Shown here piece after piece: positions 1 through 64,000 of a stretch of 64,000 nucleotides of DNA. Every line of letters begins with the position of its first letter. Within the stretch, counting starts at the first letter, position 1. A program made the translations under genes and the position numbers. A model generated the notes under the pieces. That model made no database searches and was not told the origin of the DNA. It saw nothing but the letters and a program-made list of their open reading frames with translations. This DNA comes from an uncultured Planctomycetales bacterium (lineage in GTDB: Bacteria > Omnitrophota > Gorgyraeia > Zapsychrales > Fredricksoniimonadaceae): the NCBI GenBank assembly GCA_964572155.1, contig CAZNDZ010000003.1, forward strand, positions 202,224 to 266,223, given 5' to 3'.

Positions 1-786
1 GGCTTTGGGGTTATAAAACTTACGGATCAATTGCGCAAATTCCATGATGGTGAATTCTCGCGGATTTCCACAATTCACAGGGCCCGCTTCTTTAGATAAT
101 AATAACTTGGTTATCCCGTCGACCAAATCATCTACATAACAAAATGATCGAGTTTGTTTGCCGGTACCGTAAACGGTCAATGGCTTATTACTTAAGATCT
201 GATCAATAAAATTAGGCACCACACGTCCATCTTTAATTTGCATGCGTGGACCATAAGTATTAAAGATACGTACAATCTTGGTATTAACCTTATAGCAACG
301 GTTATAGACCATGGTAATGGCCTCAGCGTAACGTTTGGCTTCGTCGTACATGCTGCGCGGTCCATTGGGATTCACATTACCCCAATACGATTCTTTTTGT
401 GGATGTTCGAGTGGATCACCATAAACTTCTGAGGTTGAGGCTAAAAGGAATGTTGCTTTCTTTAATTTCGCAAGCTCTAAACAATTTTGTGTGCCTTGAG
501 CACCAACCATCATCGTCGCTAATTGATGCTTCACATAATCAACGGGAGATGCGGGGGAAGCAAAATGTAAAATGTAATGCACGGGGCCTGAAATCTTTAG
601 CGCTTTGGAAACATCTTGATTGATAAATTTAAAATCTTTGTTTTTCGCTAAATGTGCAACGTTGCGACGATTGCCTGTGATCAAATTATCAACGGCAATG
701 ACTTTAAAACCATGATTAATAAACCAGTCACACAAATGACTTCCTACAAAACCTGCACCACCGGTAACCACCACTGTTTTTTTCAT
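1..786 (-). CDS. UDP-glucuronate decarboxylase (UXS-type NAD-dependent epimerase/dehydratase), 5' part only (extends beyond the window start)
   Basis: Minus-strand translation starts [43 protein letters not shown]...YDEAKRYAE, i.e. a GxxGxxG Rossmann motif and the YxxxK catalytic pair of the UXS/dTDP-glucose dehydratase family. Its ATG overlaps the upstream gene's TGA (ATGA). Confidence 0.8.
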
Positions 787-2075
787 AGCTTAATAATCTT
801 TCTGTCTTTAATATGATGATAAATATTTTTTACATCAAAAATTAATTTGGCATGGGTCTGGACAAAGCCATAATCTATTTTTGTATGATCGACCGCAACA
901 ACCACCACGTCATATCGCTTGATCGCCGCTGCGGTTAATTCAATGCCCTGCATATCTAAACCATCCACTTTTAAATATGGGATCATCGGATCATGAAAAT
1001 CAACCGTGGTGCGACGACGCAACACATCAATCAACTTGATCGACGGTGATTTGCGCAAATCTTTAACATCTTTCTTATAGGTAACACCTAAAATCAAGAT
1101 CTTAGCCTTCTCAAGTGGCTTCTTTAACATTTCTTCGATGCGATGCACGGCATATAACGGCATGTGCGCATTAACATCAGCTGCTAACTTAATGAATTTG
1201 GAATTAAACCCATAACGTTTGGCCTTCCAATATAAATACAATGGATCCTCTGGAATGCAATGACCACCAACACCTAAGCCTGGATAAAATGGCATAAAGC
1301 CAAATGGCTTGGTCTTGGCCGCATCAATGACTTCCCACACATCAATGCCCAACTTATGGCACGTCTGAGCAATCTCATTGATCCAACCGATATTGACAAT
1401 GCGAAATGAATTCTCTAACAACTTGGTCATCTCCGCAGCTTTGGGCGATGCAACGATGTGCACATGTTTGATAATCGATCGATATAACATGGCGGTTAAT
1501 TTTGTACAGTCTGGCGTTAAACCACCAACGACTTTAGGGATGGACGTCACATCAAAATGTTTGTTGCCTGGATCAATGCGCTCTGGCGAAAATGCTAAAA
1601 AGAAATCTTTGCCGGCTTTAAGCCCACTCTTCTCAAGCTCTGGTTTGATCAATTCTTCCGTCGTGCCTGGATAAGTCGTGCTCTCTAAAACTACCAACGC
1701 GCCTTTCTTTAAATACTTGGCGGTGGTTCTGACTGCACTTAAAATAAATGAAACATCCGGCGTGTACTTCCGTTTAATCGGCGTTGGTACGCAGATTAGA
1801 ATCACATCAGCGGTTTTCAAAATGCTAACATCCGTTGTTGGTGTAAAGCGATGATTATGCAATACGGCATGGATTTGAGGGGCGTGTATGTCGGTGATAT
1901 AACTCTTGCCCGTCTTTAATGCATCCACCCGATGCTCATTGGTATCAACACCAAACGTCTTAAAACCTTTACGTGCAAAAGACAGCGCCAACGGCAGGCC
2001 AACATACCCTAGGCCAATGACCGCCACCACAGCCTGGTGTCCTGCAATCTTTTTTTCAAAAGCACGCACGGGCAT
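783..2075 (-). CDS. nucleotide-sugar dehydrogenase (UDP-N-acetyl-D-glucosamine/mannosamine 6-dehydrogenase family, WbpA/WecC-like)
   Basis: Motifs [24 protein letters not shown] and GGHCIPEDP are typical of UDP-glucose/GDP-mannose dehydrogenases. The ORF-track start at 2108 is TTG; I used the first ATG at 2075 (MPVRAF...), which has an AGGGGA SD-like sequence upstream. Confidence 0.75.
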
Positions 2076-2076
2076 A

Positions 2077-3396
2077 TTATTTTCCCCTACCAATGCCAAA
2101 ATATTCAAAACCTGATTCTTCTAAAACTTTAGGATCTAAGAAATTTCTTCCGTCGAAGATAACTGGCTGACGCATGGCCACTTGTACCTGACGGAAATTG
2201 ATATCACGAAATTCAGCCCATTCGGTTAAAAGGATCAAGCAATCACAATCCTCGGCAGCCTCATAAGCGTCTTCACAAATTTTTACACCCTTTAAGTCTT
2301 TGCGTGCATTCTCGCCTGCTTTTGGATCATAGGCCTTGATCTTTGCGCCTTCGGCTTGCAGCATGCGGATGATTTCAATGGCTGCGGAATTACGAATATC
2401 ATCGGTGTTGGGTTTAAACGCAATGCCCCACACGCCAATTGTCTTATCCTTGATATTCCACAATTTCTCCTCGATAAAACGCACAAACAAGCGGCGTTGT
2501 TCATCATTGATCAAACGCACGCTTTTGAGTAATGAGAAATCATAACCACTCTTTTCACTCAAACGGATGAAGGCATCGACGTCTTTTGGAAAGCAGCTGC
2601 CACCATAACCAATACCTGCATCTAAAAATTGACGGCCAATGCGCTTGTCTAAACCCATGCCTTCGGACACCATCAAGACATCTGCGCCGACGCGGTCACA
2701 CACTTGAGCCACGGCATTGATAAAAGAAATCTTGGTTGCCAGAAATGAATTAGACGCATGCTTAATCATTTCAGCGGACGCGGTATTGGTGACTAAAATT
2801 TTTGTCTTAAGCGGCTTATAAATCTCACGCAATAAGCCTTCGGCTTTCTTAGACTCGACCCCCAAAACCACACGATCAGGGTTCATGAAATCACTAACCG
2901 CACTACCTTCTTTTAGAAATTCTGGATTAGAAGCCACATCAAAATCTAGCAAGATCTTATGTCCTTTTTTGAACTTTTGCGGCAAGTTTAATTGAATGGT
3001 GCGTCTAATCTTATTTCCTGTCTCAGCAGGAACAGTTGATTTCTCGACGATCAATTTATAGGAATCCATGCTGCGGGCAATTTCACGTGCGACATTTTCA
3101 ATGTACGTTAAATCCGCATCACCATTAGGTTTCGACGGAGTTGGCACGGCTAAAAAGATCACGGTTGATTTAGCTGTGGCATCTTTGATAGAACCGGTGA
3201 AGGATAAACGTTTTTTCTTCACACATTCTTTCATGAGCTCTTGTAAGCCTGGCTCATAAATGGGGATCTCGCCTTTTTTTAACTTCTTGATCTTCTCAGG
3301 ATTATTATCAACACTGATAACATGATGGCCGATATGCGCCAAACAAACACCTGTCACTAAACCCACATATCCTGAACCAATGATTGCAATATTCAT
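2077..3396 (-). CDS. ugd: UDP-glucose 6-dehydrogenase
   Basis: MNIAIIGSGYVGLVTGVCLA...GGSCFPKDV, the canonical Ugd N-terminal Rossmann motif and catalytic Cys motif; 439 aa. Confidence 0.85.
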   Translation of the reverse strand: MNIAIIGSGYVGLVTGVCLAHIGHHVISVDNNPEKIKKLKKGEIPIYEPGLQELMKECVKKKRLSFTGSIKDATAKSTVIFLAVPTPSKPNGDADLTYIENVAREIARSMDSYKLIVEKSTVPAETGNKIRRTIQLNLPQKFKKGHKILLDFDVASNPEFLKEGSAVSDFMNPDRVVLGVESKKAEGLLREIYKPLKTKILVTNTASAEMIKHASNSFLATKISFINAVAQVCDRVGADVLMVSEGMGLDKRIGRQFLDAGIGYGGSCFPKDVDAFIRLSEKSGYDFSLLKSVRLINDEQRRLFVRFIEEKLWNIKDKTIGVWGIAFKPNTDDIRNSAAIEIIRMLQAEGAKIKAYDPKAGENARKDLKGVKICEDAYEAAEDCDCLILLTEWAEFRDINFRQVQVAMRQPVIFDGRNFLDPKVLEESGFEYFGIGRGK

Positions 3397-3429
3397 ACCC
3401 TGATGCGCTCCTATTCTACCTAATGTTTA

Positions 3430-5616
3430 TTATAAATCCGTCGATGATTGCGAACCCGCTTTGCGTTGATGGAATGTTGAACTAAACAAATCCAAAGGCT
3501 GATCGGGGAAAGCCTTTAACTTAAATGTTAATAAGAATTCAATGCCGTTGCCACGGGTCTGACCATAAATCATATTCATTTCCCACTCATGCAAATCACG
3601 GGTAACCATAAAATTCTCTTCCTTCAACGTTCCCTTACCAAGATCAAAACGATCATAAACCTTAAATCGCCACTTTGGATTAATGATATACGCAAACTGT
3701 GTGATCAGTTGATGATCTTGGCCACGGGCAAAACGTTCGCCAATATTAAACCCATACTTTCCACTCTTTGTGATGTAAAAATCTAAATTGCCTTCGGAGA
3801 TACGGTTATGTTTATGATCGATCGTTGTATCACTTACAAATCGTAACCAGTCTGTCGGCGTGATCTCAAGTAAATTTTTCACAGGACTTAGTTGGCCCGG
3901 TCTACCTGTTTGTTTAATCAAATAATCCACCGTCGCTAAATCACGCACCAAATCAACAATCTTACCCTTACGTTTTGTTTGCAACTTATTTTCAAGCGAG
4001 AATGTGATGCGGTGATCTTGGGATAGGCCGTCGATCGCTGCATCAAACTGATTTAAACGTGATGCAGCAAATGTTGGTGTATGTTGATAGCGATAGGCAA
4101 CACTTGGCGCAATGATATGGCGCAAGCGTGTGATGTCACTTCCAAACAAACCACGGTCAAGTTCCATGACTTTCATAAAACGCGTTGAGAAATCCGCTCC
4201 AGTCTTAAACATTTGACGGGTAACATTCGTTGGCCTGCGGTCATCGATGGTGCGACTATAATATGTTGTCTGACCACCCACCATGGGCGTAAATTGCACA
4301 AAACCTAAATGGGTTGGATAAGAGACTTCGTTGTTAGAATCAAACCGCATTGTTTTTCGACGATCTTCTGTTGGAGACGCTTGACGATTGACTAAATTTG
4401 AAAACGTATCATTGGTCTTTAAATAGAAACCACTACTCCCAATCGGTTGGCCTGCTAAAGAATATGTAATTTCCGGCGTGCGGTCTATGGCTTGGATAAA
4501 ACGATTCACCCGATGATCAACCCGAATGCTTAAGCTACCTGCTGGTAAAGCACGGTTGATATAGAAAAATGTTTGTGGATTAGCTTCTTTTCGATATTCT
4601 CTTAAGAAATATCGTTGCAACAACACACTGTCACTAAGCCTATAATACTGAAACACAGCCTGCGTCTTTTCATCCATATCCCAACGATGACGCCATTCCA
4701 ACTTGTAACGTTCATTCTGAACCGTCGGCGCTGTCTTAGCTTGCCAAGGATGTTTGGCCGCAATCTGGCGCTCATTGATAAAATAATAACGCACAATACC
4801 AGCACCCATCGACGGTGTATTATAGGAACTATCTGCCCCAAGACCAAAACCCATCCGCTCATAACCATCGACACGGATCGACGTCTTAAAATTATCGTTT
4901 ACTTTAATGCGCGAGCGCGTCAACAAATACATCCCAAGATCTTTTTTATACCCTGGGGTAAAAGTAAACCACGGTTTATCTTTTAGATCTTGGGTGAACT
5001 TAGCAAAATACATGATCGGCACAGGACCCAAGAACATGGTAACCCCACGAGCAATTGCCTTATCTCCAGGGTAAACATCCAACTTGCGTGTTTTCATGCG
5101 ATAATGAGGATGATCAAGGTCACAGGTGGTCAAGAAACCATCTTTCATCAAAATATGACCGTCGGCATCTTTGATGATTTGTTGTCCTTTGATTTGAAAT
5201 GGCTCATTAAATAACCTCACATTATCAAAGGTGCCCGCCGTAGTGCTAAAATTATATGACGCCTGATCTGCATCAACTTGAAATTCAGGTGTATCTATAT
5301 ATACATTGCCAGTAGCTTGTGCAATCTTTGTCTCTCGATTAATCTTTGCACCGTCTGCTTTTAGCATAGTATCGCCAGATTTGACAACAACATTGCCACT
5401 AGCTTTAGCCACATTCTGATCTTTTAAATATTCAACTTGATCCGCCTGCATCTCTACAGGTCCAGTTGGCTTCTTAAGATCTAGCGATATCTTCTTTTCT
5501 TTTATATCATCGATTGTTCGCCCAGAATTAACATCTGTAACATCCCATTGAGCAAAAGCCGGCAGTGGCAGGCATAATAATGCGGATATGATTACGTATT
5601 TATAGATCTTTTGCAT
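3430..5616 (-). CDS. lptD: LPS-assembly outer membrane protein LptD
   Basis: 728 aa with a signal peptide (…PLPAFAQ). The N-terminal OstA/LptA-like region is followed by a long β-rich region of the size expected for the LptD barrel. A 17-nt overlap with the upstream ROK gene implies an operon. Confidence 0.7.
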   Translation of the reverse strand: MQKIYKYVIISALLCLPLPAFAQWDVTDVNSGRTIDDIKEKKISLDLKKPTGPVEMQADQVEYLKDQNVAKASGNVVVKSGDTMLKADGAKINRETKIAQATGNVYIDTPEFQVDADQASYNFSTTAGTFDNVRLFNEPFQIKGQQIIKDADGHILMKDGFLTTCDLDHPHYRMKTRKLDVYPGDKAIARGVTMFLGPVPIMYFAKFTQDLKDKPWFTFTPGYKKDLGMYLLTRSRIKVNDNFKTSIRVDGYERMGFGLGADSSYNTPSMGAGIVRYYFINERQIAAKHPWQAKTAPTVQNERYKLEWRHRWDMDEKTQAVFQYYRLSDSVLLQRYFLREYRKEANPQTFFYINRALPAGSLSIRVDHRVNRFIQAIDRTPEITYSLAGQPIGSSGFYLKTNDTFSNLVNRQASPTEDRRKTMRFDSNNEVSYPTHLGFVQFTPMVGGQTTYYSRTIDDRRPTNVTRQMFKTGADFSTRFMKVMELDRGLFGSDITRLRHIIAPSVAYRYQHTPTFAASRLNQFDAAIDGLSQDHRITFSLENKLQTKRKGKIVDLVRDLATVDYLIKQTGRPGQLSPVKNLLEITPTDWLRFVSDTTIDHKHNRISEGNLDFYITKSGKYGFNIGERFARGQDHQLITQFAYIINPKWRFKVYDRFDLGKGTLKEENFMVTRDLHEWEMNMIYGQTRGNGIEFLLTFKLKAFPDQPLDLFSSTFHQRKAGSQSSTDL

Positions 5617-6526
5617 GATTGACTAAAACCTGCGCTCCAATAATTCCTGCGTCATTTCCAAATTTTGCTTTAAGTATTTTGACATGCTTTCGGTGTGTCA
5701 ACATGGCCCGTGAATCAATGACATCTTGCGCTGTCTTAAATAAAAATTGATGATTATTAGAAACGCCCCCACCAATGACAATCACACTGGGATTCAGCAA
5801 ATTAACAATACCTGTTAAACCATTACCTAAATGCGTGGCTGTTTCTTTCCAAAACTTTAAAGCTTTGGCGTTGCCCTTCATAGCCAATGCATGCATTTCT
5901 TCAAGGGTTACGCTTTTACCCATCACAGCGGTGGCTTTATTAACAAGACGTTGATTTCCTATATAACTTTCTAAACATCCATACCCTCCACAATTACATT
6001 GTGGACCCGTCTCGTTGAGCGGCAAATGCCCCAACTCTCCCGCCGCATTATGTGCCCCACGATATAACTTATTACCAAGAACTAACCCACTACCAACCCC
6101 AGTTCCTAAAGTTAAACACACCAAATCCCTATATCCCCGACCAGCACCTTTTTGCCATTCTGCCAGCGTGATTAATTTGACATCATTATCAATGAACACC
6201 GGCAACTTAAGACGCACTTCTAATAATTTCTTCAGAGGAACATTCTTCCAGCCTGGGATATTTGGTAAAAAGCGCACGATACCTGCTTTAAAATCAATCG
6301 GCCCAGGTAAACCAATGCCAACACCATTAATCTGCTTTTTGGTTAACCCTGCTTCTTCAATGATCTGCAGGATGTGAAGACCTAAAGTATCAATTAATTT
6401 CAACTTCGTAGACGCAAAAGCTTTTGTGGCAAAATGATTTCGGGCAATTACTTTTCCTGCCGCGTTAAGCAAACCAATCTTAATATTGGTGCCCCCAACA
6501 TCAACGCCAATAGTATATATACTCAT
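5600..6526 (-). CDS. ROK-family sugar kinase (glucokinase / N-acetylglucosamine kinase-like)
   Basis: GVDVGGTNIK ATP-binding motif, plus the ROK zinc motif CNCGGYGCLE. Confidence 0.8.
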   Translation of the reverse strand: MSIYTIGVDVGGTNIKIGLLNAAGKVIARNHFATKAFASTKLKLIDTLGLHILQIIEEAGLTKKQINGVGIGLPGPIDFKAGIVRFLPNIPGWKNVPLKKLLEVRLKLPVFIDNDVKLITLAEWQKGAGRGYRDLVCLTLGTGVGSGLVLGNKLYRGAHNAAGELGHLPLNETGPQCNCGGYGCLESYIGNQRLVNKATAVMGKSVTLEEMHALAMKGNAKALKFWKETATHLGNGLTGIVNLLNPSVIVIGGGVSNNHQFLFKTAQDVIDSRAMLTHRKHVKILKAKFGNDAGIIGAQVLVNHAKDL

Positions 6527-6602
6527 ATAAACCTTATTTTAATTATATAGATTGAACGGGGTTATTTTACTGTATTTAGCTGCGGGATTCAACAAAGAAT
6601 GA

Positions 6603-7724
6603 TTATTTAGCTGCTAAACGCTTGCTCTTGGTAAATTCGAGCAATTCTTTGACCATGCTATGCATGCGGGTGGCGGCTTTACGTATTCCTTGAAGACTTT
6701 CTAAATTCTTGGCATCTAAAGTAGGGCCGGCGTGTTGCTCAATGTAAGAACAATAGGCAATCATCATGGTTAAGGGGTTTAAAATATCATGACCCATGAC
6801 ATTGATGAATTTATCGAGTTCATCATTCATTGTTTTTAAATCAGTATTCTGCTTTTCAATGCGCACCTTGTATTCTTCAAGCTTTCGGCTCATTTCATTG
6901 AATGTTTTAGCTAAGTTTGCGACCTCATCATTGGATGTGGCCATGACTTGAACGTTAAAATTACCCTCCCCAACCGATTCAACCGCCCTGCTTAGTTGCT
7001 TGATGGGTCGAACAATTGAGGAAACAATCCAAAATGCCAAAACAAAAGCTAACAAGAACACACCAACTAATAAATATACAAACTTCTGAAATGCGAACTT
7101 TTCCCATTGCTTCGCCTGATCCAGCGACGACATTAACGACTCTTGAACCGTCTTTAATAATTTAGCCACATCTTTGGTGAGCTTATTTTCATCATTCTGA
7201 AACCTTTCTAAATCTTCGATCGATAACTTAAACCCACCTGCCTCGACTTCTTGTAAAAATTTCATAATGCTCGCATCATAATCAGCGCGTACGGCCTCTA
7301 AACGTGTCATCCCTTCGCGAATTTCTAACATGGCAGGCTTTTGCTCATCAACGATATTAAAATTTGATGCCCCAAGCGACAAGGCCTTGGCTTTTTGTGC
7401 ACACGTTGCTGCTTCTTTGGCGTATTGTTCATACGTTGTGCGAATTCCTTTGAGTTGATCTTGCAGGTAACTACTACGGGCAAACGTGGTTTTCTCAAAG
7501 CCCAACTCTTCCGAGATGCTAATCAGCTGTTGTAATAGGACATTCTTTTGTAATTGAATTTGATAGACACTGTTAACGCCACGCATCAAGGCCACATCAA
7601 ACGTGACCATGGCAGAATATTCCGCACGTATGGCACGCATTTGATTTAAACCACTCCACGCAGCAAATGACAACGCGCCAAGCAGTAAAACAATTAACAA
7701 TATAATTTTGTTTGAGATTCTCAT
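6603..7724 (-). CDS. membrane sensor with a periplasmic domain, HAMP and HisKA (DHp) domains but no catalytic HATPase_c domain
   Basis: TM1 (ILLIVLLLGALSFAAW), a ~180-aa periplasmic region, TM2, a HAMP linker, then the H-box MGHDILNPLT. The ORF stops about 60 aa later and a 76-nt intergenic gap follows. Confidence 0.7.
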   Translation of the reverse strand: MRISNKIILLIVLLLGALSFAAWSGLNQMRAIRAEYSAMVTFDVALMRGVNSVYQIQLQKNVLLQQLISISEELGFEKTTFARSSYLQDQLKGIRTTYEQYAKEAATCAQKAKALSLGASNFNIVDEQKPAMLEIREGMTRLEAVRADYDASIMKFLQEVEAGGFKLSIEDLERFQNDENKLTKDVAKLLKTVQESLMSSLDQAKQWEKFAFQKFVYLLVGVFLLAFVLAFWIVSSIVRPIKQLSRAVESVGEGNFNVQVMATSNDEVANLAKTFNEMSRKLEEYKVRIEKQNTDLKTMNDELDKFINVMGHDILNPLTMMIAYCSYIEQHAGPTLDAKNLESLQGIRKAATRMHSMVKELLEFTKSKRLAAK

Positions 7725-8740
7725 GATGACTTATTATATGCGCCAAACGTGATAATACAATTACGACCTGCAGATTTTGCACGATACAAAGCCCAGTCGG
7801 CTTTATCGATTAATTCTTCAGCAGTCTTTCCGTCGGAGGGATATGCAGATATACCAATGCTAATCGTGATGCGTAGCGTCGCATCATAGGCTCGTATCTT
7901 TTTACCTTCAACGGTTTTGCGAATACGTTCAGCAACCAAGGCTGCACCTTGCGCATCCGTATCAGGTAAAACCACACAGAATTCTTCACCACCATAACGA
8001 CCAACAATATCAATCTCACGAACACTTTCTTTAAGCACTAAAGCAATTTGACGTAACACCTCATCACCTGTCAAATGTCCGTACTGATCATTGACCTTCT
8101 TGAAATAATCCGCATCAACCAATAAAAATGCCACCTTGGTCTTACGTAAATGGGAACGTTTGATTTCTTCTTCAAAACGTTCTAAGAAATATCGTCGGGT
8201 GTAAGCCCCTGTTAAGGCATCGGTGATGGCCAAGGTTTCAACTTCTGTGTATAACTTGATGCGCAAATATGCCAACGCAAATTGGTGTGCCAAGATTTCA
8301 AACTTAGGTTTATCCTTCTCAGAAACACCCTTATAAATCAAATACCCTAAATTCTTTTCTTTGCTTTTTAATGCAAAGACAGCAAAACCTGCTGGAATTT
8401 CGTCGGACTGTGGTTCGTGATCAACCATGCGGCAATCGTCGATGCTTAGATTTTCTTTCAACTTGCGTTTAAAGATTTCAAACGCCTCATCTTCTTTAAA
8501 ATGGCGTGTGATTTCTTTGGTCATCTCATAAAGAGTAAAAATCTGCGCAGCCTCACGCTCCAATTTATTTTTCTCTGCTAATATTTTCGTCTTTTGCTCG
8601 ATGATTTTTTGATAGGAGTCCTTGGAACGTAAAACATCCTCATCGGCTTTTTGTTCTAGTTGCATGACCACCATTTGAGCTAAATAGAACACCACGCCAA
8701 TAAATACGATTGCCAATATTATGCATAAGTAGAGCATCAT
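7721..8740 (-). CDS. diguanylate cyclase (TM + coiled coil + GGDEF)
   Basis: GGDEF-domain motifs RYGGEEF and KVNDQYGHLTGD. ATGA overlaps at both ends. Confidence 0.85.
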   Translation of the reverse strand: MMLYLCIILAIVFIGVVFYLAQMVVMQLEQKADEDVLRSKDSYQKIIEQKTKILAEKNKLEREAAQIFTLYEMTKEITRHFKEDEAFEIFKRKLKENLSIDDCRMVDHEPQSDEIPAGFAVFALKSKEKNLGYLIYKGVSEKDKPKFEILAHQFALAYLRIKLYTEVETLAITDALTGAYTRRYFLERFEEEIKRSHLRKTKVAFLLVDADYFKKVNDQYGHLTGDEVLRQIALVLKESVREIDIVGRYGGEEFCVVLPDTDAQGAALVAERIRKTVEGKKIRAYDATLRITISIGISAYPSDGKTAEELIDKADWALYRAKSAGRNCIITFGAYNKSS

Positions 8741-10029
8741 GCTTCACACACCCTGTTGCGGCCAGCTTCCTTGGCCTTATAAAGCGCTTCGTCGGCCTTC
8801 ACAATCAATTCTTCCTTAAGTTGCGCATCCGTTGGAAACGCCGCCACACCAATCGAGGCCGTCACATGTGTTTTCTGACGACGTAAGACAATCTCACGGC
8901 CACTAATTTTCTTTAATATGGCATTTGCAGATGCGACAGCCTTTTCTTTGGAGCAATCTGGCAATAATACACAAAATTCTTCACCACCATAACGACACAC
9001 GAGATCTCCAGGCTCATTAAAATGTTCTGCGATCATCCCTGCGACGGTGCGCAACACAATATCCCCAGCGATATGCCCATAGTTATCGTTATATTTCTTA
9101 AAATAATCCAAGTCAATCATCAAAAAACACAATTCTTTATGCTTTAACACACCGCGATTTACCTCTTGCGTTAAACGCTCCAACATGTAGCGACGCAGAT
9201 ACAAACCTGTCAGGCCATCTCTAATCGCTAAGTCCTCAATCTTTTGATATAACTGTGCATTTTCGATGGCTACGCTTGTGATGTCGGCGATGGTTCGCAA
9301 GAATCTTAAATCATCGGTTGCAAAATGATGGGCGCTGGGGCTATCGATGCGCAAGATTCCCAAGATTTTATCACCAATGACTAAGGGCGCGCTAATCAAT
9401 GACCTTACCTTACGCCCATCTTCATTCATGATCTTCTCGACATCAAAACGAAAATCAACATTGGCATCTTCAACCAACAATGGGTTAAGTGTCTTAACCA
9501 CCCATTGATCAAAAATATCCCCACGCTTGGCTTTTAAATTCACCTGCATTTGGCCTTTTTGAGACGAGGATATGCCAAGCTCACCCGTGCTCGAATGAAA
9601 TAAATAGAGAATGACCGTGATGTCTTTATGGCCAAAAAGTTTATTTACTTCGGCACACAACGTCGCTGAGGTTTCTTCAATACCTAATGACATGCTCAAA
9701 CTCTCGGTTAAATCTTTGAGCTTGCCGTAATTGATAATTTTATTTTTGATGATGGTGATCGTCTTCCACTCTTGATCAATTTCTGCTTTGAGCAAGTTGG
9801 CACGTTCGAAGTAATCTTCTTTTTGAAGGACAATGACGTTTTGTTTGCGTTGCAGGCGTCGATGAAATGCAATGAGCAAACCAATGTTGATCAACAATGC
9901 GGAGGTGATAAAGAAAAACGCCACTTGATGTTTCGTGGCGTAAATAAAGAATGCCGCTAAAGGCACGAGGAAACTAAAGATGACTAAAAAATAAAGTCTA
10001 AATAATGGTCGCTTGGGTTTGAGAATCAA
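8737..10029 (-). CDS. diguanylate cyclase with two TM helices, a GAF-like sensor domain and GGDEF
   Basis: RYGGEEF and DNYGHIAGD motifs, with a GAF-like region upstream (…GILRIDSP…). The start codon is TTG in the ORF track and there is no in-frame ATG before the TM helices. Confidence 0.75.
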
Positions 10030-11101
10030 AGAAGTGCACCTTGCTCATGTCGAAGACCAGATCCATGTCCCGATTTACTTCCGGGCGGTCATGTGCCCCG
10101 ACGCGGGCAATAAAATTATGTTTGCCCGAGTTTAAGTATAGATACACCTCAGACCCCAACGGCTCAACAACTTCACAGACAGCCTTCACCGTATTTTCAG
10201 GGGACGCTTCCGAGGCAAAAAGTTTGTCGTAAATATCTTCGGCACGTATGCCCATGACAACATCTTTACCTTCATACTTCGAAATCTTTGATGCCATCTC
10301 TTCGATGACTTTGACCTTAAATTTTTCTTCTTCAAAGAAAAATTTCTTACCTTCACGGGTGATCTTACCGGTCATTAAATTAATTGGTGGCGAACCAATG
10401 AATGAGGCCACGAACTTATTGGCTGGTTTATCATAGATGGTCATAGGATCTGCACATTGCTGGACAATCCCTTTGTTCATAACAACGATACGATCCCCCA
10501 TCGTCATAGCTTCTGTTTGGTCATGGGTAACGTAAATAAAAGTCGTTTGTAATTTCATGCGCAATTTATGAATCTCGGTGCGCATTTGCACGCGCATCTT
10601 AGCGTCGAGGTTTGATAAAGGTTCATCAAACAAGAACACCAAGGGTTTGCGGACAATGGCACGGCCTAAGGCCACGCGTTGACGCTCACCACCGGAAAGA
10701 TCTTTAGGCTTACGTTCTAAATATTGTTTGATGCCTAAAATTTCTGCAGCTTCATGGACACGTTTGACAATTTCTGGTTTTGGATAGCCACGTAATTTTA
10801 AACCAAAAGCCATATTTTCAAAAACAGACATGTGTGGGTAAAGCGCATAATTTTGGAACACCATGGCGATGTTACGGTCTTTGGCAGGCACATCATTGAC
10901 GAGCTTATCATTGATCCAGATTTCACCAGAAGAAATATCTTCCAAACCCGCAATCATGCGCAGCGTCGTTGACTTACCACAACCTGAGGGGCCAACTAAC
11001 ACTAAGAATTCGCGGTCACCAATTTCTAAATTGACATTGTCTACCGCTTTACCACCATTGGGATATGTTTTACAAACATTAACAAGTCGAATTTGCGCCA
11101 T
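9998..11101 (-). CDS. ABC transporter ATP-binding protein, MalK/UgpC/MsmX type
   Basis: Walker [10 protein letters not shown], signature LSGGERQRV, and a C-terminal TOBE/MalK regulatory domain; 367 aa. No cognate permease lies adjacent. Confidence 0.85.
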
Positions 11102-11118
11102 GTCGTACCCTTCTAAAA

Positions 11119-11961
11119 TTATTTTTGTGCGTAATCTATGCTATGCGCTAAAACACCTTTTAAATCTTGTCGCTCGACGATCATATCGATCATGCCGTGC
11201 TGTAATAAAAACTCTGAGCGTTGAAATCCCGCTGGTAATTTCTGACGGATGGTTTGTTCCACAACACGAGGACCAGCAAACCCAATCAAAGCTTTCGGCT
11301 CTGCGATGATAATATCACCAACACCAGCAAATGAGGCCATAATGCCACCCATGGTCGGGTTTGTCAACACGGAAACGTATAATAATCCCGCTTGTGCGTG
11401 ACGAGATAATGCCGCACACGTTTTGGCCATTTGCATGAGTGCAATCGCGCCTTCATACATGCGTGCCCCGCCGCCAGATGCTGAGATAATAATCACAGGG
11501 ATCTTTTGTTTCGTGGCATATTCAACCGCGCGGGTGATGCGTTCACCAACAACAGAACCCATGGATCCCATGATAAAACGTGAATCGGTCACGCATAAAA
11601 CAGCTTTATGGCCTTCGATCGTGCCTTTGCCAGTGATGATGGCATCGACCATGCCTGTTTCTTCTTGATCTGCTTTAACTTTATCCAAATATGTCTTAGG
11701 GCCTTTGAAATTTAAAGGATCTGCTGAGGTCATCTTGGCATCCATCTCAACAAATGACCCTTCATCCATGATATGCTCGACCCGCTCGCGGGCCGTTAAC
11801 CCTAAATGAAACCCACATTTTGGACAAACGTTTAAATTATTTTTAAGCTCTTTGGAATAAGCCGGCGACTCACATCCAGGGCACTTGGTCCACACCCCGA
11901 CTGGAATTTCTTTTCGCTTTACCTTGATAAAGGTGTAATTACTTTTCCCAAAAAGCGCCAT
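11119..11961 (-). CDS. accD: acetyl-CoA carboxylase carboxyltransferase subunit beta
   Basis: N-terminal [13 protein letters not shown]…CPKCGFH zinc ribbon, followed by the carboxyltransferase domain. Confidence 0.9.
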
Positions 11962-11962
11962 G

Positions 11963-13234
11963 TTAATCCATTTTATAAATGGTTAAACCCGAAAGAACCT
12001 TCGGATAAAAATATGTCGTCTTAGGCGGCATGCGTTCATCATTTAAGGCCACCGCTTTTAATTGCTTCACTAAAACAGGATTTAAAATAAACCCTGCATC
12101 TGCCTTATCTTCATTAACAAAGGCAATGACTTCATCTGGATCTTTAGAATAGGTGATGTCTTCTGACTTCACACCGACTTGATCAAAGATGAATGATTTT
12201 AAGATCGCAGCGTCTAAAGATTTATAATCTTTTGATCCTTCCAACACAACCTTATCAATCAAGGTCTTGCTCTTTAAACGCAATAAATATAAGCCGCTCT
12301 TTAAGCACAAGCCAAAAGCATGTTCGTTTTGACCGGCGCGGGCGAGTAAAACCATCAAATCAGTTTTATTCTTAATCTTATCGATACGGAAATATTGTTC
12401 TAATAAATTCACGCTGATGGGGAACTTTTTGACGATGCGGTGAATTGGGAAAATTTGCAAATCTTTGGAATCCATGTTGGTGTAATAGGCCATGACATAA
12501 TTAAATGGTTCTTTGCCTGTTGGATTCTTAACCTTCTTTAAATGATCTTTTCTAATTTGATTAGCCACCTCAAAGCGATGATGCCCGTCGCAAATAAAAA
12601 TATTTTGACCATCTAATACATCAGCTATCAAGGCAATCTTGGCTGGATCTTCTAAGCGCCAAATCATATGCTTAACTTTATCTTGATCAACTGCTTCTAA
12701 ATATGGTTTTTGGCTGGCTAAGTCTTTTAAGAAAATCTTCTCAACCACATTGTGCTTATCCGCATAGCCAACAAAGATGGAACTTAAATCACTTTTTAAG
12801 GCGCTCCATAGTAAATGACGGTCTGTTTTTGCTGCCGCATGGGTGTGTTCGTGTGGCAATACCTTAACGCCTGAATCATCATTCATGCTAAGCAAAGCCA
12901 AAAACCCTGTGCGGGTATAGCGTTGACCCAAATACTTATAATCTTGTTTATAAAAATACACGCAAGGCACCTTATCTTGAATCAAAACGCCCTTCTTTAA
13001 CCATTCTTCGTAGGTTTTTTGAGCACGGGTGTATTTGTTATCTTTAGCTGTATCTTTAGGGGTTTCTTTGGTTAATTCAAGACGGATGAAGTTATTGGGA
13101 TGTTGCTTATAATAACCTTCTTGCTGTTCTTTGGAAATAACGTCATAGGGAGGACAAATGACACTAGATAAATTCTCTACTTTTTCTTTATTGTAGAAAA
13201 CCGCTTGAAATGGCTTAAGAGCTGACATGAGCAT
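11963..13234 (-). CDS. DUF1015 family protein
   Basis: N-terminal LKPFQAVFYN…CPPYDVIS, characteristic of DUF1015; 423 aa. Confidence 0.65.
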   Translation of the reverse strand: MLMSALKPFQAVFYNKEKVENLSSVICPPYDVISKEQQEGYYKQHPNNFIRLELTKETPKDTAKDNKYTRAQKTYEEWLKKGVLIQDKVPCVYFYKQDYKYLGQRYTRTGFLALLSMNDDSGVKVLPHEHTHAAAKTDRHLLWSALKSDLSSIFVGYADKHNVVEKIFLKDLASQKPYLEAVDQDKVKHMIWRLEDPAKIALIADVLDGQNIFICDGHHRFEVANQIRKDHLKKVKNPTGKEPFNYVMAYYTNMDSKDLQIFPIHRIVKKFPISVNLLEQYFRIDKIKNKTDLMVLLARAGQNEHAFGLCLKSGLYLLRLKSKTLIDKVVLEGSKDYKSLDAAILKSFIFDQVGVKSEDITYSKDPDEVIAFVNEDKADAGFILNPVLVKQLKAVALNDERMPPKTTYFYPKVLSGLTIYKMD

Positions 13235-13308
13235 TCCTTTATCTTTAAAATTAATAAAAATCTGAAACTAAATATTAACAGAAAGATGCGGAAAATGAAA
13301 CTGGAATT

Positions 13309-16161
13309 TTATGTGCTTGCTAACCGGTCTTCTTGGGTTTTTGGAGGGGTTAAACCTAAGAGGTTCCATATATTTACAACAGGCGCAATCTTAAAGATCA
13401 CAGGCGTCAAAGAATCAATCCCTTCACGGCGAACCCGTTTAATCATCGCAGGATCAAGACGCATTTGCACCCCTTGGCCATCCTTACGAATAGCCGTGTT
13501 AGCCTGAGTCTTCATTAAATCGATACCACCATGCGTAGCCATGGCTTGATTAGCATGTTGTTTTCGTTCATAAATCCAACTAATAAAAGCCTGTTGATTG
13601 CTTTTTAGACTTGCAAATTTCTCCCCAATTAAATACGCATCCTGAGAATTCCAAGGATCAACCAAAATGAGATACACACCAGCTAAAAACTGCGCGTCCA
13701 CATCTTCACTTGTTGCTAAAATCTTACGCATTTTATCCTTACCGCTTAATGTTAAATCTTCAAACAGTTCCGGAAAAAATGAATCAGGCTTTTCTTTAGT
13801 CTGTAAATCACCACTATATAGCTCTTCCACAATGCCTTTAAACTTACTTAACAATAGCGCCTCTTGTTCTTCATCAAAAATCAACTCCCTCTTTGAATAC
13901 TGTGCAATATTATATTCAAGCAGAATTCGAGTAAAGTGTTTTAGAAACTTAATTGGCTCACTTTTAACGCTCTCATCATTAAAAACATCTCGGGCAGGCG
14001 CCACAACCAAAGTTTCCTTTCTCAAAGGTGGAACAGCAACTTCTTCCCTAATACTACTTTTAACAATATCAGTTAGAACAAGTGCATTCGGATGCTGGAG
14101 ATCCAAATCTGATAGACGCTTTCTCATGTCACTATTAACAAACTTTCCTACAAAATCTTGCCAATACACACCATCTTGTTTATCAATTTTCTTCGAGAAG
14201 AACTTAACTAATATCGTCAAATTAAGCTGAGCACCTTTTAAGTAGGCCAGCCACACAATCCTTTCCGCTTTACTCATTTTCTTTGGGTCTTGTTTAATCA
14301 ACATGTCAATAAAATCTAGATAATGACCCACATTTTGCTTCAAATGGATAAATCTCTCATCTATCCCTTGACCCTCTTTTAACGATTGATTTATCTTTGC
14401 CACAAGGTCTTTGACGGTAAAAGCATTGATCAATTTCTTTGCTTGCGCACGCATATCTAACATTTTTCCAAACGATTCTTTTCTTAACTTATACACACTT
14501 AAATCCTCAACAGAAATTGTCATCAACTTATCTAACAATACAATTAACTTATCCTCAAAAGGTGTTCGAATAACCGCATCTTGTTGCAATTTTAAATAAT
14601 ACTCATGTGCTTCTATAATGAGTTCTTGTGTACGAAAATCATACAAACGCATTATGAAATTGATGACTTGTAAAATCTCATCCAACCTTGATCGTTCTAC
14701 ATCATTTAAAACATCCGTTTCTAGATCATGTCGTCGTTGTTGAACACCTTTCGCTCGATCAATGATGCCCCAAACTTTTTCTAAATCACCCTTACCAACA
14801 TAATCTTCTACTTGTGCCTTTGAAATATCTGCTCCTGGCTTAAGGCGAACGGTTGTAGGTGAAACCTCCTCCCAAATGCTATATTCCATTTGAGGGTCAA
14901 TGGGTGTTAGTTGAATAGATTGGATCATCAATAAACTTATCGTTGAGATCTCAACTTCTCCACCATTTAATTCATACGCAATGAGCCGTTCAATCTTATT
15001 CAGCTCCCCACTATCAAAGGTAACACCCTCATCAATACCGGTTATAAAACGCGCTGATTTAGCTGCTTCATTAATAGCAGTCATCGCCGCATTTTTGTTC
15101 GACGTAATTAAACCTGCAGATATTTGTTTTAAACCATTTGGTAATTGACCATAAAAATCACGAACTACCGTTGGGGTAGCTGCCATCGCTGCATTTACTC
15201 CTCCAGAAAAATACTTCTTTGGAACTTCTGAAACTGCGCCTTCTTTCACATAATTAAAAACACCTTTTTTGTATGCTTGGACATAACGATCAAAGATTTT
15301 TTCTTTTATATCCTTATCCTTAAGATCAATCCCCTTCACCATTGATTTATCTGCATAAGCTTGATTCAGGATACTGGCTTTTAAATTATTTTTATACCAA
15401 CCTGCCAAGATGATGGCATTAAATATCTGGCGCAATGGCGCAAAATGTTTACCTTCATTGACTTCACGTTCAAGTTCTGGCAATATCACATCACGTATAG
15501 CTTGAGCTGAAGGATTTTGTTTGTGTGTTTGTATGCCATGCTTCTGTGTGGCTAAATAATCTTCTTCTAACATGACCTTTAAATGGCTTTTGGTCACAAA
15601 CGCTGTCTGCCCATGTTCATAAACTTCTGCTTGATCGGCCATGATCCAGACTTTATTAAACGTATTCACAGGTACATTGTTTGTCTTCGCATAAACCTTA
15701 TCCCAAAATGTTTTACCTAATGCTTTCTCTGGATAAATTAATGACGCCGTGAGTTGCTTTAAAATATAATCTTGGGCCAACATATCCCGCCCCATGTCTG
15801 TCTGACCTAACGCATTGTTAATCGTCCTATCCTTTTCATAAGGGCTTAGATTAACCCATAATTCTTTGGCAGGCACAGTCAACGCCGCTAAGAAATATTT
15901 GATTTGCACAGCGCCTTCTTGTTGTAACGCATCATCTTTTAAACCATCTTGCCCTGGATCCATAATGAAATCAAAAAGAAAAGGATTGTCTTTATGAACA
16001 GTAATACCCTTGATCATAGCTGGTTGATAGGCATGGCTTAAACCAACCATACTCCCAGGCTCTGGCAAACTTAGCAGAGGGGCTGCTTGGGCCTGAGGAA
16101 CGGCAACCATGGACACACTCAAGCTCACCACTAAAAAGAAAACCAGTGATTTCTTAAACAT
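13309..16161 (-). CDS. large secreted protein, paralog 1 of an unrecognised three-member family (conserved N/C modules, divergent centre)
   Basis: Start set at MFKKSLVFFLVVSLSVSMVAVPQAQA^APLL by paralogy; the ORF-track start is 36 nt upstream. 950 aa; shares a ~330-aa N domain and ~70-aa C module with 16269..20249 and 20314..24153. Confidence 0.75.
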   Translation of the reverse strand: MFKKSLVFFLVVSLSVSMVAVPQAQAAPLLSLPEPGSMVGLSHAYQPAMIKGITVHKDNPFLFDFIMDPGQDGLKDDALQQEGAVQIKYFLAALTVPAKELWVNLSPYEKDRTINNALGQTDMGRDMLAQDYILKQLTASLIYPEKALGKTFWDKVYAKTNNVPVNTFNKVWIMADQAEVYEHGQTAFVTKSHLKVMLEEDYLATQKHGIQTHKQNPSAQAIRDVILPELEREVNEGKHFAPLRQIFNAIILAGWYKNNLKASILNQAYADKSMVKGIDLKDKDIKEKIFDRYVQAYKKGVFNYVKEGAVSEVPKKYFSGGVNAAMAATPTVVRDFYGQLPNGLKQISAGLITSNKNAAMTAINEAAKSARFITGIDEGVTFDSGELNKIERLIAYELNGGEVEISTISLLMIQSIQLTPIDPQMEYSIWEEVSPTTVRLKPGADISKAQVEDYVGKGDLEKVWGIIDRAKGVQQRRHDLETDVLNDVERSRLDEILQVINFIMRLYDFRTQELIIEAHEYYLKLQQDAVIRTPFEDKLIVLLDKLMTISVEDLSVYKLRKESFGKMLDMRAQAKKLINAFTVKDLVAKINQSLKEGQGIDERFIHLKQNVGHYLDFIDMLIKQDPKKMSKAERIVWLAYLKGAQLNLTILVKFFSKKIDKQDGVYWQDFVGKFVNSDMRKRLSDLDLQHPNALVLTDIVKSSIREEVAVPPLRKETLVVAPARDVFNDESVKSEPIKFLKHFTRILLEYNIAQYSKRELIFDEEQEALLLSKFKGIVEELYSGDLQTKEKPDSFFPELFEDLTLSGKDKMRKILATSEDVDAQFLAGVYLILVDPWNSQDAYLIGEKFASLKSNQQAFISWIYERKQHANQAMATHGGIDLMKTQANTAIRKDGQGVQMRLDPAMIKRVRREGIDSLTPVIFKIAPVVNIWNLLGLTPPKTQEDRLAST
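13376..13482. repeat. 3' coding block of paralog 1, ~90% nucleotide-identical to 16336..16442
   Basis: Hand alignment of …ttaaagatcacaggcgtcaaagaatcaatccc…cgcatttgcacccctt… gives about 10 mismatches in 107 nt. Protein identity across the whole C module is lower. Confidence 0.7.
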
Positions 16162-16268
16162 GTTCAATAAATAACAAATTTTAAAATCAACAACCATTAA
16201 AATACCTCTCTCATTAAAACAAGATGCAAATTAAATTTTCTTCGCTACAAAATCATTACTTCTAGGGG

Positions 16269-19200
16269 TTAATTTAAAGCGATTTTTGTTGCAGCAGATG
16301 TTGGGGGCGTTAACCCTAACAATGACCAAATATTTACAACAGGTGAAACCTTAAAGATCACAGGCGTCAAAGAATCAATCCCCTCACGGCGAACCCGCTC
16401 AATCATCGCCGGATCAATCCGCATTTGCACCCCTTGACCATCTTTTCGTACAGCCGTATTATCCAACGTCTTCTTCAAGTCAATACCACCGTTTGTAACC
16501 ATGGCTGAATTAAAAAACCCTTTAGCAGATGGCAAACCAGCAAAAATACGCTCTTTCCATTGGGGGCTCACGCCTGCAGGTGCTAATTTATCCCATAAAG
16601 AATCCGGATCAATCGTACCATCTTCTAGCCCTGTTTGAATTATGGGAACAATAGATTTCTTTGCTTTCTTGGCATTCTTAATAGCTATCTCAAATTTCTC
16701 TAACAAAATCTTTTTAATTCTATTTCGATATTTTTCAAAGATATCAAACCTAGGATCAGACCCTCCTGAGATTCCTGACAATGCTCTTAACTCACGCTTT
16801 GTTTCACTTAACAAATTAGCCCAAATCCTTATTTCAACTCTACCTAATGGTGCCGTATTGAGCTCTAATAACTTATCTGTAAAATCTAGGTATTGTTTTA
16901 AAACTTCTTCAAATACTTTCACATCCGATGGCCATCCTAATGCATCAAAGATTTGCATATTTAAAACATCTTCCACGTAACCTTCTTCACTAAATAAACC
17001 CAACTGACTTAATGCATCACGAGCATTTAGAACATTTTTAAATTCCACATTTACTGCGACCATTCCTTTATCATTATCATCAAAATGTAAATGCGTAACA
17101 TCGAAGCCTTGAGTAGTATTTGGATCAGCTCCAGTTAAAGAACCTGGGGTTGAATCAGGTTCGCTTAATTTCTTTTCTACCTGAGCTTTCAAATCAGCAG
17201 CCTTAAACGATGCTTTCAAATCTAACAAATCCCTATTAATGTTTTCTTGCCCATAACCATTTAATTGACCATTTTTTAAACGCTTTAGTTTTCTGATCAC
17301 TGCATCTAATAGTTCGAAATTGTTTCTTGATAAATACTTCGGAGCAATTTCTCCCAACGTCTTGGTTGCATCAAGCAACTCTTTTACATCTGAAAGTTTA
17401 TTAATACGATGTGTTAATTTAAGCCTAAGGATGTCCTTCGCATCTTCATAACGTTCTGCTTTAGTCTTAACTTTGACTTGTTCCTTACCCAACATTTTCT
17501 TTAACCCATCCATAATTCCCATGGCAGCATCAGGAGAGCCTTGTAAAACCGCCGGCACTGTATCAAAAGCGCCACCAAAAGCAAGTATTTCTGGTTTAGC
17601 TTTAACGCGATCTATAATGCTTTGAAACCCTTCTACCAAACCACTTAATTCTGGATCCAAACTCAGGCCATTGCCCAATGTTACATCAGAACCTTTGATG
17701 TTAAACTGACCAACGTAAGCTATTGCCATCTGCAATGTCTCATCGAAATTATCTTTATCGAAATTATATTTAAACTCTAATTGTGCAAAAATATCCCTAA
17801 CATTTAAGGCGATTAAAGAATCGTAAACTTTACCATTGCGTAACTCAACCCCGTTATCGTACTCATAAATATCAATCTTAGCTATGTCTTGCATTAATCG
17901 TTGTATTGCTGGATCCGCATGCAAATCGCCCAATAATTTTTGAATGGAATCATCTGACACATGAACATCACCGCTTATGTTATCTCGTTTAATAGGATCT
18001 AAGCCCTGTTCTTTTCTTAATTCATCTGCAGCTCTAGTTACAGCCGCTAACAAAATTGCAAACGTTCTATTTTGATGAATACCATTCTCATCCGTGATAT
18101 TAAAACCACTGCCTCGATACTGACCTAAGAAATTTTCAACATCGCCTACATTTGAGAAATCCTTGATTTGAATAAAATACGCAACAACGTCGGACAATCT
18201 AGCAAGATTCATCACGCCGCCATCTTGAATCTTTGCAAGATATTCACGTGGCGTGGTTGTAAAATCTACACCATTTACGAAATCTCTAATCACTTCTTTA
18301 ATCACTTTAAATTGCTCATCCGTAACAGCCATGGCAGGGTCATGACGACAATAATCCTCAACAGCTTTAGCCAATTTAAGAGAAATCACATCATCAAAAC
18401 TTTCAATCTGTGTTTTTAATTGAATTAATTTCTCGCGATTAATTGATGATTGTTCCGATTTAACTTCTTGAAGGGTGATGATCTGGATATTTAATTGATC
18501 TAAAAGATCCAAGATCATGCCATCCACATCAAATTGTATCGAACCCTTTCCTTCTAAAGTTGCCTTCTCATTGACGCTCTTTAAGAACTTCATCAACGCT
18601 TCAAAAGAAATCTTTGTCGGGTTATGTTTGATCAAATATGCAAATGCGTCCACAGCACTATGAATGTCTTTTTGGGTATTGATCACAATATTCAACCTTC
18701 TTACCGCCGTTTCCTCGTCTATTAAAGAAGCAGAACTTTCTTTAGCATCAACAGTTGCTGATAATGCCCCTGATCCGCTATCCATTAATTCACCGGCGCC
18801 AGTTGGAAATTCTCTATTGCTCCACAAGCGCTTAACAATACTTTTTAAAGCATCTAATTTGGTTATGTCTTCTCTTATGCCACGGGGGATTTTATGCCTA
18901 TTATTAATGAGAAAACTTTTTCTCTTACTTAGAACACTATAAAAAAGCGCCATAAATTCACTGATCTTATTACGTACTTCTGACCCACTCTTACCACGAT
19001 AAAGGATCATTTCATTCATGAACTTCTCAATTAATTCATTTGAAATTGTTGCCTCAGGGTTATCTGTGGCTAATCTCAACATTTCATTAGTTTGAAATCT
19101 GAAATCTGCTTGTGTTTTGATTGGATCCCCAAGCACCATAACTCCGTATTGACGCGCATTCGCTGAAACCTCAACAACCCCAGCTTCCACCATGACCAAC

Positions 19201-20249
19201 GTATCTGAAAATCCTGTACCAGTAAAGCTTTGAACTACCGCCGGATTAACCGCCATCGCAAAATCAACCCCACCTGAAAAATATTTTCTAGGGGTTTTGG
19301 CTTCGTCTTCTTTCACGTAATTGAACACGCCTTTTTTATAGGCTTGTAAATAGCGGTCGAAGATTTGTTGTTTGATGGTTTTGTCTTGAATGTCGATGCC
19401 CTTGACGGTTGATTTATTGGCGTAGACTTCATTGAGCAAACTTGACTTTAAATTATTTTTGTACCAGCCGGCTAAGATGATGGCGTTGAAGATTTGGCGC
19501 AATGGGGCGAAATTCTTGCCTTCGTTTACTTCCTTTTCCAATTGCGGGATGATCACTTCTCTTAATACTGCGGCAGATGTATCGTTTGAGTTTACTGGCG
19601 CGGCGTGTTTTTCTGTGGCTAAATAATCTTGTTCCAACATGACCTTCAAATGCGCTTTGGTGACAAACGCAGTTTGATTGTGTTCGTAGACTTCGGCTTG
19701 ATCAGCCATGATCCAAACTTTATTAAAGGTGTTTACAGGAACTTGGGCATTGCCGAACTTTTGCTTGGTCTTGGCATAGACTTCGTTCCAGAAGGTCTTA
19801 CCTAAGTCTTTTTCAGGATATATTAAGGAAGCGGTGATTTGCTTTAATATATAATCTTGGGCTAAAAGGTCGCGGCCCATATCGGTTTGGCCTAAAGCTT
19901 CATCAACGGTCCTATTTTTTTCGTAGGGTGACAAATTAACCCATAAGGAACTTGCTGGCACGGTTAAGGCAGCTAAGAAGTAGCGGATCAGCCTATCACC
20001 CTCTTGCTTTAACGCAGGTTCTGAGGCATTTTCTTGACCTGGATCCACAATAAAATCAAACAAGAACGGATTATCCTGATTTACCGTTAAACCCTTTAAC
20101 ATCAATGGTTTATACGCGGCGCTTAACCCAACCATGGCGCCTGGTTCAGGAAGGCCTAATAAAGGCGCTGCATAGGCATTTGGCTGTGGCGCTACAATCG
20201 AAAAAGAGACCGCAACGGTTACAAAAATAGATAAAATTTTCTTATACAT
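16269..20249 (-). CDS. large secreted protein, paralog 2 of the same family
   Basis: MYKKILSIFVTVAVSFSIVAPQPNAYA^APLLGLPEPG…; 1326 aa. I used the first ATG (the ORF-track start is TTG). Conserved N and C modules, unique 900-aa centre. Confidence 0.75.
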   Translation of the reverse strand: MYKKILSIFVTVAVSFSIVAPQPNAYAAPLLGLPEPGAMVGLSAAYKPLMLKGLTVNQDNPFLFDFIVDPGQENASEPALKQEGDRLIRYFLAALTVPASSLWVNLSPYEKNRTVDEALGQTDMGRDLLAQDYILKQITASLIYPEKDLGKTFWNEVYAKTKQKFGNAQVPVNTFNKVWIMADQAEVYEHNQTAFVTKAHLKVMLEQDYLATEKHAAPVNSNDTSAAVLREVIIPQLEKEVNEGKNFAPLRQIFNAIILAGWYKNNLKSSLLNEVYANKSTVKGIDIQDKTIKQQIFDRYLQAYKKGVFNYVKEDEAKTPRKYFSGGVDFAMAVNPAVVQSFTGTGFSDTLVMVEAGVVEVSANARQYGVMVLGDPIKTQADFRFQTNEMLRLATDNPEATISNELIEKFMNEMILYRGKSGSEVRNKISEFMALFYSVLSKRKSFLINNRHKIPRGIREDITKLDALKSIVKRLWSNREFPTGAGELMDSGSGALSATVDAKESSASLIDEETAVRRLNIVINTQKDIHSAVDAFAYLIKHNPTKISFEALMKFLKSVNEKATLEGKGSIQFDVDGMILDLLDQLNIQIITLQEVKSEQSSINREKLIQLKTQIESFDDVISLKLAKAVEDYCRHDPAMAVTDEQFKVIKEVIRDFVNGVDFTTTPREYLAKIQDGGVMNLARLSDVVAYFIQIKDFSNVGDVENFLGQYRGSGFNITDENGIHQNRTFAILLAAVTRAADELRKEQGLDPIKRDNISGDVHVSDDSIQKLLGDLHADPAIQRLMQDIAKIDIYEYDNGVELRNGKVYDSLIALNVRDIFAQLEFKYNFDKDNFDETLQMAIAYVGQFNIKGSDVTLGNGLSLDPELSGLVEGFQSIIDRVKAKPEILAFGGAFDTVPAVLQGSPDAAMGIMDGLKKMLGKEQVKVKTKAERYEDAKDILRLKLTHRINKLSDVKELLDATKTLGEIAPKYLSRNNFELLDAVIRKLKRLKNGQLNGYGQENINRDLLDLKASFKAADLKAQVEKKLSEPDSTPGSLTGADPNTTQGFDVTHLHFDDNDKGMVAVNVEFKNVLNARDALSQLGLFSEEGYVEDVLNMQIFDALGWPSDVKVFEEVLKQYLDFTDKLLELNTAPLGRVEIRIWANLLSETKRELRALSGISGGSDPRFDIFEKYRNRIKKILLEKFEIAIKNAKKAKKSIVPIIQTGLEDGTIDPDSLWDKLAPAGVSPQWKERIFAGLPSAKGFFNSAMVTNGGIDLKKTLDNTAVRKDGQGVQMRIDPAMIERVRREGIDSLTPVIFKVSPVVNIWSLLGLTPPTSAATKIALN
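16336..16442. repeat. 3' coding block of paralog 2, near-identical copy of 13376..13482
   Basis: See the partner entry 13376..13482. Confidence 0.7.
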
Positions 20250-20313
20250 GCGCAAAGGATACCATACTTTCCATGGGAATACCAGTTTACGTAACTTGCT
20301 ACCAATATTTGTT

Positions 20314-23300
20314 TTATGGGGGTGTCAGGCCAATCGTTTGCCAAATGTTGGCAATAGGTGTGATATTAAAAATCACCGGCGTCAAAGACTCAATCCCGTC
20401 CCGCTTAAAGCGCTCAATCATAGCAGGATCAATATCCATTTGTACACCATTTTCCAAATCTTTTTTAACCAATGTATTATCAGCCGTAGCTTTTAAATCG
20501 ATACCACCGTATTGATCTGTGGTATTCATGGCCAAGTCCATGCCTCTTAAAGTTGGCGCATTCCAAGTCAACGCATCAAGTCTTGATAATAAAGTTTTAA
20601 GCTGATTTCTCTGTCCTTCTTCAATATACTTATCCTCTAACAATATGGTTACATTTCGTTTAAGCAAATCAATATCATAATCAATTGACTCAAGCACATA
20701 TTGCCTATGCCCGTTGTTAAATGATGCTAATATCTTCTCATATCCCTCGACAGCACTTGTTAAACGCTGCAAGATAAAGCCCACAAATAATGATTTTAAC
20801 TCCTTAGCTTCCTCAATATTTAAGAGCAAGCCCTTATCTATGCTTAACGTTGTCTGTTGTGTCGCTAAAAAATCTTTAAAGGCCAACATGATTTCATGCA
20901 TCGCTTCATTCTTACTCATTTCATTAGCCAAATTCACTAAATAATTTCCAAAGATCTTCGTATTGATGTTCTTGATCCTAAAACTACTTAAAGTAAAGAT
21001 ATCGGTTAAATAGAATACCTTAGCATCTTTCTTATCTTTATACATCGGCGCTAATCGTTGAAACATTACATTTAAATTACTTAAAAACTCTTCCATGTAT
21101 TTGATTTCACGAACATTGTCTTTATTATTGATGCTACGTCGAGCACCATTGATCTTATCCAATAATCCTCGCTCAACTTCCAACCGTCCCCCGATGCTTT
21201 CTTTAACAACTTTTTTACCATCAATGGCATGTTGCAAATCAGCGTTCAACGATGCGCTAACTTCATTTATGGCTTTTTGCCATGCCTCATTTGTATAGGC
21301 ATTTTCCCTTTTAGCCCTTCTACTAACCGCTTTCATCAACTTCTTTGTTTCATCACCCATATGCAATGGACCTTTTCTAGCCAAATGGTATTCGCCACCT
21401 GCTTCCAAAACAACCGCCGGCCCCTCAACTAATTTCTCAAATTCATAAGATCGATCTTTAGGATCTTCGACCTGTGTTAACAATAGAAATGCCCTGCGAT
21501 AACTATTTCTCAACTTCTCTAAATATTCAATTTCAAGACTAAGCCTGAAAACGCGATCATCTAATCTATTCACTGAAGTTCGCAAGCCCTGAAGATTTGA
21601 ACGGCTAAATTCACGCTGTTCAACACCCCTTGAACTAGCAGCGTTCATTGCTTTATCAGGGTAATGCATAAAATCAAATCCACTTCCTCTAAAACCCAAA
21701 CTTCTTAAAACTCTAATCCATACTTCAACTTTTCCCCCATCCATACGTATCGGTTGAATGCCGATCAAATCTTGACCATACTCATTAACAAAACCCTCGA
21801 CTAACAATCTTCCCACATTGCTACGATCACCTTTATTGGCCTCTACAATGTCAATATTCCAACGCTGCTTATCTGAAATCCATGTTGCTAACAATATACC
21901 TTGCGGATTGTTTTTATCTCCAGCATAAAATAAAACAATATCCCCGTCGGGAACGTCTTTATGTCGATCTAAATAATTATTTGTATTAAAAACCCTAACT
22001 GCTGTCTGCCAATTTTTTAAAACTTCTTTAATCTCATCTGTAGTTTCCACATAGTTCGTTTGTGGGGTCGTCATGGCATCATCAGTTGGAACGCTTATCA
22101 AACCTAATTCAACTGCTAAATAAAGCATGTAGTTTGTTCGTTCTTTATCTTTTTCATCTGCTGATAAAATAAACTTTCCGTTAATCAATATTTGCTTAAA
22201 ATATGTTTCTTTGACGGCAAGATCTTGGAATCTTTCCTTTTGTTCTGGTAAACCATCATAATCTGCATATACAGATTCTAGCGATGGTCGATATAGATCG
22301 TTTTTATATACCCACTTAACAGAAATATTTGAATTTCTTCGTTCTACCGTCTTAATAACTCTTCCCTTTAAATCTGCATACGCTTTGGCATCCCAGAACT
22401 TATAATTATTCTTAACATATTCATCATTTAAAAATGGCTCCGCTTGCACACGCAATTCGGCCACAATCTCTTCAAATGTCTTTAAAGGACCACTTATCGG
22501 GTTAGTTTTATTAGCCATTGCTCTATCATTCGACGACATGCGCAAGACAACAAATCCAGCCACCCGTGTTATCTCAACTGGATCATATTCGTCAGTAAAT
22601 GGATTTACGTAATCAAATATTACGACATATTTTCCATCTCGATTCTCCAACTTAAATGCAACATTCTTCCTTGGAAATAACCTAGGATTATCTTCTGAAT
22701 ATTTAACCCATTCACCACCATTAATCCTGTAATGCCCCCATTCAAATTCAATGCGAGAAGTTAATTTTCCTAATAATAACTTAAACTCAGACCTTTTATC
22801 AGCTAACTCAAAAGACACACTTTTGTTCTCATCAGTTAATTGTTTAGAAATCATCGCTGCATCGTTTTTTGTTCTCTTGAATGCCTCTAATTGCTGAATC
22901 AAATCTGATCTCTCTTTAATAATTCTTTCTTTTCGTTCCTGCGATACTTGACTCAATGTGTTTTCATCTAAAAAAGAATCCAATGCTTTTGTTAGTTCAG
23001 CTATGCGTTCTTCCATTTGCTTTAGATTATTTGAATTCATCGCGGCATTTATATTCACCAAACGATCTTTTGACGCTGACATTGCCTCATTAAATTGTCG
23101 CACATCACTTGTCATGTCAGGATTCGCAGCCATACCTGGGTTGACACCGCCGGAGAAGTATTTTCTTGGTGTGATTTGATTATTTTGAGTGTCTTCCTTA
23201 ACAAAATTGAAAACACCTTTTTTGTAGGCTTGCAAATAACGGTTATAGATTTGTTCTTTAATAGTTTTATCATCTAGATCTATGCCTTTGACGGTTGACT

Positions 23301-24153
23301 TGTCGGCATAGACTTGGGTTAACAAGGCGGTTTTAAGATTGTTTTTATACCAGCTGGCTAGGATTAACGCGTTAAAAATTTGACGCAGATTCGCAAAGTT
23401 TTTACCTTCATTAACTTCTTTTTCTAACTCTGGGATGATAATTTCACGGATAATGTTTTGGGTTGTTTTATTTGTTGTTTGAGACGCGATAAATCGCGTC
23501 TCTACGTTATGTTTTTGGGACGCCAAATAATCTTCTTCTAACATGACCTTCAAGTGGGCTTTGGTCACGAAGGCGGTTTGATGGTGTTCGAAGACTTCGG
23601 CTTGGTCGGCGGTGATCCAGACTTTATTAAAGGTGTTAACAGGGATTTGAGTGTTGCCATATAGTTCTTGAGACTTGGCATAGACGCGATCCCAGAATGT
23701 TTTTCCGAGTTCTTTTTCAGGATAAATGAGCGAGGCGGTGATTTGTTTTAAAATGTAGTCTTGGGCTAAAAGGTCGCGGCCCATATCGGTTTGGCTTAAG
23801 GCTTCGGGTGCGGTCTTGTCTTTTTCATATGGCGATAAGTTGACCCACCAATCTTTTTCTGGGATGGCTAAACTTGCGAGGAAGTATTTGATTAACTTAT
23901 CCCCTTCGGCTTTTAAGGCCTCGCCTTGGAGTCGGTCTTGGCCAACATCTACAATAAAATCAAATTGGAATGGATTTGTCTTTGAGACCGTCAAACCCTT
24001 GATCATGGCTGGTGCAAACGGGGTGCTTAGAGAAACCATCTTTCCTGGCTCTGGCAAACCCAATAAAGGCGCGGCATAAGACTTTTGAGGAAGAATTATA
24101 GACGTTGCCGTAAATGCGACAATTAAGATGTAAATAAGGGATTTTCTATACAT
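20314..24153 (-). CDS. large secreted protein, paralog 3 of the same family
   Basis: MYRKSLIYILIVAFTATSIILPQKSYA^APLLGLPEPG…; 1279 aa; conserved N and C modules, unique centre. Confidence 0.75.
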   Translation of the reverse strand: MYRKSLIYILIVAFTATSIILPQKSYAAPLLGLPEPGKMVSLSTPFAPAMIKGLTVSKTNPFQFDFIVDVGQDRLQGEALKAEGDKLIKYFLASLAIPEKDWWVNLSPYEKDKTAPEALSQTDMGRDLLAQDYILKQITASLIYPEKELGKTFWDRVYAKSQELYGNTQIPVNTFNKVWITADQAEVFEHHQTAFVTKAHLKVMLEEDYLASQKHNVETRFIASQTTNKTTQNIIREIIIPELEKEVNEGKNFANLRQIFNALILASWYKNNLKTALLTQVYADKSTVKGIDLDDKTIKEQIYNRYLQAYKKGVFNFVKEDTQNNQITPRKYFSGGVNPGMAANPDMTSDVRQFNEAMSASKDRLVNINAAMNSNNLKQMEERIAELTKALDSFLDENTLSQVSQERKERIIKERSDLIQQLEAFKRTKNDAAMISKQLTDENKSVSFELADKRSEFKLLLGKLTSRIEFEWGHYRINGGEWVKYSEDNPRLFPRKNVAFKLENRDGKYVVIFDYVNPFTDEYDPVEITRVAGFVVLRMSSNDRAMANKTNPISGPLKTFEEIVAELRVQAEPFLNDEYVKNNYKFWDAKAYADLKGRVIKTVERRNSNISVKWVYKNDLYRPSLESVYADYDGLPEQKERFQDLAVKETYFKQILINGKFILSADEKDKERTNYMLYLAVELGLISVPTDDAMTTPQTNYVETTDEIKEVLKNWQTAVRVFNTNNYLDRHKDVPDGDIVLFYAGDKNNPQGILLATWISDKQRWNIDIVEANKGDRSNVGRLLVEGFVNEYGQDLIGIQPIRMDGGKVEVWIRVLRSLGFRGSGFDFMHYPDKAMNAASSRGVEQREFSRSNLQGLRTSVNRLDDRVFRLSLEIEYLEKLRNSYRRAFLLLTQVEDPKDRSYEFEKLVEGPAVVLEAGGEYHLARKGPLHMGDETKKLMKAVSRRAKRENAYTNEAWQKAINEVSASLNADLQHAIDGKKVVKESIGGRLEVERGLLDKINGARRSINNKDNVREIKYMEEFLSNLNVMFQRLAPMYKDKKDAKVFYLTDIFTLSSFRIKNINTKIFGNYLVNLANEMSKNEAMHEIMLAFKDFLATQQTTLSIDKGLLLNIEEAKELKSLFVGFILQRLTSAVEGYEKILASFNNGHRQYVLESIDYDIDLLKRNVTILLEDKYIEEGQRNQLKTLLSRLDALTWNAPTLRGMDLAMNTTDQYGGIDLKATADNTLVKKDLENGVQMDIDPAMIERFKRDGIESLTPVIFNITPIANIWQTIGLTPP

Positions 24154-24206
24154 ACGGAATTATGTATAGAATAGCATATAGATATTATAAATGCCACTTT
24201 TGGGTT

Positions 24207-24476
24207 TTAGCTTGGATGGCACGCACAACCGCCGCCACAAGAGCCTGAAGCAGGGTTTGCGGCTGGTTTTGGAGCCTCGCTGGGTGCGGGTTTGTTCTTA
24301 TAATCGGTTTGATAAAAGCCTGTGCCCTTAAAAATCATGCCTGAACCGCCACCAATCAAACGCGATAATTTATTTTTACCGCATTTGGGACACTTGGTTA
24401 ATTTAGCATCGGTCATGCTTTGAAATTCTTCAAACACATGGCCACACGCAGAACATTCATAATCATAATTAGGCAT
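24207..24476 (-). CDS. FmdB-family zinc-ribbon protein
   Basis: YECSACGHVFE…CPKCG motif; Gly/Cys-rich tail. Confidence 0.7.
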   Translation of the reverse strand: MPNYDYECSACGHVFEEFQSMTDAKLTKCPKCGKNKLSRLIGGGSGMIFKGTGFYQTDYKNKPAPSEAPKPAANPASGSCGGGCACHPS

Positions 24477-24488
24477 AGGATCTTCCTT

Positions 24489-25607
24489 TTATTTAAAAGC
24501 TTTCTTGATGCGTTCTTTAAATGTCTTATTCGTTGCTTCGCCAGCTTCCTTGGCAAATTCTTCGATCAACTCTTTTTGTCGACCGGTTAATTGCTCTGGA
24601 ACACCCAACATCACGCGCACATACAGATCACCTTGTTCTTGGGCATGCACATCTGGCATGCCATGGCCGCGCATGCGAAAGACTTTACCGCTTTGTGTCC
24701 CGACGGGAATCTTCATGACGACTTTTTCTTTCAAACTATCAATCGTCACTTCACCGCCCAAGGCAGCTTTATAAAATGGCACGTTTAAATCCGTTGTCAG
24801 GTCATTGTTGCGACGCGCGAAACGTTCATGTTCTTTCACACGAATAAACAAATATAAATCACCACTACCCGCAGCACCCGCTTCACCTTCGCCGCGAATG
24901 CGCAATTGAGAATCATTGTCAACACCGGCGGGGATTTTCACTTCTACCTTACGGTTGACGCGCACCATGCCCTGCCCTAAACAGTCAGAACATTTTTCCG
25001 TAATCATCTTTCCTGTGCCACGGCATTGCGGACATGTTTGTGCCATGCGGAAAAATCCCGACGACATCACCACTTGGCCTTGGCCTTTGCACTGCGCACA
25101 CGTCTTTAAAGCTTTGCCTTCTTTAGCACCGGTGCCATCGCATTTCTTGCAATGATCTAGGCGAGGAAAATGAATTTCTTTTTTCACGCCACTGTATGCT
25201 TCTTCAAGCGTGATTTCTGTTTCATATTGAATATCTCGACCACGCGCACGGGCATGACCGCCACCGCCGCCAAATTGATCGCCAAACATACGTCCTAAAA
25301 TATCACCGAGACCCGCATCCCCAAAGACACTGGAGAAATCAGCCCCTCGGAAAATATCTTCGGAGGTGTAGTTTTGATCAATGCCTTGATGACCATACTG
25401 GTCATAGGTTTGTTTCTTTTGAGCGTCAGAAAGAACACCATAGGCTTCAGAAATTTCTTTAAACTTTTCCTCAGCAACTTTCTTCTCTGACTCTTGCACG
25501 CGGTCTGGATGGTATTTCAAAGCCAGCGAACGATACGCTTTTTTAATATCAGCGATCGTCGCTGACTTTGGAACACCTAGGATTTCGTAATAGTCTTTCT
25601 TCGACAT
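24489..25607 (-). CDS. dnaJ: chaperone DnaJ
   Basis: J domain with HPD (YHPDRVQ), a G/F region and four CxxCxGxG zinc-finger repeats. Confidence 0.9.
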
Positions 25608-25609
25608 AC

Positions 25610-27535
25610 TTATTTATCCGATGATGCCTTAAAGTCTGCATCAATGACATCATCTTTTTTACCGCCCTGTGATTCACCACCAGCAGGACCACCTTGTGGT
25701 TGTTCTGGCCCTTGTGGTTGCTCACCCTGAGCACCAGCGCCTGGTTGACCTTGCGCAGCGGTTGCTTTATATGCTTCTTCGGCTAACTTATGGCTAGCTT
25801 TTTGTAAGCTTTCCATCGCCGCTTTAATGGCGTCATGATTCTTTTCGGTAATCGCAGTTTTAAGCAATGCTAATTCTTTTTCTGCTGCTTCCTTATCCGC
25901 AGCGGAAACCTTATCACCATAATCTTTGAGCGACTTTTCCGTCGTATAGACCATGGTGTTGGCTTGATTGAGCAATTCTGCCTCTTCTTTGCGTTTGGTA
26001 TCTTCCGCCGCAAACTTTTCAGCTTCCTTGACCATCTTTTCAATCTCAGCGTCGGACAACTTGGTCTTAGCGGTGATTTGAATCTTTTGTTCTTTACCTG
26101 TTGCCTTATCCTTAGCACCAACATGCACAATCCCGTTGGCATCAATGTCAAACGTGACTTCAATTTGTGGAATACCACGTGGTGCTGGTGGAATACCCAC
26201 TAAATCAAAGCGGCCAAGCTCAGTATTATCATTAGCCATTTGACGTTCGCCTTGTAAAACGCGAATGGTCACGGCCGTTTGATTTTCTTCCGCGGTTGAA
26301 AAGACTTGACTCTTCTTTGCCGGGATCGTGGTGTTGCGATCGATCAACTTTGTAAACACACCGCCCATGGTTTCGATACCTAAAGACAATGGTGTAACGT
26401 CAAGTAACAGAACATCTTTAGCGTCACCGGTAATGATAGCACCTTGGACAGCAGCACCTAAGGCCACACATTCCATGGGATCAATGCCGCGTTCAATCTT
26501 TTGGCCAACTTCATTTTCCAAGAAGGATTGAACAATGGGCATACGGGTTGGTCCACCAACTAAGACAACACGGTCAACCTTCACATCTACACCCATTTTT
26601 GCTGCCGCATCTTTGATAGCTTGACGTACTGGCCCACGGCAACGGTCGATCAATGGCGCAATTAAGCTTTCCAATTTCGAACGTTCGATTTTGATATTCA
26701 AATGCTTTGGACCAGATGCATCGGCGGTAATATAAGGAAGATTAACTTCCGTTGCAATCGTACTTGAAAGTTCAACTTTTGCTTTTTCAGCAGCTTCACG
26801 CAAACGTTGGAACGACATCTTGTCATTGCGCAAATCAACGCCGGATTCTTTCTTGAATTCTTCAATGATGTAATTGATCAAGGCATTGTCCATGTCGGTG
26901 CCGCCGAGTTGATTGTCCCCAGAGGTTGACAAGACTTCGAATGTCGCCGCTTTATTAGCTTCATCCCAGCCCATTTCCAAAATGGTAACGTCGAGCGTAC
27001 CACCACCAAGATCGAAGACCATGATCTTTTGTTCTTTGCCTGCTTTATCCAAACCATAGGCCAAACATGCTGCGGTTGGTTCGTTGATGATACGCAACAC
27101 CTTAAGACCAGCGATTTCACCAGCATCTTTAGTAGCTTGGCGTTGATTATCATTAAAATATGCAGGAACGGTGATGACCACATCTTCAACTTTGTCGCCT
27201 AAGAATTTCTCGGCGTCAGACTTAATCTTTTGCAAAATAAACGCAGAGATTTGTTGGGCGGTATATTCTTTGCCAAACACTTTGAATTTATGATCGGTGC
27301 CCATCTTGCGTTTTGCCGCATAGACAGTCCCTTCGGAATTAACCGGTGCTTGACGTCTTGCTGGTTCACCGACGAGCAATTGACCATCTTTGGTAAACGC
27401 CACAAATGATGGGAACGCTTTACCGGATGCCACGCCCGCGCCTTCAGCGGATGGGATAATGACGGGACGTCCGCCTTCCATAACTGCTGCTGCAGAATTT
27501 GATGTACCTAAATCGATTCCAATGACCCTTGCCAT
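25610..27535 (-). CDS. dnaK: chaperone DnaK (Hsp70)
   Basis: [10 protein letters not shown] and [19 protein letters not shown] motifs; 641 aa with a G/Q/P-rich C-terminus. Confidence 0.95.
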
Positions 27536-27593
27536 AACTGCCTCCTGGTTTATCTATTAATAAATCTAATTTCTAATATCTAAATATCAAATC

Positions 27594-28109
27594 TCAACTA
27601 TTATTCTTTTGAACCTTAACTTTGGACGTACGTACAACGCGCCCACTTAAGGTGTAACCTTTTTGAAATTCTTCAACCACCGTATTATCTGGATGGTCTG
27701 CGCCCTCAACAATCATCAATGCTTCATGCGCATTAGGATCAAACACTTTGCCAACAACTTCAATTGGCTTTACATCGTACTTGTTCATGAGTTCTTTTAA
27801 AGAGTCATACACCATTTGCAAACCTTTGATCAAATTTGCATCCGTGCCTTCTTTGGCTTTAAACGCCGCTAAGGAACGTTCTAAATCATCATAAATCTTT
27901 AAACTCTCCACAATCACTTCTTCATGCGCGTACTTGATAAGTTCAACACGTTCACGTTCATGGCGCTTGCGCATATTGTCAAACTCGGCCATCAAACGCA
28001 CATATTTATCATGTTCAACCGCCAACAAATTTTTTAACGTTTCAACTTCGTTGACATCTGTTTTTGTTGACAAAATTTCTGCTGCTGGCTCTGAAATTGG
28101 TTCTTCCAT
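27594..28109 (-). CDS. grpE: nucleotide exchange factor GrpE
   Basis: Position between hrcA and dnaK; coiled-coil N-terminal region and a GrpE-like C-terminus (…FDPNAHEALM…). Confidence 0.85.
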   Translation of the reverse strand: MEEPISEPAAEILSTKTDVNEVETLKNLLAVEHDKYVRLMAEFDNMRKRHERERVELIKYAHEEVIVESLKIYDDLERSLAAFKAKEGTDANLIKGLQMVYDSLKELMNKYDVKPIEVVGKVFDPNAHEALMIVEGADHPDNTVVEEFQKGYTLSGRVVRTSKVKVQKNNS

Positions 28110-28130
28110 AAACCCTTGCGATCCTTTACG

Positions 28131-28859
28131 TTATTTGCTTAGTATACTGGAAATATAATCCAAGGCGGAAACCACACGGTCGTATTGCATGCGCGTGGGG
28201 CCTAAAACCGCAATGCGGCCTGTCACACCATCTTTTTCAAAACGGCTAACAGCCAAAGAACAATTTTCCATTTCTTTCAACGCCAATTCATGGCCAATAT
28301 AAATTTCAATGCGCTTTTCTAAATCACGGTTAATGAGCGCCAATAACTTTTCTTTTTCTTCTAAAATTCGCAAGATCGCTTGGATCTTTAAAATATCAAC
28401 TTCCTGCGGATACCCAACAACATAATTCGTACCCTTTAAAATAAATTTACTATCCCAACCATCGACGGTAACAATCGCTGTATATTGCGTTAAATCGGAT
28501 AAAGCTTGGGATGTCCGATCAATCAATTGCTCTAACTTATGACGGTATTGACGGCATTCATGTTCAATGTGCGTCTTTTCTTCTTCTAACAATTGTATCT
28601 CGCGCATCAAATGGTCAACGTAATAGCGATACCCTTGAGCTGTTGGCACACGCCCCGCAGATGTATGTGGGTGCGTTAAATAGCCTTCTTCCTCTAAGTC
28701 CGCTAAAATATTACGCACGGTCGCTGGCGAAACATCTAAACGATATTTCTCGGTAATAACTTGAGAACCCACCGGTGAGGTCGTCTTGATATACTGACCA
28801 ATCACGATCGCCAGGATCCTATCTTTCCGCGCTTGTATTTCCGAATTTTTGCTGACCAT
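28131..28859 (-). CDS. hrcA: heat-inducible transcription repressor HrcA
   Basis: …SPVGSQ…ATVRNILADLEEEGYL…SAGRVPT is the HrcA N-terminal winged-helix signature. The ORF-track start is GTG inside the CIRCE element; I used ATG at 28859 (MVSKNS…). The protein is short for HrcA (242 aa). Confidence 0.75.
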   Translation of the reverse strand: MVSKNSEIQARKDRILAIVIGQYIKTTSPVGSQVITEKYRLDVSPATVRNILADLEEEGYLTHPHTSAGRVPTAQGYRYYVDHLMREIQLLEEEKTHIEHECRQYRHKLEQLIDRTSQALSDLTQYTAIVTVDGWDSKFILKGTNYVVGYPQEVDILKIQAILRILEEKEKLLALINRDLEKRIEIYIGHELALKEMENCSLAVSRFEKDGVTGRIAVLGPTRMQYDRVVSALDYISSILSK

Positions 28860-28864
28860 AAAAT

Positions 28865-28891
28865 TTAGCACTCCGTATGCTTGTCTGCTAA
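28865..28891. promoter_or_regulatory. CIRCE operator (HrcA binding site)
   Basis: TTAGCACTC-N9-GTCTGCTAA against the consensus TTAGCACTC-N9-GAGTGCTAA: the left arm is 9/9 and the right arm 7/9. It lies immediately upstream of hrcA. Confidence 0.65.
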
Positions 28892-28892
28892 A

Positions 28893-28920
28893 ATTATAGC
28901 AAATAAAATTCTTTTGTCAA
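28893..28920 (-). promoter_or_regulatory. sigma-70-type promoter of the hrcA-grpE-dnaK-dnaJ operon
   Basis: On the minus strand: TTGACA, a 16-nt spacer, then TATAAT. Both hexamers are consensus, and CIRCE abuts the -10 element. Confidence 0.55.
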
Positions 28921-28952
28921 GCTTCGCGACGCCACTACTAAAACCTAATGTA

Positions 28953-30023
28953 TTACAATTCTATCTTAGAATTCTCTAAGAAATTATTGTAATGAAAGAA
29001 TACGCAACTCTTTGGGTTTGAAACAACGCAAGCTTGGTAATGCTCTTTGAAGACTTGTGGTTTTTGGATGTTTTTATATAACCCGACAGCCATATTAACT
29101 TTTTTAAAGTCATTCACGTGCGACTTGATACCCTCAATATTCTTAATATAAGTCGCAGTATCTTGAGGATAATTCATGACGGTTACAAAATCAACCAAAC
29201 CCTTATTAATCCATGAGGGCCAATCTTGCATAGCTTCATGCATGGCGCGTGCATATGATAAACAACCCGTTGCTGACACTTGGATTTTTGGATTAATGCT
29301 TCGCGCTTTCTTAACCAAAAATGACAATAGTTCGGTGACTTGATCACGCTTCCATTGTTTCCAGTCTGGATCAGCCTCGACGACTTTTAACTTATTTTTG
29401 TCTCGTTTGTAGCGCACGATATTATCTGATGAGTACCCATAAAACGGATGCACGTCGGGGTATCGGATATAATCAAATTGTATGCCGTCTAATTCCGGAT
29501 AAGCGGTAATAATTTCCTCAACCACATCTAAACTCGCACGCCTGACAAAACGATTGGATGGCTCTAAGAAATATTGATTGTCGATTTTATAGTCGGACAA
29601 CTTATGCTTACGTTCTTTATTACGCGTTAAGATGCTTGTGCCATATTTTTTCAATAAGGGCGCATCAACATTCGCACTTAACGACAGCATATTCATCCAT
29701 GCGTGCACTTGAATCCCTTGTGCATGCGCCGCTTTGATTAATAATTTAACTGGATCTTGGCCAACTTGTTTGCGTGCATGACGATAGGGTTCATCGTCGG
29801 CAATTTTAGATGGGAACCATGATTTATTAGCCCGATACATTTGCACAAAGATGGTGTCGATCTGCTCTTTCTTTGCAAATGCAATCATGCGTTCAATCTG
29901 ACCTTGGCTTGCAATGACCGGCTCTTTTTCTAAAGCCCAAACAAATAGCCCACGCGAAACTTCTTGCGTATGCCCCGTAACAGCCATCAAAAAGAACAAT
30001 ATCGTAAGCATTAACTTTTTCAT
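28953..30023 (-). CDS. glycoside hydrolase-like family 10 (GHL10/DUF187) lipoprotein/secreted protein
   Basis: Signal peptide MKKLMLTILFFLMAVTGHTQ. The body resembles the YngK/GHL10 TIM-barrel family (…FVQMYRANKSW…HAWMNM…). Start moved to the first ATG (the ORF-track start is GTG). Confidence 0.55.
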   Translation of the reverse strand: MKKLMLTILFFLMAVTGHTQEVSRGLFVWALEKEPVIASQGQIERMIAFAKKEQIDTIFVQMYRANKSWFPSKIADDEPYRHARKQVGQDPVKLLIKAAHAQGIQVHAWMNMLSLSANVDAPLLKKYGTSILTRNKERKHKLSDYKIDNQYFLEPSNRFVRRASLDVVEEIITAYPELDGIQFDYIRYPDVHPFYGYSSDNIVRYKRDKNKLKVVEADPDWKQWKRDQVTELLSFLVKKARSINPKIQVSATGCLSYARAMHEAMQDWPSWINKGLVDFVTVMNYPQDTATYIKNIEGIKSHVNDFKKVNMAVGLYKNIQKPQVFKEHYQACVVSNPKSCVFFHYNNFLENSKIEL

Positions 30024-31135
30024 TAACGGCTCTTTCTGCTTTGCATATCCATCCACACCGCCAACAATAAGATCATCCCTTTGATGATGTATTGATAGGT
30101 GATATTTGTATCCATCAAACTCATGCCATTGTCTAAACTAGCCATGATTAAAGCACCAACGACAGCTCCGGCAATTGTTCCTTCGCCGCCAAGTAAGCTA
30201 GTACCGCCAATAACACATGCCGCAATCACGTCGAGCTCCATGCCTTGACCTGCGGACGTTGTAGCAGCATTAAGACGAGCGGTCATGACCACACCTGCCA
30301 AACCAGTTAACACACCATACAACGCATACAAAAGAAAAACACGCTGCTTAATATTAATGCCAGACAACGCCGCCGCATCAGGATTTCCACCTAACGCAAA
30401 TAAATGGCGGCCAAATATAGTCTTCGTCGCTACAAAATGAAATAAGATGGCCAATAAGAATAATAAGAATACCGCATAGGGCAAACCACGGTGCATGATC
30501 ATAACGCCAAAAAATGCTAATAACACGGCGAGGATCCCTAAATGAATCGCCCCATCAACCACCAAAGGCTTTACTACAAAACCATGTTTAACCTGTTGTG
30601 TTCTTTTTAGAAAGAAATTTACGATAAAAACAATAGCAACTAAAATCCCAATGCCAATGCTAAACGGCGACGACATGTAACCTTGGCCAATGACTTTAAA
30701 ATCATTGATCAATGGCGCAATTGTAGCACCCTGGGTGATGCCTAACACCAACCCTCGAAATACCATCATACCAGCCAAGGTCACAATAAATGCTGGGACT
30801 CCCTGATACGCAATCCAAAAACCTTGCCATACCCCAATCAACAAACCTGCAGCTAACGCGGCCGCAATTGCTCCAGCGACGCCAGTATGCCCTGTCACTT
30901 GCATGTAGGCCGCCACCGCCCCTGTTAAGGCCACCCCTGATCCAACGGATAAATCAATATTGCGTGTGATGATAATGAGCGACATGCCAATGGCTAAAAT
31001 ACCCACGGTCGCCGTTTGTAAGAATAAATTAGACAAGTTGCGCGGGGATAAAAACACACCTTGCGTCAACCACGCAAAAATGCCCCAGATGATGAGTAAC
31101 GCCGCAAACATTGTATATTGACGCCATTGCCGCAT
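30023..31135 (-). CDS. sugar ABC transporter permease (XylH/RbsC-like)
   Basis: 370 aa, ~10 TM helices, BPD_transp_2-type; sits in a xylFGH-like arrangement. Confidence 0.75.
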   Translation of the reverse strand: MRQWRQYTMFAALLIIWGIFAWLTQGVFLSPRNLSNLFLQTATVGILAIGMSLIIITRNIDLSVGSGVALTGAVAAYMQVTGHTGVAGAIAAALAAGLLIGVWQGFWIAYQGVPAFIVTLAGMMVFRGLVLGITQGATIAPLINDFKVIGQGYMSSPFSIGIGILVAIVFIVNFFLKRTQQVKHGFVVKPLVVDGAIHLGILAVLLAFFGVMIMHRGLPYAVFLLFLLAILFHFVATKTIFGRHLFALGGNPDAAALSGINIKQRVFLLYALYGVLTGLAGVVMTARLNAATTSAGQGMELDVIAACVIGGTSLLGGEGTIAGAVVGALIMASLDNGMSLMDTNITYQYIIKGMILLLAVWMDMQSRKSR

Positions 31136-31144
31136 ATTGCTCCT

Positions 31145-32674
31145 TTATGAATGTCCTACCGCGTATGCCATGATTTTCTCTTGTGTCGCATCTTTAATCA
31201 ATAGATCACCGGTAATCTTTCCTTGGTTCATTACCATGATGCGGTCACACACCCCCAACAATTCATTCATTTCCGATGATATCACTAAAACTCCAACCCC
31301 TTGGGCTACCAATTGATTGATGATCTGATAAATCTCAATTTTAGCACCCACATCAATGCCGCGCGTTGGCTCATCTAGAATCAATACCTTAGGCTTGGTC
31401 ATCAGCCATTTGGCCAAGACCACCTTTTGCTGATTGCCGCCGCTTAATTGAATTGTTTTTTGTAAGATCGACGATGACTTGATGCGTAATTCTTTGGTGT
31501 ATTGCCCTGCAGCAACAATTTCTGACGCTTCATCCACAACACTATACTTAGCAATGCTCGCTAAACTCGCTAAAGAAACATTGCTTTGAATATGCTGTTC
31601 TAAGACAAGTCCATAACGTTTTCGATCTTCCGACGCTAAACTAATGCCAGCTTTGATGGTTGCAGCGGCATTTGTAACCTCGACAGACTTACCATTTAAG
31701 TCCATCGATCCCTTGATCCATTTTCCCCAAAGACCAAAGAAGCTCATGACAAGTTCTGTGCGGCCACATCCAACCAAACCCGCTAATCCTAAAACCTCGC
31801 CGCGACGTAATTGAAAATTGACATGATCAATGTGCTTGTTGGTTGTTTGATCATAAAGCGTCCAATCACGGACATCCCAAATGACTTCTTGGGGTGTGCG
31901 ATTTTCTTTTGGGTATAAATTTGCTAATGATCGACCAACCATCAAGGCAATCAAGCCTTCCTCATTTAAATCTGCTTTATTTTTAACGGCAACAGTTTTT
32001 CCGTCGCGCAAGACCGTGATGCGATCCGCAATTTCAAAGATTTCTTTTAAACGGTGCGATATGTAAATGCAAGTAACCCCTTGGGCTTTTAATTCTTTTA
32101 AGATATTTAGAAGCATATCCGCTTCTTTGCTAGATAAAGCCGCGGTTGGTTCGTCTAAGATTAAAATGCGCGCTTTTTTAAATAAAGCACGAGCAATGAC
32201 CACCATTTGCTGCTGACCAACCCCCAAATCCCCCACCTTCGTATTCAAATCTACATCAAGTCCAACTTGAGCTAACACACGTCGAGCTGTTCTAATATTT
32301 TCCGCCCAATTAATAACCCCATAGGAGGCTGCTTCTCGCCCCAAACATATATTCTCAAGCACACTTAAATTCTTTGCTAGGATCAATTCTTGATAAATAA
32401 TGGCAATGCCCGCATCTTCCGAAGATTTCGGATTATTAAATACAACAGGTTTACCATCAATGAGGATTTTTCCTTGAAAAGTTCCGGTAGGATAAACACC
32501 GCTTAAGATTTTCATGAGCGTCGACTTACCCGCTCCATTTTCACCAACTAAAGCATGAATCTCAGCGGGAAATATATCACATGAAACGCCATCTAGAGCT
32601 TTGATGCCAGCAAAATCTTTGACAATCTCCTGCATTTGTAGGACATAGTCGCAAGAAAAGAGGTCATTGGACAT
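31145..32674 (-). CDS. sugar ABC transporter ATP-binding protein with duplicated ATPase domains (XylG/RbsA-like)
   Basis: Two ABC domains (GENGAGKST…LSGGNQQKV); 509 aa. Confidence 0.85.
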   Translation of the reverse strand: MSNDLFSCDYVLQMQEIVKDFAGIKALDGVSCDIFPAEIHALVGENGAGKSTLMKILSGVYPTGTFQGKILIDGKPVVFNNPKSSEDAGIAIIYQELILAKNLSVLENICLGREAASYGVINWAENIRTARRVLAQVGLDVDLNTKVGDLGVGQQQMVVIARALFKKARILILDEPTAALSSKEADMLLNILKELKAQGVTCIYISHRLKEIFEIADRITVLRDGKTVAVKNKADLNEEGLIALMVGRSLANLYPKENRTPQEVIWDVRDWTLYDQTTNKHIDHVNFQLRRGEVLGLAGLVGCGRTELVMSFFGLWGKWIKGSMDLNGKSVEVTNAAATIKAGISLASEDRKRYGLVLEQHIQSNVSLASLASIAKYSVVDEASEIVAAGQYTKELRIKSSSILQKTIQLSGGNQQKVVLAKWLMTKPKVLILDEPTRGIDVGAKIEIYQIINQLVAQGVGVLVISSEMNELLGVCDRIMVMNQGKITGDLLIKDATQEKIMAYAVGHS

Positions 32675-33677
32675 CTTGTTTTTTCAAATACCCGCTATCA
32701 ATCAAGGTGGATGTTAGATTATTTTTATCGACGACAATAGGTGTTAACAAAATAGATGGCACATCCATACTCTTATTATTAACCGTAGATGTTGCCTTAG
32801 GATCTTCACCTTTAACCATCAAAACTGCCGCATCTAATGCTGCTGCCGCCAATGCACGGGTGTCTTTAAAAATGGTCATGCTTTGTGTACCCTTCATGAT
32901 ACGTTTAGCACCCGTCACCTCAGCATCTTGACCCGTGACAGGAACCTTACCACCAAGCCCTGCTTGTTCCAGCGCCGTGATGATGCCGCCTGCCGTATTG
33001 TCATTAGGAGCTAAAACGGCGTCGATTTTATTATTCGTCGCTGTAAGGGCATTTTGCATTAAATTCATTGCGGCCGCTGGCTGCCAATCGGCAATCCATT
33101 GGTCAGCGACAATTTGAACATCCCCACGGTCGACCAAAGGTTTAATCACACTCATTGCACCTTCACGAAATAACTTTGCATTATTATCCGTCGGTGCACC
33201 AGCAAAGATTGCATAGTTTCCTTTTGGCATCGCTTGCGTCAAATACTTACCCTGCAATACTCCGACACCATAGTTATCAAATGAAATGTACAAATCAACA
33301 GCGGTTCCCAAAACTAAGCGATCATATGAGATAACCTTAATCCCTGCTTGATGCGCTGAATCAACAATCCCCGACGCACTAGCCGCATCATGAGGTGCGA
33401 TTAACAAAATATCAATGCCTTGGGCTAAAAGGTTTTCACATTGAGACATTTGACGCGCCGCATCATTGTCGGAAATTTGCAACTTCAAATCAATATCATG
33501 AGCAGCAGCATAATCTTTCATGGTTTGCGCATCGCGCACCCAACGTTCGTCGCGCTGTGTCGGCAAAGAAACCCCGACCACAATTTTCTTCGCAAATGCC
33601 GGCGTATTTATAATGGTCAAACTTAAAGCTACCAAACATATAACACCAAAATACTTAAAAGCACGTTGTAATCCCAT
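32664..33677 (-). CDS. sugar ABC periplasmic binding protein (XylF/RbsB family)
   Basis: Signal peptide MGLQRAFKYFGVICLVALSLTIINTPAFA; periplasmic binding protein fold, LacI-type. Start moved from TTG to the ATG at 33677, which has a GGGGGAGG SD 6 nt upstream. Confidence 0.75.
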   Translation of the reverse strand: MGLQRAFKYFGVICLVALSLTIINTPAFAKKIVVGVSLPTQRDERWVRDAQTMKDYAAAHDIDLKLQISDNDAARQMSQCENLLAQGIDILLIAPHDAASASGIVDSAHQAGIKVISYDRLVLGTAVDLYISFDNYGVGVLQGKYLTQAMPKGNYAIFAGAPTDNNAKLFREGAMSVIKPLVDRGDVQIVADQWIADWQPAAAMNLMQNALTATNNKIDAVLAPNDNTAGGIITALEQAGLGGKVPVTGQDAEVTGAKRIMKGTQSMTIFKDTRALAAAALDAAVLMVKGEDPKATSTVNNKSMDVPSILLTPIVVDKNNLTSTLIDSGYLKKQDVQ

Positions 33678-33702
33678 CAATAACCTCCCCCTGCTTTTTA
33701 AA

Positions 33703-34071
33703 TCAACACACCAGATCAACTTGCCATTGATTATTCACCCAAAGCCCTGAAATTTCTAATTGTGTCCATTGCACCTTAAGACGCTTTACCGCATCGACAA
33801 TTTCTTCCTTATGCGTTGCTTCATTCACAGGATTACCACGGCAATCATAATGGCCTACAATAAATAGCTTTGTTGATTTATTTAAATTTACCGAAACATT
33901 GATACTGCGGATAATCTCATCAATATTTTCTTGTTTTGCCAAAACGCCATCCATCCCTGCTTCTGTGATCACATCGACAAAATCAATGGCGGCATGCTTC
34001 TTAATCCAATCCAACACTGGTAACTGAACACGACCATCCATGCAATTGAGTGTAGTTGCGCGTCTATCCAA
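33703..34071 (-). CDS. small hypothetical protein with a beta-carbonic-anhydrase-like Cys/Asp/Arg…His/Cys motif arrangement
   Basis: 122 aa. CMDGRV at residues 10-15 and HYDCRG at residues 74-79 resemble the β-CA zinc ligands CxDxR…HxxC. Too short for a canonical β-CA. Confidence 0.4.
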   Translation of the reverse strand: MDRRATTLNCMDGRVQLPVLDWIKKHAAIDFVDVITEAGMDGVLAKQENIDEIIRSINVSVNLNKSTKLFIVGHYDCRGNPVNEATHKEEIVDAVKRLKVQWTQLEISGLWVNNQWQVDLVC

Positions 34072-34128
34072 AATTTATCCCTTTCGTTAAAAATACCGCC
34101 ATAGTATAGCTTAAATCTGCCTAGATAC

Positions 34129-34163
34129 AAACAAAAACCCTCCAAGAAATTAATCTTGGAGGG
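34129..34163 (-). terminator. rho-independent terminator downstream of cspA
   Basis: On the minus strand: stem CCCTCCAAG, 8-nt loop, CTTGGAGGG, then TTTTTGT. Confidence 0.6.
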
Positions 34164-34199
34164 CTTTGTAGAGTTAAAAAACAGACGTACTAATACGAC

Positions 34200-34400
34200 T
34201 TATAATTTAACAACGTTTTGGGCTTGTTCGCCTTTTGGACCTTGTACGATCTCAAATTGGACGTCTTGGCCTTCTTTCAAGGATCTGTAACCGTCACCTT
34301 GAATCACGCTGTGATGAACGAAGACATCTTTTCCGTTTTCTGGGGTGATGAAACCAAAACCTTTTTGATCATTGAACCACTTTACTTTACCTTTAACCAT
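34200..34400 (-). CDS. cspA: cold-shock protein CspA family
   Basis: [18 protein letters not shown]…VFVHHSVI: the RNP1 and RNP2 motifs; 66 aa. Confidence 0.9.
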
Positions 34401-34456
34401 GAAACACTCTCCTTTAAAAATTAATACTTAACTTAAAGTAAGGTTGTGATCGACAT

Positions 34457-34498
34457 TAAAAAACCGCCTTGGGCAAGCATCTTGTCCATTGCGGTTTA
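34457..34498 (-). other. stem-loop in the cspA 5' leader; may also terminate the upstream gene
   Basis: aaaccgc…gcggttt inverted repeat with an internal ttgggcaag/cttgtccat pairing, followed on the minus strand by a T-run. A TTGACA -35-like hexamer sits at 34555-34560 on the minus strand. Confidence 0.35.
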
Positions 34499-34566
34499 AG
34501 ATCACTTTGAATCCCGTTACTTCTAACTAAGAGTATGTACTATTTTATTGTGTTTGTCAACAAAGA

Positions 34567-35133
34567 TTATATAATTCCAAACAACTTATGACGCACAGAC
34601 TCTAACCCGTCGACTTTAATGCGAAATAAGCTTGTTAAGCGACCTTCCGTATACTCTTCTTTTACCTCAAATGTGCCATAGATGGTCACCGGTTCTTCGA
34701 ACTGTTCGTCTTTTAATGTGAAGCCTTTAGGATCATTTGAGGTTGCAAGAACCCACTGATCAAAGCCCAACATTTGACAAAATAAACAAGAAACTAACTC
34801 ATCAGCAAATAAGAACGTTTTTACAGTATTGCCATCTAACTCTAAAGGAATCACATACCCCTTGATTGAAACCTTCTTACCATCGAGCAACTTGATATCG
34901 GCTGGTATGGGCATAGGGGTTTTTGCCCCTTTAAGAATGTTTCCATCTGGTAATTCAACATCCATGGGCGGCTTATAATGAAAAAATAAGCGACTAAAGG
35001 CGACAACCTCATAGGCAACATCACGCCTTTTAAGAACTTGTTTCGCGGCGCCTACCGATGGCTCTGCATGGATGACTGTCGTCAAACAAAACATGCAAAA
35101 CAGCGTTAATATTACGCCAAAGTTCTTTTTCAT
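34567..35133 (-). CDS. hypothetical secreted protein
   Basis: Signal peptide MKKNFGVILTLFCMFCLTTVIHA; no family recognised. Confidence 0.5.
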   Translation of the reverse strand: MKKNFGVILTLFCMFCLTTVIHAEPSVGAAKQVLKRRDVAYEVVAFSRLFFHYKPPMDVELPDGNILKGAKTPMPIPADIKLLDGKKVSIKGYVIPLELDGNTVKTFLFADELVSCLFCQMLGFDQWVLATSNDPKGFTLKDEQFEEPVTIYGTFEVKEEYTEGRLTSLFRIKVDGLESVRHKLFGII

Positions 35134-35134
35134 A

Positions 35135-35581
35135 TTATTTCGTGACGGTCTGTGACAATGCTGCTTTCATGGAATTGCTTTCATTTTGAATAAGATTCTT
35201 TAAGACATTTCCAAACTCTTCAATCTTTGTCTTCGCTTGTGGCATTTGATTGGGATCAATTGCTGCTGTACTCCATTTTTGGGCGGTTAGGCCTTTAATC
35301 TTATCTAAAATCCCCGTCACCTTCCCTGCTGCAGCAGGATCATTGCTCACAACTAAAGCTTGGCTCAATAAAGGAAGCGCTGCTTCAACAAATTGAAGCT
35401 TGCCTTGGGTTAAAGGCATTTGAGCAAAAATGGCTGCAATTTTCTGCGCTCTAGTGATTGATCCCTGTAATTGAGCTACGGCTGGATTATTCTTTAAGCT
35501 GCTTAAAATATTCCCAAACTGAGCATGCGCAGCGACGGGTATACAAAGCAACATAACAATCATAACGATGACTTTTTTCAT
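35135..35581 (-). CDS. hypothetical secreted protein
   Basis: Signal peptide MKKVIVMIVMLLCIPVAAHA; helical. Confidence 0.5.
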   Translation of the reverse strand: MKKVIVMIVMLLCIPVAAHAQFGNILSSLKNNPAVAQLQGSITRAQKIAAIFAQMPLTQGKLQFVEAALPLLSQALVVSNDPAAAGKVTGILDKIKGLTAQKWSTAAIDPNQMPQAKTKIEEFGNVLKNLIQNESNSMKAALSQTVTK

Positions 35582-35685
35582 GTGTGTTTCCTTCTAAGTG
35601 TTGTGGTGATTAATAAATTTGAAAGGTAATTTAACACAAATAACTCTTTTTAGCCAAAAGCATTTTTTTATCGTAAAATAAAGAC

Positions 35686-36927
35686 ATGGAAATCCTATCA
35701 TTAGCTGCATTAATGGCTGTCATCGCCTTAAGTTGTTTCACAAAGATTAACCCTGGGTTGTTTGCCATTGGCTTGGCGTGGATGCTAGGCACTTGGGGCG
35801 CACATATGCCACTAAGCCAGATCATTGGCGGATTCCCGACGTATTTGTTAATCATGCTCGTTGGCGTGACCTACCTGTTTGCCATGGCTAAGCATAATGG
35901 CACATTAGAAAAACTAACCCACATGTCTTTACATTTCTTTAGACAACGCCCCATGCAACTACCGCTCATGGTCTTTTTACTTGCTTTAATCCTGTCGACC
36001 ATTGGGGCTGGTAATATTGCAACCGTTGCCTTACTTGCCCCCATTGCCATGGCCATTGCTTGGGAAACAGGCATTGGCGGTTTCTTTATGACGATCATTT
36101 TAATTTGCGGTGCGAATGCAGGCACCTTCTCACCCATGGCTTTAACGGGTGTCATTGCAAATGGCTTGATCAAAAAGATTGGTCTTAACCTCGATCCTTG
36201 GTCAGCGGTATACTTACCAAATTTAATCGCACAAAGTTTCTTGGCCTTGTTGTGCTATGCATTTTTCTATTGGCGCATTAAGAATCATCGTAAGCACGCA
36301 CACCCAGCTGAAGGTTTAAATCTACCACTAACTCCGACGTGGAATAATGCTCAAATTATCACATTGGGTGCCATTGTCAGCTTGTTTATTGGCAGCATTG
36401 TATTTAAAATTGATATTGGATTTTTATCGCTCATCTTAGCAAGCTTATTGGCTTTGTTTAATCTAGGTGAAAGCAAAGAAGCCATCAAGATGATCCCGTG
36501 GAACACCATCCTCATGGTCTGCGGAGTCAATACCCTCATCGGTATCTTAGAAAACGTCGGTGGATTAAGCCTTCTAAGCGACTTGCTTGCACGGGTGTCA
36601 AATCCCACGAACGTAACCGCTGTCACAGCATTTATCACAGGTATTATTTCGGCGTTTTCAAGCTCTTCAGGTGTTGTTATGCCAACATTTATACCCTTGG
36701 TGCCTGAATTTCTTGAAAAAATTGGCAGCAACAATCTTGTTGGGGTGATTTCTTCAATCAATGTCGGGGCACACTTGGTTGACATTAGCCCCTTGTCGTC
36801 GCTAGGTGCTTTATGTGTGGCTAGCGCCCTTCACGAAGACAAAGATAAATTATTCCGCCAACTCTTGGTCTTTGGATTATTCATGTCCTTCGCTGGGGCC
36901 ATCATTTGTTTTGTATTATTTCGGTAG
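35686..36927 (+). CDS. polytopic membrane permease of the ion-transporter superfamily (ArsB/NhaD/GntP-like)
   Basis: 413 aa, ~12 hydrophobic segments, internally duplicated in appearance. The specific family is not assigned. Confidence 0.5.
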   Translation: MEILSLAALMAVIALSCFTKINPGLFAIGLAWMLGTWGAHMPLSQIIGGFPTYLLIMLVGVTYLFAMAKHNGTLEKLTHMSLHFFRQRPMQLPLMVFLLALILSTIGAGNIATVALLAPIAMAIAWETGIGGFFMTIILICGANAGTFSPMALTGVIANGLIKKIGLNLDPWSAVYLPNLIAQSFLALLCYAFFYWRIKNHRKHAHPAEGLNLPLTPTWNNAQIITLGAIVSLFIGSIVFKIDIGFLSLILASLLALFNLGESKEAIKMIPWNTILMVCGVNTLIGILENVGGLSLLSDLLARVSNPTNVTAVTAFITGIISAFSSSSGVVMPTFIPLVPEFLEKIGSNNLVGVISSINVGAHLVDISPLSSLGALCVASALHEDKDKLFRQLLVFGLFMSFAGAIICFVLFR

Positions 36928-38826
36928 TTCTTCTTCGGGCTTCGATGCTTCTAGATATTCCCATCGCTCGTAGGCTTTGAGCAGTTGGTTGGAAACCTCT
37001 TCGGCGCGACTTTGTGTTTTAGCGACTTCTTTAGGGTCTTTTTGATAAAAAGCAACGTCGGCTAATGTGGTAAATAGTTTTTCTTGTTCAGTTTCTAGAT
37101 TTTCTATCTCAAGCGGCAATTTTTCTAACTCGGCTTGTTCTTTAAAAGAGAGTTTTCGGGTGGCAATGGGCTTATCTAATTTTGTTGCGATCTTGTTTTC
37201 TTTTGTTTTCGCCAACACCGACTGAGTTATGACTTTGCGTTGCTCTAGCCAATCATCATAACCACCTGGAAACTCATAAATCTCGCCTTTGCCTTCTAAA
37301 ACGATCGTCGATGTGACCACATTATTTAAAAATGCACGGTCATGGCTCACCAAAATTAGTGTGCCAGAATATTCCATCAATAATTCTTCTAATAGCTCTT
37401 GGGTTTCAATGTCCAGATCATTGGTTGGCTCGTCCATGATTAAGAAATTTGACGGCTTGGTAAATAACCGCGCTAAAAATAGACGGTTGCGTTCCCCGCC
37501 TGATAAAACCTTAACTGGGGTGCGTGCACGATCCGGCGTAAATAAGAAATCTTCCAAATAACCAATGATGTGACGTGGGCGACCATTGATCGTCACCGTG
37601 TCTGAACCCATGGCCACATTTTCAATCACGGTTTTTTCTTCATCTAATTGTTCACGCAATTGATCAGAATACGCAACTTCTAAATTCGTCCCTAAACGCA
37701 CCTTACCTTTTTGAGGTTCTAATTTCCCAAGTAAGATTTGCAATAAGGTTGTCTTACCTGAACCATTGGCGCCAATGACACCAATCTTATCGCCACGCAT
37801 GATCTGCGTCGAAAAATCCTTGATGATGCAATTATCGCCATAACTAAAACCTAAATGTGCGGCCTTGATGACCAAGTGCCCAGAGGATTCTGATTCTTGC
37901 GCCACAATGCGCGCTTGACCGACTTGTTGACGCTGGGCTTTCTTTGCTTCACGCATGCGCTCTAAGGCTTTCACTCGACCTTCATTACGAGTCCGACGGG
38001 CTTTGACCCCTTTACGTATCCAAACTTCTTCTTCAGCCAAACGTTTGTCAAAAACTGCTCGCTCAGCGGTTTCCATCTCGAGTGCCATGCGCTTACGTTC
38101 TAAAAATGTTTGATAATCACACGACCAGCTAAATATCTTGCCACGATCGAGCTCTACAATGCGCGTCGCTAAATGTGTCATGAACATGCGGTCATGGGTA
38201 ACGAAAAATAATGTACCTGGATAATTTTTTAAGAAACCTTCCAGCCAATTGATTGTATCGATGTCCAAATGGTTGGTTGGCTCGTCTAATAATAAGATTT
38301 CTGGTTTGATGACCAAGGCCTTGGCCAATAAAGCACGGCGTTTTTGTCCGCCAGAGAGTGTCTCGAATTCTGCTTCACCGTCTAATTTCATTTGGGTTAA
38401 GACATATTCAACTTCGGCATCCAAATCCCACCCGCCGGTGTTATTTAATTGTTCTTGCAAGCGATCTAATTCTCGCATGAGTTCAGGGGTATGCTCGGTA
38501 TGCAAACGATGGGTTACGTGGTGATAGTCACTTAAAACTTTCGCACGTTCACCTAAACCTGAAAAAACCAGATCAAAGACCGTACCGGTAATATCTTTGG
38601 GAACCTCTTGAGGCAAATGGGTTACTTTAATGCCTTTTTGATAAATGATCTCACCGCGGTCAATCTCGACTTGGCCTGCCATGGTTTTCATGAGTGTCGT
38701 CTTGCCAACACCATTACGTCCAAGCAAAGCCACGCGTTCACCGGGTTCTAATTGCAAGCTTAAGCCCTCAAAAATGCTGGGGCCGCCAAAAGCTAATGTG
38801 ATTTCTTGTATGCTAATCAGTGCCAT
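36916..38826 (-). CDS. ABC-F family ATPase (Uup/EttA-like)
   Basis: Two ABC cassettes separated by a linker, a C-terminal coiled coil and no TM domain; 636 aa. Confidence 0.85.
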   Translation of the reverse strand: MALISIQEITLAFGGPSIFEGLSLQLEPGERVALLGRNGVGKTTLMKTMAGQVEIDRGEIIYQKGIKVTHLPQEVPKDITGTVFDLVFSGLGERAKVLSDYHHVTHRLHTEHTPELMRELDRLQEQLNNTGGWDLDAEVEYVLTQMKLDGEAEFETLSGGQKRRALLAKALVIKPEILLLDEPTNHLDIDTINWLEGFLKNYPGTLFFVTHDRMFMTHLATRIVELDRGKIFSWSCDYQTFLERKRMALEMETAERAVFDKRLAEEEVWIRKGVKARRTRNEGRVKALERMREAKKAQRQQVGQARIVAQESESSGHLVIKAAHLGFSYGDNCIIKDFSTQIMRGDKIGVIGANGSGKTTLLQILLGKLEPQKGKVRLGTNLEVAYSDQLREQLDEEKTVIENVAMGSDTVTINGRPRHIIGYLEDFLFTPDRARTPVKVLSGGERNRLFLARLFTKPSNFLIMDEPTNDLDIETQELLEELLMEYSGTLILVSHDRAFLNNVVTSTIVLEGKGEIYEFPGGYDDWLEQRKVITQSVLAKTKENKIATKLDKPIATRKLSFKEQAELEKLPLEIENLETEQEKLFTTLADVAFYQKDPKEVAKTQSRAEEVSNQLLKAYERWEYLEASKPEEELPK

Positions 38827-38934
38827 AAGAGACAGAAGTGTACTACAATCTGCCGTCCATAGCTAGCGCTCTTTATTTTTGCGTGTTTTTAAGGTTATTG
38901 TTTCTTTATAAGATAATTTTGTTAGAATCAAACC

Positions 38935-40389
38935 ATGATTTCAATCGAAGTAATCCTCCTTATCATTGCTGGTCTTTTATTGCTTAGCGTCATTGCAAGT
39001 AAGATTTCTGATCGCTTTGGTGTTCCTGTCCTTATCCTCTTCTTAAGCATTGGCATGTTAGCTGGTTCCGAAGGATTTGGCGGTATTTATTACAATGACC
39101 CATGGCTTACCAAAACGTTGGGAACAATCGCCTTAGCATTTATTCTGTTTTCAGGTGGACTAGACACGGACAAAGAAGATGTGCGTCACGTTTTCTGGAG
39201 CGGTTTGAGCTTATCAACGATTGGTGTATTGTTAACCGCTTTATCTGTTGGTCTTTTTGCGACCTACATCTTAAATTTCTCCCTCATGGAAGGCTTATTA
39301 CTGGGCGCCATTGTTTCCTCGACGGACGCGGCAGCTGTTTTTAATGTGCTGCGTTCAAGCAAGATTGGATTAAAAGGTCGTTTAAAACCGCTCTTAGAAT
39401 TCGAATCCGGTAGTAACGACCCCATGGCAGTTTTCTTAACCATTGGGTTGATCAGTTTGCTTAAAAATCCTCAAATGTCCGCGACTCATTTGATCCCTGA
39501 CTTCTTTTTGGATATGGGCATTGGTGCGGTGACCGCTTTTGTCTTAAGTCATATATCAATTTTTTTGATTAACCGTCTAAGACTGACCCAAGAAGGACTT
39601 TATCCTGCGCTCATGATTGCGCTCATCATCTTCATCTATGCAGCCACAACCTTTTTTAAAGGTAACGGGTTCCTTGCGGTTTATATTGCTGGCATACAAA
39701 TTGGCAACGCCAACTTAATCCATAAAAAAGCCATCAAAAACTTCTGTGATGGCACCGCATGGCTTATGCAAATTGTCATGTTCTTAACCCTAGGGTTGCT
39801 TGTTTTCCCATCGCACATTTTACCTATCATTGGCGCTGGATTATTAATATCATTATTTTTAATCTTCATTGCACGGCCATTGAGCGTCTACGTCGCCCTC
39901 TTCTTCTCAAAAATGCCAATGCATGAAAAAGGATTGGTATCTTGGGTGGGTTTACGCGGCGCTGTACCGATTATCTTAGCTACATTTCCCTTATTGGCTG
40001 GCGTTCCTAAAGCCAACATGATTTTTAACATCGTCTTCTTTATTGTCATCACGTCCGTTTTATTCCAAGGCACAGCATTGCCCCTCGTTGCACGATTGCT
40101 GCGCGTTGATTCTCCGATACCCAATAAACGCGGTCGCCCCATCGAATTGGGTGATGCGCAAGCCATCAACGCAAATCTTGAAGATTTGATTGTGCCATAT
40201 AATTCCAAAGTCGTTGGCAAGCGACTATTTGAACTGGGCGTTCCCAAAGGCAGTTTGATTGCGCTCATTTGCCGTGATGAACAGTATTTTATCCCTAATG
40301 GATCGACGGTATTACATGAAGGTGATGTGTTGCAGGTATTGGCAAGTACTGAAGATCTTCAGAAACTTCAAAGAATCTTAACTGCTTAA
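38935..40389 (+). CDS. K+/H+ (Na+/H+) antiporter, NhaP2/CPA1 type with a C-terminal TrkA-C domain
   Basis: N-terminal cation/H+ exchanger membrane domain plus a cytoplasmic TrkA_C-like tail (…VLHEGDVLQVLAS…). Confidence 0.8.
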   Translation: MISIEVILLIIAGLLLLSVIASKISDRFGVPVLILFLSIGMLAGSEGFGGIYYNDPWLTKTLGTIALAFILFSGGLDTDKEDVRHVFWSGLSLSTIGVLLTALSVGLFATYILNFSLMEGLLLGAIVSSTDAAAVFNVLRSSKIGLKGRLKPLLEFESGSNDPMAVFLTIGLISLLKNPQMSATHLIPDFFLDMGIGAVTAFVLSHISIFLINRLRLTQEGLYPALMIALIIFIYAATTFFKGNGFLAVYIAGIQIGNANLIHKKAIKNFCDGTAWLMQIVMFLTLGLLVFPSHILPIIGAGLLISLFLIFIARPLSVYVALFFSKMPMHEKGLVSWVGLRGAVPIILATFPLLAGVPKANMIFNIVFFIVITSVLFQGTALPLVARLLRVDSPIPNKRGRPIELGDAQAINANLEDLIVPYNSKVVGKRLFELGVPKGSLIALICRDEQYFIPNGSTVLHEGDVLQVLASTEDLQKLQRILTA

Positions 40390-40392
40390 GAC

Positions 40393-41325
40393 TTATACCG
40401 ACACGAGCACAGCTGCTAAATAACTCTCTGCACTACGTCCACTGCCGACAAAATCTTTGTCTTGAGAAAAGCATTCAATCTTCTTAACAGTTTTGGGGAA
40501 CATCGCACTTAATTGATCCGTGTTTATTGCGCTATAATTCGTAGATACAAAAATATAGCCATTTGGATTAAGCATCTTTAAAGACATGGCAATTAAATTC
40601 GGTAAGTCCTTCTTAACACTAAAAACCTGTTTTTCATGACGGGCAAATGATGGTGGGTCTAAGATGATCAAATCAAAATGGTTATTTTTAACCACCGCGC
40701 GATCTAAATAATACATGGCATCGGCACGTACAAATTCATATTCACCAACTGGTAAGCGATTTAAATCATAATTGGCGCGCCCTCGGTGTAAACACTTCTG
40801 ACTTATATCCACATTGCTCACACTCAATGCTCCAGCGGCCTTACAATGCACGCCAAATGAACATGTGTACGCAAAGCAATTTAGAACCTTTTTACCTTTA
40901 GCAAGAGCAGCAACGGTATGACGGTTTTGACGCATATCTAAGAATAAGCCACTATTTAAGCCGTCATTTAAGTCAACATCAAACTTCAGGCCAAATTCTT
41001 CGACGGTCGTGGCACTCAAGGTTTGATCAATTAAAACATGGGTATGAAAGGCATCAGGGTTGGACGCAGGTGACGACGTGCGATCTTTGATGATCAAATA
41101 ATCAGCAGCATAAACATCTTTGAAATAACGATTGATCTCATCAAAATGATTTAACCAAAACTTATCGTAAATCTGGACGACAAAATGACGATTGTACTGC
41201 TCTAGGACAAAACCATTTAACCCATCGCTAATGCCATTGACCAAACGCACCGCATTGGTGTATTTAAAAAATGGCTCGCGTTTTTTAATGGCGCGATTAA
41301 GTGTAATGGAAAGGTTTTCCTGCAT
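40393..41325 (-). CDS. class I SAM-dependent rRNA methyltransferase (RlmI/YccW-like)
   Basis: C-terminal Rossmann methyltransferase domain (…LNCFAYTCSFGVH…DLIILDPPSF…); N-terminal region not assigned. Confidence 0.7.
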   Translation of the reverse strand: MQENLSITLNRAIKKREPFFKYTNAVRLVNGISDGLNGFVLEQYNRHFVVQIYDKFWLNHFDEINRYFKDVYAADYLIIKDRTSSPASNPDAFHTHVLIDQTLSATTVEEFGLKFDVDLNDGLNSGLFLDMRQNRHTVAALAKGKKVLNCFAYTCSFGVHCKAAGALSVSNVDISQKCLHRGRANYDLNRLPVGEYEFVRADAMYYLDRAVVKNNHFDLIILDPPSFARHEKQVFSVKKDLPNLIAMSLKMLNPNGYIFVSTNYSAINTDQLSAMFPKTVKKIECFSQDKDFVGSGRSAESYLAAVLVSV

Positions 41326-41331
41326 ATAAAA

Positions 41332-42285
41332 CTAACTGGCCCCAATCAACCAACCAGCCACAAAAACCAATAGCCCGCCGACAATGACTTGGAATGCTGC
41401 GGATAGAAAAGGCGTATCCATATATTTCCATCGGATAATTGAAATGACAAATAACTCAATGATAACAACCAAAACAGCGATGGTTGTTGCCAAGTTAAAG
41501 TCTGGAATGAAATATGGCAGGGTATGTCCGATGCCACCGATCGTCGTCATTAGACCACAGACAACACCACGAATCCACGGCGCACCACGGCCGCTTAGCT
41601 TTCCGTCATCTGACAATGCTTCTGTAAAACCCATGCTAATCCCAGCTCCTATCGAAGCGGCTAATCCAACTTTTAATGTTTCTAACGTATTGTGCGTTGC
41701 AAAAGCTGCGGCAAATAAAGGTGCTAAGGTTGAAACAGAGCCATCCATTAATCCTGCTAATCCTGGTTGAACGAAACGTAACACAAACAAACGATGCGCC
41801 GCATGCTGTTCAGCAACAACCTCTCCTGCTTCTACTTGTGCCGCGTGTATGGTTGATGCGACTGATTCATGCCGACCTTCTTCAGCCGCTAAATCTCCCA
41901 ACAATTTGCGCATCTTTGCATTGCTGGTCCGACTAGCCGCAACCTCATAAAAACGACGTGTTTCTAATTCCATGGACGCAGCTTCTGCCCGTGCTTTTTC
42001 TGGTGTTATATTTTCAACGAACCACGTAGGAGAACGCTTCACAAAACCTTTCACGTCTTGGCGGCGAATTAATGGGATATGATCGCCAAAACGTTCACGG
42101 TATAAATCAATCAAACATTGACGATGACGGGATTCTTCTTCGGCCATCTTGGTAAACAATTCAGCCGTGGAAGGAAAATCTTTACGGAGGTTCGCAGCAA
42201 AATCTAAATAGATACGACCATCTTCTTCTTCAGCAGCAATCGCCACAGCTAAAACTTGTGCCTCAGTTAAATCATGAAAATACAT
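41332..42285 (-). CDS. ferritin-like (erythrin) domain fused to a VIT1 iron-transporter membrane domain (MbfA-like)
   Basis: N-terminal rubrerythrin-like EExxH pairs (AEEESRHRQ…AAEEGRHE), followed by a five-TM VIT1/CCC1 domain. Confidence 0.75.
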
Positions 42286-42295
42286 AGAATCCCTC

Positions 42296-43240
42296 CTATG
42301 ACGGAAGCGACTGGATCAATTCTTTATTGGTTGGAAAACTTTTTAATTTATCAACCAAAGCTTTGGCCGCTTCCACTTTATTCATCCCTGCAAGTGCTCG
42401 ACGTAAGTTCTCAATCTGATTAAAATCTGTTTTCTCAATGATCAACTCTTGTTTGCGAGTGGAACTTTTGGAAATGTCTATGGCAGGAAAAATGCGGTGT
42501 TGCGCGATATCACGTGATAAGACAACTTCCATATTACCTGTACCTTTGAATTCTTCAAAAATCACTTCATCCATGCGGCTGCCGGTCTCAATTAAAATCG
42601 TCGCTAAAATGGTCAATGAACCTGCACCTTCTATCTTGCGGGCATATCCAAAAATGCGGCGTGGCACTTCCATAGCTCTTGAATCAACACCACCTGACAT
42701 GGTCTTACTGCCACGTGAGGACGTCTGCGCATTGTGAACACGGGCCAAACGTGTCAATGAATCGATGACCACCATCACATTGCCACCATTGGCTGTTTCT
42801 TTAAATGCATCGGCCATCAAGGTATCTGCGGTCTGTAAATGATGTTCATAGCTCATGTCCGACGAAGAACTACGCACATCAACACCACAGGAACGTTTAA
42901 AATCCGTGACCTCTTCTGGGCGTTCGTCGATCAACAAACAATGCAACTTGATCTCAGGATAACCCTTGGTGATCGATTGGCATAAATGTTTAAGAAATGT
43001 CGTTTTACCGCACCCTGGAGGCGCCACAATAAGCCCACGCTGCCCCATGCCAATCGGACAAATCAAATCCATGGCACGCATGGTCAATTCACTCGAACCT
43101 TTTTCTAAATAAATACGCGGTGAAGGATCTATTGGAACACCTGCGAGAAATAGACGTTGATTCTCATCTTGATGACGCGGCGGCACGTACCGATTAACCG
43201 GCTGTTCTCTTCTTTGCGGATTACTTCTTCTTGGAATCAT
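42296..43240 (-). CDS. rho: Rho-family ATPase, C-terminal domain only (no N-terminal primary RNA-binding domain)
   Basis: [41 protein letters not shown] and [40 protein letters not shown] align with the E. coli Rho ATPase domain, as recalled from memory. The ORF is 314 aa and starts 18 nt after the sodC stop. Confidence 0.8.
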
Positions 43241-43258
43241 AATTACCTACAAACATCA

Positions 43259-43777
43259 CTATTGAACTACCTCTATAATACCACAGCCAATGCGTCCACC
43301 AGCATTACCAGTGGGTTGACCCATGTCATCTTCTTTTTCATGCAAGATAATGGCTTTGCCGTTTAACGCATAACTACCTTCTTCTAAATTTACACCAGGT
43401 AAGATAACTTTTAAACTACCGATACCATCTTTATTAACGTCGATATTACCCATATCGCCCGCGTGCGCGTGTTGCAACCCATCTTTGGGTAGAAATCCAT
43501 GCATCACCTTATCAGGATTAAAGTGACCACCTGCAGCTTTGCCCATATCTTCGCAACTGCCGTTTTCATGAAAATGAATGCCGTGCTTACCAGGAGGTAC
43601 ATTGCTCACATTAACCACCACGGATAAACCACCTTCTTCATGTTTAATAATAACTTCACCCGACACCATTGAATCTGGCGTCGTTCCTTTAATCACAGCC
43701 TTGCCTTCATGTGCAAATGCTGGCACAGATAACATAAAAATACCAACGATGGTTAACAAAATGCGTGACGACTTCAT
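43259..43777 (-). CDS. sodC: periplasmic Cu/Zn superoxide dismutase
   Basis: Signal peptide; Cu/Zn SOD motifs GFHxHxxG and GNAGGRxACGVI. Confidence 0.9.
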   Translation of the reverse strand: MKSSRILLTIVGIFMLSVPAFAHEGKAVIKGTTPDSMVSGEVIIKHEEGGLSVVVNVSNVPPGKHGIHFHENGSCEDMGKAAGGHFNPDKVMHGFLPKDGLQHAHAGDMGNIDVNKDGIGSLKVILPGVNLEEGSYALNGKAIILHEKEDDMGQPTGNAGGRIGCGIIEVVQ

Positions 43778-43791
43778 AGTTACTCCTTAAA

Positions 43792-45372
43792 TTAAACGCG
43801 AGCGAATGTTTCCGCAGACGAGTGTTGCATGGCTAATTCAAATTCTGGAGGGGATGGGGTTCTTAATAATTCTCCATCACTTAAAAAATGATAAATCTGA
43901 CTATAATCTTTTACTTGTGAGAACGAGATGCGTCGCATTAAATATTTTGGGTTTAATTGCGCAGGTGTAGCACAACCCGTGGCGCCTAAAATATCAGCAA
44001 AGCTTTTAACCGTTGCTTTATGAAAATTATAGACACGTTTGTTCTTTTGAGCAACCACTAAACCTACAGCCAAACTAGGGTCTTGCGTCGCAACGCCCGT
44101 AGGACATAAATTCGTATTACACTGCAATGCTTGAATACACCCAAGCGCTAACATCATCCCTCGAGAAGAATAGCACAAATCAGAACCCATTAACATATGT
44201 TTTAATATACCAAACCCTGAATTGATCTTCCCTGACGATATGACTTTAATCTTATCGCGCAATGAAAAGCCAACCAAGGCATTATGCACAATGATCAACC
44301 CTTCATTAAGTGGCGAACCAACGTAATTGGAAAACTCGAGCGGTGCCGCACCTGTACCACCTTCTCCCCCATCGACGGTAATAAAATCAGGGGTAATGCC
44401 TGTCTTGACCATGGCTTTACAGATCGCTAGAAATTCACGGGGCTTGCCAACACAGATCTTAAAACCAACAGGTTTACCACCCGACAACGTGCGAAGCTTC
44501 TCAACAAACTCTAAGAGTTCAATGGGTGTTGTAAATGCACTATGTGCTGGGGGCGAGATGACACTTTTACCCATCTCAACACCACGGATCTTGGCAATTT
44601 CTGCCGTGACTTTCTCCGCCGGTAAAATCCCCCCATGCCCTGGCTTTGCACCTTGAGAAATTTTAATCTCGATCATTTTAACAGCATCTAATTGTGCTTT
44701 TTCTGTAAAACTTTTTGGGCAGAATTTACCATCTTTGGTACGGCAACCAAAATACCCTGTACCTATTTGCCAAATAAGATCGCCACCTTTTAAGTGATAT
44801 GGTGTTAATCCACCCTCGCCGGTATTCTGGGCAAAACCACCCATAGCAGCCCCTTCATTCAAGGCCATGACCGCATTAGGACTTAACGACCCAAAACTCA
44901 TGGCCCCTATATTAAATACACTGGCTGAGTATGGCTTGGCACGCGATGCCCCAACGGTAACACGCAAATCTTTTAGCTCAACATGGGCAGGCACCATTGA
45001 GTGGGTGACCCATTCATAGCCGACTTCATAGACATTTTTCTGTGTACCAAAAGGCAATGTATCAAGCTCACCCTTAGCGCGTTGATATACCAACGAACGA
45101 TCCAGTCGATTAAACGGTGTGCCAGATGTATTTGATTCAACAAAGTATTGATTGATCTCAGGACGGAAGAATTCTAATAAATAACGAAAATTACCAATAA
45201 TGGGAAAATTACGGCGAATGGCATGACGTTCTTGAAACATGTCGACAATGCCAACAAGGATGATCGGACCTAAGATCAACATCGACCATATGAGTATGGG
45301 ATAAATGGACGAAATGATCGCAATAAGCGTGACCGCAACAAGGGAAATATATAAGAATATCCGACGAGCCAT
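43792..45372 (-). CDS. glutamate synthase-related protein (stand-alone FMN-binding GltS central-domain family) with an N-terminal membrane anchor
   Basis: Matches GltB domain 2 (…DGGEGGTGAAP…); 526 aa. Confidence 0.75.
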   Translation of the reverse strand: MARRIFLYISLVAVTLIAIISSIYPILIWSMLILGPIILVGIVDMFQERHAIRRNFPIIGNFRYLLEFFRPEINQYFVESNTSGTPFNRLDRSLVYQRAKGELDTLPFGTQKNVYEVGYEWVTHSMVPAHVELKDLRVTVGASRAKPYSASVFNIGAMSFGSLSPNAVMALNEGAAMGGFAQNTGEGGLTPYHLKGGDLIWQIGTGYFGCRTKDGKFCPKSFTEKAQLDAVKMIEIKISQGAKPGHGGILPAEKVTAEIAKIRGVEMGKSVISPPAHSAFTTPIELLEFVEKLRTLSGGKPVGFKICVGKPREFLAICKAMVKTGITPDFITVDGGEGGTGAAPLEFSNYVGSPLNEGLIIVHNALVGFSLRDKIKVISSGKINSGFGILKHMLMGSDLCYSSRGMMLALGCIQALQCNTNLCPTGVATQDPSLAVGLVVAQKNKRVYNFHKATVKSFADILGATGCATPAQLNPKYLMRRISFSQVKDYSQIYHFLSDGELLRTPSPPEFELAMQHSSAETFARV

Positions 45373-45400
45373 TAGTGTTTATTTTAAAGCTAGAACGCCC

Positions 45401-46753
45401 TTATGCAAGAGGTAATTGGGAAAAATAACGCAAGGTTTTGGCCCGCTCTTCTTCATGCCAGACGATGGGATTGGGGTATCTATCAAACTTTAATCCTTTA
45501 CTGGCAATATCATGAATATCTTTTGAAGCAACTGCACGTAACTCTGGCACCCATTGCTTGATATAAACCGCATCAGGATCAAATTTCTTTTGCTGTAACC
45601 ATGGATTAAAAATGCGAAAATACGGCGCCGCATCACAACCCGTTGAGGCAGCCCATTGCCAATTCCCGTTGTTAACCAATGGGTCATAATCAACAAGACG
45701 TTGTGCAAAATATTGCTCACCCCGTCGCCAATCAATGTGTAAATCCTTGATCAAAAATGAGGCCACAATCATGCGCACACGGTTGTGCATAAAGCCGGTG
45801 GCATTAAGCTCCCGCATCCCAGCATCAACGATGGGGAAACCTGTTGTACCCTCACACCATGCTTTAAAATACACATCATTATTTTCCCAGGTTAGTCCGT
45901 CGTACTTTTTATGAAAAGCGCCTTTTAATACATGCGGAAAATGAAAACCCACTTGTGTGAAAAAATCTCGCCAATATAACTCGCGGATCAAGGTGTGCGA
46001 CATGCCAAACGCCTTTGTAATGGCATGATAGCTCTCCCGCACTGAGCAAGTGCCAAACTTATGATGCGCAGACAAATGCGTTGTTTTATTTAAAGCCGGA
46101 AAATCACGCTCACTATCATAGGCTTGATATGTTTTGATTTGCTTTAATATGGCCAATGCCTCCGACCTCCCGCCATGTTGAGTCTTTTTGCCAAATTTCC
46201 GACGATCTTCTATGGCGCATGGGGCTGTATGATAATGTGTATGCGCATTGGTTTGCGTCAAAGGCACGCGCACTGTCATCGCTTTCTTCGCATAGGGGGT
46301 ATAGACCGTGTAAGGCTTACCATCATCTTTGAGAATGGCCTGCGGTGGATTTAATAGAGCATCATGCGATTGATGAAATGCAATCTTTGATGCGTCACAC
46401 GCTTTAGCTATTTGTGAGTCTCGTGCTTGACTAAAAGGCGTGTAATCTTGATTAACATACACCGCATCAATATGCTCTGCCTTTATCAGTGATGTAACCA
46501 CTTCATGTGGCTGACCATAAAAAACATACAACCGCCCACCTTTTGATTTTAATTGTGCCTCTAGGTCGTGCAATGATGTGGTCATAAAATCAAACGCAGG
46601 ATGACCAAAATATGGCTGACCTTCCATCTGGCGGGGATCAAAAATAAAACACGGCATAACAGATTTTGATTGCCGTAAAGCTTCAATCAAACCTGTGTTG
46701 TCTTCAAGACGCAGATCTCGACGGAAAATAAAGAGTAACTTTTTAAATGGCAT
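45401..46753 (-). CDS. phr: deoxyribodipyrimidine photolyase / cryptochrome family
   Basis: N-terminal photolyase α/β domain plus the FAD-binding domain (…WRDFF…GWMHNRVRM…). Confidence 0.85.
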   Translation of the reverse strand: MPFKKLLFIFRRDLRLEDNTGLIEALRQSKSVMPCFIFDPRQMEGQPYFGHPAFDFMTTSLHDLEAQLKSKGGRLYVFYGQPHEVVTSLIKAEHIDAVYVNQDYTPFSQARDSQIAKACDASKIAFHQSHDALLNPPQAILKDDGKPYTVYTPYAKKAMTVRVPLTQTNAHTHYHTAPCAIEDRRKFGKKTQHGGRSEALAILKQIKTYQAYDSERDFPALNKTTHLSAHHKFGTCSVRESYHAITKAFGMSHTLIRELYWRDFFTQVGFHFPHVLKGAFHKKYDGLTWENNDVYFKAWCEGTTGFPIVDAGMRELNATGFMHNRVRMIVASFLIKDLHIDWRRGEQYFAQRLVDYDPLVNNGNWQWAASTGCDAAPYFRIFNPWLQQKKFDPDAVYIKQWVPELRAVASKDIHDIASKGLKFDRYPNPIVWHEEERAKTLRYFSQLPLA

Positions 46754-46758
46754 GTTGG

Positions 46759-47577
46759 CTATTGACGACGTAATATACGATTAATGATCCATGCAATACC
46801 AAAAATAATAAAACACACCATGACAATCGATGCCCCGGATGAAAATCCTCCATAATAGGATGCATACACACCACCTAAAGCCGCAATGATAGCAAAGATT
46901 GATGACAACAACATCATCCAACCCAGCCGATCTGTTAATAATCTTGCTGCAGCTACAGGGATTACTAATAATGCATTTGTCAGAACTGTTCCAACAGCCT
47001 GAATCCCAACAACAACGGTCAATGAGAGAAATACTAAAATCATATACCGTAGGAAATCAACTGGTATCCCGATGGCTTTGGCATAATTTGGATCTACACA
47101 AAATAATTTTAACTCTTTATAAAATAACAACAAAACAAATAATGCCACAACCGTAATAATAACAATCACCGTTAAATCAGTAGATGTTACTGCCAATATA
47201 TTACCAAACAACATTGAAAACAAATCGCGAAAAGACTTAGTTGTGCTAATAAGCAATATCCCAAAAGCAAACATCACATTGGGAATAATCCCGCCTGAGG
47301 TGTCTTCATTAACCGCGCTATCTTTCGAAAGAAAACCAATTAATAAAGCTGTCCCAAGAATCGCAATAAAAGCGCCAAGCAATAAATTACCGCCCAGTAA
47401 ATATGCAATCACAAGCCCTGGCAAAGCACTATGACTTAACGCATGCCCAACCAACGCCATCCGTCGTAAAACAATATATGACCCCCATGCTGCACAAAGA
47501 ACGCCAATGAGCATACCTGCCAATGCCGCCCTTTGAATAAACACATATTGAAATGGATCTGTTAAATAATGCATCAT
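46759..47577 (-). CDS. znuB: metal ABC transporter permease (ZnuB/ABC-3 family)
   Basis: 272 aa, 8 TM helices, ABC-3 family. ATGA overlap with znuC. Confidence 0.8.
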   Translation of the reverse strand: MMHYLTDPFQYVFIQRAALAGMLIGVLCAAWGSYIVLRRMALVGHALSHSALPGLVIAYLLGGNLLLGAFIAILGTALLIGFLSKDSAVNEDTSGGIIPNVMFAFGILLISTTKSFRDLFSMLFGNILAVTSTDLTVIVIITVVALFVLLLFYKELKLFCVDPNYAKAIGIPVDFLRYMILVFLSLTVVVGIQAVGTVLTNALLVIPVAAARLLTDRLGWMMLLSSIFAIIAALGGVYASYYGGFSSGASIVMVCFIIFGIAWIINRILRRQ

Positions 47578-48323
47578 GGATGATCACACCCCTTATGTCG
47601 CTCATCTTTCTTCATCTGTGAGTCAACCTGTGTCCCATCTTTTAAAAATATTGCCCCATCATATCGCCCCTCTTCTTGATCATAATAATGAGTTGCTACA
47701 ATCACTGTTTTTCCTTCTGACTTTATTTTTAATAATAATTCTGCAACAATCTGGCGAGTCTCAGCATCGACAGCATTTAATGGTTCATCCAAAAGTAACA
47801 AATCTGCATCTTGAGCTAAAGCGCGCGCAATAAGGACGCGTTGTTGTTGCCCACCTGAGAGTTTACTGATTTGTCTGTCTTTGAGGTCAAGCAATCTCAT
47901 CTGCTTCAAAGCTTCATGTGCCGCCTGCTTATCTTTCTTCCTGAGTGTTGCAAACCAACCTAAATAAACATAACGTCCAGTTGTTACCAAATCCATGACA
48001 CTTATTGGAAAACCCCAATCAATATCACTACGCTGCGGCAAATATACAACACGATGATGACAAGCACCTAGACTATGCCCGAAAATTCTAATGCTGCCAT
48101 TCTTAATTGGCAATAAACCACTAATAGCTTTAAACAGCGTCGACTTCCCCGCCCCATTGGGACCAACCAACGCCACTGAATCACCAACGTGAACATGCGT
48201 TGACAGGCCCGCAATGGCCAATGTATCTGACCGGGGGTACGTCACATCTAATCCCTTAATCTCTAAGGCTGGCGCCTTTGGATTTGGGCTACTATGTCGA
48301 TGTTGACAATAAGATAATTTCAT
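47574..48323 (-). CDS. znuC: metal ABC transporter ATP-binding protein
   Basis: GPNGAGKST Walker A and LSGGQQQRV signature motifs; 249 aa. Confidence 0.85.
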   Translation of the reverse strand: MKLSYCQHRHSSPNPKAPALEIKGLDVTYPRSDTLAIAGLSTHVHVGDSVALVGPNGAGKSTLFKAISGLLPIKNGSIRIFGHSLGACHHRVVYLPQRSDIDWGFPISVMDLVTTGRYVYLGWFATLRKKDKQAAHEALKQMRLLDLKDRQISKLSGGQQQRVLIARALAQDADLLLLDEPLNAVDAETRQIVAELLLKIKSEGKTVIVATHYYDQEEGRYDGAIFLKDGTQVDSQMKKDERHKGCDHP

Positions 48324-48347
48324 TGGGGAACAGTATACCTTAAATTA

Positions 48348-49280
48348 TTATTTTAAATACTTCAAAAATACGTTCACATTAGAACGCATCATATCAACAT
48401 ACGTCGACGCTCCACTACCTTCTATTCCTAAAGCATCAGTATATATACCTGGAGCAACAACAACACCCGCATTTGATGCTAAATTATTAGCTAATTTGGT
48501 ATTTGAAACATTCTCCGCGAAAACAACCTTTACACCATTAGCCTTAATGACATTTAATAAAGCTGCCGTTTGTTTCGCCGAGGGATCCGCAGCTTCTGTT
48601 GTTGCTGAAGGAATAACAGCCCCCACGACTTTAAAACCATAACGATCTGCAAAATAGCCCAACGCATCATGATTTGTCACAATTGTTTTATGTTTGAGCG
48701 TTGCTGTTTGTTCTTTGATCCAAAGATCTAATGACTTTAATTTTTCAATATATGTATTTGCATTATCTTGATACTCTTTACTGTGCACAGGATCCAAAAC
48801 CATAAGCCCATCACGTACATTCTCAACATAAACAATCACGTTATTCACATCTTGCCACGCATGGGGATCAACTTCACCATGATCATGATGATCTTCATGA
48901 TCTACACCTTCCTCTTCATCATGCCCTTCCTCTTCTAATTTACGTGGTGTTACCCCTTTTGAAACAACAATGCGCGTTGCTTTTGAACCGCTAGCTTCAT
49001 ATAACTTATTCATCCAATGCTCGAAATTAAGGCCATTTTCAAAAACAATATTTGCCTTACTTAAAAGAATCGTGTCTTGCGGTGTTGGTTCATACTCATG
49101 CGCATCCCCATCAGCCCCAACTAATACAGACACATCAACATAACTACCCCCAACATTTTTCACTACATCTTCTAATATACTAAATGATGCAACAGCTTTG
49201 ACGTTCTGAGCAAAAGCATTATTTTGCAATACCACTAAAAATACTCCTAATAAAACAATAAAACGTGATGCATTTCTCAT
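48348..49280 (-). CDS. znuA: zinc ABC transporter substrate-binding protein (ZnuA/TroA family) with a His/Asp/Glu-rich loop
   Basis: Signal peptide; central loop HDEEEGVDHEDHHDHGEVDPH, typical of ZnuA. Confidence 0.85.
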   Translation of the reverse strand: MRNASRFIVLLGVFLVVLQNNAFAQNVKAVASFSILEDVVKNVGGSYVDVSVLVGADGDAHEYEPTPQDTILLSKANIVFENGLNFEHWMNKLYEASGSKATRIVVSKGVTPRKLEEEGHDEEEGVDHEDHHDHGEVDPHAWQDVNNVIVYVENVRDGLMVLDPVHSKEYQDNANTYIEKLKSLDLWIKEQTATLKHKTIVTNHDALGYFADRYGFKVVGAVIPSATTEAADPSAKQTAALLNVIKANGVKVVFAENVSNTKLANNLASNAGVVVAPGIYTDALGIEGSGASTYVDMMRSNVNVFLKYLK

Positions 49281-49334
49281 CTGGATCTCCTTTTCAAATA
49301 GAAACTGTTTCTGTTTATACTCTAAAAAAATATT

Positions 49335-49742
49335 TTATATACATTTAGGACAAAGCCCCTCCAATTGAACAAAATGCTTAAGCACCTTATACCCACTTGC
49401 CTTAACCATATTAGCCAAAGCACACCCATCAACTTCATCAACCTTGCCGCATTTCACGCAGACGATATGATGGTGGTGGTGATGGCTGTCGTGATCGTGA
49501 CACATGGCATAATATAAACGACGGTCATCACGCTTAATTCTTACCAAAATTCCACAATCTTCAAACGTCTCTAGATTGCGATAAATGCTAGGCAACCCCA
49601 ATTGTTTGAACTGACGCTTCAACTTATCCCACACTTGCTCTGGGGTCAAATATTTGCCCTGCGCCGCAAAACAATCCAAGATGGCTTGTCGTTTGGGCGT
49701 TAACTTTAACTTCTGAGATTTTAATTTTTCAATAAATGTCAT
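49335..49742 (-). CDS. zur: Fur-family regulator, likely zinc uptake regulator Zur
   Basis: Fur fold with an HHHHHH run and CxxC…C; located next to znuACB. Confidence 0.75.
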   Translation of the reverse strand: MTFIEKLKSQKLKLTPKRQAILDCFAAQGKYLTPEQVWDKLKRQFKQLGLPSIYRNLETFEDCGILVRIKRDDRRLYYAMCHDHDSHHHHHHIVCVKCGKVDEVDGCALANMVKASGYKVLKHFVQLEGLCPKCI

Positions 49743-49797
49743 AATCTTAAATAGAAATGATTTCTATTTATACGTTAAAAAGAAAATAAAGTCAAGT

Positions 49798-50433
49798 TTA
49801 AAAAATACGCCCCTTGTGCTTTATCTTAACCGCTTCAATTTCCCGTCGGACATTCTCTAAAGCCACACCATCTCCTAACTTTGCGTAAGCCACCTCTAAC
49901 ATGCCAAGCATCTTTGCATAGTTACGTAAATTGCGCATGGATGATGGGCCATGGCGGTACTTCAAGACTTCAACATCTAGTGCAGCGTCTGCCTTATCCC
50001 CTTGCAGCCTAACCCGTTCAAAATATAAAATGGCCTTGGCATAATCTTTGGCTTGAAATGATAGAAAGCCTAACATATAACTCGCTAATCCTTGGTCATG
50101 GGGATTTATTTCTAGGACGCGCAAAAAAGCGGCTTGAGCTTGTGTAGACTTTTTCTCATCGGCATAAACAACACCAAGCGACATCCAAGCTTGCATGTGA
50201 TTGGGATCGATCAGTAAAATTTTTTTACACATGCGTTCAACATGCGCATGCATATTGTACATTGCATACGATGATGCGCGCTGATACATTTGATTTACAA
50301 TCATTGGTCTTAATAAAATAATTGCCGCAACAACCACACAAACACTAATTGCAAGCTTACGCCCATACCCCAATGTGGGCCCATGATCGTGGCAATGCGT
50401 GTGATCACAATGATCGTGATGATGTGTCGACAT
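49798..50433 (-). CDS. membrane-anchored TPR-repeat protein with a His/Cys-rich N-terminus
   Basis: MSTHHHDHCDHTHCHDH, then one TM helix, then TPR-like repeats. Confidence 0.5.
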   Translation of the reverse strand: MSTHHHDHCDHTHCHDHGPTLGYGRKLAISVCVVVAAIILLRPMIVNQMYQRASSYAMYNMHAHVERMCKKILLIDPNHMQAWMSLGVVYADEKKSTQAQAAFLRVLEINPHDQGLASYMLGFLSFQAKDYAKAILYFERVRLQGDKADAALDVEVLKYRHGPSSMRNLRNYAKMLGMLEVAYAKLGDGVALENVRREIEAVKIKHKGRIF

Positions 50434-50436
50434 AAT

Positions 50437-51138
50437 TTAAGCAACCATGATTAAGAAGATACCCACAATAATCAAAATATTACCAGCTACATAACTTACT
50501 GTATTTTCAAATTTTTCTAGAACAGGAACTAATTTCTGTACGACGTGTGATGACGCACCAAGAGCTAATATGGGCAAGCTTTGACCTAAGGCAAAACTAA
50601 AGAAAACAGCGGCGGAATATAAGACCGAGCCTTTTATCGCAACCAAACTTGAAATTAACAACATGCCAACCCCACACCCTGCACATGCAGGCATTTCAAG
50701 GAAAGCAAAAAACATACCAAATACAAATGTTGCTGGAATGGTATTTACGTGCTGCATCATTGTTGAGCAATGTTGATGCAGACGTTTAGCTGCGCTTGGG
50801 AAAAGACCTGCAAAAAAGACACCACAAACGAGTAAGAATACCCCAAAGATCAAATATATTGGCTCGCTAAAAGTAATTAGCTTTCTTGCAAAGGAACTAA
50901 TCACCCCTAACAGCAAGCCGATGACCGTATAGCTCAATATCATCCCAAGCGAGAATGCTATGGCAAGCTTCAAACTACGATGTGATGATTTTTTCGATCC
51001 ATGAACATGCCCAAGCATAAATGGCAAACGGGCAATGGTGCATGATGTCAACGAAAGCGCGGCGCCAGCGATGACCACCAAGATCATCACCTGCCAGATC
51101 GAGCCATTTAGAATCGCATTTCGTACTCCAAAATCCAT
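50437..51138 (-). CDS. DsbD/CcdA-like (DsbD_2 family) polytopic membrane protein with paired cysteines
   Basis: Six TM helices; a CAGCG motif within a TM helix. Confidence 0.4.
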   Translation of the reverse strand: MDFGVRNAILNGSIWQVMILVVIAGAALSLTSCTIARLPFMLGHVHGSKKSSHRSLKLAIAFSLGMILSYTVIGLLLGVISSFARKLITFSEPIYLIFGVFLLVCGVFFAGLFPSAAKRLHQHCSTMMQHVNTIPATFVFGMFFAFLEMPACAGCGVGMLLISSLVAIKGSVLYSAAVFFSFALGQSLPILALGASSHVVQKLVPVLEKFENTVSYVAGNILIIVGIFLIMVA

Positions 51139-52667
51139 TTGATTTCACCTTTAGGCGCAGCATCGGAAGCACCAAATAAATAACCAACATCATATTTTAC
51201 AGAACCTATCTTACCATAAAAAGCAGGCCCTGCTTGATGCTTTTGATCATTGTAGGCAACAACTTGGTTGATCTCGCCAAAATCACTGTGCCACTCAACC
51301 CCTGGTTGAAACCACTCTTTCAGACGGTATTTGCTTGACCATGCCAAACCACCCGCCAAGTCTTCTCCTGGATGACGCCCAACCTGTTGTTCTAAAGCTA
51401 AATTTAATGTGTGCGTAAAATTTATTAATGATTTCTCTAATAAAAGTTTGGCTTCTAATTTATCGGAATGTTTATCTTCAAACGATGCTTCATATTCTAA
51501 ATAAAGTCCAATATCAACGGGCAATTGGCCCTGTTCTGTTAACTGAAAACGATTCTCCCACGATAATGCGGTAAACTTAAAATTTAAATCTTCATCGTTG
51601 TCATTCTTGGTTCGCTCTACTTCGCCATAGACTTCCGTAAACCAACGATCACTGACCCCATAACCTACTGCATATTTATGTTTCTGTGCATTATCTTTAG
51701 AAGCGCGTTCATCAATATCATATTGGCCGCGGGCCTCGAATTCTAACTCACCTTTCTCTACAATTGGTGAATAAACTTTTTTTGTGGCATGCGCTGTCGA
51801 AGGCGCTGTAAAATAACACATAATTCCCAAAATAACCACCACGACGGTCTTTTGTATTTTTTCTTGTGGTAATTGACCAAACAACTTTAATGCCATGGAT
51901 AAACCCCCAATCGTTAATATGTAGACGATGACCTGTATGCCCGTAGGTCTTTCTGTATAACCAACCAACACATGCAATATCTTGCCAACAACGCTGCCGC
52001 TTGAAATAATGCGTGAACTATCCCAGACCATGGGAATAATCTCTGGCACAACACCCGCTGCTGTTAAATATCCCAACGCTTGCACCAACATGCCAGCCAC
52101 TAAGAAAATTAATAACCAACTGGTGTAAGTAAATATTTTCTTAGTCGGAATTTTCATTAATCCGTAATATAGAACCACACCAATGCTAATACCTGCACAC
52201 AAACCCAACATCCCACCCATGACTAAATCCCAAACCTTCGTGCCTGTTAAAAAAGCACTATAGGTAAACATGACAATTTCTGCACCTTCACGCAATGTGG
52301 CGAGCGCAATCACAAAAGCTAAGGTGTACATGGGCTTACGTCCTTGTGCGACCTGTTGACCTATCTGTTTAAACTCTTGTGAGATGGTCTTACCATGACG
52401 GTTCATCCAAATGGTTGTCCAACCTATAAGCACCGCCGCAATGAGCAAAATACTCGCATTTAGGATTTCTTGACCCAAACCTTCAGCAGCATTAGATATA
52501 GCATCCGCGAAGAAGGCAATGATGGCTGAACCCACAATGCCCCAAGCAATACCAATGATGATCCATGGGGTGCGATGTTTTAAGGTCTTGGTTGCGGCCA
52601 TTAAAATAGTAACAATCAAGGCAATTTCAAAAACTTCTCTAAATAGAACCAACGCGATCGAAAACAT
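51108..52667 (-). CDS. FTR1-family high-affinity iron permease with a ~225-aa C-terminal β-rich extension (possible fusion or read-through into an OMP-like gene)
   Basis: REVFEI and REGAEI are the two REXXE motifs of FTR1. After residue ~270 there is an internal signal-peptide-like segment KTVVVVILGIMCYFTAPSTAHA, then an alternating amphipathic sequence ending …YEMRF. Confidence 0.7.
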   Translation of the reverse strand: MFSIALVLFREVFEIALIVTILMAATKTLKHRTPWIIIGIAWGIVGSAIIAFFADAISNAAEGLGQEILNASILLIAAVLIGWTTIWMNRHGKTISQEFKQIGQQVAQGRKPMYTLAFVIALATLREGAEIVMFTYSAFLTGTKVWDLVMGGMLGLCAGISIGVVLYYGLMKIPTKKIFTYTSWLLIFLVAGMLVQALGYLTAAGVVPEIIPMVWDSSRIISSGSVVGKILHVLVGYTERPTGIQVIVYILTIGGLSMALKLFGQLPQEKIQKTVVVVILGIMCYFTAPSTAHATKKVYSPIVEKGELEFEARGQYDIDERASKDNAQKHKYAVGYGVSDRWFTEVYGEVERTKNDNDEDLNFKFTALSWENRFQLTEQGQLPVDIGLYLEYEASFEDKHSDKLEAKLLLEKSLINFTHTLNLALEQQVGRHPGEDLAGGLAWSSKYRLKEWFQPGVEWHSDFGEINQVVAYNDQKHQAGPAFYGKIGSVKYDVGYLFGASDAAPKGEIKWILEYEMRF

Positions 52668-52675
52668 AATCTTCC

Positions 52676-53002
52676 TTATTCTGCAATCAACACGCCTTGA
52701 GCGGTTGCTTGATGAAACTCTCCCATAAAATCATATCGACCCGCTTTGAGCGGCCCTAAAAAAACAAATCCCTGCTTCCCACCTGAAATAACCTTCTCCC
52801 GATTTAAGGCATAACTTTCAAATTCTTCCGGGGTTGGATCTTGATTATCAATGACTAGCTTAATCTTCTGCCCTGCTGGGACTTTGACTTCTTGCGGGAT
52901 AAAACGATGTTCTTTGATGACAAGATTAATAACCGTGGGCTCAGCTGCAAAAGCAATATTTGAGCCGCACATCAACATCACCACCATCAGCCGTATAAAC
53001 AT
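52676..53002 (-). CDS. periplasmic cupredoxin-like protein (FtrB-like partner of the FTR1 permease)
   Basis: Signal peptide; a ~85-aa β-sandwich with conserved His/Met residues, immediately upstream of the FTR1 gene as in FtrABCD-type systems. Confidence 0.5.
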   Translation of the reverse strand: MFIRLMVVMLMCGSNIAFAAEPTVINLVIKEHRFIPQEVKVPAGQKIKLVIDNQDPTPEEFESYALNREKVISGGKQGFVFLGPLKAGRYDFMGEFHQATAQGVLIAE

Positions 53003-53087
53003 AGCACCATCCTTTTTAAATACGTCGTTAAATAACTTAGTTACAATTAAAACATATCAAATTTAAAAATAATGTCAATAAAAAAAT

Positions 53088-53130
53088 AAATTCCTCGTCT
53101 ATAAAATCATATAAACGAGGAATTTTTTTA
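53088..53130. terminator. bidirectional rho-independent terminator
   Basis: Stem aattcctcg, 18-nt loop, cgaggaatt, flanked by an A-run on the 5' side and a T-run on the 3' side. It lies downstream of the 53162..53782 gene. Confidence 0.6.
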
Positions 53131-53161
53131 CTTCAAAAAATAACTTATTTAATCAAAAAAA

Positions 53162-53782
53162 CTATTCGTAATAAATGTTGTCGATGTAAAAGGTCGAGTT
53201 TTTAGAATTATCTTTCACATTACCAACCCACGCAAAACCACCGGTGATGCGCGACAAATCCTTGTCTTTCAAATCTATTGAATATTCCTTCCATTCATTG
53301 CTTAGCTTAATGGGTTCTGTGGCTGCTGACGCTGTATCTGGATACGTACGCCCCATGCCAACACCGCCCATGCTAAAAATGATTGTTTCGCCACCTTTTT
53401 CACCGCGCGCCCAAAACACCAACCGCTTGGCACCGGTTAAATTAAAACCACCTTTTGTGTCACCCCAATTATTGGCAGGTTGCAACCAATAAACACCTGC
53501 CCATGCCTGATGCATGGTGGCACATTCACGACCAAAATATGCTTTAATACAGCTACGACCTTCTTGACAACCTTGTTGCCATGCATCATCCATATCCACA
53601 CATTCACCATCAGGCATATAACCTGAGATGTAGTAATGATTTCTAGATGGTTTATCTTGATATACCGTAAATTTCTTAAATGATGGAACATCCTCTGCAA
53701 ACGCCTTAGAGAGCGTCAACGAACAGAAAATCATCATGGTTAAAATCATCATTGATCTTAGGGTATTACATAGTACAAACAT
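53162..53782 (-). CDS. hypothetical secreted Cys-containing protein
   Basis: Signal peptide …CSLTLSKAFA; no family recognised. Confidence 0.5.
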   Translation of the reverse strand: MFVLCNTLRSMMILTMMIFCSLTLSKAFAEDVPSFKKFTVYQDKPSRNHYYISGYMPDGECVDMDDAWQQGCQEGRSCIKAYFGRECATMHQAWAGVYWLQPANNWGDTKGGFNLTGAKRLVFWARGEKGGETIIFSMGGVGMGRTYPDTASAATEPIKLSNEWKEYSIDLKDKDLSRITGGFAWVGNVKDNSKNSTFYIDNIYYE

Positions 53783-53791
53783 ACAACCTCC

Positions 53792-54859
53792 TTAACTTTT
53801 GTTAAAAACGGGGTAATCTGTATACCCCTTAGGTCCTGCTGCATAAAACGTATTACCATCAGGCGCATTGAGTGGCGCATTTAATTTAAATCGTTTGGGC
53901 AAATCAGGATTTGCGATAAAAGACCTACCAAAAGCAACCGCATCGGCTTCACCGCGCTCAAGCACGCCTTGTGCTGAGGACAAATCAAATCCTTCGTTGG
54001 CAATATAAACACCGCCAAATATTTTCTTTAACGCTGGGCCAATGCGCCCTTCGCCCGCATGTTCTCTCGCACAAATAAAGGCAATGCCGCGCTCTCTTAA
54101 CTTCTCGGCTAAATATCCAAATGTTTGTAATGGATTAGAATCAGAGATGCCGTTGCTATCTCCTCGAGGAGCAATATGAACACCCACCTTACCCTTACCC
54201 CACACGTCGATCGCCGCATCCACAACTTCCAACATCAATCGCGCCCTATTTTCAACTGAACCACCATAGCGGTCAGTGCGTTTATTTGTACCATCTTGCA
54301 AAAATTGATCTAATAAATATCCGTTAGCACCATGCACTTCAACACCGTCGAAACCTGCTGTTTTGGCATTGATAGCACCTTGACGATACGCCTCAACAAT
54401 AGCAGGAATTTCTTCGATCCCAAGCGCACGCGGGGTTACATAATTTTTCTTTGGGCGCATGAGGCTCACTGTTCCCGTCGCTGCAATCGCACTTGGTGCT
54501 TCTGGCAAAGCCCCATTTAAATAAAATGGATCCGAGATGCGACCAACATGCCACAGTTGCAATAAGATGATTCCACCTTGTTCATGCACTGCCTTAGTGA
54601 TGGATTTCCAACCTTCAACCTGAGCATCAGACCAAATACCAGGGGTATTAGGATATCCAACACCCATGGGCGTTACCGCCGTAGCTTCTGTTAAGATAAG
54701 ACCTGCACTGGCACGCTGAGCATAATACTCAGCCATCATGGCATTCGGAATACGTCGATCATCCTCGGTGCGACAACGCGTCAATGGCGCCATGATGATG
54801 CGATTCTTTAAATTAAAATCTCCAACGTTAATTGGATCAAATAGACTGGGCATATGCAT
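53792..54859 (-). CDS. NADH:flavin oxidoreductase, Old Yellow Enzyme family (alkene/NEM reductase-like)
   Basis: OYE motifs …MAPLTRCR…HGANGYLLDQFL…. Confidence 0.85.
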   Translation of the reverse strand: MHMPSLFDPINVGDFNLKNRIIMAPLTRCRTEDDRRIPNAMMAEYYAQRASAGLILTEATAVTPMGVGYPNTPGIWSDAQVEGWKSITKAVHEQGGIILLQLWHVGRISDPFYLNGALPEAPSAIAATGTVSLMRPKKNYVTPRALGIEEIPAIVEAYRQGAINAKTAGFDGVEVHGANGYLLDQFLQDGTNKRTDRYGGSVENRARLMLEVVDAAIDVWGKGKVGVHIAPRGDSNGISDSNPLQTFGYLAEKLRERGIAFICAREHAGEGRIGPALKKIFGGVYIANEGFDLSSAQGVLERGEADAVAFGRSFIANPDLPKRFKLNAPLNAPDGNTFYAAGPKGYTDYPVFNKS

Positions 54860-54863
54860 CCTT

Positions 54864-55574
54864 TCAAACTAAATCAAATAGTAAAAACTCAGCGTCTGTT
54901 AACGCCTTTATCGACATAACATTCATAGACTCTACAGAAATCGCATCACCAGCTTCTAATACATTGTCGGCAATGCTTAGCTTTCCCTTAATCAATTGTA
55001 GCCAAACGCCACGACCATCCTTGATCGCATGCGTGCAATCTTGATTAGCTCTTAAAACCCCTCGATAAATAAAAACGTCTTGATAAAATGGCACCACATT
55101 ATTGCCGCCTTGCGGTGAACCAATTAACAACAGCGGTTGCTTTGAATCTGCTTTGGCTAATGTGTATTCTTGATATGAAGGCGCAACGCCCTTCACTTGC
55201 GGCATGATCCAAATTTGCAACAAATGCACAGGCTTATCTTTTGACGCATTAAATTCACTATGCGTGATGCCCGTGCCCGCAGAAATTTTTTGGACATCGC
55301 CAGCCTTGATCACGCTTTTATGCCCCATGCTGTCTTCGTGTTTTAGCTCACCATCGACGATATAGGTAAATATCTCCATGTTAGCATGCGGATGCATCCC
55401 AAAACCCATGGCAGGCGCAACCTTATCTTCATTAATAACCCGTAAGGAACGAAAATGCATGTGTTTTGGGTCATAATAATCAGCAAATGAAAAGGAAAAA
55501 TAAGAATCTAACCAACCGTGATTGGCATGCCCGCGTTCTTTAGACCGTCGTATTTGAATGGATGGGTGCAACAT
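54864..55574 (-). CDS. pirin-family protein
   Basis: Cupin metal ligands (…GFGMHPHANMEIFTYIV…); 236 aa. Confidence 0.8.
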   Translation of the reverse strand: MLHPSIQIRRSKERGHANHGWLDSYFSFSFADYYDPKHMHFRSLRVINEDKVAPAMGFGMHPHANMEIFTYIVDGELKHEDSMGHKSVIKAGDVQKISAGTGITHSEFNASKDKPVHLLQIWIMPQVKGVAPSYQEYTLAKADSKQPLLLIGSPQGGNNVVPFYQDVFIYRGVLRANQDCTHAIKDGRGVWLQLIKGKLSIADNVLEAGDAISVESMNVMSIKALTDAEFLLFDLV

Positions 55575-55586
55575 ATCGAGAAGACA

Positions 55587-56591
55587 CTATTCTTTTTTAC
55601 GCTTAACCACTTTTGAAATCGAAGTAAAATTCTTAGTTAACCAAGAAACCACAGCCATCTGCCGTTTGGTTTGAGCAATGGGCCGAGCCGGCAAGCCCCA
55701 GACAACAGTCTTTGCTTTGACATCATTGATGACCGTACTTTTTCCCGCAATCACCGCATAATCACCAACGGTGATATTGTCTGTAATCGCCACTTGACCG
55801 CTGATCGTCACATGATTGCCAATGACCGTGCTGCCCGCAATACCGCTTTGAGCTGCCATGATCATATGTTTGCCTATCTTAACATTATGGGCGATATGAC
55901 ACAAATTATCTATTTTGCTATGCGCGCCAATGATGGTGTCTTCTAAAGAACCACGATCAATCGTGCTATTTGACCCAATCTCAACATGCTCTTCGATGAT
56001 AACTTTACCCAATTGTGGGAATTTATAGGTCTTACCTTTTTCTTGAACAAATCCAAAACCATCAGAACCAACAACAACTCCGCCGTGAAGGATCACATGG
56101 TCTTTAATAATCGTATTGGCATATAGCACAACGCCTGGATACAAATAACACCCCAAACCTATCACACTATGCTGTTTGATTACGACATTACTCTCAATGA
56201 TCGTATTGTCACCAATGCTCACATGATCTTCGATCGTCACATGCGACCCAATCCACACATTTTTTCCTAATTTTACCGTCGGTGAAACAACAGCCGTTGG
56301 ATGTGTAAATGCAGCTTTAGGCGCTGGCTTATATAATGCTTGGTATAAAACTAAAAATGCTAATTTGGGATTTGCAACACGGATCAGCGTTTTGGAGGAT
56401 TTTCGAATTGTATCTGTTGTTAAGATACAATCACTGTGACTTTGTTCTGCCGCGACAAGCCTTGCTTCATTAAGGGCAAATGTTAAGTCTTTAGACGTTG
56501 CCGCTTGCGTTCCACTTAAACCTGTTATATCTATCTTTGCATCGCCATCAACGGTGCCTTGCACCAACTGCGCTAAATCGCCAACGTTCAT
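55587..56591 (-). CDS. lpxD: UDP-3-O-(3-hydroxyacyl)glucosamine N-acyltransferase
   Basis: N-terminal LpxD-specific domain plus left-handed β-helix hexapeptide repeats; 334 aa. Confidence 0.8.
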
Positions 56592-56757
56592 TTATTTCTT
56601 CCTCACCAATTCGCTCGATGCTGATTTCGTCGTCTCTTGGGCATGCTGATTACAATACGTTGCATGATTATAAATACTTAGGATGTGCTTACATCCATAA
56701 TATTTACATTTTCGCCCTTTTTTTGACGTATTGACTTTCTTAGCTATAAAAACCACC

Positions 56758-56979
56758 TTAGGCCTTATGCCTGAATGTTATTCTACCTCTTTTTAAATCA
56801 TATGGCGATAAAAGAACCGTGACTTTATCCCCTGGTAAGATCTTAATAAAAAATCTTCGCATTTTTCCCGCGGGATACGCGGTGATGGTGTGACCATTGG
56901 CTATTTCAACTGTAAATTGTGCGTGCGACAAAGCTTTTTGTATAAACCCTTCAACTTCAATTGCTTCTTCCTTAGACAT
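56758..56979 (-). CDS. infA: translation initiation factor IF-1
   Basis: …[42 protein letters not shown] closely matches E. coli IF1, as recalled from memory. GGAGGAGG SD upstream. Confidence 0.9.
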
Positions 56980-57043
56980 GCAGATGCTACTTTCGAATAA
57001 TACCTCGTATCTTACCTTTGGGAGGAGGAATCCTATGCATCAT

Positions 57044-57256
57044 TTATTTTTCAGTAAAGAACTTAACGTTAATGGCCCAATTCTCATTACGTTGACATTC
57101 AATGTCATACTCAACTTCTTGACCAATGGTAAGCACTTGGCCGTCTTGTAACTTTACATAATTCGCATAGACTGAAAGTGTGCGTCCACTTTGGGTATCA
57201 ATGATGCTGCCATAACCCTGACTGGCATGATATTCTTTGATGCGACCGCGTGACAT
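57044..57256 (-). CDS. cold-shock-domain-like small protein (divergent)
   Basis: MSRGRIKEYHASQGYGSII… follows the CspA β1-β3 pattern. Start set at the ATG with AAGGAGG 4 nt upstream (the ORF-track start is TTG). Confidence 0.55.
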   Translation of the reverse strand: MSRGRIKEYHASQGYGSIIDTQSGRTLSVYANYVKLQDGQVLTIGQEVEYDIECQRNENWAINVKFFTEK

Positions 57257-57346
57257 GAAACCTCCTTGGGAGACACAACTACAATGAAGAGAATGTACTA
57301 TACACCTTCGAGGAGATAAGCACAACGTTTCTTATTAGGCAGGGGT

Positions 57347-58816
57347 TTATGACGATTGTTCAGCCAAGCGGGCGATCTTCTTGATCATGCCGCCAAAAAT
57401 GTATTCATGAAGCGGAATTAAAAAATACCAATACAATAATCCGCCCAAACCATGCGGGGCAAATCGGGCATGTTGTATAATGCCGCAGGTATTCTTATCA
57501 ATTTCTTGAATTTTAAAATCCAGCGTCGCCACCCCTGGGATTTTCATTTCAGCAGCGAGACATAAATCTTCATTTACTTTTACATTAACAACCCGCCAAA
57601 AATCTAATACGTCGCCGTTACAAATTTCAACAGCGTTACGTCGTCCACGCGAGGAACCAACACCACCAACCAAACGATCGATAAAGCCACGCAATAACCA
57701 CAGCCATGTGCCATGATACCACCCTGTTTCACCGCCGATATGCGAGATAACAGCCCATACTTTTTCTTTGGACGCATTGACTCTTCGTGTGCGTTTATCC
57801 TCGAGGATTGTGCCACCTGCCCAATGCGGATCTCCCGCTTGAGCTATTGCATATTGTGGAATTTTACCGGCATCAGCCCAATAGGTTTTTACATCATTGT
57901 GATGGACTAAATCTAGCGCGCGCCTGATAGCTTCCCGACAATCTAATAAATCTTGCGGGATAATGGCAACGATGCGATTATCTTTGCACACCACGGGATT
58001 CTTAAGCCCTTCCGCAAGTGGCCTTGCAATATAACTTGGGATTGGGGTAACCACATGTATCCAAATCGAACTAAGTCTCGGTGTTAAAACTGGCACAGGA
58101 ATAAAAATGCGTTTTCGTAAACCCGCCACTTCTGCGTAAATTTGCATCAACTGCAAATAAGACAATACTTCTTTACCGCCAATGTCATAGGTCTGCCCCA
58201 TGGTTTCATCGATTTCAATACATCGAAATAAATATTCAATGACATTACGGATAGCAATGGGTTGATTTGGTGTTGTGACCCAGCGTGGTGTGATCATGAT
58301 GGGCAAGCGATCAACCAGATATCGCAAAATTTCAAATGAAACACTGCCCGATCCAATGATCATGGCCGCACGAAATACTGTGACGGGAACAGGACCGGCT
58401 TTTAATATTTCTGCAACTTCATGACGAGATTTTAGATGCTTGCTTAAACGCTCATCTTCAATGCCGAGTCCCCCCAAATAAATGATGCGCTTGATCCCAC
58501 ACTCATAGGCAATGCGCACCATGTTATGCGCGCCCAAACGATCCGCAGCTTCAAAGTCTGCTGTTTGCGGATTCATGGAATGGACTAGATAATACGCAAT
58601 GTCTTTATGCTTGAGGGCTTTTCGAAGTGATTCTTGATCATTGATATCAACAGCAACTAGTTCAACGTTTGGGTGATTTGCCCAAAAACGACTTTTTAAT
58701 TTTTCAATTGAGCGTCCGCTAGCTGCAACGTGATACCCCTCATCGAGGAGCTTAGCCACAAGCCTGCCACCGACGTAACCCGTTGCCCCTAAGACAATGA
58801 TTTTCTTTTGTGACAT
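57347..58816 (-). CDS. NAD(P)-binding SDR-family protein fused to a DUF2867-like C-terminal domain
   Basis: N-terminal IIVLGATGYVGGRLV Rossmann motif; C-terminal DUF2867-like region. Confidence 0.7.
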   Translation of the reverse strand: MSQKKIIVLGATGYVGGRLVAKLLDEGYHVAASGRSIEKLKSRFWANHPNVELVAVDINDQESLRKALKHKDIAYYLVHSMNPQTADFEAADRLGAHNMVRIAYECGIKRIIYLGGLGIEDERLSKHLKSRHEVAEILKAGPVPVTVFRAAMIIGSGSVSFEILRYLVDRLPIMITPRWVTTPNQPIAIRNVIEYLFRCIEIDETMGQTYDIGGKEVLSYLQLMQIYAEVAGLRKRIFIPVPVLTPRLSSIWIHVVTPIPSYIARPLAEGLKNPVVCKDNRIVAIIPQDLLDCREAIRRALDLVHHNDVKTYWADAGKIPQYAIAQAGDPHWAGGTILEDKRTRRVNASKEKVWAVISHIGGETGWYHGTWLWLLRGFIDRLVGGVGSSRGRRNAVEICNGDVLDFWRVVNVKVNEDLCLAAEMKIPGVATLDFKIQEIDKNTCGIIQHARFAPHGLGGLLYWYFLIPLHEYIFGGMIKKIARLAEQSS

Positions 58817-58818
58817 GA

Positions 58819-59175
58819 TCAGCGACCACTATTCGGGTTAATAGGCCATTCTTGAAATACATAATCAGGTTTTAGTAATGGCTCATAATCCGCTGGTTTT
58901 GCAAAAGGAAAGCTCACCACATCCCAAACGCCTGAACCTAAACGTTTAACAGTTTGCACAAATCCCCATGCGACACCACAGCCAATCCATGCAATGATGT
59001 GAGGCGTCTTTTGAGCCCCTTTAATCCAATATGCACGTGCTTGTTTTGGAACTTCAATCGGCGCTGTGGCCACATTAAATACACCGCGTAAAAATTTATG
59101 TGCTGGCGCTTGATCTGCATGAGCAACTATTGGAACCAAGGTCAACATCAAGCAAAGCATCATTATTTTTTTCAT
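58819..59175 (-). CDS. hypothetical small secreted protein
   Basis: Signal peptide MKKIMMLCLMLTLVPIVAHA. Confidence 0.5.
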   Translation of the reverse strand: MKKIMMLCLMLTLVPIVAHADQAPAHKFLRGVFNVATAPIEVPKQARAYWIKGAQKTPHIIAWIGCGVAWGFVQTVKRLGSGVWDVVSFPFAKPADYEPLLKPDYVFQEWPINPNSGR

Positions 59176-59184
59176 GCCATCTCC

Positions 59185-60318
59185 TTACTGAACCTTAACC
59201 TTAATACCCCATTCGACATAAATATAATCGCCAACCAAAACACCACCATGGTCTAGGAATTTATTCCAAATAATATCAAAATCTTTACGGTTGATATCCC
59301 ATTTTCCACTAACCTCTAACATTGTTTGACCTGTACTAGCATCTTTGTTCATATTAAAAATAAACGGAAAGACAACTTCTTTAGATTTGCCATGCATCTC
59401 GAGTATACCCTTTACGGAATATTTTTTATCATCCCGAATGATCTCATTGCTTTTAAAAGTAATCTTGGGATAGACTTTCGTATTTAAAACCTGAGGGGAC
59501 CGAACAATCTTATCACACCATGCACAGCTAGATTGAATGCTAGCTGCGTCTATTTCTAAAGAAACAGATTGAATATTATTCGAGGCCTCATCGACAGCAA
59601 TGTTACCTGTAAAGGCATTAAAATGGGCATTGTATCGGCCAATCACAGAATATTTGATTGAGCCGTTCATCAGCGTTTCTTTGGGGCCAAAGGCAATAAC
59701 GCTTGATGCATACCCAGGGGTAATGCCGCTTAAATTATTATCAGGCTCCTGACCTTTCGCCGCTCCCATGATGGCCAGTTTTAATGATTCATCAAATGGC
59801 TTTTCCCCAATCCACACAGAAAATAAGGCTTTAGCAAAACGACTTCCCTCAATCGTTCCTGTAATATTACCTCGATATTCAAATTGCGTTCCAATACCTG
59901 GAAGATATGTAAGCGCAAATCGATCCCCTGGCTTTAGATCCACAAAATACTTTCCCATCAACTCAATCTCTGGTTTAAGCTCTGCTAATTCTTGCGACGA
60001 CACATTATATTTCATGCGATCAATCGTATAATTATTGAGTTTACTGCCGGGGATGTTAACAAAATACTCCACTTCAATGCGCTTGGGGAATTCTCCAAGG
60101 TCATCGGGCTGACTCTTGATGTCGGTGTAATAACCTGCCACAAAAGCCTTAAAGAACATTACATTCTTAATGCCTGTACCTTGTAGCGGCATAATAATAT
60201 AATCAGCGTGATAGTGATCCCCGAATGTTACACCCGCAATTTGCGCGGCATGTACAGGACCCAGAAGACTTACAATAAGAAAACTTTGGAATAAGATATG
60301 TTTGAATGTGTTTTGCAT
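59185..60318 (-). CDS. secreted protein with a C-terminal YceI-like domain
   Basis: Signal peptide; the C-terminal ~160 aa resemble the YceI lipid/polyisoprenoid-binding β-barrel (…KITFKSNEI…GKWDINRKDF…). Confidence 0.5.
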   Translation of the reverse strand: MQNTFKHILFQSFLIVSLLGPVHAAQIAGVTFGDHYHADYIIMPLQGTGIKNVMFFKAFVAGYYTDIKSQPDDLGEFPKRIEVEYFVNIPGSKLNNYTIDRMKYNVSSQELAELKPEIELMGKYFVDLKPGDRFALTYLPGIGTQFEYRGNITGTIEGSRFAKALFSVWIGEKPFDESLKLAIMGAAKGQEPDNNLSGITPGYASSVIAFGPKETLMNGSIKYSVIGRYNAHFNAFTGNIAVDEASNNIQSVSLEIDAASIQSSCAWCDKIVRSPQVLNTKVYPKITFKSNEIIRDDKKYSVKGILEMHGKSKEVVFPFIFNMNKDASTGQTMLEVSGKWDINRKDFDIIWNKFLDHGGVLVGDYIYVEWGIKVKVQ

Positions 60319-60341
60319 CCAAGCATTATACTCCTAATATT

Positions 60342-60827
60342 TTACTCTTTGTCAGATATAAATTTTAATGATGCTGAATTGATACAATAACGTTTACCCG
60401 TCGGTTGTGGTCCGTCATCAAATACATGTCCTAAATGTGCACCACAACGTGGGCAATGCACCTCGGTGCGTTCCATATAAGCACTCGTATCTTTGGTATA
60501 CGCATTATTAGCCGAATCAATGGGCTTGGTAAAACTTGGCCAACCAGTACCTGAATCAAATTTATCTATTGAGTTATATAAATCCAGGTCACAGCCTATG
60601 CAACGGTAAATGCCTCGCTTGTGATTATCATGATATGCACCGGTAAATGGGCGTTCCGTCCCTTGTTGTCGTGTAACTTTGTATTGCAACGGTGTTAACT
60701 GTGCCTTCCATTCTGCATCAGTCTTTTTCACGGTATCCCCCTCTCGATAAGCATCAGCATGAACATATTGCACACCAAAACACACGACCATCAACATCAA
60801 TATCCCTTTAACCAAATGTAAACGCAT
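60342..60827 (-). CDS. msrB: periplasmic peptide-methionine (R)-S-oxide reductase
   Basis: Signal peptide; CxxC…CxxC zinc site and the catalytic RYCINSASL motif. Confidence 0.85.
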
Positions 60828-62433
60828 ATGCCTTTATCCCTTCTTGTTGGAATTCTAGTCGCAAGACATGATCTTCTACCTGACCTTTTAAATCAATCAA
60901 ATGATACAAACGTTCTTCACTCAACGTCACAACACCATCTGCCACATCTTGACCAGCATTAGTGCTATCAACGGCCTTATCGTCTAAGAAAACTTTTATT
61001 TGATCACCTTTTTGTTTGGGACTAATCACTAAGAACACTTTAGCCGCTTTGAAATATATTTCTAACCCAGCATTCTTTTGTGCTGTGACAGATTCTTCAC
61101 CCGTCTCCCAAACTCCGTCATAAGCAACAAGCCCATTGGCACGCTTGCTGCCTAAATATGTTTCTGGGGTGCGCTCATACTTAGGCGTTGCATCCGTGTT
61201 TGTGCCAGTATCCGCGGTAAGCACCTGACCCTCTTCTTTTAATAAGGCGCGGATAGCTTCTTCCATTTCATCATATTGCCCTTCGCCAAAATGTGTACGA
61301 CGAATTGTGCCATTGGCATCGATCAAATACTTTGCCGGCCAATAACGATTCTGAAAAGCCTTCCATGTGCCATAATCATTATCCAAAGCAACAGGGTACT
61401 TGATGTTAAATTGCCTCAAGGCTTGCCTTACATTATTCACATCTTTTTCAAAAGCAAACTCCGGTGTATGCACACCAACGATGACAAAATTATTATTTTT
61501 ATACTTCTCATACCACCCTGTCACATGCGGCAATGTCCTGACACAATTGATACAACTATATGTCCAAAAATCAATGAGCACCACTTTACCACGCAATCCT
61601 TGCACGGTTAAAGGATCGCTATTTAACCATTGAACAATGCCCGCAAACTCTGGAGCGACGGCTTGTTTTTTGTACTGTTTTCCGCGCAACTCATCTAACT
61701 GTTCCGTCACCACGTCGTTATGCTCGAATTTATTTAAAAACTGACCATAGGAAGGAAACGCCTCAAGGATTTTTATTTGAATGACCTTATCATAATTCGT
61801 ATAAATCAATACGGCAGCAATGATCATGATGCCACCAAATACTTGTTGAATGATGCCGGTATATTTGGTGAACTGGCGAACGCGTCCAAATAACTTTGAT
61901 CCTGCCAAGGACAAGATAAATAATGGAATCCCCAAACCAAACACATACGCCAAAGTGACTAAAACAACGCGCGTGTCTACAGCTTGGGTCGCCGCCAACG
62001 TCGCGATCGTCGCTAAGATTGGCCCCGCACACGGTGCCCATACTAAGCCAATAGAAAATCCCGTTGTATACCCCGCCCCAAAGCCAGAACCTTTTTTCTG
62101 TAACTTATTCTGGAATGGGCTTAGAATACGATTTATAAAGTTCTCAAAAGCTGTACCAAGAGCCGGGATGATCATGGCAACACCTAAAAGCCCGATGACA
62201 ATCACCGCAATCAAGCGAAACACATTGGCATCAAAATGAAAGATTTTCTCAAGGTAAGAAATCGACAGCGTAAAGATGGTGAAGCTCGTCATAACCCCAA
62301 GGGTGATGCCAAGCGGTCGTCGACGACCTTGTCCTGCTGACGCTGATAAAACAATCGGCAACAACGGCCATATGCATGGGGCTAAAATTGTGATAAAACC
62401 TGCTAAAAACGAAAATAAAAGTAGGATTGTCAT
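60808..62433 (-). CDS. CcdA/DsbD-type membrane electron-transfer domain fused to a periplasmic thioredoxin-like domain and a C-terminal domain of unknown function
   Basis: TM Cys pair (…APCIWP… / …WAPCAGPIL), then a Trx-fold motif WTYSCINC; 541 aa; operonic with msrB. Confidence 0.75.
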
Positions 62434-62460
62434 TGGCAGATAGTATACTGCATTTTAAAT

Positions 62461-63375
62461 ATGAGCGTTATTCTTTCTATTGAACAATTAAATAAAATTT
62501 ATGCCAGCGGTTTTGTGGCGCTTAAAGATATTCACCTTAATATCAACAAAGGCGAAATTTTTGCGCTCCTGGGACCCAATGGGGCAGGCAAAACGACGCT
62601 CATCAATACCATCTGTGGCATCGTTAAACCAACCAGCGGTAAGATAACAGTGAATGGCTTTGATAATATTGTCGATTTTCGTGCCACGCGTTCTTTAATT
62701 GGTCTCGTTCCCCAAGAATTAGCGACGGATGCTTTTGAAACCGTGTGGCATACGGTGAATTTTAGCCGTGGACTCTTTGGGAAACCTGCCAATCATGCCT
62801 TTGTTGAAGAAATTTTGAAAACATTGTCATTGTGGGATAAAAAAGATAGCAAGATCATGACATTATCTGGTGGGATGAAACGCCGCGTCATGATTGCCAA
62901 AGCCTTATCGCATGAACCTCAAATCCTTTTCTTAGACGAACCCACCGCAGGTGTTGATGTGAGTTTGCGTAAAGACATGTGGGAACAAGTGCGCAAATTG
63001 CAAAAGATGGGCGTGACAATCATTCTAACCACCCACTACCTCGAAGAAGCCGAAGAAATGGCTGATCGCATTGGAGTTATTAACAAAGGTGAAATCATCA
63101 TCACCGATAACAAAATAGATCTGATGAAAAAATTAGGACAAAAGACATTGGTGCTTGATTTAGAAAAGCCGCTGACCGCTATTCCATCGTCGCTATCTGC
63201 ATGGCAATTACAGCTTCAAGGAGCACATTTGATTTATCATTACACAACCGATCAAGATAGCCGTGTTGCGGCCCTCTTATCAGATATTGCATCAGCTGGT
63301 ATTACCTATAAAGACATTCATACAAAACAAAGTTCACTAGAAGAAATTTTTATTGAATTGGTCAAGACATCATGA
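62461..63375 (+). CDS. ABC transporter ATP-binding protein (ABC-2/DrrA-like exporter ATPase)
   Basis: GPNGAGKTT Walker A and LSGGMKRRV signature motifs; 304 aa. Confidence 0.85.
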
Positions 63376-64000
63376 ACACCCATGCTATAGCTGCCATCTA
63401 CTATTTCGAAATGTCCCGCTGGTTTCGCACCATCGGACAAAGCATTGCCGCGCCTGTTATCTCGACCAGCCTCTACTTTATTGTCTTTGGTTCCGCCATC
63501 GGCTCACACATCGGCGCCATCGACGGCATTTCCTATGGCTCATTCATCGTCCCCGGCTTAATCATGTTAGCGGTTGTGACCGAAAGCATCTCAAATGCCT
63601 CATTTGGCTTTTACTTCCCCCGTTTTACTGGCACCATATATGAAATATTATCTGCCCCCATTGATTATATTGAAATATTGATGGGTTACGTCGGGGCTGC
63701 TGCCTCAAAATCTATTTTACTTGGACTTTTAATCTTAGCCACGGCGGGATTATTTGTGCCACTGGAAATCAAACATCCTTTCCTCATGTTTTTCTTTTTA
63801 GTCCTTACATCCGTAACCTTTAGCCTCTTTGGATTTATCATCGGCATCTGGGCAGATGGATTTGAGAAATTACAAATCATCCCAACGCTCATCATGACAC
63901 CGCTCACCTTTCTCGGTGGCAGTTTCTATTCCATTAAAATGCTGCCAGCCTTCTGGCAAAAAGTTTCCATGCTAAACCCAATTGTCTATTTGATTAGTGG
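63372..64000 (+). CDS. ABC-2 family transporter permease, 5' part only (extends past the window end)
   Basis: ATGA overlap with the ATPase gene; multiple TM helices of ABC-2 type. Confidence 0.75.

Follow-up and report, generated by a model that had tools for sequence, protein, structure and literature searches.

The three tandem genes described here are paralogues within a very large, undescribed protein family that is specific to Omnitrophota. On balance, we regard this family as a modular, Sec-exported carrier with an exchangeable payload, whose enzymes are probably placed at or in another cell. The enzyme payloads suggest a new protein-export route for host-dependent Omnitrophota.

The analysed window, a stretch of 64,000 nt, contains three consecutive ORFs on the minus strand (24153-13309; 1279, 1326 and 950 aa; Table 1), in agreement with a sequence-only reading that had placed three same-strand genes here. 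As that reading had also proposed, the gaps are short (64 nt between genes A and B, or 58 nt from gene B's TTG start, and 107 nt between B and C) and neither contains a small immunity-like ORF. The mechanical ORF start of gene B is a TTG at 20255, upstream of the ATG at 20249, and gene C has an in-frame upstream ATG at 16197 that yields the 962-aa form found in public record P0212. A tblastn search with the N and C modules found no further copy inside the 64-kb window.

Table 1. Features of the three genes in window coordinates (signal-peptide cleavage sites are predictions).
Feature	Position	Strand	Remarks
Gene A	20314..24153	-	1279 aa; stop codon 20314-20316; sequence identical to public P0195
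A signal peptide, residues 1-27	24073..24153	-	predicted cleavage SYA|AP, from the A-x-A rule
A N module, residues 28-337	23143..24072	-	66-68% identity to B and C; family profile match
A payload, residues 338-1215 (878 aa), orphan	20509..23142	-	no similarity to B/C; no Pfam/PDB match
A NPGM, residues 338-341, directly after N module	23131..23142	-	junction-type
A NEAM, residues 355-358	23080..23091	-	junction-type
A NAAM, residues 369-372	23038..23049	-	junction-type
A DAAM, residues 431-434	22852..22863	-	junction motif
A DRAM, residues 543-546	22516..22527	-	junction motif
A DDAM, residues 691-694	22072..22083	-	junction motif
A DKAM, residues 833-836	21646..21657	-	junction motif
A NEAM, residues 1082-1085	20899..20910	-	junction-type
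A DLAM, residues 1206-1209, 7 residues before C module	20527..20538	-	junction motif
A C module, residues 1216-1279	20317..20508	-	internal DPAM at 20419-20430
Gene B	16269..20249	-	1326 aa from ATG; stop codon 16269-16271; sequence identical to public P0167
B signal peptide, residues 1-27	20169..20249	-	predicted cleavage AYA|AP
B N module, residues 28-328	19266..20168	-	BLASTP identity to A and C; AlphaFold model
B payload, residues 329-1253 (925 aa), orphan	16491..19265	-	
B DFAM, residues 329-332, directly after N module	19254..19265	-	junction motif
B DPAM, residues 637-640	18330..18341	-	junction motif
B DAAM, residues 907-910	17520..17531	-	junction motif
B DKGM, residues 1060-1063	17061..17072	-	junction-type
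B NSAM, residues 1247-1250, 4 residues before C module	16500..16511	-	junction-type
B C module, residues 1254-1326	16272..16490	-	internal DPAM at 16404-16415
Gene C	13309..16161	-	950 aa from MFKK; stop codon 13309-13311
C signal peptide, residues 1-26	16084..16161	-	predicted cleavage AQA|AP
C N module, residues 27-322	15196..16083	-	BLASTP identity to A and B
C payload, residues 323-877 (555 aa), orphan	13531..15195	-	modelled helical, low confidence
C NAAM, residues 323-326, directly after N module	15184..15195	-	junction-type
C NAAM, residues 357-360	15082..15093	-	junction-type
C NQAM, residues 871-874, 4 residues before C module	13540..13551	-	junction-type
C C module, residues 878-950	13312..13530	-	internal DPAM at 13444-13455

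Using BLASTP, we found that the N modules, taken up to KYFSGGV, are pairwise 66-71% identical (E 1e-165 to 1e-179), while the C modules, which begin at GGIDL and span 64-73 aa, are pairwise 62-77% identical (E 1e-29 to 1e-42). All the motifs listed in the sequence-only reading are present in the three-protein alignment, and its view that the N domain lies outside the characterised families is borne out by profile searches of Pfam, NCBIfam, PHROGs, PADLOC and PDB, none of which returned a match. No structural neighbour was found for the AlphaFold model of the N module of protein B (pLDDT 79, pTM 0.74). The C module is confidently modelled as a beta-alpha-beta fold (pLDDT 76-87 at residues 881-910 in the full-length model of protein C).

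The leaders fit the proposed Sec/signal peptidase I pattern, with a K/R n-region, a 16-residue hydrophobic core and P-x-(A/S)-x-A before AP. The same features recur throughout the family: a K/R n-region and hydrophobic core are present in 199 of 201 leaders, the net charge falls from +2.5 ahead of the core to -0.3 behind it, and the consensus P-x-A-x-A lies three residues ahead of L.LP.PG. Enzyme-bearing members likewise carry a signal-peptide leader. These features suggest that the family proteins are exported via Sec. The organism is diderm, because an LptD gene is present in the window.

The family's N module has 1,223 matches, nearly all in Omnitrophota MAGs, and at least 589 family loci are found in species genomes. 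At 50% identity the family comprises 8,538 clusters, again nearly all from Omnitrophota, with members of 533 to more than 3,700 aa that commonly occur as tandem copies. The top matches (533-3,551 aa) align from residue ~5 through the last residue, and all members follow one order, in which a Sec signal peptide and the N module precede the payload and a single C module closes the protein. Of 148 representatives, 147 have exactly one C module, located 0-30 aa from the C-terminus, and the two modules are strictly coupled in 80 loci. No conserved partner gene encoding an outer-membrane channel, a protease or a sortase-like enzyme was found near family loci.

Strict coupling to a single C module per protein would also suit subunits of a fibre, sheath or lattice, in which the LxLPxPGxMV peptide or the N module binds the next subunit's C module and the payloads decorate the polymer. 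The conserved, extended N-terminal peptide right after the cleavage site and the confidently modelled C module are consistent with such an assembly. However, there is no supporting evidence for oligomerisation, no chaperone/usher-like or sortase-like neighbour was found, and payloads of up to 3,000 aa would be awkward in a regular polymer; we consider this mechanism quite improbable.

Thousands of relatives have unrelated middles between the same N and C modules, which upholds the earlier proposal of swappable cargo at the family level. Pfam censuses of 33 and 30 representatives (63 of the thousands of clusters) identified the payloads of relatives as complete cytoplasm-type proteins, including pairs such as PGI+PGM and malate synthase+ICL. 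The enzymes are PGI (6e-199), PGM, ICL, malate synthase, hexokinase, GDH, AlaDH, aminotransferase, transaldolase, GHMP kinase, IMPase, UDPGP and aldose epimerase; regulators and repeats include GGDEF, receiver, sigma54-AAA, HTH, TPR and HEAT domains, and a Fic domain is found in a tandem-neighbour family gene. Judged by sequence, the catalytic signatures of the payload enzymes are intact, and a payload PGI matches Vibrio PGI with an E-value of 2e-182. These payload enzymes are not core Omnitrophota metabolism. According to Nielsen & Lui 2026, ICL and malate synthase are absent from all 176 complete Omnitrophota genomes, the TCA cycle is fragmentary, and hexokinase and PGI occur in 25 and 67 of the 176, respectively.

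The payload identities bear on a second alternative, whereby the N and C modules anchor a variable surface, adhesin or S-layer-type protein in the envelope and a non-enzymatic middle is diversified by phages, hosts or competitors. A signal peptide with constant ends, multi-copy tandem arrays and extreme diversity (no relative within the sample for 100 of 201 middles) would all be expected of such a family, as would the TPR and HEAT repeats among the payloads and the orphan middles in the window, that of protein C being modelled as helical. Yet many middles are complete, conserved enzymes with intact catalytic motifs (PGI, hexokinase, ICL, PGM), a conservation that we read as purifying selection on activity rather than diversification of epitopes, and the payload pairs are pathway-coherent. 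A variable surface family is therefore an unlikely explanation.

Within the window, the cargo reading of the three genes would rest on analogy with these relatives. As proposed, their middles are mutually unrelated (878, 925 and 555 aa; no significant similarity by BLASTP), the best match between them having E=0.02 over 35 aa adjoining the N boundary. They have no relatives in a 5.8-billion-cluster collection, and searches including Pfam and PDB found no recognisable domain; the distal half of the A payload alone matches another family member, P0261, at 31%. The description of the middles as helical or low-complexity stood in part: protein C is modelled as helical, low complexity was not borne out, and protein A has stretches that by eye seem strand-rich. 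Separately, a recurrent [DN]-x-[AG]-M motif, absent from the sequence-only reading, punctuates these middles.

Across the family, AM is the dipeptide most enriched in payloads (3.1-fold), and 60% of its occurrences have D at position -2. The density of D.AM is 3.52 per 1000 aa in payloads versus 0.096 in the remaining ORFs of these loci, a 37-fold enrichment, and the motif does not occur in the 17,327 aa of other ORFs in the window. The codons encoding D.AM vary, and therefore selection acts on the peptide. Boundaries of homology blocks have a D-x-A-M site no more than 15 aa away more often than expected (36% versus 12.6%), and the number of sites grows with payload length (rho 0.38, p 3e-8). 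In 69% of members a site is located within 60 aa after the N module, and in 58% within 40 aa before the C module, while 28 of 201 members have no site. In P0153, sites flank two complete enzymes, a PGI (560-1110) and a PGM (1154-1673), and in P0187 such sites lie between malate synthase and ICL. We conclude that D-x-A-M is a junction, which may be a processing site. A P-A-M-I tetrapeptide variant lies inside the N and C modules, where cleavage would destroy both.

Could the fusions instead be an evolutionary by-product of a hypervariable or mobile locus that takes up host genes in frame, tolerated but serving no collective function, or chimeras of assembly or annotation? According to the abstract of Nielsen & Lui 2026, Omnitrophota genomes are rich in hypervariable loci with housekeeping cargo. 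Syntenic genomes differ in their occupancy of the site between dnaJ and DUF1015, carrying 0, 1 or 3 members with differing payloads, and GC is slightly lower across the three-gene block. Nevertheless, the reading frame is kept from leader to C module in thousands of clusters, the catalytic motifs are intact, the junction is conserved at the peptide level, and the contigs on which fusions are seen are long (33 kb, 305 kb and 1.02 Mb among others). The by-product or chimera reading is already disfavoured, and we assign it very little probability.

A further alternative concerns the side of the membrane on which the payloads act. With an uncleaved leader or other retention, the proteins could be scaffolds tethered to the inner membrane that hold fused metabolons on the producer's cytoplasmic face. 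Payloads that require ATP, NAD(P), CoA, PLP or DNA would suit this location, and the Nielsen & Lui 2026 preprint prefers cytoplasmic-face anchoring for TM-only giants of similar enzyme content. But the positive-inside rule and the conserved A-x-A site predict export of everything past the leader, no second hydrophobic segment was found in the window proteins, and ICL and malate synthase, missing from all 176 complete genomes with their fragmentary TCA cycle, are not core enzymes. An inner-membrane scaffold also leaves the extreme C-terminal module and the junction motif unexplained, and we judge it improbable.

For the Sec-exported carrier, the cleavable signal peptide would transport the protein across the inner membrane, after which the ~300-aa N module and the single ~60-70-aa C module may handle it outside the cytoplasm, in folding, retention, outer-membrane passage or docking. 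The exchangeable payload between them would consist of one or more autonomous domains, with the D-x-A-M-[T/A] peptide separating these from each other and from both constant modules. Payloads of this kind work only where ATP, NAD, CoA or DNA is present, and therefore their purpose is most likely placement at or in another cell, presumably one that serves these episymbiotic nanobacteria as host or prey. Old local duplication between dnaJ and the DUF1015 gene probably gave rise to the three window genes, in keeping with the varying number and cargo of family members at this site in syntenic genomes.

We also tested membership in MARTX and other known systems; the family failed each of these tests, although its architecture resembles that of MARTX. 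MARTX toxins, found in Vibrio and related bacteria, place an array of autonomous effector domains, exchangeable by recombination, between constant N- and C-terminal regions, and an internal CPD cuts short sites between the domains after Leu. The Omnitrophota family similarly has constant ends around an exchangeable middle, with D-x-A-M sites bracketing payload domains. However, it has a Sec signal peptide in place of RTX/GD repeats, CPD protease and T1SS signal, its two constant modules, at ~300 and ~65 aa, are far shorter and share neither sequence nor fold with those of MARTX, its payloads are mostly enzymes of central metabolism instead of toxins of the cytoskeleton or GTPase type, and any cleavage at its junctions is putative.

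The T9SS cargo of Bacteroidota likewise combines a Sec signal peptide and diverse cargo sizes with one small domain at the extreme C-terminus. The family's C module, in contrast, matches no CTD model in Pfam or NCBIfam and is always paired with an N module, which T9SS cargo lacks; T9SS also belongs to another phylum, and its cargo, adhesins and enzymes of the extracellular type, does not include hexokinase, PGI or ICL. Polymorphic toxins (CDI, Rhs, MafB) are similarly multi-copy, with a constant trafficking part and a variable part exchanged by recombination, but the polarity differs: in the Omnitrophota family the variation lies in the interior, ahead of a constant C-terminus. No immunity gene follows the window genes, and the payloads are mainly metabolic enzymes, with a toxin flavour in Fic only.

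From Omnitrophota too come the giant 'multi-enzyme metabolic cluster' proteins, described in Nielsen & Lui 2026 and West-Roberts et al. 2023 as signal-peptide- or TM-bearing chains of hexokinase, PGM, ROK, receiver and GNAT domains. They share the phylum and the stringing together of cytoplasm-type enzymes, but are defined as having at least 10,000 aa, whereas the window genes encode 950-1326 aa and the longest proteins of the family exceed 3,700 aa. Term searches of the two preprints turned up no account of conserved N and C modules or a junction motif. Chlamydia trachomatis, which depends on its host and belongs to the related PVC group, secretes PGM (CT295) and glycogen enzymes of its own; Glc6P thus forms outside the bacterium and is imported from there (PMC9251005, PMC4829429). 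It does so with type III secretion signals on stand-alone enzymes, without carrier modules, polyprotein or junction motif; yet the family's PGM, PGI, hexokinase and UDPGP payloads similarly converge on hexose phosphates.

Open reading frames, alignment and BLASTP confirm the claim of the sequence-only reading that three consecutive same-strand genes, here called A, B and C, belong to one family with constant ends and unrelated middles. The genes are co-directional on the minus strand, and together the block fills 24153-13309. Their proteins share N modules that are 66-71% identical up to KYFSGGV and C modules that are 62-77% identical from GGIDL, and the intervening payloads (878, 925 and 555 aa) have no significant mutual similarity, with a best E-value of 0.02. 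As had also been claimed, the A-B and B-C gaps, of 64 and 107 nt, contain no immunity-like small ORFs. Additional copies of the N or C module are absent from the rest of the 64-kb window. Because the DNA identity of the conserved modules is only 66-82%, with no long identical tracts, recent gene conversion among the three genes is ruled out and their duplication is old. A promoter and terminator scan performed no better than on shuffled sequences.

Features of the window, with position and strand
Feature	Coordinates	Strand	Description
Gene A	24153-20314	minus	1279 aa
Gene B	20249-16269	minus	1326 aa
Gene C	16161-13309	minus	950 aa; an in-frame ATG upstream at 16197 gives the 962-aa form of the public record
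N module of B	19266-20168	minus	
FmdB-type zinc-ribbon ORF	24207-24476	minus	89 aa; two CxxC pairs; between dnaJ and gene A
Tandem dehydrogenases	783-3396	minus	two UDP-glucose/GDP-mannose dehydrogenase paralogues
Signalling genes	6603-10029	minus	HAMP+HisKA ORF without ATPase domain, then two tandem GGDEF genes
Rubrerythrin-VIT1 fusion	41332-42285	minus	

We characterized the constant parts across the family. Nearly all leaders (199 of 201) have a K/R-containing n-region followed by a hydrophobic core; the net charge falls from +2.5 ahead of the core to -0.3 behind it, and a P-x-A-x-A consensus precedes the conserved L.LP.PG by three residues. Judged by the positive-inside and -3/-1 rules, these leaders are predicted to be cleaved Sec signal peptides. 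A hydropathy scan found no second hydrophobic segment in A, B or C. Among 209 family members, the same kind of scan flags a transmembrane-like segment shortly before the C module in 8, and by eye such segments are visible in the public records P0192 (residues ~1822-1845) and P0057 (~383-420); topology may differ between subfamilies.

The N module is about 300 aa long and carries many invariant aromatic and charged residues, including the stretches WVNLSPYE, GRD.L.QDY.LKQ.TAS, FNKVW and E.EVN.G.NF..LRQ. The suggestion that this domain lies outside the characterized families is upheld, since a profile of 123 N-module sequences has no real match among PDB sequences; huntingtin appeared in that search and was rejected as a low-complexity match. 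A fairly confident AlphaFold model built on the 123-sequence alignment (pLDDT 79, pTM 0.74) shows a four-stranded sheet packed against long helices. For the N module of B, the best Foldseek matches are non-significant (TM 0.13). Almost all of them are ClyA-family alpha-pore-forming toxins (NheA, MakB, MakE, ClyA and Cry6Aa), together with colicin Ia; at this TM score, the likeness probably reflects chance helix matches. A membrane-active N module, if true, would fit a delivery role. The C module is 60-73 aa long, follows the pattern GGIDL...DG.G[VI].M..DPAM......G...PVI..I.P......GL and is modelled as a beta-alpha-beta unit (pLDDT 76-87).

We found that the family is very large. The N module has 1,223 matches in a word-indexed collection, and every named match is annotated as 'hypothetical'. 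All but two of the named matches come from Candidatus Omnitrophota, the exceptions being one record from a hydrothermal-vent metagenome and one labelled 'Pacearchaeota'. An exhaustive HMMER search, whose profile represents N and C together through sequence weighting rather than C alone, returned 8,538 clusters at 50% identity, 5,154 of them at E<=1e-30, and the best matches aligned from residue ~5 through to the C-terminal end in proteins of 533-3,551 aa. Overall, member lengths span 533 to more than 3,700 aa. At least 589 family loci lie in species genomes, several of them per genome, and arrays of two or three tandem members are common. Many of the metagenome-assembled genomes that bear the family are labelled 'uncultured Planctomycetales' (L001, L004, L007, L008 and others among our fetched loci), and the match P0081 is labelled 'Candidatus Pacearchaeota archaeon'. 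Contigs with these labels are probably mislabelled or mis-binned Omnitrophota; for the archaeal label, co-binning of an episymbiont with its host could be an alternative.

The two constant modules are strictly coupled. Of 148 representatives, 147 have one and only one C module, located 0-30 residues from the C-terminus, and across 80 fetched loci this module never occurs without the N module; the apparent 'C-only' ORFs in these loci are interrupted genes or belong to upstream tandem members that the edge of the locus truncates. When used alone as a query, the C module gave 3 matches in a word-indexed search, a method too insensitive for 80 aa. A, B and C themselves match the family definition, having a Sec leader followed by L.LP.PG and an N module that fits the family profile, and a single C module within 30 aa of the C-terminus. 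In a set of about 15 billion proteins, each is a singleton at 90% identity. The statement that they could not be placed in a known family held, as none of the three has a match in Pfam, NCBIfam, PHROGs or PADLOC.

Among about 360 family members, the payloads of A, B and C have no match except for the distal half of A, which is 31% identical to P0261. When concatenated, they found no relative by word-indexed search in a collection of 5.8 billion clusters, and sequence searches of the PDB found no match. For a full-length model of C, the matches were all generic and helical and fell in the middle region, which is modelled at low confidence. Similarly, half of 201 complete members share no payload similarity with any other member of the sample.

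In other members, the content of the payload is recognizable. Pfam scans of 63 representatives, each standing for one cluster in the payload census, reveal complete proteins of cytoplasmic type in many middles. These include phosphoglucose isomerase (PGI, at 6e-199), phosphoglucomutase (PGM), hexokinase, transaldolase, UDPGP, aldose epimerase, isocitrate lyase, malate synthase, Glu/Leu dehydrogenase, alanine dehydrogenase, aminotransferase, GHMP kinase, inositol monophosphatase, GGDEF, receiver, sigma54-AAA, XRE HTH, TPR and HEAT. The catalytic signatures of the enzyme payloads are intact, and all of those members have the leader. On a 33-kb contig, three tandem members with unlike payloads (L081, 8001-21510) carry a complete eukaryote-type hexokinase, a Fic domain and, in the third, a payload cut by the contig end; in the Fic member the C module is divergent and D.AM sites are absent. 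According to a survey of 176 complete Omnitrophota genomes, isocitrate lyase and malate synthase occur in none of them, and hexokinase and PGI are sporadic (Nielsen & Lui 2026). Consequently, the payload enzymes are accessory rather than core functions.

A short peptide, D-x-A-M or more broadly [DN]-x-[AG]-M, brackets these payload domains. Downstream of the N module, no dipeptide is more over-represented than AM (978 observed versus 318 expected); D occupies position -2 in 60% of cases, and T or A comes directly after AM. The density of D.AM is 3.52 per 1000 aa in payloads versus 0.096 in other ORFs of the same loci, and in the 17,327 aa of other window ORFs there are zero occurrences. A, B and C have 9, 5 and 4 AM dipeptides after the N module, with the C module included (about 1.7, 1.7 and 1.2 expected), which is 3- to 5-fold above shuffled sequences; their broader-motif sites, 9, 5 and 3, lie after the N module and before the C module, inside the payload. 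In most members, one site closely follows N and another closely precedes C, and longer payloads contain more sites. In comparisons between members, 36% of homology-block boundaries fall within 15 aa of a site, compared to 12.6% expected. The order of parts is clearest in P0153, where the leader and N module are followed by a junction at M499, a full PGI (560-1110; E 2e-182 to a solved PGI), a junction at M1139, a full PGM (1154-1673), junctions at M1730 and M1822, and the C module. In P0187, malate synthase and isocitrate lyase occupy adjacent junction-delimited segments.

The codons of D.AM vary, indicating that the constraint acts on the peptide. A function of the motif at the DNA level, as a recombination site or a relic start codon, was considered and rejected, because of this codon variation and because the Met is offset from the enzymes' own first residues. 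Both constant modules also contain the tetrapeptide P-A-M-I, echoing D-x-A-M: as Y.PAMIKG near the mature N-terminus, within the N module (residues 46-52 of A and 45-51 of C), and as DPAMIER in the C module (residues 1242-1247 of A, 1279-1284 of B and 903-908 of C).

The three genes lie in an ordinary chromosomal region, flanked by hrcA-grpE-dnaK-dnaJ and, at the opposite end, by DUF1015-accD. The window's DnaK is 75% identical to sequences from Omnitrophota MAGs, and the presence of an LptD gene indicates that the organism is diderm. At the same dnaJ/DUF1015 site, one syntenic locus has a single member with a TPR payload (L064), another has at least one member (L014) and a third has zero (L065). 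A small FmdB-type gene also follows dnaJ in L065 and thus marks a conserved edge of the insertion site. The GC content of the three-gene block (12001-24000) is 0.37-0.395, compared to 0.41-0.45 in the flanking housekeeping genes.

We also searched for conserved neighbours. Across the 80 loci, there was no dedicated partner gene, and no protease or outer-membrane partner is genomically linked to the family; all that recurred were PAS kinases of a generic kind and, in 9 of the 80 loci, an ABC transporter of the MacB type, which was rejected as a dedicated partner. In those nine, a fused MacB-type transporter (ABC_tran + MacB_PCD + FtsX; for example, L026 912-2951) is encoded roughly 3.4 kb from the family genes, in the same orientation, and the window has no such gene. 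In some lineages, this transporter could be a partner for periplasmic extraction or export.

The family therefore has a defined architecture: a conserved export leader, two constant modules, a domain-bracketing junction motif and unrestricted payload exchange. We infer from this architecture that the protein would be exported by Sec, that N and C would be the parts recognized by the cell envelope or by a target, and that the payload would vary with ecological need. A periplasm cannot support enzymes dependent on ATP, NAD(P), CoA or DNA, and the payload is therefore probably bound for another cell's cytoplasm or for a cell-cell interface. Such delivery fits the host-dependent or predatory lifestyle proposed for Omnitrophota (PMC10066038), and Chlamydia, which exports its own PGM and glycogen enzymes (PMC9251005, PMC4829429), offers a fitting precedent. 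Cleavage at D-x-A-M is an attractive idea, and the motif may be a putative processing site.

A bolder and rather doubtful proposal is that the family forms a phylum-wide, Sec-dependent delivery platform of a new kind, one that carries metabolic enzymes, regulators and Fic domains into host or prey, releases them at the junctions and re-routes host pools. According to this proposal, ultra-small, host-dependent Omnitrophota would export payloads to or into host or prey cells, among them enzymes of hexose-phosphate interconversion, the glyoxylate shunt and amino-acid dehydrogenases. The payloads would be freed by cutting at the junctions and would then shift the host's metabolite pools toward compounds that the symbiont can import. 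In that case, N and C would together constitute a new device for translocation or docking, unrelated to any known secretion system.

Omnitrophota are nanobacteria, widespread and uncultured, for which an episymbiotic or predatory life has been proposed. The family spans thousands of clusters, with several copies per genome, that lack annotation in Pfam, NCBIfam, PHROGs and PADLOC. Its fixed head and tail can be used to find every member, its junction motif predicts candidate processing sites, and its payloads already name candidate activities (PGI, PGM, hexokinase, isocitrate lyase with malate synthase, and Fic). If export and delivery are true, the family would be a new protein-delivery route between prokaryotic cells, its effectors would be metabolic and not toxic, and the puzzling enzyme-laden giant proteins of Omnitrophota would gain an explanation. 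The two constant modules could also be put to use as a natural chassis that exports cargo of any kind. Should the proteins instead remain in the envelope, they would still form one of the largest uncharacterized families of a major candidate phylum.

Several known systems share parts of this design. MARTX toxins have constant ends, a central effector array and inter-domain sites, and at the family level the placement of PGI with PGM, malate synthase with isocitrate lyase, hexokinase or Fic between N and C resembles that array, as a resemblance only. In MARTX, an internal cysteine protease domain (Peptidase_C80) cuts between effector domains, and the toxin leaves by type I secretion without a Sec signal peptide. 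In contrast, 199 of 201 family members, and A, B and C, have a Sec/SPase I leader. The N- and C-terminal RTX-type glycine-rich repeats of MARTX (RtxA / HemolysinCabind) are absent from A, B and C at E<=1 and from 63 relatives in Pfam scans, and Peptidase_C80 is absent from all Pfam scans of A, B, C and relatives. Type IX secretion cargo similarly combines a Sec leader with one module at the extreme C-terminus; however, no Pfam or NCBIfam match to its type A or B CTD (Por_Secre_tail / TIGR04131) was found at E<=1, and no machinery genes (porK/L/M/N, sov) were seen among the scanned ORFs of the 64-kb window.

The arrangement is, as first proposed, the reverse of classical polymorphic toxins, because the extreme C-terminus is a conserved module and not a variable toxin. 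The downstream immunity gene of polymorphic toxin, CDI and Rhs systems is also absent, the two intergenic gaps being free of ORFs. Type V autotransporters are distinguished by a C-terminal beta-barrel of ~250-300 aa or an N-terminal TPS domain, neither of which has a Pfam match here, whereas the family's C module is far shorter and its N module is mixed alpha/beta with long helices. Flagellin is exported without a Sec leader, unlike this carrier family, and Flagellin_N and Flagellin_C have no Pfam match in A, B or C. By these tests, the family falls outside MARTX, T9SS CTD cargo, polymorphic toxins, autotransporters and flagellin. Term searches of preprints on giant Omnitrophota proteins returned no mention of conserved terminal modules or junctions. 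Those giant multi-enzyme proteins are similar in content, but they are defined by size, at 10,000 aa or more, as compared to 950-1326 aa for the window proteins and more than 3,700 aa for the longest family members.

Follow-up and report, generated by a model that had tools for sequence, protein, structure and literature searches.

The textbook examples of interlocus gene conversion are tufA/tufB in Salmonella and the concerted evolution of rRNA operons. Cassette antigenic variation is represented by Neisseria pilE/pilS, Borrelia vlsE, Mycoplasma genitalium mgpB/MgPar and Anaplasma msp2; polymorphic toxin loci with modular ends are represented by Rhs and by CDI, with its CdiA-CT and orphan modules. 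How do the three tandem paralogs p1, p2 and p3, found in a stretch of 64,000 nucleotides from an Omnitrophota genome (the window), compare with these systems?

As in interlocus conversion, p1 and p2 have in common a non-reciprocal patch of high identity, silent sites included, amid otherwise diverged paralogs. Within the patch the paralogs of the one genome pair with each other, while outside it the pairing is that of orthologues. Unlike the tuf and rrn genes, which are homogenized along their whole length, p1 and p2 carry one patch of about 105–117 nt and are saturated over the remainder. Their family, moreover, is uncharacterised, and conversion is here read from the sequence.

The array also resembles the antigenic-variation systems: it belongs to a multigene family with conserved ends around a hypervariable centre and with detectable recombination between copies, in host-dependent bacteria with small genomes. 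But, unlike pilE/pilS, all three paralogs are complete open reading frames, and silent partial cassettes without a promoter are absent. The patch lies in a conserved C-terminal module (C module) rather than in the variable region, and the centres of the family are unrelated to one another (some are whole enzymes in relatives) rather than variants of one segment. With Rhs and CDI the family has in common conserved ‘handle’ regions, swappable modules, tandem arrays and recombination at conserved junctions. Its variable part is, however, central and both of its ends are conserved, the C terminus among them; no immunity-like small open reading frames occupy the gaps between the genes; and no Rhs/YD, toxin or PADLOC match was obtained for the p1/p2/p3 family.

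The array and the tract common to p1 and p2

The three genes (table 1) are full-length open reading frames, each with a start codon and an N terminus resembling a signal peptide, and are separated by gaps of 58–74 nt with no open reading frame inside. The true start of p1 is probably Met13, at 16161 (MFKKSL...); the database form of p2 has 1326 residues and starts at the ATG at 20249. In p1 the signal-peptide-like N terminus is followed by an N module, a unique centre and the C module. The end modules of p2 are the same as those of p1, and its centre is unrelated. Indeed, no mutual similarity was detectable among the central regions of p1, p2 and p3, which are unalignable. Within the window the nucleotide identity of the modules is only 66–79%, with exact runs of at most 37 nt. 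The genes lying 3′ of p1 and of p2 are not the same, and the intergenic regions are unrelated.

p1, the DUF1015-proximal copy, is the positional orthologue of L001 10001–14215 and of L002 5050–9813, while p3 is the orthologue of L001 5603–9829 (N-module bootstrap 100%). The syntenic loci back both assignments. No orthologue of p2 was found, and the array counts three copies in the window against two at syntenic L001. Exact look-ups of the p1, p3 and P0010 proteins returned no contigs; the clusters of the window's proteins are singletons, and the cluster look-up came without accessions.

Table 1. Coordinates of the array, its modules and its stretches of high identity (positions in the window).
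Feature	Position	Strand	Remarks
p1	13309–16197	-	tandem paralog, 962 aa as longest ORF
p2	16269–20255	-	1328 aa from TTG start
p3	20314–24153	-	1279 aa, dnaJ-proximal copy
N module of p1	15199–16080	-	PLLSLPEPG...KYFSGG, 294 aa
N module of p2	19269–20165	-	
N module of p3	23146–24069	-	
C module of p1	13342–13530	-	GGIDL...LGLTPP
C module of p2	16302–16490	-	
C module of p3	20317–20508	-	73–74% identical to p1/p2 over tract columns
Probable conversion tract, p1 copy	13372–13482	-	encodes (D)G-QGVQMRLDPAMIKRVRREGIDSLTPVIFKIAPVVN
Probable conversion tract, p2 copy	16332–16442	-	exactly 2,960 nt from p1 copy
Longest perfect p1/p2 run	13390–13422 (= 16350–16382)	-	33 nt
p2/p3 exact identity	19855–19891 (= 23759–23795)	-	37 nt, N module, GQTDMGRDLLAQD

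An earlier note on this DNA had aligned 13376–13482 with 16336–16442 by hand and estimated about 90% identity, with some 10 mismatches. The alignment is gapless, 97 of the 107 positions are identical and the mismatches number exactly 10 (90.7%). Since p1 and p2 lie on the minus strand, this block is near their 3′ ends; in p1 some 65 nt separate it from the stop codon downstream. Over the 105 nt of the tract core (13372–13476) 96 positions are identical; the statistical minimum of the tract is 13372–13449. The longest perfect run stands out against the second-longest exact run anywhere in the two genes, which is 17 nt. Only this genome has it; the closest sequences in 83 loci from other genomes differ at six or more positions. 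An independent repeat finder returned the same two copies at 82–83% over 141–212 nt, and p3 at 70%.

The note's further estimates fared almost as well. Flanks far more divergent than the block are indeed what surrounds it: outside the block the C module is identical at 61 of 84 positions (73%), the centres do not align and the tails of p1 and p2 beyond ...TPP are unlike each other. The value of about 75% for p3 over the block is close to that measured (table 1). The figure of around 80% for the N domains of p1 and p2, on the other hand, describes only their best stretches; identity in windows of 12 codons varies between 44% and 83%, and overall it is 71%. Had identity been uniform across the C module, the note held, conversion would have lost its basis. 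Identity is not uniform, and its excess is confined to about 105–117 nt inside that conserved module. With only 35 codons in the tract, its boundaries and its dS are imprecise.

Silent sites and trees

Do silent sites partake of this excess? Silent codons of p1 and p2, those at which both genes encode one and the same amino acid, are identical in 26 of 29 cases in the tract, in 9 of 22 in the C-module flanks and in 95 of 211 in the N module. The last fraction, 0.451, is at the level of saturation, 0.435 being expected from codon usage, as calibrated on the p1 and p2 genes themselves. The dS of the tract is about 0.22; for the saturated N module and C-module flanks it is not computable. At the best silent-site segment 21 of 22 codons are identical (P ~2e-4, by simulation and by permutation), and a Fisher test of the block against the remainder (26/30 versus 112/248) gives P = 1.1e-5. 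A MaxChi-type window yields P ~0.002 whether all sites or only third codon positions are used. As an empirical control we scored 1,968 between-genome pairs of family genes, none of which reaches the score of the p1/p2 tract. Among 68 within-genome pairs, p1/p2 alone combines a high C module with a saturated N module; homogenization of the C module as a family-wide rule was not seen among these pairs.

Trees built from different parts of the genes disagree. The N module gives the grouping of p1 with p2 a bootstrap of 0%, the tract one of 99.6%. With the C-module flanks, p1 joins L1b, the orthologue of p1 at a syntenic locus of metagenomic origin, at 87%, and p2 at 9%. In a comparison of 117 proteins of the family, the tract of p1 finds its best match in p2 and vice versa (89% amino acid identity, the next best being 71–74%), while in the N module each ranks only fourth for the other. 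p1 and p2 belong to the same clade, and their tract is unlike L1b and L2b. The tract is a mosaic, young at silent sites with old sequence on both sides; it pairs the two paralogs of this genome, while its flanks pair p1 with the orthologue from another genome. The silent-site excess, the bounded tract and the incongruent trees, together with the tests along the genes (scan P ~2e-4, MaxChi-type P ~0.002), bear out the earlier suggestion of recombination or conversion between p1 and p2.

p3 lies outside the significant tract. Its dS from p1 and p2 in the tract is about 0.8–0.9, somewhat better than saturation, and the silent identity of p1 and p2 to L2a, at 15–16 of 22–23 codons, is likewise somewhat above saturation. 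These values hint at older exchanges or at a mild local codon preference.

A second patch, absent from the earlier note's list, joins the N modules of p2 and p3 over 37 identical nucleotides (table 1). The significance of the run is marginal (P 0.03–0.07), and matches to it with three to four mismatches occur in L002, L006 and L056, from other genomes. Given the marginal P and these near-matches in unrelated genomes we do not call it conversion; it is ambiguous.

Origin of the tract

How did this mosaic arise? We conclude, with a probability of roughly 0.86, that the tract is the product of short-patch, non-reciprocal gene conversion between paralogs. Some 105–117 nt of the C module would have been copied between the tandem, directly oriented p1 and p2, long after their duplication and after the split from the lineages of the syntenic L001 and L002. 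On the general model, RecA-type strand invasion would have been followed by correction of the heteroduplex, and the paralog on the same or on the sister chromosome would have served as repair template. Alternatively, a third, unsampled paralog may have converted both p1 and p2; such a donor may exist since only 64 kb of the genome is in view. The tract dS of ~0.22 suggests that about 9–10 substitutions have accumulated since, so that ‘recent’, as the event had been described, is apt only relative to the age of the genes. Neither end of the patch reaches beyond the conserved C module, and therefore a piece of the module was homogenized and no central cassette was moved. Conversion between paralogs is in itself an ordinary process, and the p1/p2 tract on its own is routine.

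Might the tract instead be the remnant of a recombination junction, left when a crossover or a partial duplication, for example in a cassette swap, passed a piece of one gene's C module to the other as the array was built? Such a chimeric origin draws on the module-bounded mosaics that exist in other Omnitrophota genomes and on the varying copy number of the syntenic array (three here, two in L001). A single crossover, however, would leave young sequence on one side, reaching to wherever the exchanged segment stops. The p1/p2 tract has old sequence on either side (9 of 22 silent codons identical in the C-module flanks); the flanks and tail of p1 go with those of its orthologue (87% bootstrap), and the centres bear no relation to each other. 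With old flanks on both sides two closely spaced exchanges are needed, which is to say a conversion patch. We consider a chimeric origin unlikely.

Constraint at the nucleotide level, from an RNA structure, a regulatory site or a translational signal within the coding sequence, could also keep silent sites alike. A sub-patch, GGGATTGAxTCTTTGACGCCxGTGATxTTT, is common to p1, p2, p3 and L2a, and the dS of p1 and p2 from p3 in the tract is below saturation, both of which accord with constraint. But the tract columns are without silent-site conservation between genomes (0.368, against 0.392 for the whole C module), and only 5–8 of 21–23 silent codons of p1 and p2 are identical to those of L1b, L83 and L1a. 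These cross-genome comparisons rule out a general silent-site constraint of the C module. Nor do p1 and p2 have the same downstream genes or related intergenic regions. An Rfam search of the tract gave no match at E up to 1, its folding is unremarkable (z-scores −0.74 and −0.58) and it is not enriched in promoter-like or terminator-like sites; on these results we reject the idea that the tract contains a regulatory element or a structured RNA. The explanation by constraint is close to refuted, and we think it very improbable.

Finally, chance, codon usage or misassembly (repeats collapsed or made chimeric) is scarcely credible, short as the tract is and metagenome-derived as the genome is: permutation, simulation and the between-genome control reject chance, the expectation is already calibrated on the genes' own codon usage, and an assembly chimera would give 100% identity running on into one flank, whereas we see a 91% patch with 10 scattered differences between two old flanks.

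The family and its modules

What kind of genes are these? p1, p2 and p3 belong to an uncharacterised family of secreted-protein genes with more than 3,800 members and several copies per genome. Its members have a signal-peptide-like N terminus, conserved end modules and centres that are unrelated between copies; in relatives the centre sometimes holds a whole housekeeping enzyme of cytoplasmic type (adenylate kinase, phosphoglycerate kinase, enolase or glutamate dehydrogenase). Searches of Pfam, NCBIfam, PADLOC and PDB sequences with the family gave no match, and neither the papers and preprints on Omnitrophota that were consulted nor keyword searches yielded any account of the family or of gene conversion in the phylum. 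The N module is modelled as a bundle of long helices with β-hairpins. No significant, recognizable fold was found for the two end modules. The top Foldseek matches of both models are ClyA-family tripartite α-pore-forming toxins (SmhA, NheA, MakA/B/E), a lead as to fold only. These matches are not significant (E of at least 0.026, probability at most 0.13, TM 0.12–0.16), and the toxins have no sequence similarity to the family.

The earlier note had also seen in such patches a means of shuffling central cassettes between conserved ends. The p1/p2 tract moved none, and it is from other genomes only that recombination bounded by modules receives support: in other Omnitrophota genomes N modules 91–95% identical in nucleotides accompany centres that are unrelated or rearranged. 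A [DN]xAM motif is enriched at the module junctions, where it could be a linker or processing site delimiting cassettes. It is conceivable, though we hold it as a tentative and rather doubtful proposition, that the N and C modules are the recombination handles of a genome-wide exchange that re-assorts central cargo, whole enzymes included. Homologous recombination would then act repeatedly within the modules and at their edges, among many paralogs. Host-dependent nanobacteria would in this way diversify a repertoire of secreted carrier proteins, and the p1/p2 patch would be a small by-product of this traffic.

The p1/p2 tract shows that, in a genome of roughly 1 Mb, members of the family undergo homologous recombination with one another. 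It is also a caution that trees of the family based on its modules can be mosaic. The family context is a more interesting lead than the tract itself. If the conserved ends do mediate the exchange of cassettes, this would be a new route by which host-dependent nanobacteria diversify their secreted repertoire.

Architecture of the array

The three tandem paralogs p1, p2 and p3 encode proteins of four parts: an N terminus judged by eye to be signal-peptide-like (basic residues, a hydrophobic stretch, AQA/AYA then AP), a conserved N module of ~300 aa (PLL.LPEPG ... KYFSGG), a centre that is unalignable between copies, and a conserved C module of ~65 aa (GGIDL ... GVQM.IDPAMI.RV.REGI.SLTPVIF ... 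NIW..LGLTPP). On one side the array is flanked by dnaK-dnaJ and a small zinc-ribbon gene, on the opposite side by DUF1015-accD-ABC genes. Homologues begin at MFKK/MYKK, so the mechanical ORF starts of p1 (16161-16197) and p2 (20249-20255) are probably over-extended. The likely start of p1 is Met13 at 16161; that of p2 is the ATG at 20249, and p2 has 1326 aa in its database form. The gene L2b has an in-frame upstream extension resembling that of p1 (...IWYLLHM and ...ICYLLNM, respectively), suggesting that the sequence upstream of this start is conserved.

Features of the paralog array
Feature	Coordinates	Strand	Length	[DN]xAM sites (aa)	Remarks
p1	13309-16197	minus	962 aa	335, 369, 883, 915	
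p2	16269-20255	minus	1328 aa	329, 637, 907, 1247, 1279	sites in 1326-aa database form numbering
p3	20314-24153	minus	1279 aa	9 sites	
Small zinc-ribbon ORF	24177-24450	minus			between dnaJ and p3; MPNYDYECSACGHVFEEF..., FmdB/Zn_ribbon_8-like
Antisense ORF inside p1	13667-14230	plus	187 aa		most likely spurious
Antisense ORF inside p2	16642-16980	plus	112 aa		most likely spurious

Synteny with the window was seen on two metagenome contigs: L001, with the order hrcA-grpE-dnaK-dnaJ, two paralogs, DUF1015-accD-ABC, and L002, whose contig end reads paralog-DUF1015. Copy number and content of the array vary between these related genomes, with three paralogs in the window (13309-24153) and two in L001 (5603-14215). 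An AAA_14/DUF4143 ATPase gene separates the copies of L002 (2-9813), and a ParE toxin gene lies between dnaJ and the array in L001. The zinc-ribbon ORF, shorter than the ORF length cut-off applied, keeps its synteny with L001.

Identity between p1 and p2

How alike are p1 and p2? Their high-identity segments lie within the 3' parts of two of the three tandem genes. The block at 13376-13482 and 16336-16442, which an earlier note had called near-identical, aligns without gaps at 97 of 107 bases, and in codon-aware windows it is the peak of p1/p2 identity across the alignable parts. The ~80% identity given for the N domain, from one hand-aligned stretch of ~75 nt, is too high for the N module as a whole, which is 71% identical. 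A repeat finder gave 82-83% for p1/p2 over 141-212 nt at the C end (p3, 70%) and 66-79% for the N-module copies.

Silent sites were scored where both genes encode the same residue. The N module has identical codons at 101 of 224 such sites (0.451), against 0.435 expected from p1/p2 codon usage alone; its silent sites are therefore saturated. Identical codons number 26 of 29 in the high-identity patch of the C module, hereafter the tract, and 9 of 22 in the rest of that module. A maximal-segment scan found 21 of 22 identical codons at p1 13372-13449 and p2 16332-16409 (P ~2e-4, by simulation and permutation alike). A Fisher test of block against rest gave P = 1.1e-5, and a MaxChi-type window test P ~0.002 for all sites and the same for third positions alone. 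By the Nei-Gojobori method the tract has a dS of 0.22 and a dN of 0.05; dS for the N module and C flanks is saturated and incalculable. As an empirical null the same scan was applied to 1,968 between-genome family gene pairs from 83 fetched loci, none of which scored above 15.2, short of the 17.1 of p1/p2; all six top scores belong to within-genome pairs.

Exact p1/p2 identity extends over at most 33 nt (13390-13422 = 16350-16382), the second-longest run being 17 nt. In the other loci searched, every match to this 33-mer has at least 6 mismatches. An exact p2/p3 run of 37 nt in the N module (19855-19891 = 23759-23795; GQTDMGRDLLAQD) is of marginal significance, and three loci of other genomes, L002, L006 and L056, match it with 3-4 mismatches. 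Either conversion or local conservation of the nucleotide sequence could account for it.

Origin of the tract

Do the parts of these genes share one history? We bootstrapped neighbour-joining trees from codon alignments that included p1, p2, p3 and four relatives from other genomes. The N module (879 nt) grouped p1 with p2 in 0% of replicates and p3 with its L001 orthologue L1a in 100%; the tract (105 nt) grouped p1 with p2 in 99.6%; the C-module flanks (78 nt) did so in 9% and grouped p1 with its L001 orthologue L1b in 87%. The p1 tail past TPP (KTQEDRLAST) resembles its positional orthologues (NSQADRLS, IPEENRLAGA), not p2. In a comparison of 117 family proteins, the tract of p1 has p2 as its best match and vice versa, at 89% aa identity (next, 71-74%); in the N module each ranks only fourth for the other, after three other-genome proteins.

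Might the tract instead be constrained as DNA? Between genomes, identity at C-module silent sites (12/36 to 25/43) is as low as saturation would give. Over all between-genome pairs, silent identity in the tract columns is 0.368, below the C-module (0.392) and N-module (0.43) means; the tract is therefore without intrinsic DNA-level constraint, and we reject this explanation. An Rfam search of the tract gave no match, its RNA folding is no better than shuffled (z = -0.74 and -0.58), and it shows no enrichment of promoter-like or terminator-like sites. Neither a single crossover nor an assembly chimera would give a young tract between old flanks with discordant trees.

Youth in the patch, age in both flanks and trees that disagree are together the hallmark of short-patch conversion. 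We conclude, with a probability of roughly 0.86, that the tract arose by interparalog gene conversion; the silent-site excess, scan tests and discordant trees bear out the earlier note's reading. The patch, ~105-117 nt, is non-reciprocal-looking and common to two direct repeats offset by 2,960 nt. It postdates divergence from the lineages of L001 and L002; 'recent' holds relative to the genes and no further. Under the general model for ectopic conversion in bacteria, RecA-type repair would have used the paralog as template, with ~9-10 substitutions following. The source might be p1, p2 or a third paralog in another part of the 1.02-Mb genome.

Mosaics and central domains in the wider family

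Does the tract shuffle central cassettes, as had been suggested? The patch is internal to a conserved module and therefore moved no cassette; this tract lends the suggestion no support. Nor is C-module homogenisation a general family trait: of 68 within-genome pairs, p1/p2 alone has high identity in the C module alongside saturation in the N module. Dispersed paralogs of other Omnitrophota MAGs have N modules 91-95% identical in nucleotides over 700-1,270 nt, C modules with protein identity of only 50-60%, and unrelated centres that differ greatly in length (662, 806 and 2,243 aa in one genome). Such module-bounded mosaics, with diverged C modules and centres unrelated, unequal in length or rearranged, are L021/L022 of nDJH13bin20, and L031/L033/L034 and the weaker pair L030/L032 (N module 78% over 953 nt) of MAG_AAO_H125.54. 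Within nDJH13bin20 a sub-cassette differs in position between two genes (441-629 versus 1063-1253, 45% aa identity). Module-bounded recombination or duplication is thus recurrent in the family, and the cassette-exchange idea therefore stays alive as a hypothesis.

What are these proteins? A protein search gave at least 3,886 matches, every named one from Omnitrophica/Omnitrophota, and a scan of species-representative genomes confirmed at least 543 loci, many genomes having more than one. Searches of Pfam, NCBIfam, PADLOC and PDB sequences gave no match to the N and C modules, and no description of the family was found in the searchable literature. AlphaFold models the N module confidently (pTM 0.76 alone; helices and two beta-hairpins), likewise the C module (beta-alpha-beta), and the centre without confidence. 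Foldseek against the PDB returned nothing significant, the best being ClyA-family toxin components (E at least 0.026, TM ~0.15).

The centres of some relatives (P0006, P0031, P0057, P0061, P0046, P0036, P0066) hold complete housekeeping enzyme domains, flanked by the signal-peptide-like N module and the C module: adenylate kinase (1-149/151), phosphoglycerate kinase (3-379/379), glutamate dehydrogenase and enolase. ACP, receiver or HTH domains also occur there. A [DN]xAM motif is ~17-fold enriched in 120 family proteins (4.4 per protein, 0.26 in shuffled sequences). Its sites mark the module junctions, directly behind KYFSGG and 5-22 aa ahead of GGIDL, and further ones fall at internal junctions and, as DPAM, in the C module inside the tract; the motif may serve as a linker or processing site marking off sub-cassettes. 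The p1/p2 conversion is an ordinary phenomenon, a further instance of a known process; the undescribed modular family that surrounds it is the more interesting lead.

Follow-up and report, generated by a model that had tools for sequence, protein, structure and literature searches.

A conserved family of Rho homologues comprising only the C-terminal ATPase domain in Omnitrophota

To our knowledge, all mechanistic models of the transcription termination factor Rho begin with the capture of RNA, or with contact to RNA polymerase, by the N-terminal domain of the protein. Most contacts between Rho subunits are carried by the C-terminal domain. In a survey of 2730 genomes, based on translated genes from RefSeq, a 'functional Rho' was defined as a protein possessing both the RNA-binding and the ATPase domains, the primary binding site being regarded as required for normal Rho function in Escherichia coli, and proteins with one Rho domain only were set apart as 'Rho-like' and not counted as functional (Moreira et al. 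2024, PMC11347177); the phyla mentioned in the passages of that paper drawn on here do not include Omnitrophota. The same passages, referring to D'Heygere et al. 2013, describe 'Group B' or Type 4 Rho proteins in which the OB fold is present and the Rho_N helix bundle is missing, and they report that in Bacteroides fragilis a disordered region of Rho raises its affinity for RNA. N-terminal losses, as in Type 4 and in the single-domain 'Rho-like' proteins, are thus already on record in these passages, and the statement in an earlier, sequence-only reading of the locus studied here, namely that known Rho variation consists of N-terminal insertions and not of loss, has to be given up. Since 'Group B' and Type 4 proteins retain the OB fold, the family described below, from which the OB fold is absent, differs from them. 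The known short Rho forms keep the OB fold, and in the portions of the literature at hand we found no account of a conserved, monophyletic ATPase-only family with basic tails.

The gene lies on the minus strand of a 64-kb window, the whole stretch of DNA that was analysed, as an ORF of 314 aa plus stop with an ATG start (42296..43240). Its product aligns to E. coli Rho over residues 127-414 only (E 2.5e-74) and to Thermus Rho over residues 139-425 only (E 2e-80). With the NCBIfam model PRK09376 (NF006886) it reaches a score of 360.3, above the cut-off of 315, over profile positions 126-412 of 413 only, so that this cut-off is passed on the C-terminal domain alone; with TIGR00767 it scores 340.2, under the cut-off of 509.45, and with NF041509 (paralog_Rho2) 294 versus a cut-off of 628, over profile positions 73-359 of 360, as is likewise the case for other members of the family and of its sister lineage. 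Pfam detects PF00006 alone (E 5e-22), and neither the window protein nor any of 36 family members gave a Pfam match to Rho_N (PF07498) or Rho_RNA_bind (PF07497). Custom HMMs for the OB fold and Rho_N, which match 120 of 120 canonical Omnitrophota Rho proteins, matched none of 124 family proteins. In an AlphaFold2 monomer model (pLDDT 80.5) a RecA-type fold comes after residues 1-25, which are unstructured and of low confidence. A Foldseek search with this model aligned about 283 columns to the C-terminal domains of Rho structures (query TM-score 0.81), Rho chains being the only ones among the matches listed. Pfam, NCBIfam, pairwise alignment and the structural model agree, and confirm what the sequence-only reading had proposed, that the ORF is a Rho homologue comprising the C-terminal ATPase/translocase domain only; in the profile alignment the N-terminal domain is absent. 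All the motifs quoted in that reading were found back in the ORF, including a pair of 16 and 17 residues, and the Pro/Arg-rich start of 26 residues was located at residues 1-26.

There is no space upstream for an N-terminal domain, as had been supposed. An in-frame TAG (43247..43249, minus strand), 9 nt 5' of the ATG, closes the reading frame on that side and makes an upstream extension of the ORF impossible, and beyond it lies sodC (43259..43777, minus strand), which encodes a complete Cu/Zn superoxide dismutase unrelated to Rho (Sod_Cu E 1.2e-35, full profile), with a hydrophobic, signal-peptide-like N-terminus. The stop codon of sodC (TAG at 43259-43261) leaves a gap of 18 nt to the short rho ORF, the distance previously given. 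An HMM search of all six frames of the 64-kb window found no coding sequence for a Rho_N helix bundle or an OB fold, which leaves no contiguous ORF for the N-terminal domain, and the first ~25 residues of the protein are a predicted disordered basic tail and not a diverged OB fold.

The protein belongs to a large, monophyletic family from uncultured bacteria, with more than 120 sequence clusters (280-327 aa, 69-86% identical) that share the same architecture, and more than 100 further clusters make up a sister lineage; according to the source names, the family is from Omnitrophota and sister lineages are from Elusimicrobiota and Verrucomicrobiae. Short rho was retrieved at 97 metagenomic loci, 74 of them with a complete ORF, and the upstream genes are unrelated between contexts. 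The short family forms a deep clade apart from canonical Omnitrophota Rho and is, as judged from the sequence comparisons, a deep paralogue clade rather than a shortened version of the rho gene that is resident. A contig scan with the pattern MDEVIFEE, which is universal in Rho, gave at least 600 matches, mainly canonical rho, with one family member among the matches listed; on viral contigs, canonical-type Rho only (44-48% identity) and no family member was found. A phage or defence origin was considered and rejected, as PADLOC and PHROGs yielded generic P-loop matches only. These data also bear on the possibility that the gene is a non-functional, 5'-truncated rho, created by misassembly, by a frameshift or by insertion of sodC, a possibility favoured by nothing but the odd architecture and the close proximity of sodC. 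An artefact or decaying remnant of this kind is effectively refuted: an identical protein is found on three contigs from different sources, homologues of the same length class recur by the hundreds in independent assemblies with differing and unrelated upstream genes, the upstream sodC is complete, and the family has a fixed signature of its own, forms a separate clade and bears the marks of strong purifying selection, with a mean column identity of 73% and all catalytic residues invariant. The organism of the window is represented in the sequencing runs SRR30545106, SRR10036059 and ERR15459718. The frameshift or misassembly upstream of the ATG that the sequence-only reading had wished to see checked can therefore be dismissed, and the gene is, as its conservation indicates, a genuine paralogue kept by selection and made up of the connector and the RecA-type motor only.

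The motor and translocation residues that were checked are retained throughout this family (all features below are on the minus strand). The Walker A motif or P-loop, APPGCGKT (residues 73-80; 43001..43024), contains the equivalents of E. coli K184 and T185, and Gly replaces K181. Residues 102-112 (42905..42937) include the equivalents of E. coli E211, the catalytic Glu, and of R212, the Arg valve, both invariant in 123 of 123 members, and the Walker B strand VMVVIDS (residues 155-161; 42758..42778) holds the equivalents of D265 and S266. In the Q-loop, part of the secondary or translocation RNA-binding site (residues 172-186; 42683..42727), K283 is represented by Lys or Arg and T286 by Ser, and in the R-loop, ETGSRMD (residues 218-224; 42569..42589), T323 is present and K326 is changed to Arg; this usage in both loops matches that of the majority in 158 canonical sequences. 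The motif KSSTRKQE (residues 258-265; 42446..42469) carries the arginine finger (R366 equivalent), again invariant in 123/123. Altogether, the equivalents of K184, T185, E211, R212, D265, R269, T323, G337, R353 and R366 are present in every one of the 123 members. Next to this conservation the family shows 28 specific, fixed substitutions, the P-loop change K181 to Gly among them, and changes of V203 to Lys and of M205 to Tyr or His were observed as well. The K181 change together with the 27 other fixed substitutions could have unpredictable effects on activity, and K181G would be expected to alter the binding of bicyclomycin.

The short proteins also stand apart on the N-terminal side of the motor. 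A tail (residues 1-25; 43166..43240, minus strand), predicted to be disordered, occupies the place of the ~125-aa Rho N-terminal domain; bounded by the family motif, the window tail counts 30 residues, with a pI of 11.6 and a net charge of +4. Across the family the tails are short (2-44 aa, median 28 aa), rich in Arg, Pro and His (17% Arg, 12% Pro) and predicted to be disordered, and in some other Rho-like representatives without an N-terminal domain they are much longer and Arg/Gly-rich. Near-tailless family members of 290-293 aa, with a tail of ~9 residues, exist, so that the tail cannot be the sole RNA-capture device. It is followed by a connector-equivalent segment (residues 26-53; 43082..43165, minus strand) that corresponds to E. 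coli residues ~127-155 and is near-invariant in the family: F31, G34, P36, D38, P39, P41, R42, L45, E46, G48 and T53 are invariant, the family-specific substitutions L136G, H140D and S143P fall here, and the pLDDT is 80-93.

In the window, the gene is probably co-transcribed with its closely spaced neighbours on the same strand, an array of genes for metal handling and oxidative stress. Downstream of short rho, at a distance of 10 nt, lies a rubrerythrin-VIT1 fusion (41332..42285, minus strand), a predicted membrane ferritin-like iron transporter, and two genes downstream a PF10672 SAM-dependent methyltransferase (40393..41325, minus strand), of which a homologue is found at position +1 or +2 of short rho in three other loci. 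Further on the same strand are an ABC-F ATPase (36916..38826), a neighbour in 19 of 91 loci and 76% identical to the copy adjoining short rho in locus L084, and a 66-aa cold-shock-domain protein (34200..34400), which recurs as a neighbour in 10 of 91 loci and shares 92% identity with its counterparts in L082 and L084. Scans for promoters and terminators in the gene array gave counts at or below chance, and neither an Rfam match nor a tRNA was detected in the window. When the neighbours of 91 loci were clustered, no universal operon partner able to act as a loader emerged. A split gene with the N-terminal domain in the upstream ORF was rejected, as the upstream ORFs seen (sodC; a secreted 336-aa protein; 187-aa and 92-aa proteins) show no relationship either among themselves or with Rho. 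The cold-shock protein was rejected as an OB fold supplied in trans, as it lies nearby in 10/91 loci only and never in fixed adjacency.

The product of the gene immediately upstream is often secreted or membrane-bound: in the window it is that of sodC, at 31 of 91 loci it is the secreted protein of 336 aa, and the sister lineage has a 2-TM protein there. In addition, the window protein shows a weak homology to the FliI/SctN ATPases (76-94 bits). Both points would fit a RecA/F1-type ATPase that acts on a substrate other than RNA, for example in protein export. This explanation is nevertheless very improbable: Rho models give 340-360 bits versus at most 94 for the secretion ATPases, whose cut-offs are 380-750, the Q-loop and R-loop RNA-contacting residues that were checked follow canonical Rho, the structure search returned only Rho among the matches listed, and no secretion-system or ATP-synthase partner genes were present among the Pfam-annotated genes of the retrieved loci.

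Co-occurrence of the short form and canonical Rho was seen on one metagenomic contig (L146), where a family member of 329 aa lies 7 kb from a canonical 420-aa rho with its usual neighbours (coaE-rho-prfA), on the same strand and at uniform GC, their products being 51% identical over the C-terminal domain; this is the one locus of 97 with a canonical rho in the retrieved flank. Canonical rho adjoins coaE/prfA in L022, L029 and L055 as well as in L146. As a sole, minimal Rho, the short protein would have taken over after loss of the canonical gene and would terminate transcription upon recruitment via RNA polymerase or NusG and not via rut sites. Such a replacement has a precedent in Fusobacterium nucleatum, which according to the available passages of PMC11347177 has a Type 4 Rho only, that is essential; that protein, however, retains the OB fold. 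The 64-kb window holds no canonical rho, an absence that means little in a small part of a ~1-Mb contig, and among the matches listed no canonical Rho is linked to a genome holding the short form, nor does one fall in the MBF05 accession series, to which the two MAGs with P0055 and P0105 belong. On the other side, canonical full-length Rho is abundant and widespread across Omnitrophota, the short clade represents an ancient paralogue and not a derived orthologue, and both forms coexist on L146, which together make a sole minimal Rho unlikely. Of the two options that the sequence-only reading had left side by side, the second, specialised paralogue is thus favoured by the deep separate clade and by L146, and the minimal Rho is the less favoured one.

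If both paralogues are present in one organism, as L146 indicates to be possible, the short form could be a regulatory subunit that does not act alone but enters mixed hexamers with canonical Rho, leaves each ring with fewer primary RNA-binding sites and as such tunes or inhibits Rho-dependent termination, for example under stress, serving as a natural dominant-negative or specificity modifier. The retention of a C-terminal domain that is ~50% identical to that of the resident canonical Rho is in line with this, as is the position of the window gene in a stress-type gene array, and heterohexamers were earlier proposed for 'Group B' Rho paralogues (PMC11347177, in the section 'Species with two rho genes', as far as that section is drawn on here). 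A pure poison subunit, however, would need no intact Q- and R-loops, catalytic residues and Arg finger, and all of these are conserved over 123 members; moreover, the family has preserved its basic, RNA-binding-like tails, and such tails reach far greater lengths in some other lineages without the N-terminal domain, 28 family-specific substitutions including K181G are fixed, and the two genes are seldom linked. We consider a regulatory subunit a possible but rather unlikely role, ahead of that of a sole minimal Rho.

We therefore prefer, with a probability of roughly 60%, the reading that the short protein is a second Rho-type ring RNA translocase, which acts beside the housekeeping Rho and loads without rut recognition. 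Short Rho would form a hexameric ring like that of Rho, hydrolyse ATP and move 5' to 3' along an RNA threaded through the central channel; the conserved residues suggest ring formation, RNA-dependent ATPase activity and translocation. As the primary binding site is absent, selection of C-rich rut sites would be impossible, and the capture of RNA would be independent of sequence, either by electrostatic attraction through the six basic tails, by a partner docked on the conserved connector, or by both. The ring might act as a remodeller of RNA, RNPs or R-loops, or as a terminator for a subset of transcripts. That the whole clade of Rho proteins without N-terminal domain, in Omnitrophota, Elusimicrobiota and Verrucomicrobiota, consists of autonomous hexameric RNA translocases or terminators that load without sequence preference, via Arg-rich tails and/or a partner on the connector, is a wider proposal that we put forward tentatively and rate at somewhat less than even odds. 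If true, the rut-recognising N-terminal domain is not universally needed for a functional Rho, and these bacteria operate two mechanistically distinct Rho systems in parallel.

A large family under strong purifying selection, which has kept the motor and translocation residues that were checked and has no N-terminal domain, amounts to a natural experiment on the Rho motor alone. It raises the questions of how a ring is loaded without a primary site, whether paralogous subunits mix, and which roles two Rho systems fulfil in one cell. The family also matters for annotation, as the PRK09376 model is passed by the C-terminal domain alone and such proteins consequently are named plain 'transcription termination factor Rho', by which surveys of the presence and absence of Rho in uncultured phyla can be misled.

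Compared with canonical Rho (E. coli 'Type 1', TIGR00767), the short family has in common the connector and the RecA-type domain, where its identity with the Rho proteins of E. coli and Thermus is 44-49% across ~285 residues, with Walker A and B, catalytic Glu, Arg valve, Arg finger, Q-loop, R-loop and the C-terminal helical bundle all retained. It differs in having no equivalent of E. coli residues 1-126, which comprise the helix bundle (Rho_N) and the primary RNA-binding site (OB fold), and in its near-invariant connector, a segment that varies in canonical Rho (PMC5449661). The 'Group B' or Type 4 proteins, for which NF041509 ('Rho, short form') is the model, are second, shorter Rho copies that can coexist with a complete Rho, as the short form does on the L146 contig; like the short family, they occur in PVC-group-related bacteria and have a conserved ATPase with its catalytic residues, and the OB-only representatives P0263 and P0341 share with the short family an 'SS(S/N)D' motif where canonical Rho has 'STFDEP'; unlike the short family, which is without both Rho_N and the OB fold, they are without Rho_N only. 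By the definition given in the cited passages of PMC11347177, the window protein, in which only the ATPase domain is detected, belongs in the 'Rho-like' bin. Finally, the atypical 'Type 2' Rho proteins with disordered basic insertions (Bacteroides, Mycobacterium, Micrococcus) resemble the short family in carrying an Arg-rich, disordered, low-complexity segment N-terminal to the motor, but in those proteins it comes on top of an N-terminal domain that is intact, whereas in the short family a much shorter segment (median 28 aa) takes the place of that domain.

Short rho, a minus-strand ORF at 42296..43240, encodes a protein of 314 aa in which all motifs quoted by the sequence-only reading were found. 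That reading had proposed a Rho homologue consisting of the C-terminal ATPase domain only, and this was confirmed by alignments, profiles and structure prediction. The window protein matches residues 127-414 of E. coli Rho (E 2.5e-74), residues 139-425 of Thermus Rho (E 2e-80) and positions 126-412 of the 413 of NCBIfam PRK09376 (360 bits); it scores 340 bits against TIGR00767, below the cut-off of 509, and 294 bits against NF041509 ('Rho short form'), far below the cut-off of 628 and over positions 73-359 only. The generic ATPase domain PF00006 is its sole Pfam domain. Structure prediction with AlphaFold2 from an alignment of 36 family sequences (pLDDT 80.5) leaves residues 1-25 without secondary structure and places a short helix (26-33) and then a RecA-type fold after them. 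Foldseek against the PDB returned Rho chains only, among the matches listed, with ~283 aligned columns covering the model (query TM 0.81); coverage of the targets is only ~62%, with their N-terminal domains unaligned. The gap of 18 nt to sodC, said to leave no room for an N-terminal domain, was borne out: sodC (Cu/Zn superoxide dismutase, 43259..43777, minus strand) is complete, matching the full Pfam Sod_Cu profile (E 1e-35), and an in-frame TAG on the same strand (43247-43249), 9 nt before the short-rho ATG, closes the frame. Searches with our own HMMs and by tblastn with E. coli and Omnitrophota N-terminal domains detected no Rho_N or OB-fold sequence in any of the six reading frames of the window (64 kb), and thus none of the N-terminal-domain ORFs for which the sequence-only reading had allowed.

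Short rho is genuine: it belongs to a conserved family from which the N-terminal domain is wholly absent. The NCBI and Logan assemblies include three contigs that encode an identical protein, and when 5.8 billion proteins were searched by word index, at least 120 clusters of 284-327 aa at 69-86% identity came up, with PF00006 as the only Rho-related domain in all 120 listed clusters. Mean column identity is 73% across an alignment of 36 diverse members, 0/36 of which match Rho_N or Rho_RNA_bind; custom OB-fold and helix-bundle HMMs matched 120/120 canonical (full-length) Omnitrophota Rho proteins and 0/124 family proteins. JGI metagenomes, scanned for the pattern [16 protein letters not shown] that marks the family, yielded 97 loci with 74 complete ORFs; taken as maximal ORFs, nearly all of the latter measure 290-368 aa. 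The upstream genes vary by context and none is Rho-related: sodC in the window, a secreted 336-aa protein in three comparison loci (L082, L084, L086) and 187-aa and 92-aa proteins in a fourth (L083). A split gene was rejected because these genes are unrelated to Rho and differ between contexts, and an artefact is effectively excluded by the identical protein on three contigs, the many homologues and the unrelated upstream genes. The frameshift or misassembly that had been raised as a concern is countered by the same architecture in independent assemblies with different upstream genes.

The N-terminal tail measures 2-44 residues in the family (median 28), contains 17% Arg and 12% Pro with much His, Asn, Ser and Gln, has a median net charge of +4 and often starts with M-(R/K)-(P/N)-(Y/F)-(N/H); that of the window protein has a pI of 11.6. 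Such basic, disordered tails recur in the family. An acidic patch follows. The connector after it, FLAGxP(I/V)[32 protein letters not shown], hardly varies within the family; that of canonical Rho has been described as poorly conserved (PMC5449661). When 123 family members were compared with 158 canonical sequences (E. coli numbering), equivalents of K184, T185, E211, R212, D265, S266, R269, T323, G337, R353 and R366 were retained in 123/123, and the usage of most canonical Rho was followed at K283 (R/K) and T286 (S) of the Q-loop and at K326 (R) of the R-loop. Family-specific residues are fixed at 28 positions; P-loop K181 is Gly in 123/123 members and never in canonical Rho, and the connector substitutions L136G, H140D and S143P are fixed. 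The catalytic and RNA-translocation residues checked are thus intact in the alignment, and by sequence the motor and translocation site are complete, the loading domain alone being missing. Leading up to the catalytic Glu is a strand of sequence IKL(H/Y)C, whose Lys is invariant and occupies a position that is hydrophobic in canonical Rho; the equivalents of V203 and M205 are K98 and H100 of the window ORF (about 42941..42949), a region which we take to lie near the NusG-KOW docking surface.

Wider relatives came from a full search with HMMER across 1.84 billion representatives at 50% identity, which returned further OB-less Rho-like proteins with longer tails rich in Arg, Gly or Asn (for example P0245, of 325 aa, P0248, P0251, P0262, P0264, P0304 and P0316) and OB-only 'Type 4' forms (such as P0263, P0341 and P0343). 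P0262, P0264, P0304 and P0316 have no OB fold and carry N-terminal tails of 60-128 residues, almost all Arg, Gly, Asn or Gln, with GGGGQ repeats and RRNRRRG runs among the examples; from these proteins it would seem that a basic disordered region took the place of Rho's N-terminal domain on more than one occasion, or did so long ago. The short-Rho family is a deep paralogue clade. It is monophyletic in a motor-domain neighbour-joining tree, its nearest relatives being P0245, P0248 and P0251, likewise without N-terminal domain, and canonical Omnitrophota Rho groups elsewhere, with E. coli-type Rho; as this tree is distance-based, midpoint-rooted and without support values, its coarse picture alone is trustworthy. 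Searching with P0245 gave, among the matches listed, another >100 clusters (286-379 aa) whose sole Pfam domain is PF00006, under the source names Elusimicrobiota, Verrucomicrobiae and Omnitrophica. For the window family these names are Omnitrophota or Omnitrophica throughout, with Planctomycetales as the label of one further MAG, and the ABC-F and cold-shock genes of the window are 76% and 92% identical, respectively, to those of one Omnitrophica MAG; Omnitrophota is thus the most probable origin of the window.

Three-domain canonical Rho is abundant in Omnitrophota (loci L022, L029 and L055, plus at least 120 clusters at at least 77% identity), and in at least one organism it coexists with short Rho. 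The metagenomic contig L146 (20.3 kb, uniform GC 0.56-0.60) carries, on one strand, coaE, canonical rho, prfA, prmC, murA, trmD, rplS, rnhB, guaA and then short rho; its canonical Rho (420 aa) is 81% identical to that of L022, its short-family member (329 aa) is 65% identical to the window protein, and the two paralogues are 51% identical over the motor. The L146 short Rho (3..992, minus strand) reads LLVNERPEEV, so that the D210 equivalent, two residues before the catalytic Glu, is Asn, unlike the invariant Asp of the 36-sequence family alignment. Given the deep-paralogue topology and the L146 example, the window's own genome probably contains a canonical rho as well; that short Rho is the sole, minimal Rho there seems improbable.

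We propose that short Rho would form a Rho-like ring and translocate RNA, loading it without rut recognition, and we favour such autonomous action, with a probability of about 0.6, over a purely regulatory role. As a purely regulatory subunit in mixed hexamers with canonical Rho, it could poison the ring with no need of an intact translocation site, yet this site appears to be retained, and lineages without the N-terminal domain keep basic, RNA-binding-like tails, much longer in some; we therefore hold this role to be unlikely. A function other than that of an RNA motor is effectively excluded. Some members are nearly tailless (290-293 aa) and the connector is invariant, which suggests a contribution to loading from beyond the tail; a partner could provide it, or RNA ends could thread in directly.

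Short rho forms part of an array of genes on one strand, 5-28 nt apart, in the order znuA, ABC ATPase, ABC-3 permease, photolyase, Glu_synthase-type oxidoreductase, sodC, short rho, rubrerythrin-VIT1 and PF10672 methyltransferase, in which promoter and terminator consensus scans gave counts at or below chance. The gene 10 nt downstream (41332..42285, minus strand) fuses an N-terminal rubrerythrin/ferritin-like to a C-terminal VIT1 iron-transporter domain, presumably resembling membrane-bound ferritin (MbfA-type) iron exporters; with sodC, znuABC and photolyase as its companions, the array has a metal and oxidative-stress theme. Across 91 loci no universal neighbour was found. Two-component genes, KdpDE-type or other, occur in 33/91 (usually at -2/-3), an ABC-F ATPase in 19/91, window included (within two genes either side), a cold-shock-domain protein in 10/91 (+1 to +3), plus the window at ~8 kb, and the PF10672 methyltransferase in four, window included (+1/+2). 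The conserved 336-aa protein, without Pfam match and with a signal-peptide-like N-terminus (L082 6988..7998, L084 7001..8011, L086 8988..9998), is carried by 31/91 loci, the window not among them; in 25 of the 31 it sits at -1, with kdpDE on its other side, and its stop codon overlaps the short-rho start or is a few bases away at most. Much of this sharing is residual synteny among related genomes, and the faint RNA/translation and stress flavour of the neighbourhood points to no mechanism. In the sister lineage of P0245-like proteins (one MAG named Elusimicrobiota), a conserved ~200-aa protein (L194 9388..9984, L195 9380..9994; 45% identical, no Pfam match) is encoded 6-16 nt before the start of short rho. 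Its hydrophobic segments, close to either end, are transmembrane-like, and no homologue was found in the window or the other loci. The window as a whole shows an extreme strand bias, the minus strand carrying 43/47 ORFs of at least 150 aa. Its GC skew stays below zero all along (cumulative -4.4), which fits a single replichore arm, and it contains no tRNA gene or Rfam family that the scans could detect. Directly downstream of dnaK-dnaJ (25610..27535, 24489..25607), three consecutive giant minus-strand ORFs (13309..16197, 16269..20255, 20314..24153; 962, 1328 and 1279 aa) have no Pfam match and lie in a stretch of lower GC, 0.37-0.39 against ~0.42.

The C-terminal domain alone passes the NCBIfam NF006886 (PRK09376) equivalog cut-off of 315 bits (333-403 bits in the seven OB-less proteins scanned), and MAG records name such OB-less proteins plain 'transcription termination factor Rho'; this hides the missing domain and may inflate Rho presence calls in uncultured phyla. 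Moreira et al. counted single-domain 'Rho-like' sequences in 421 species, set them aside as non-functional by definition and refer their description to the supplement (PMC11347177); in the literature searched, no description of a conserved ATPase-only Rho family was found. The short paralogues already known ('Group B', Type 4 and the NCBIfam 'short form') have by definition lost the Rho_N bundle and kept the OB fold (PMC11347177). The window family differs from all of these in that the OB fold is not retained, and as a Rho motor inferred from sequence to act without either domain it should be of real interest to the Rho field.
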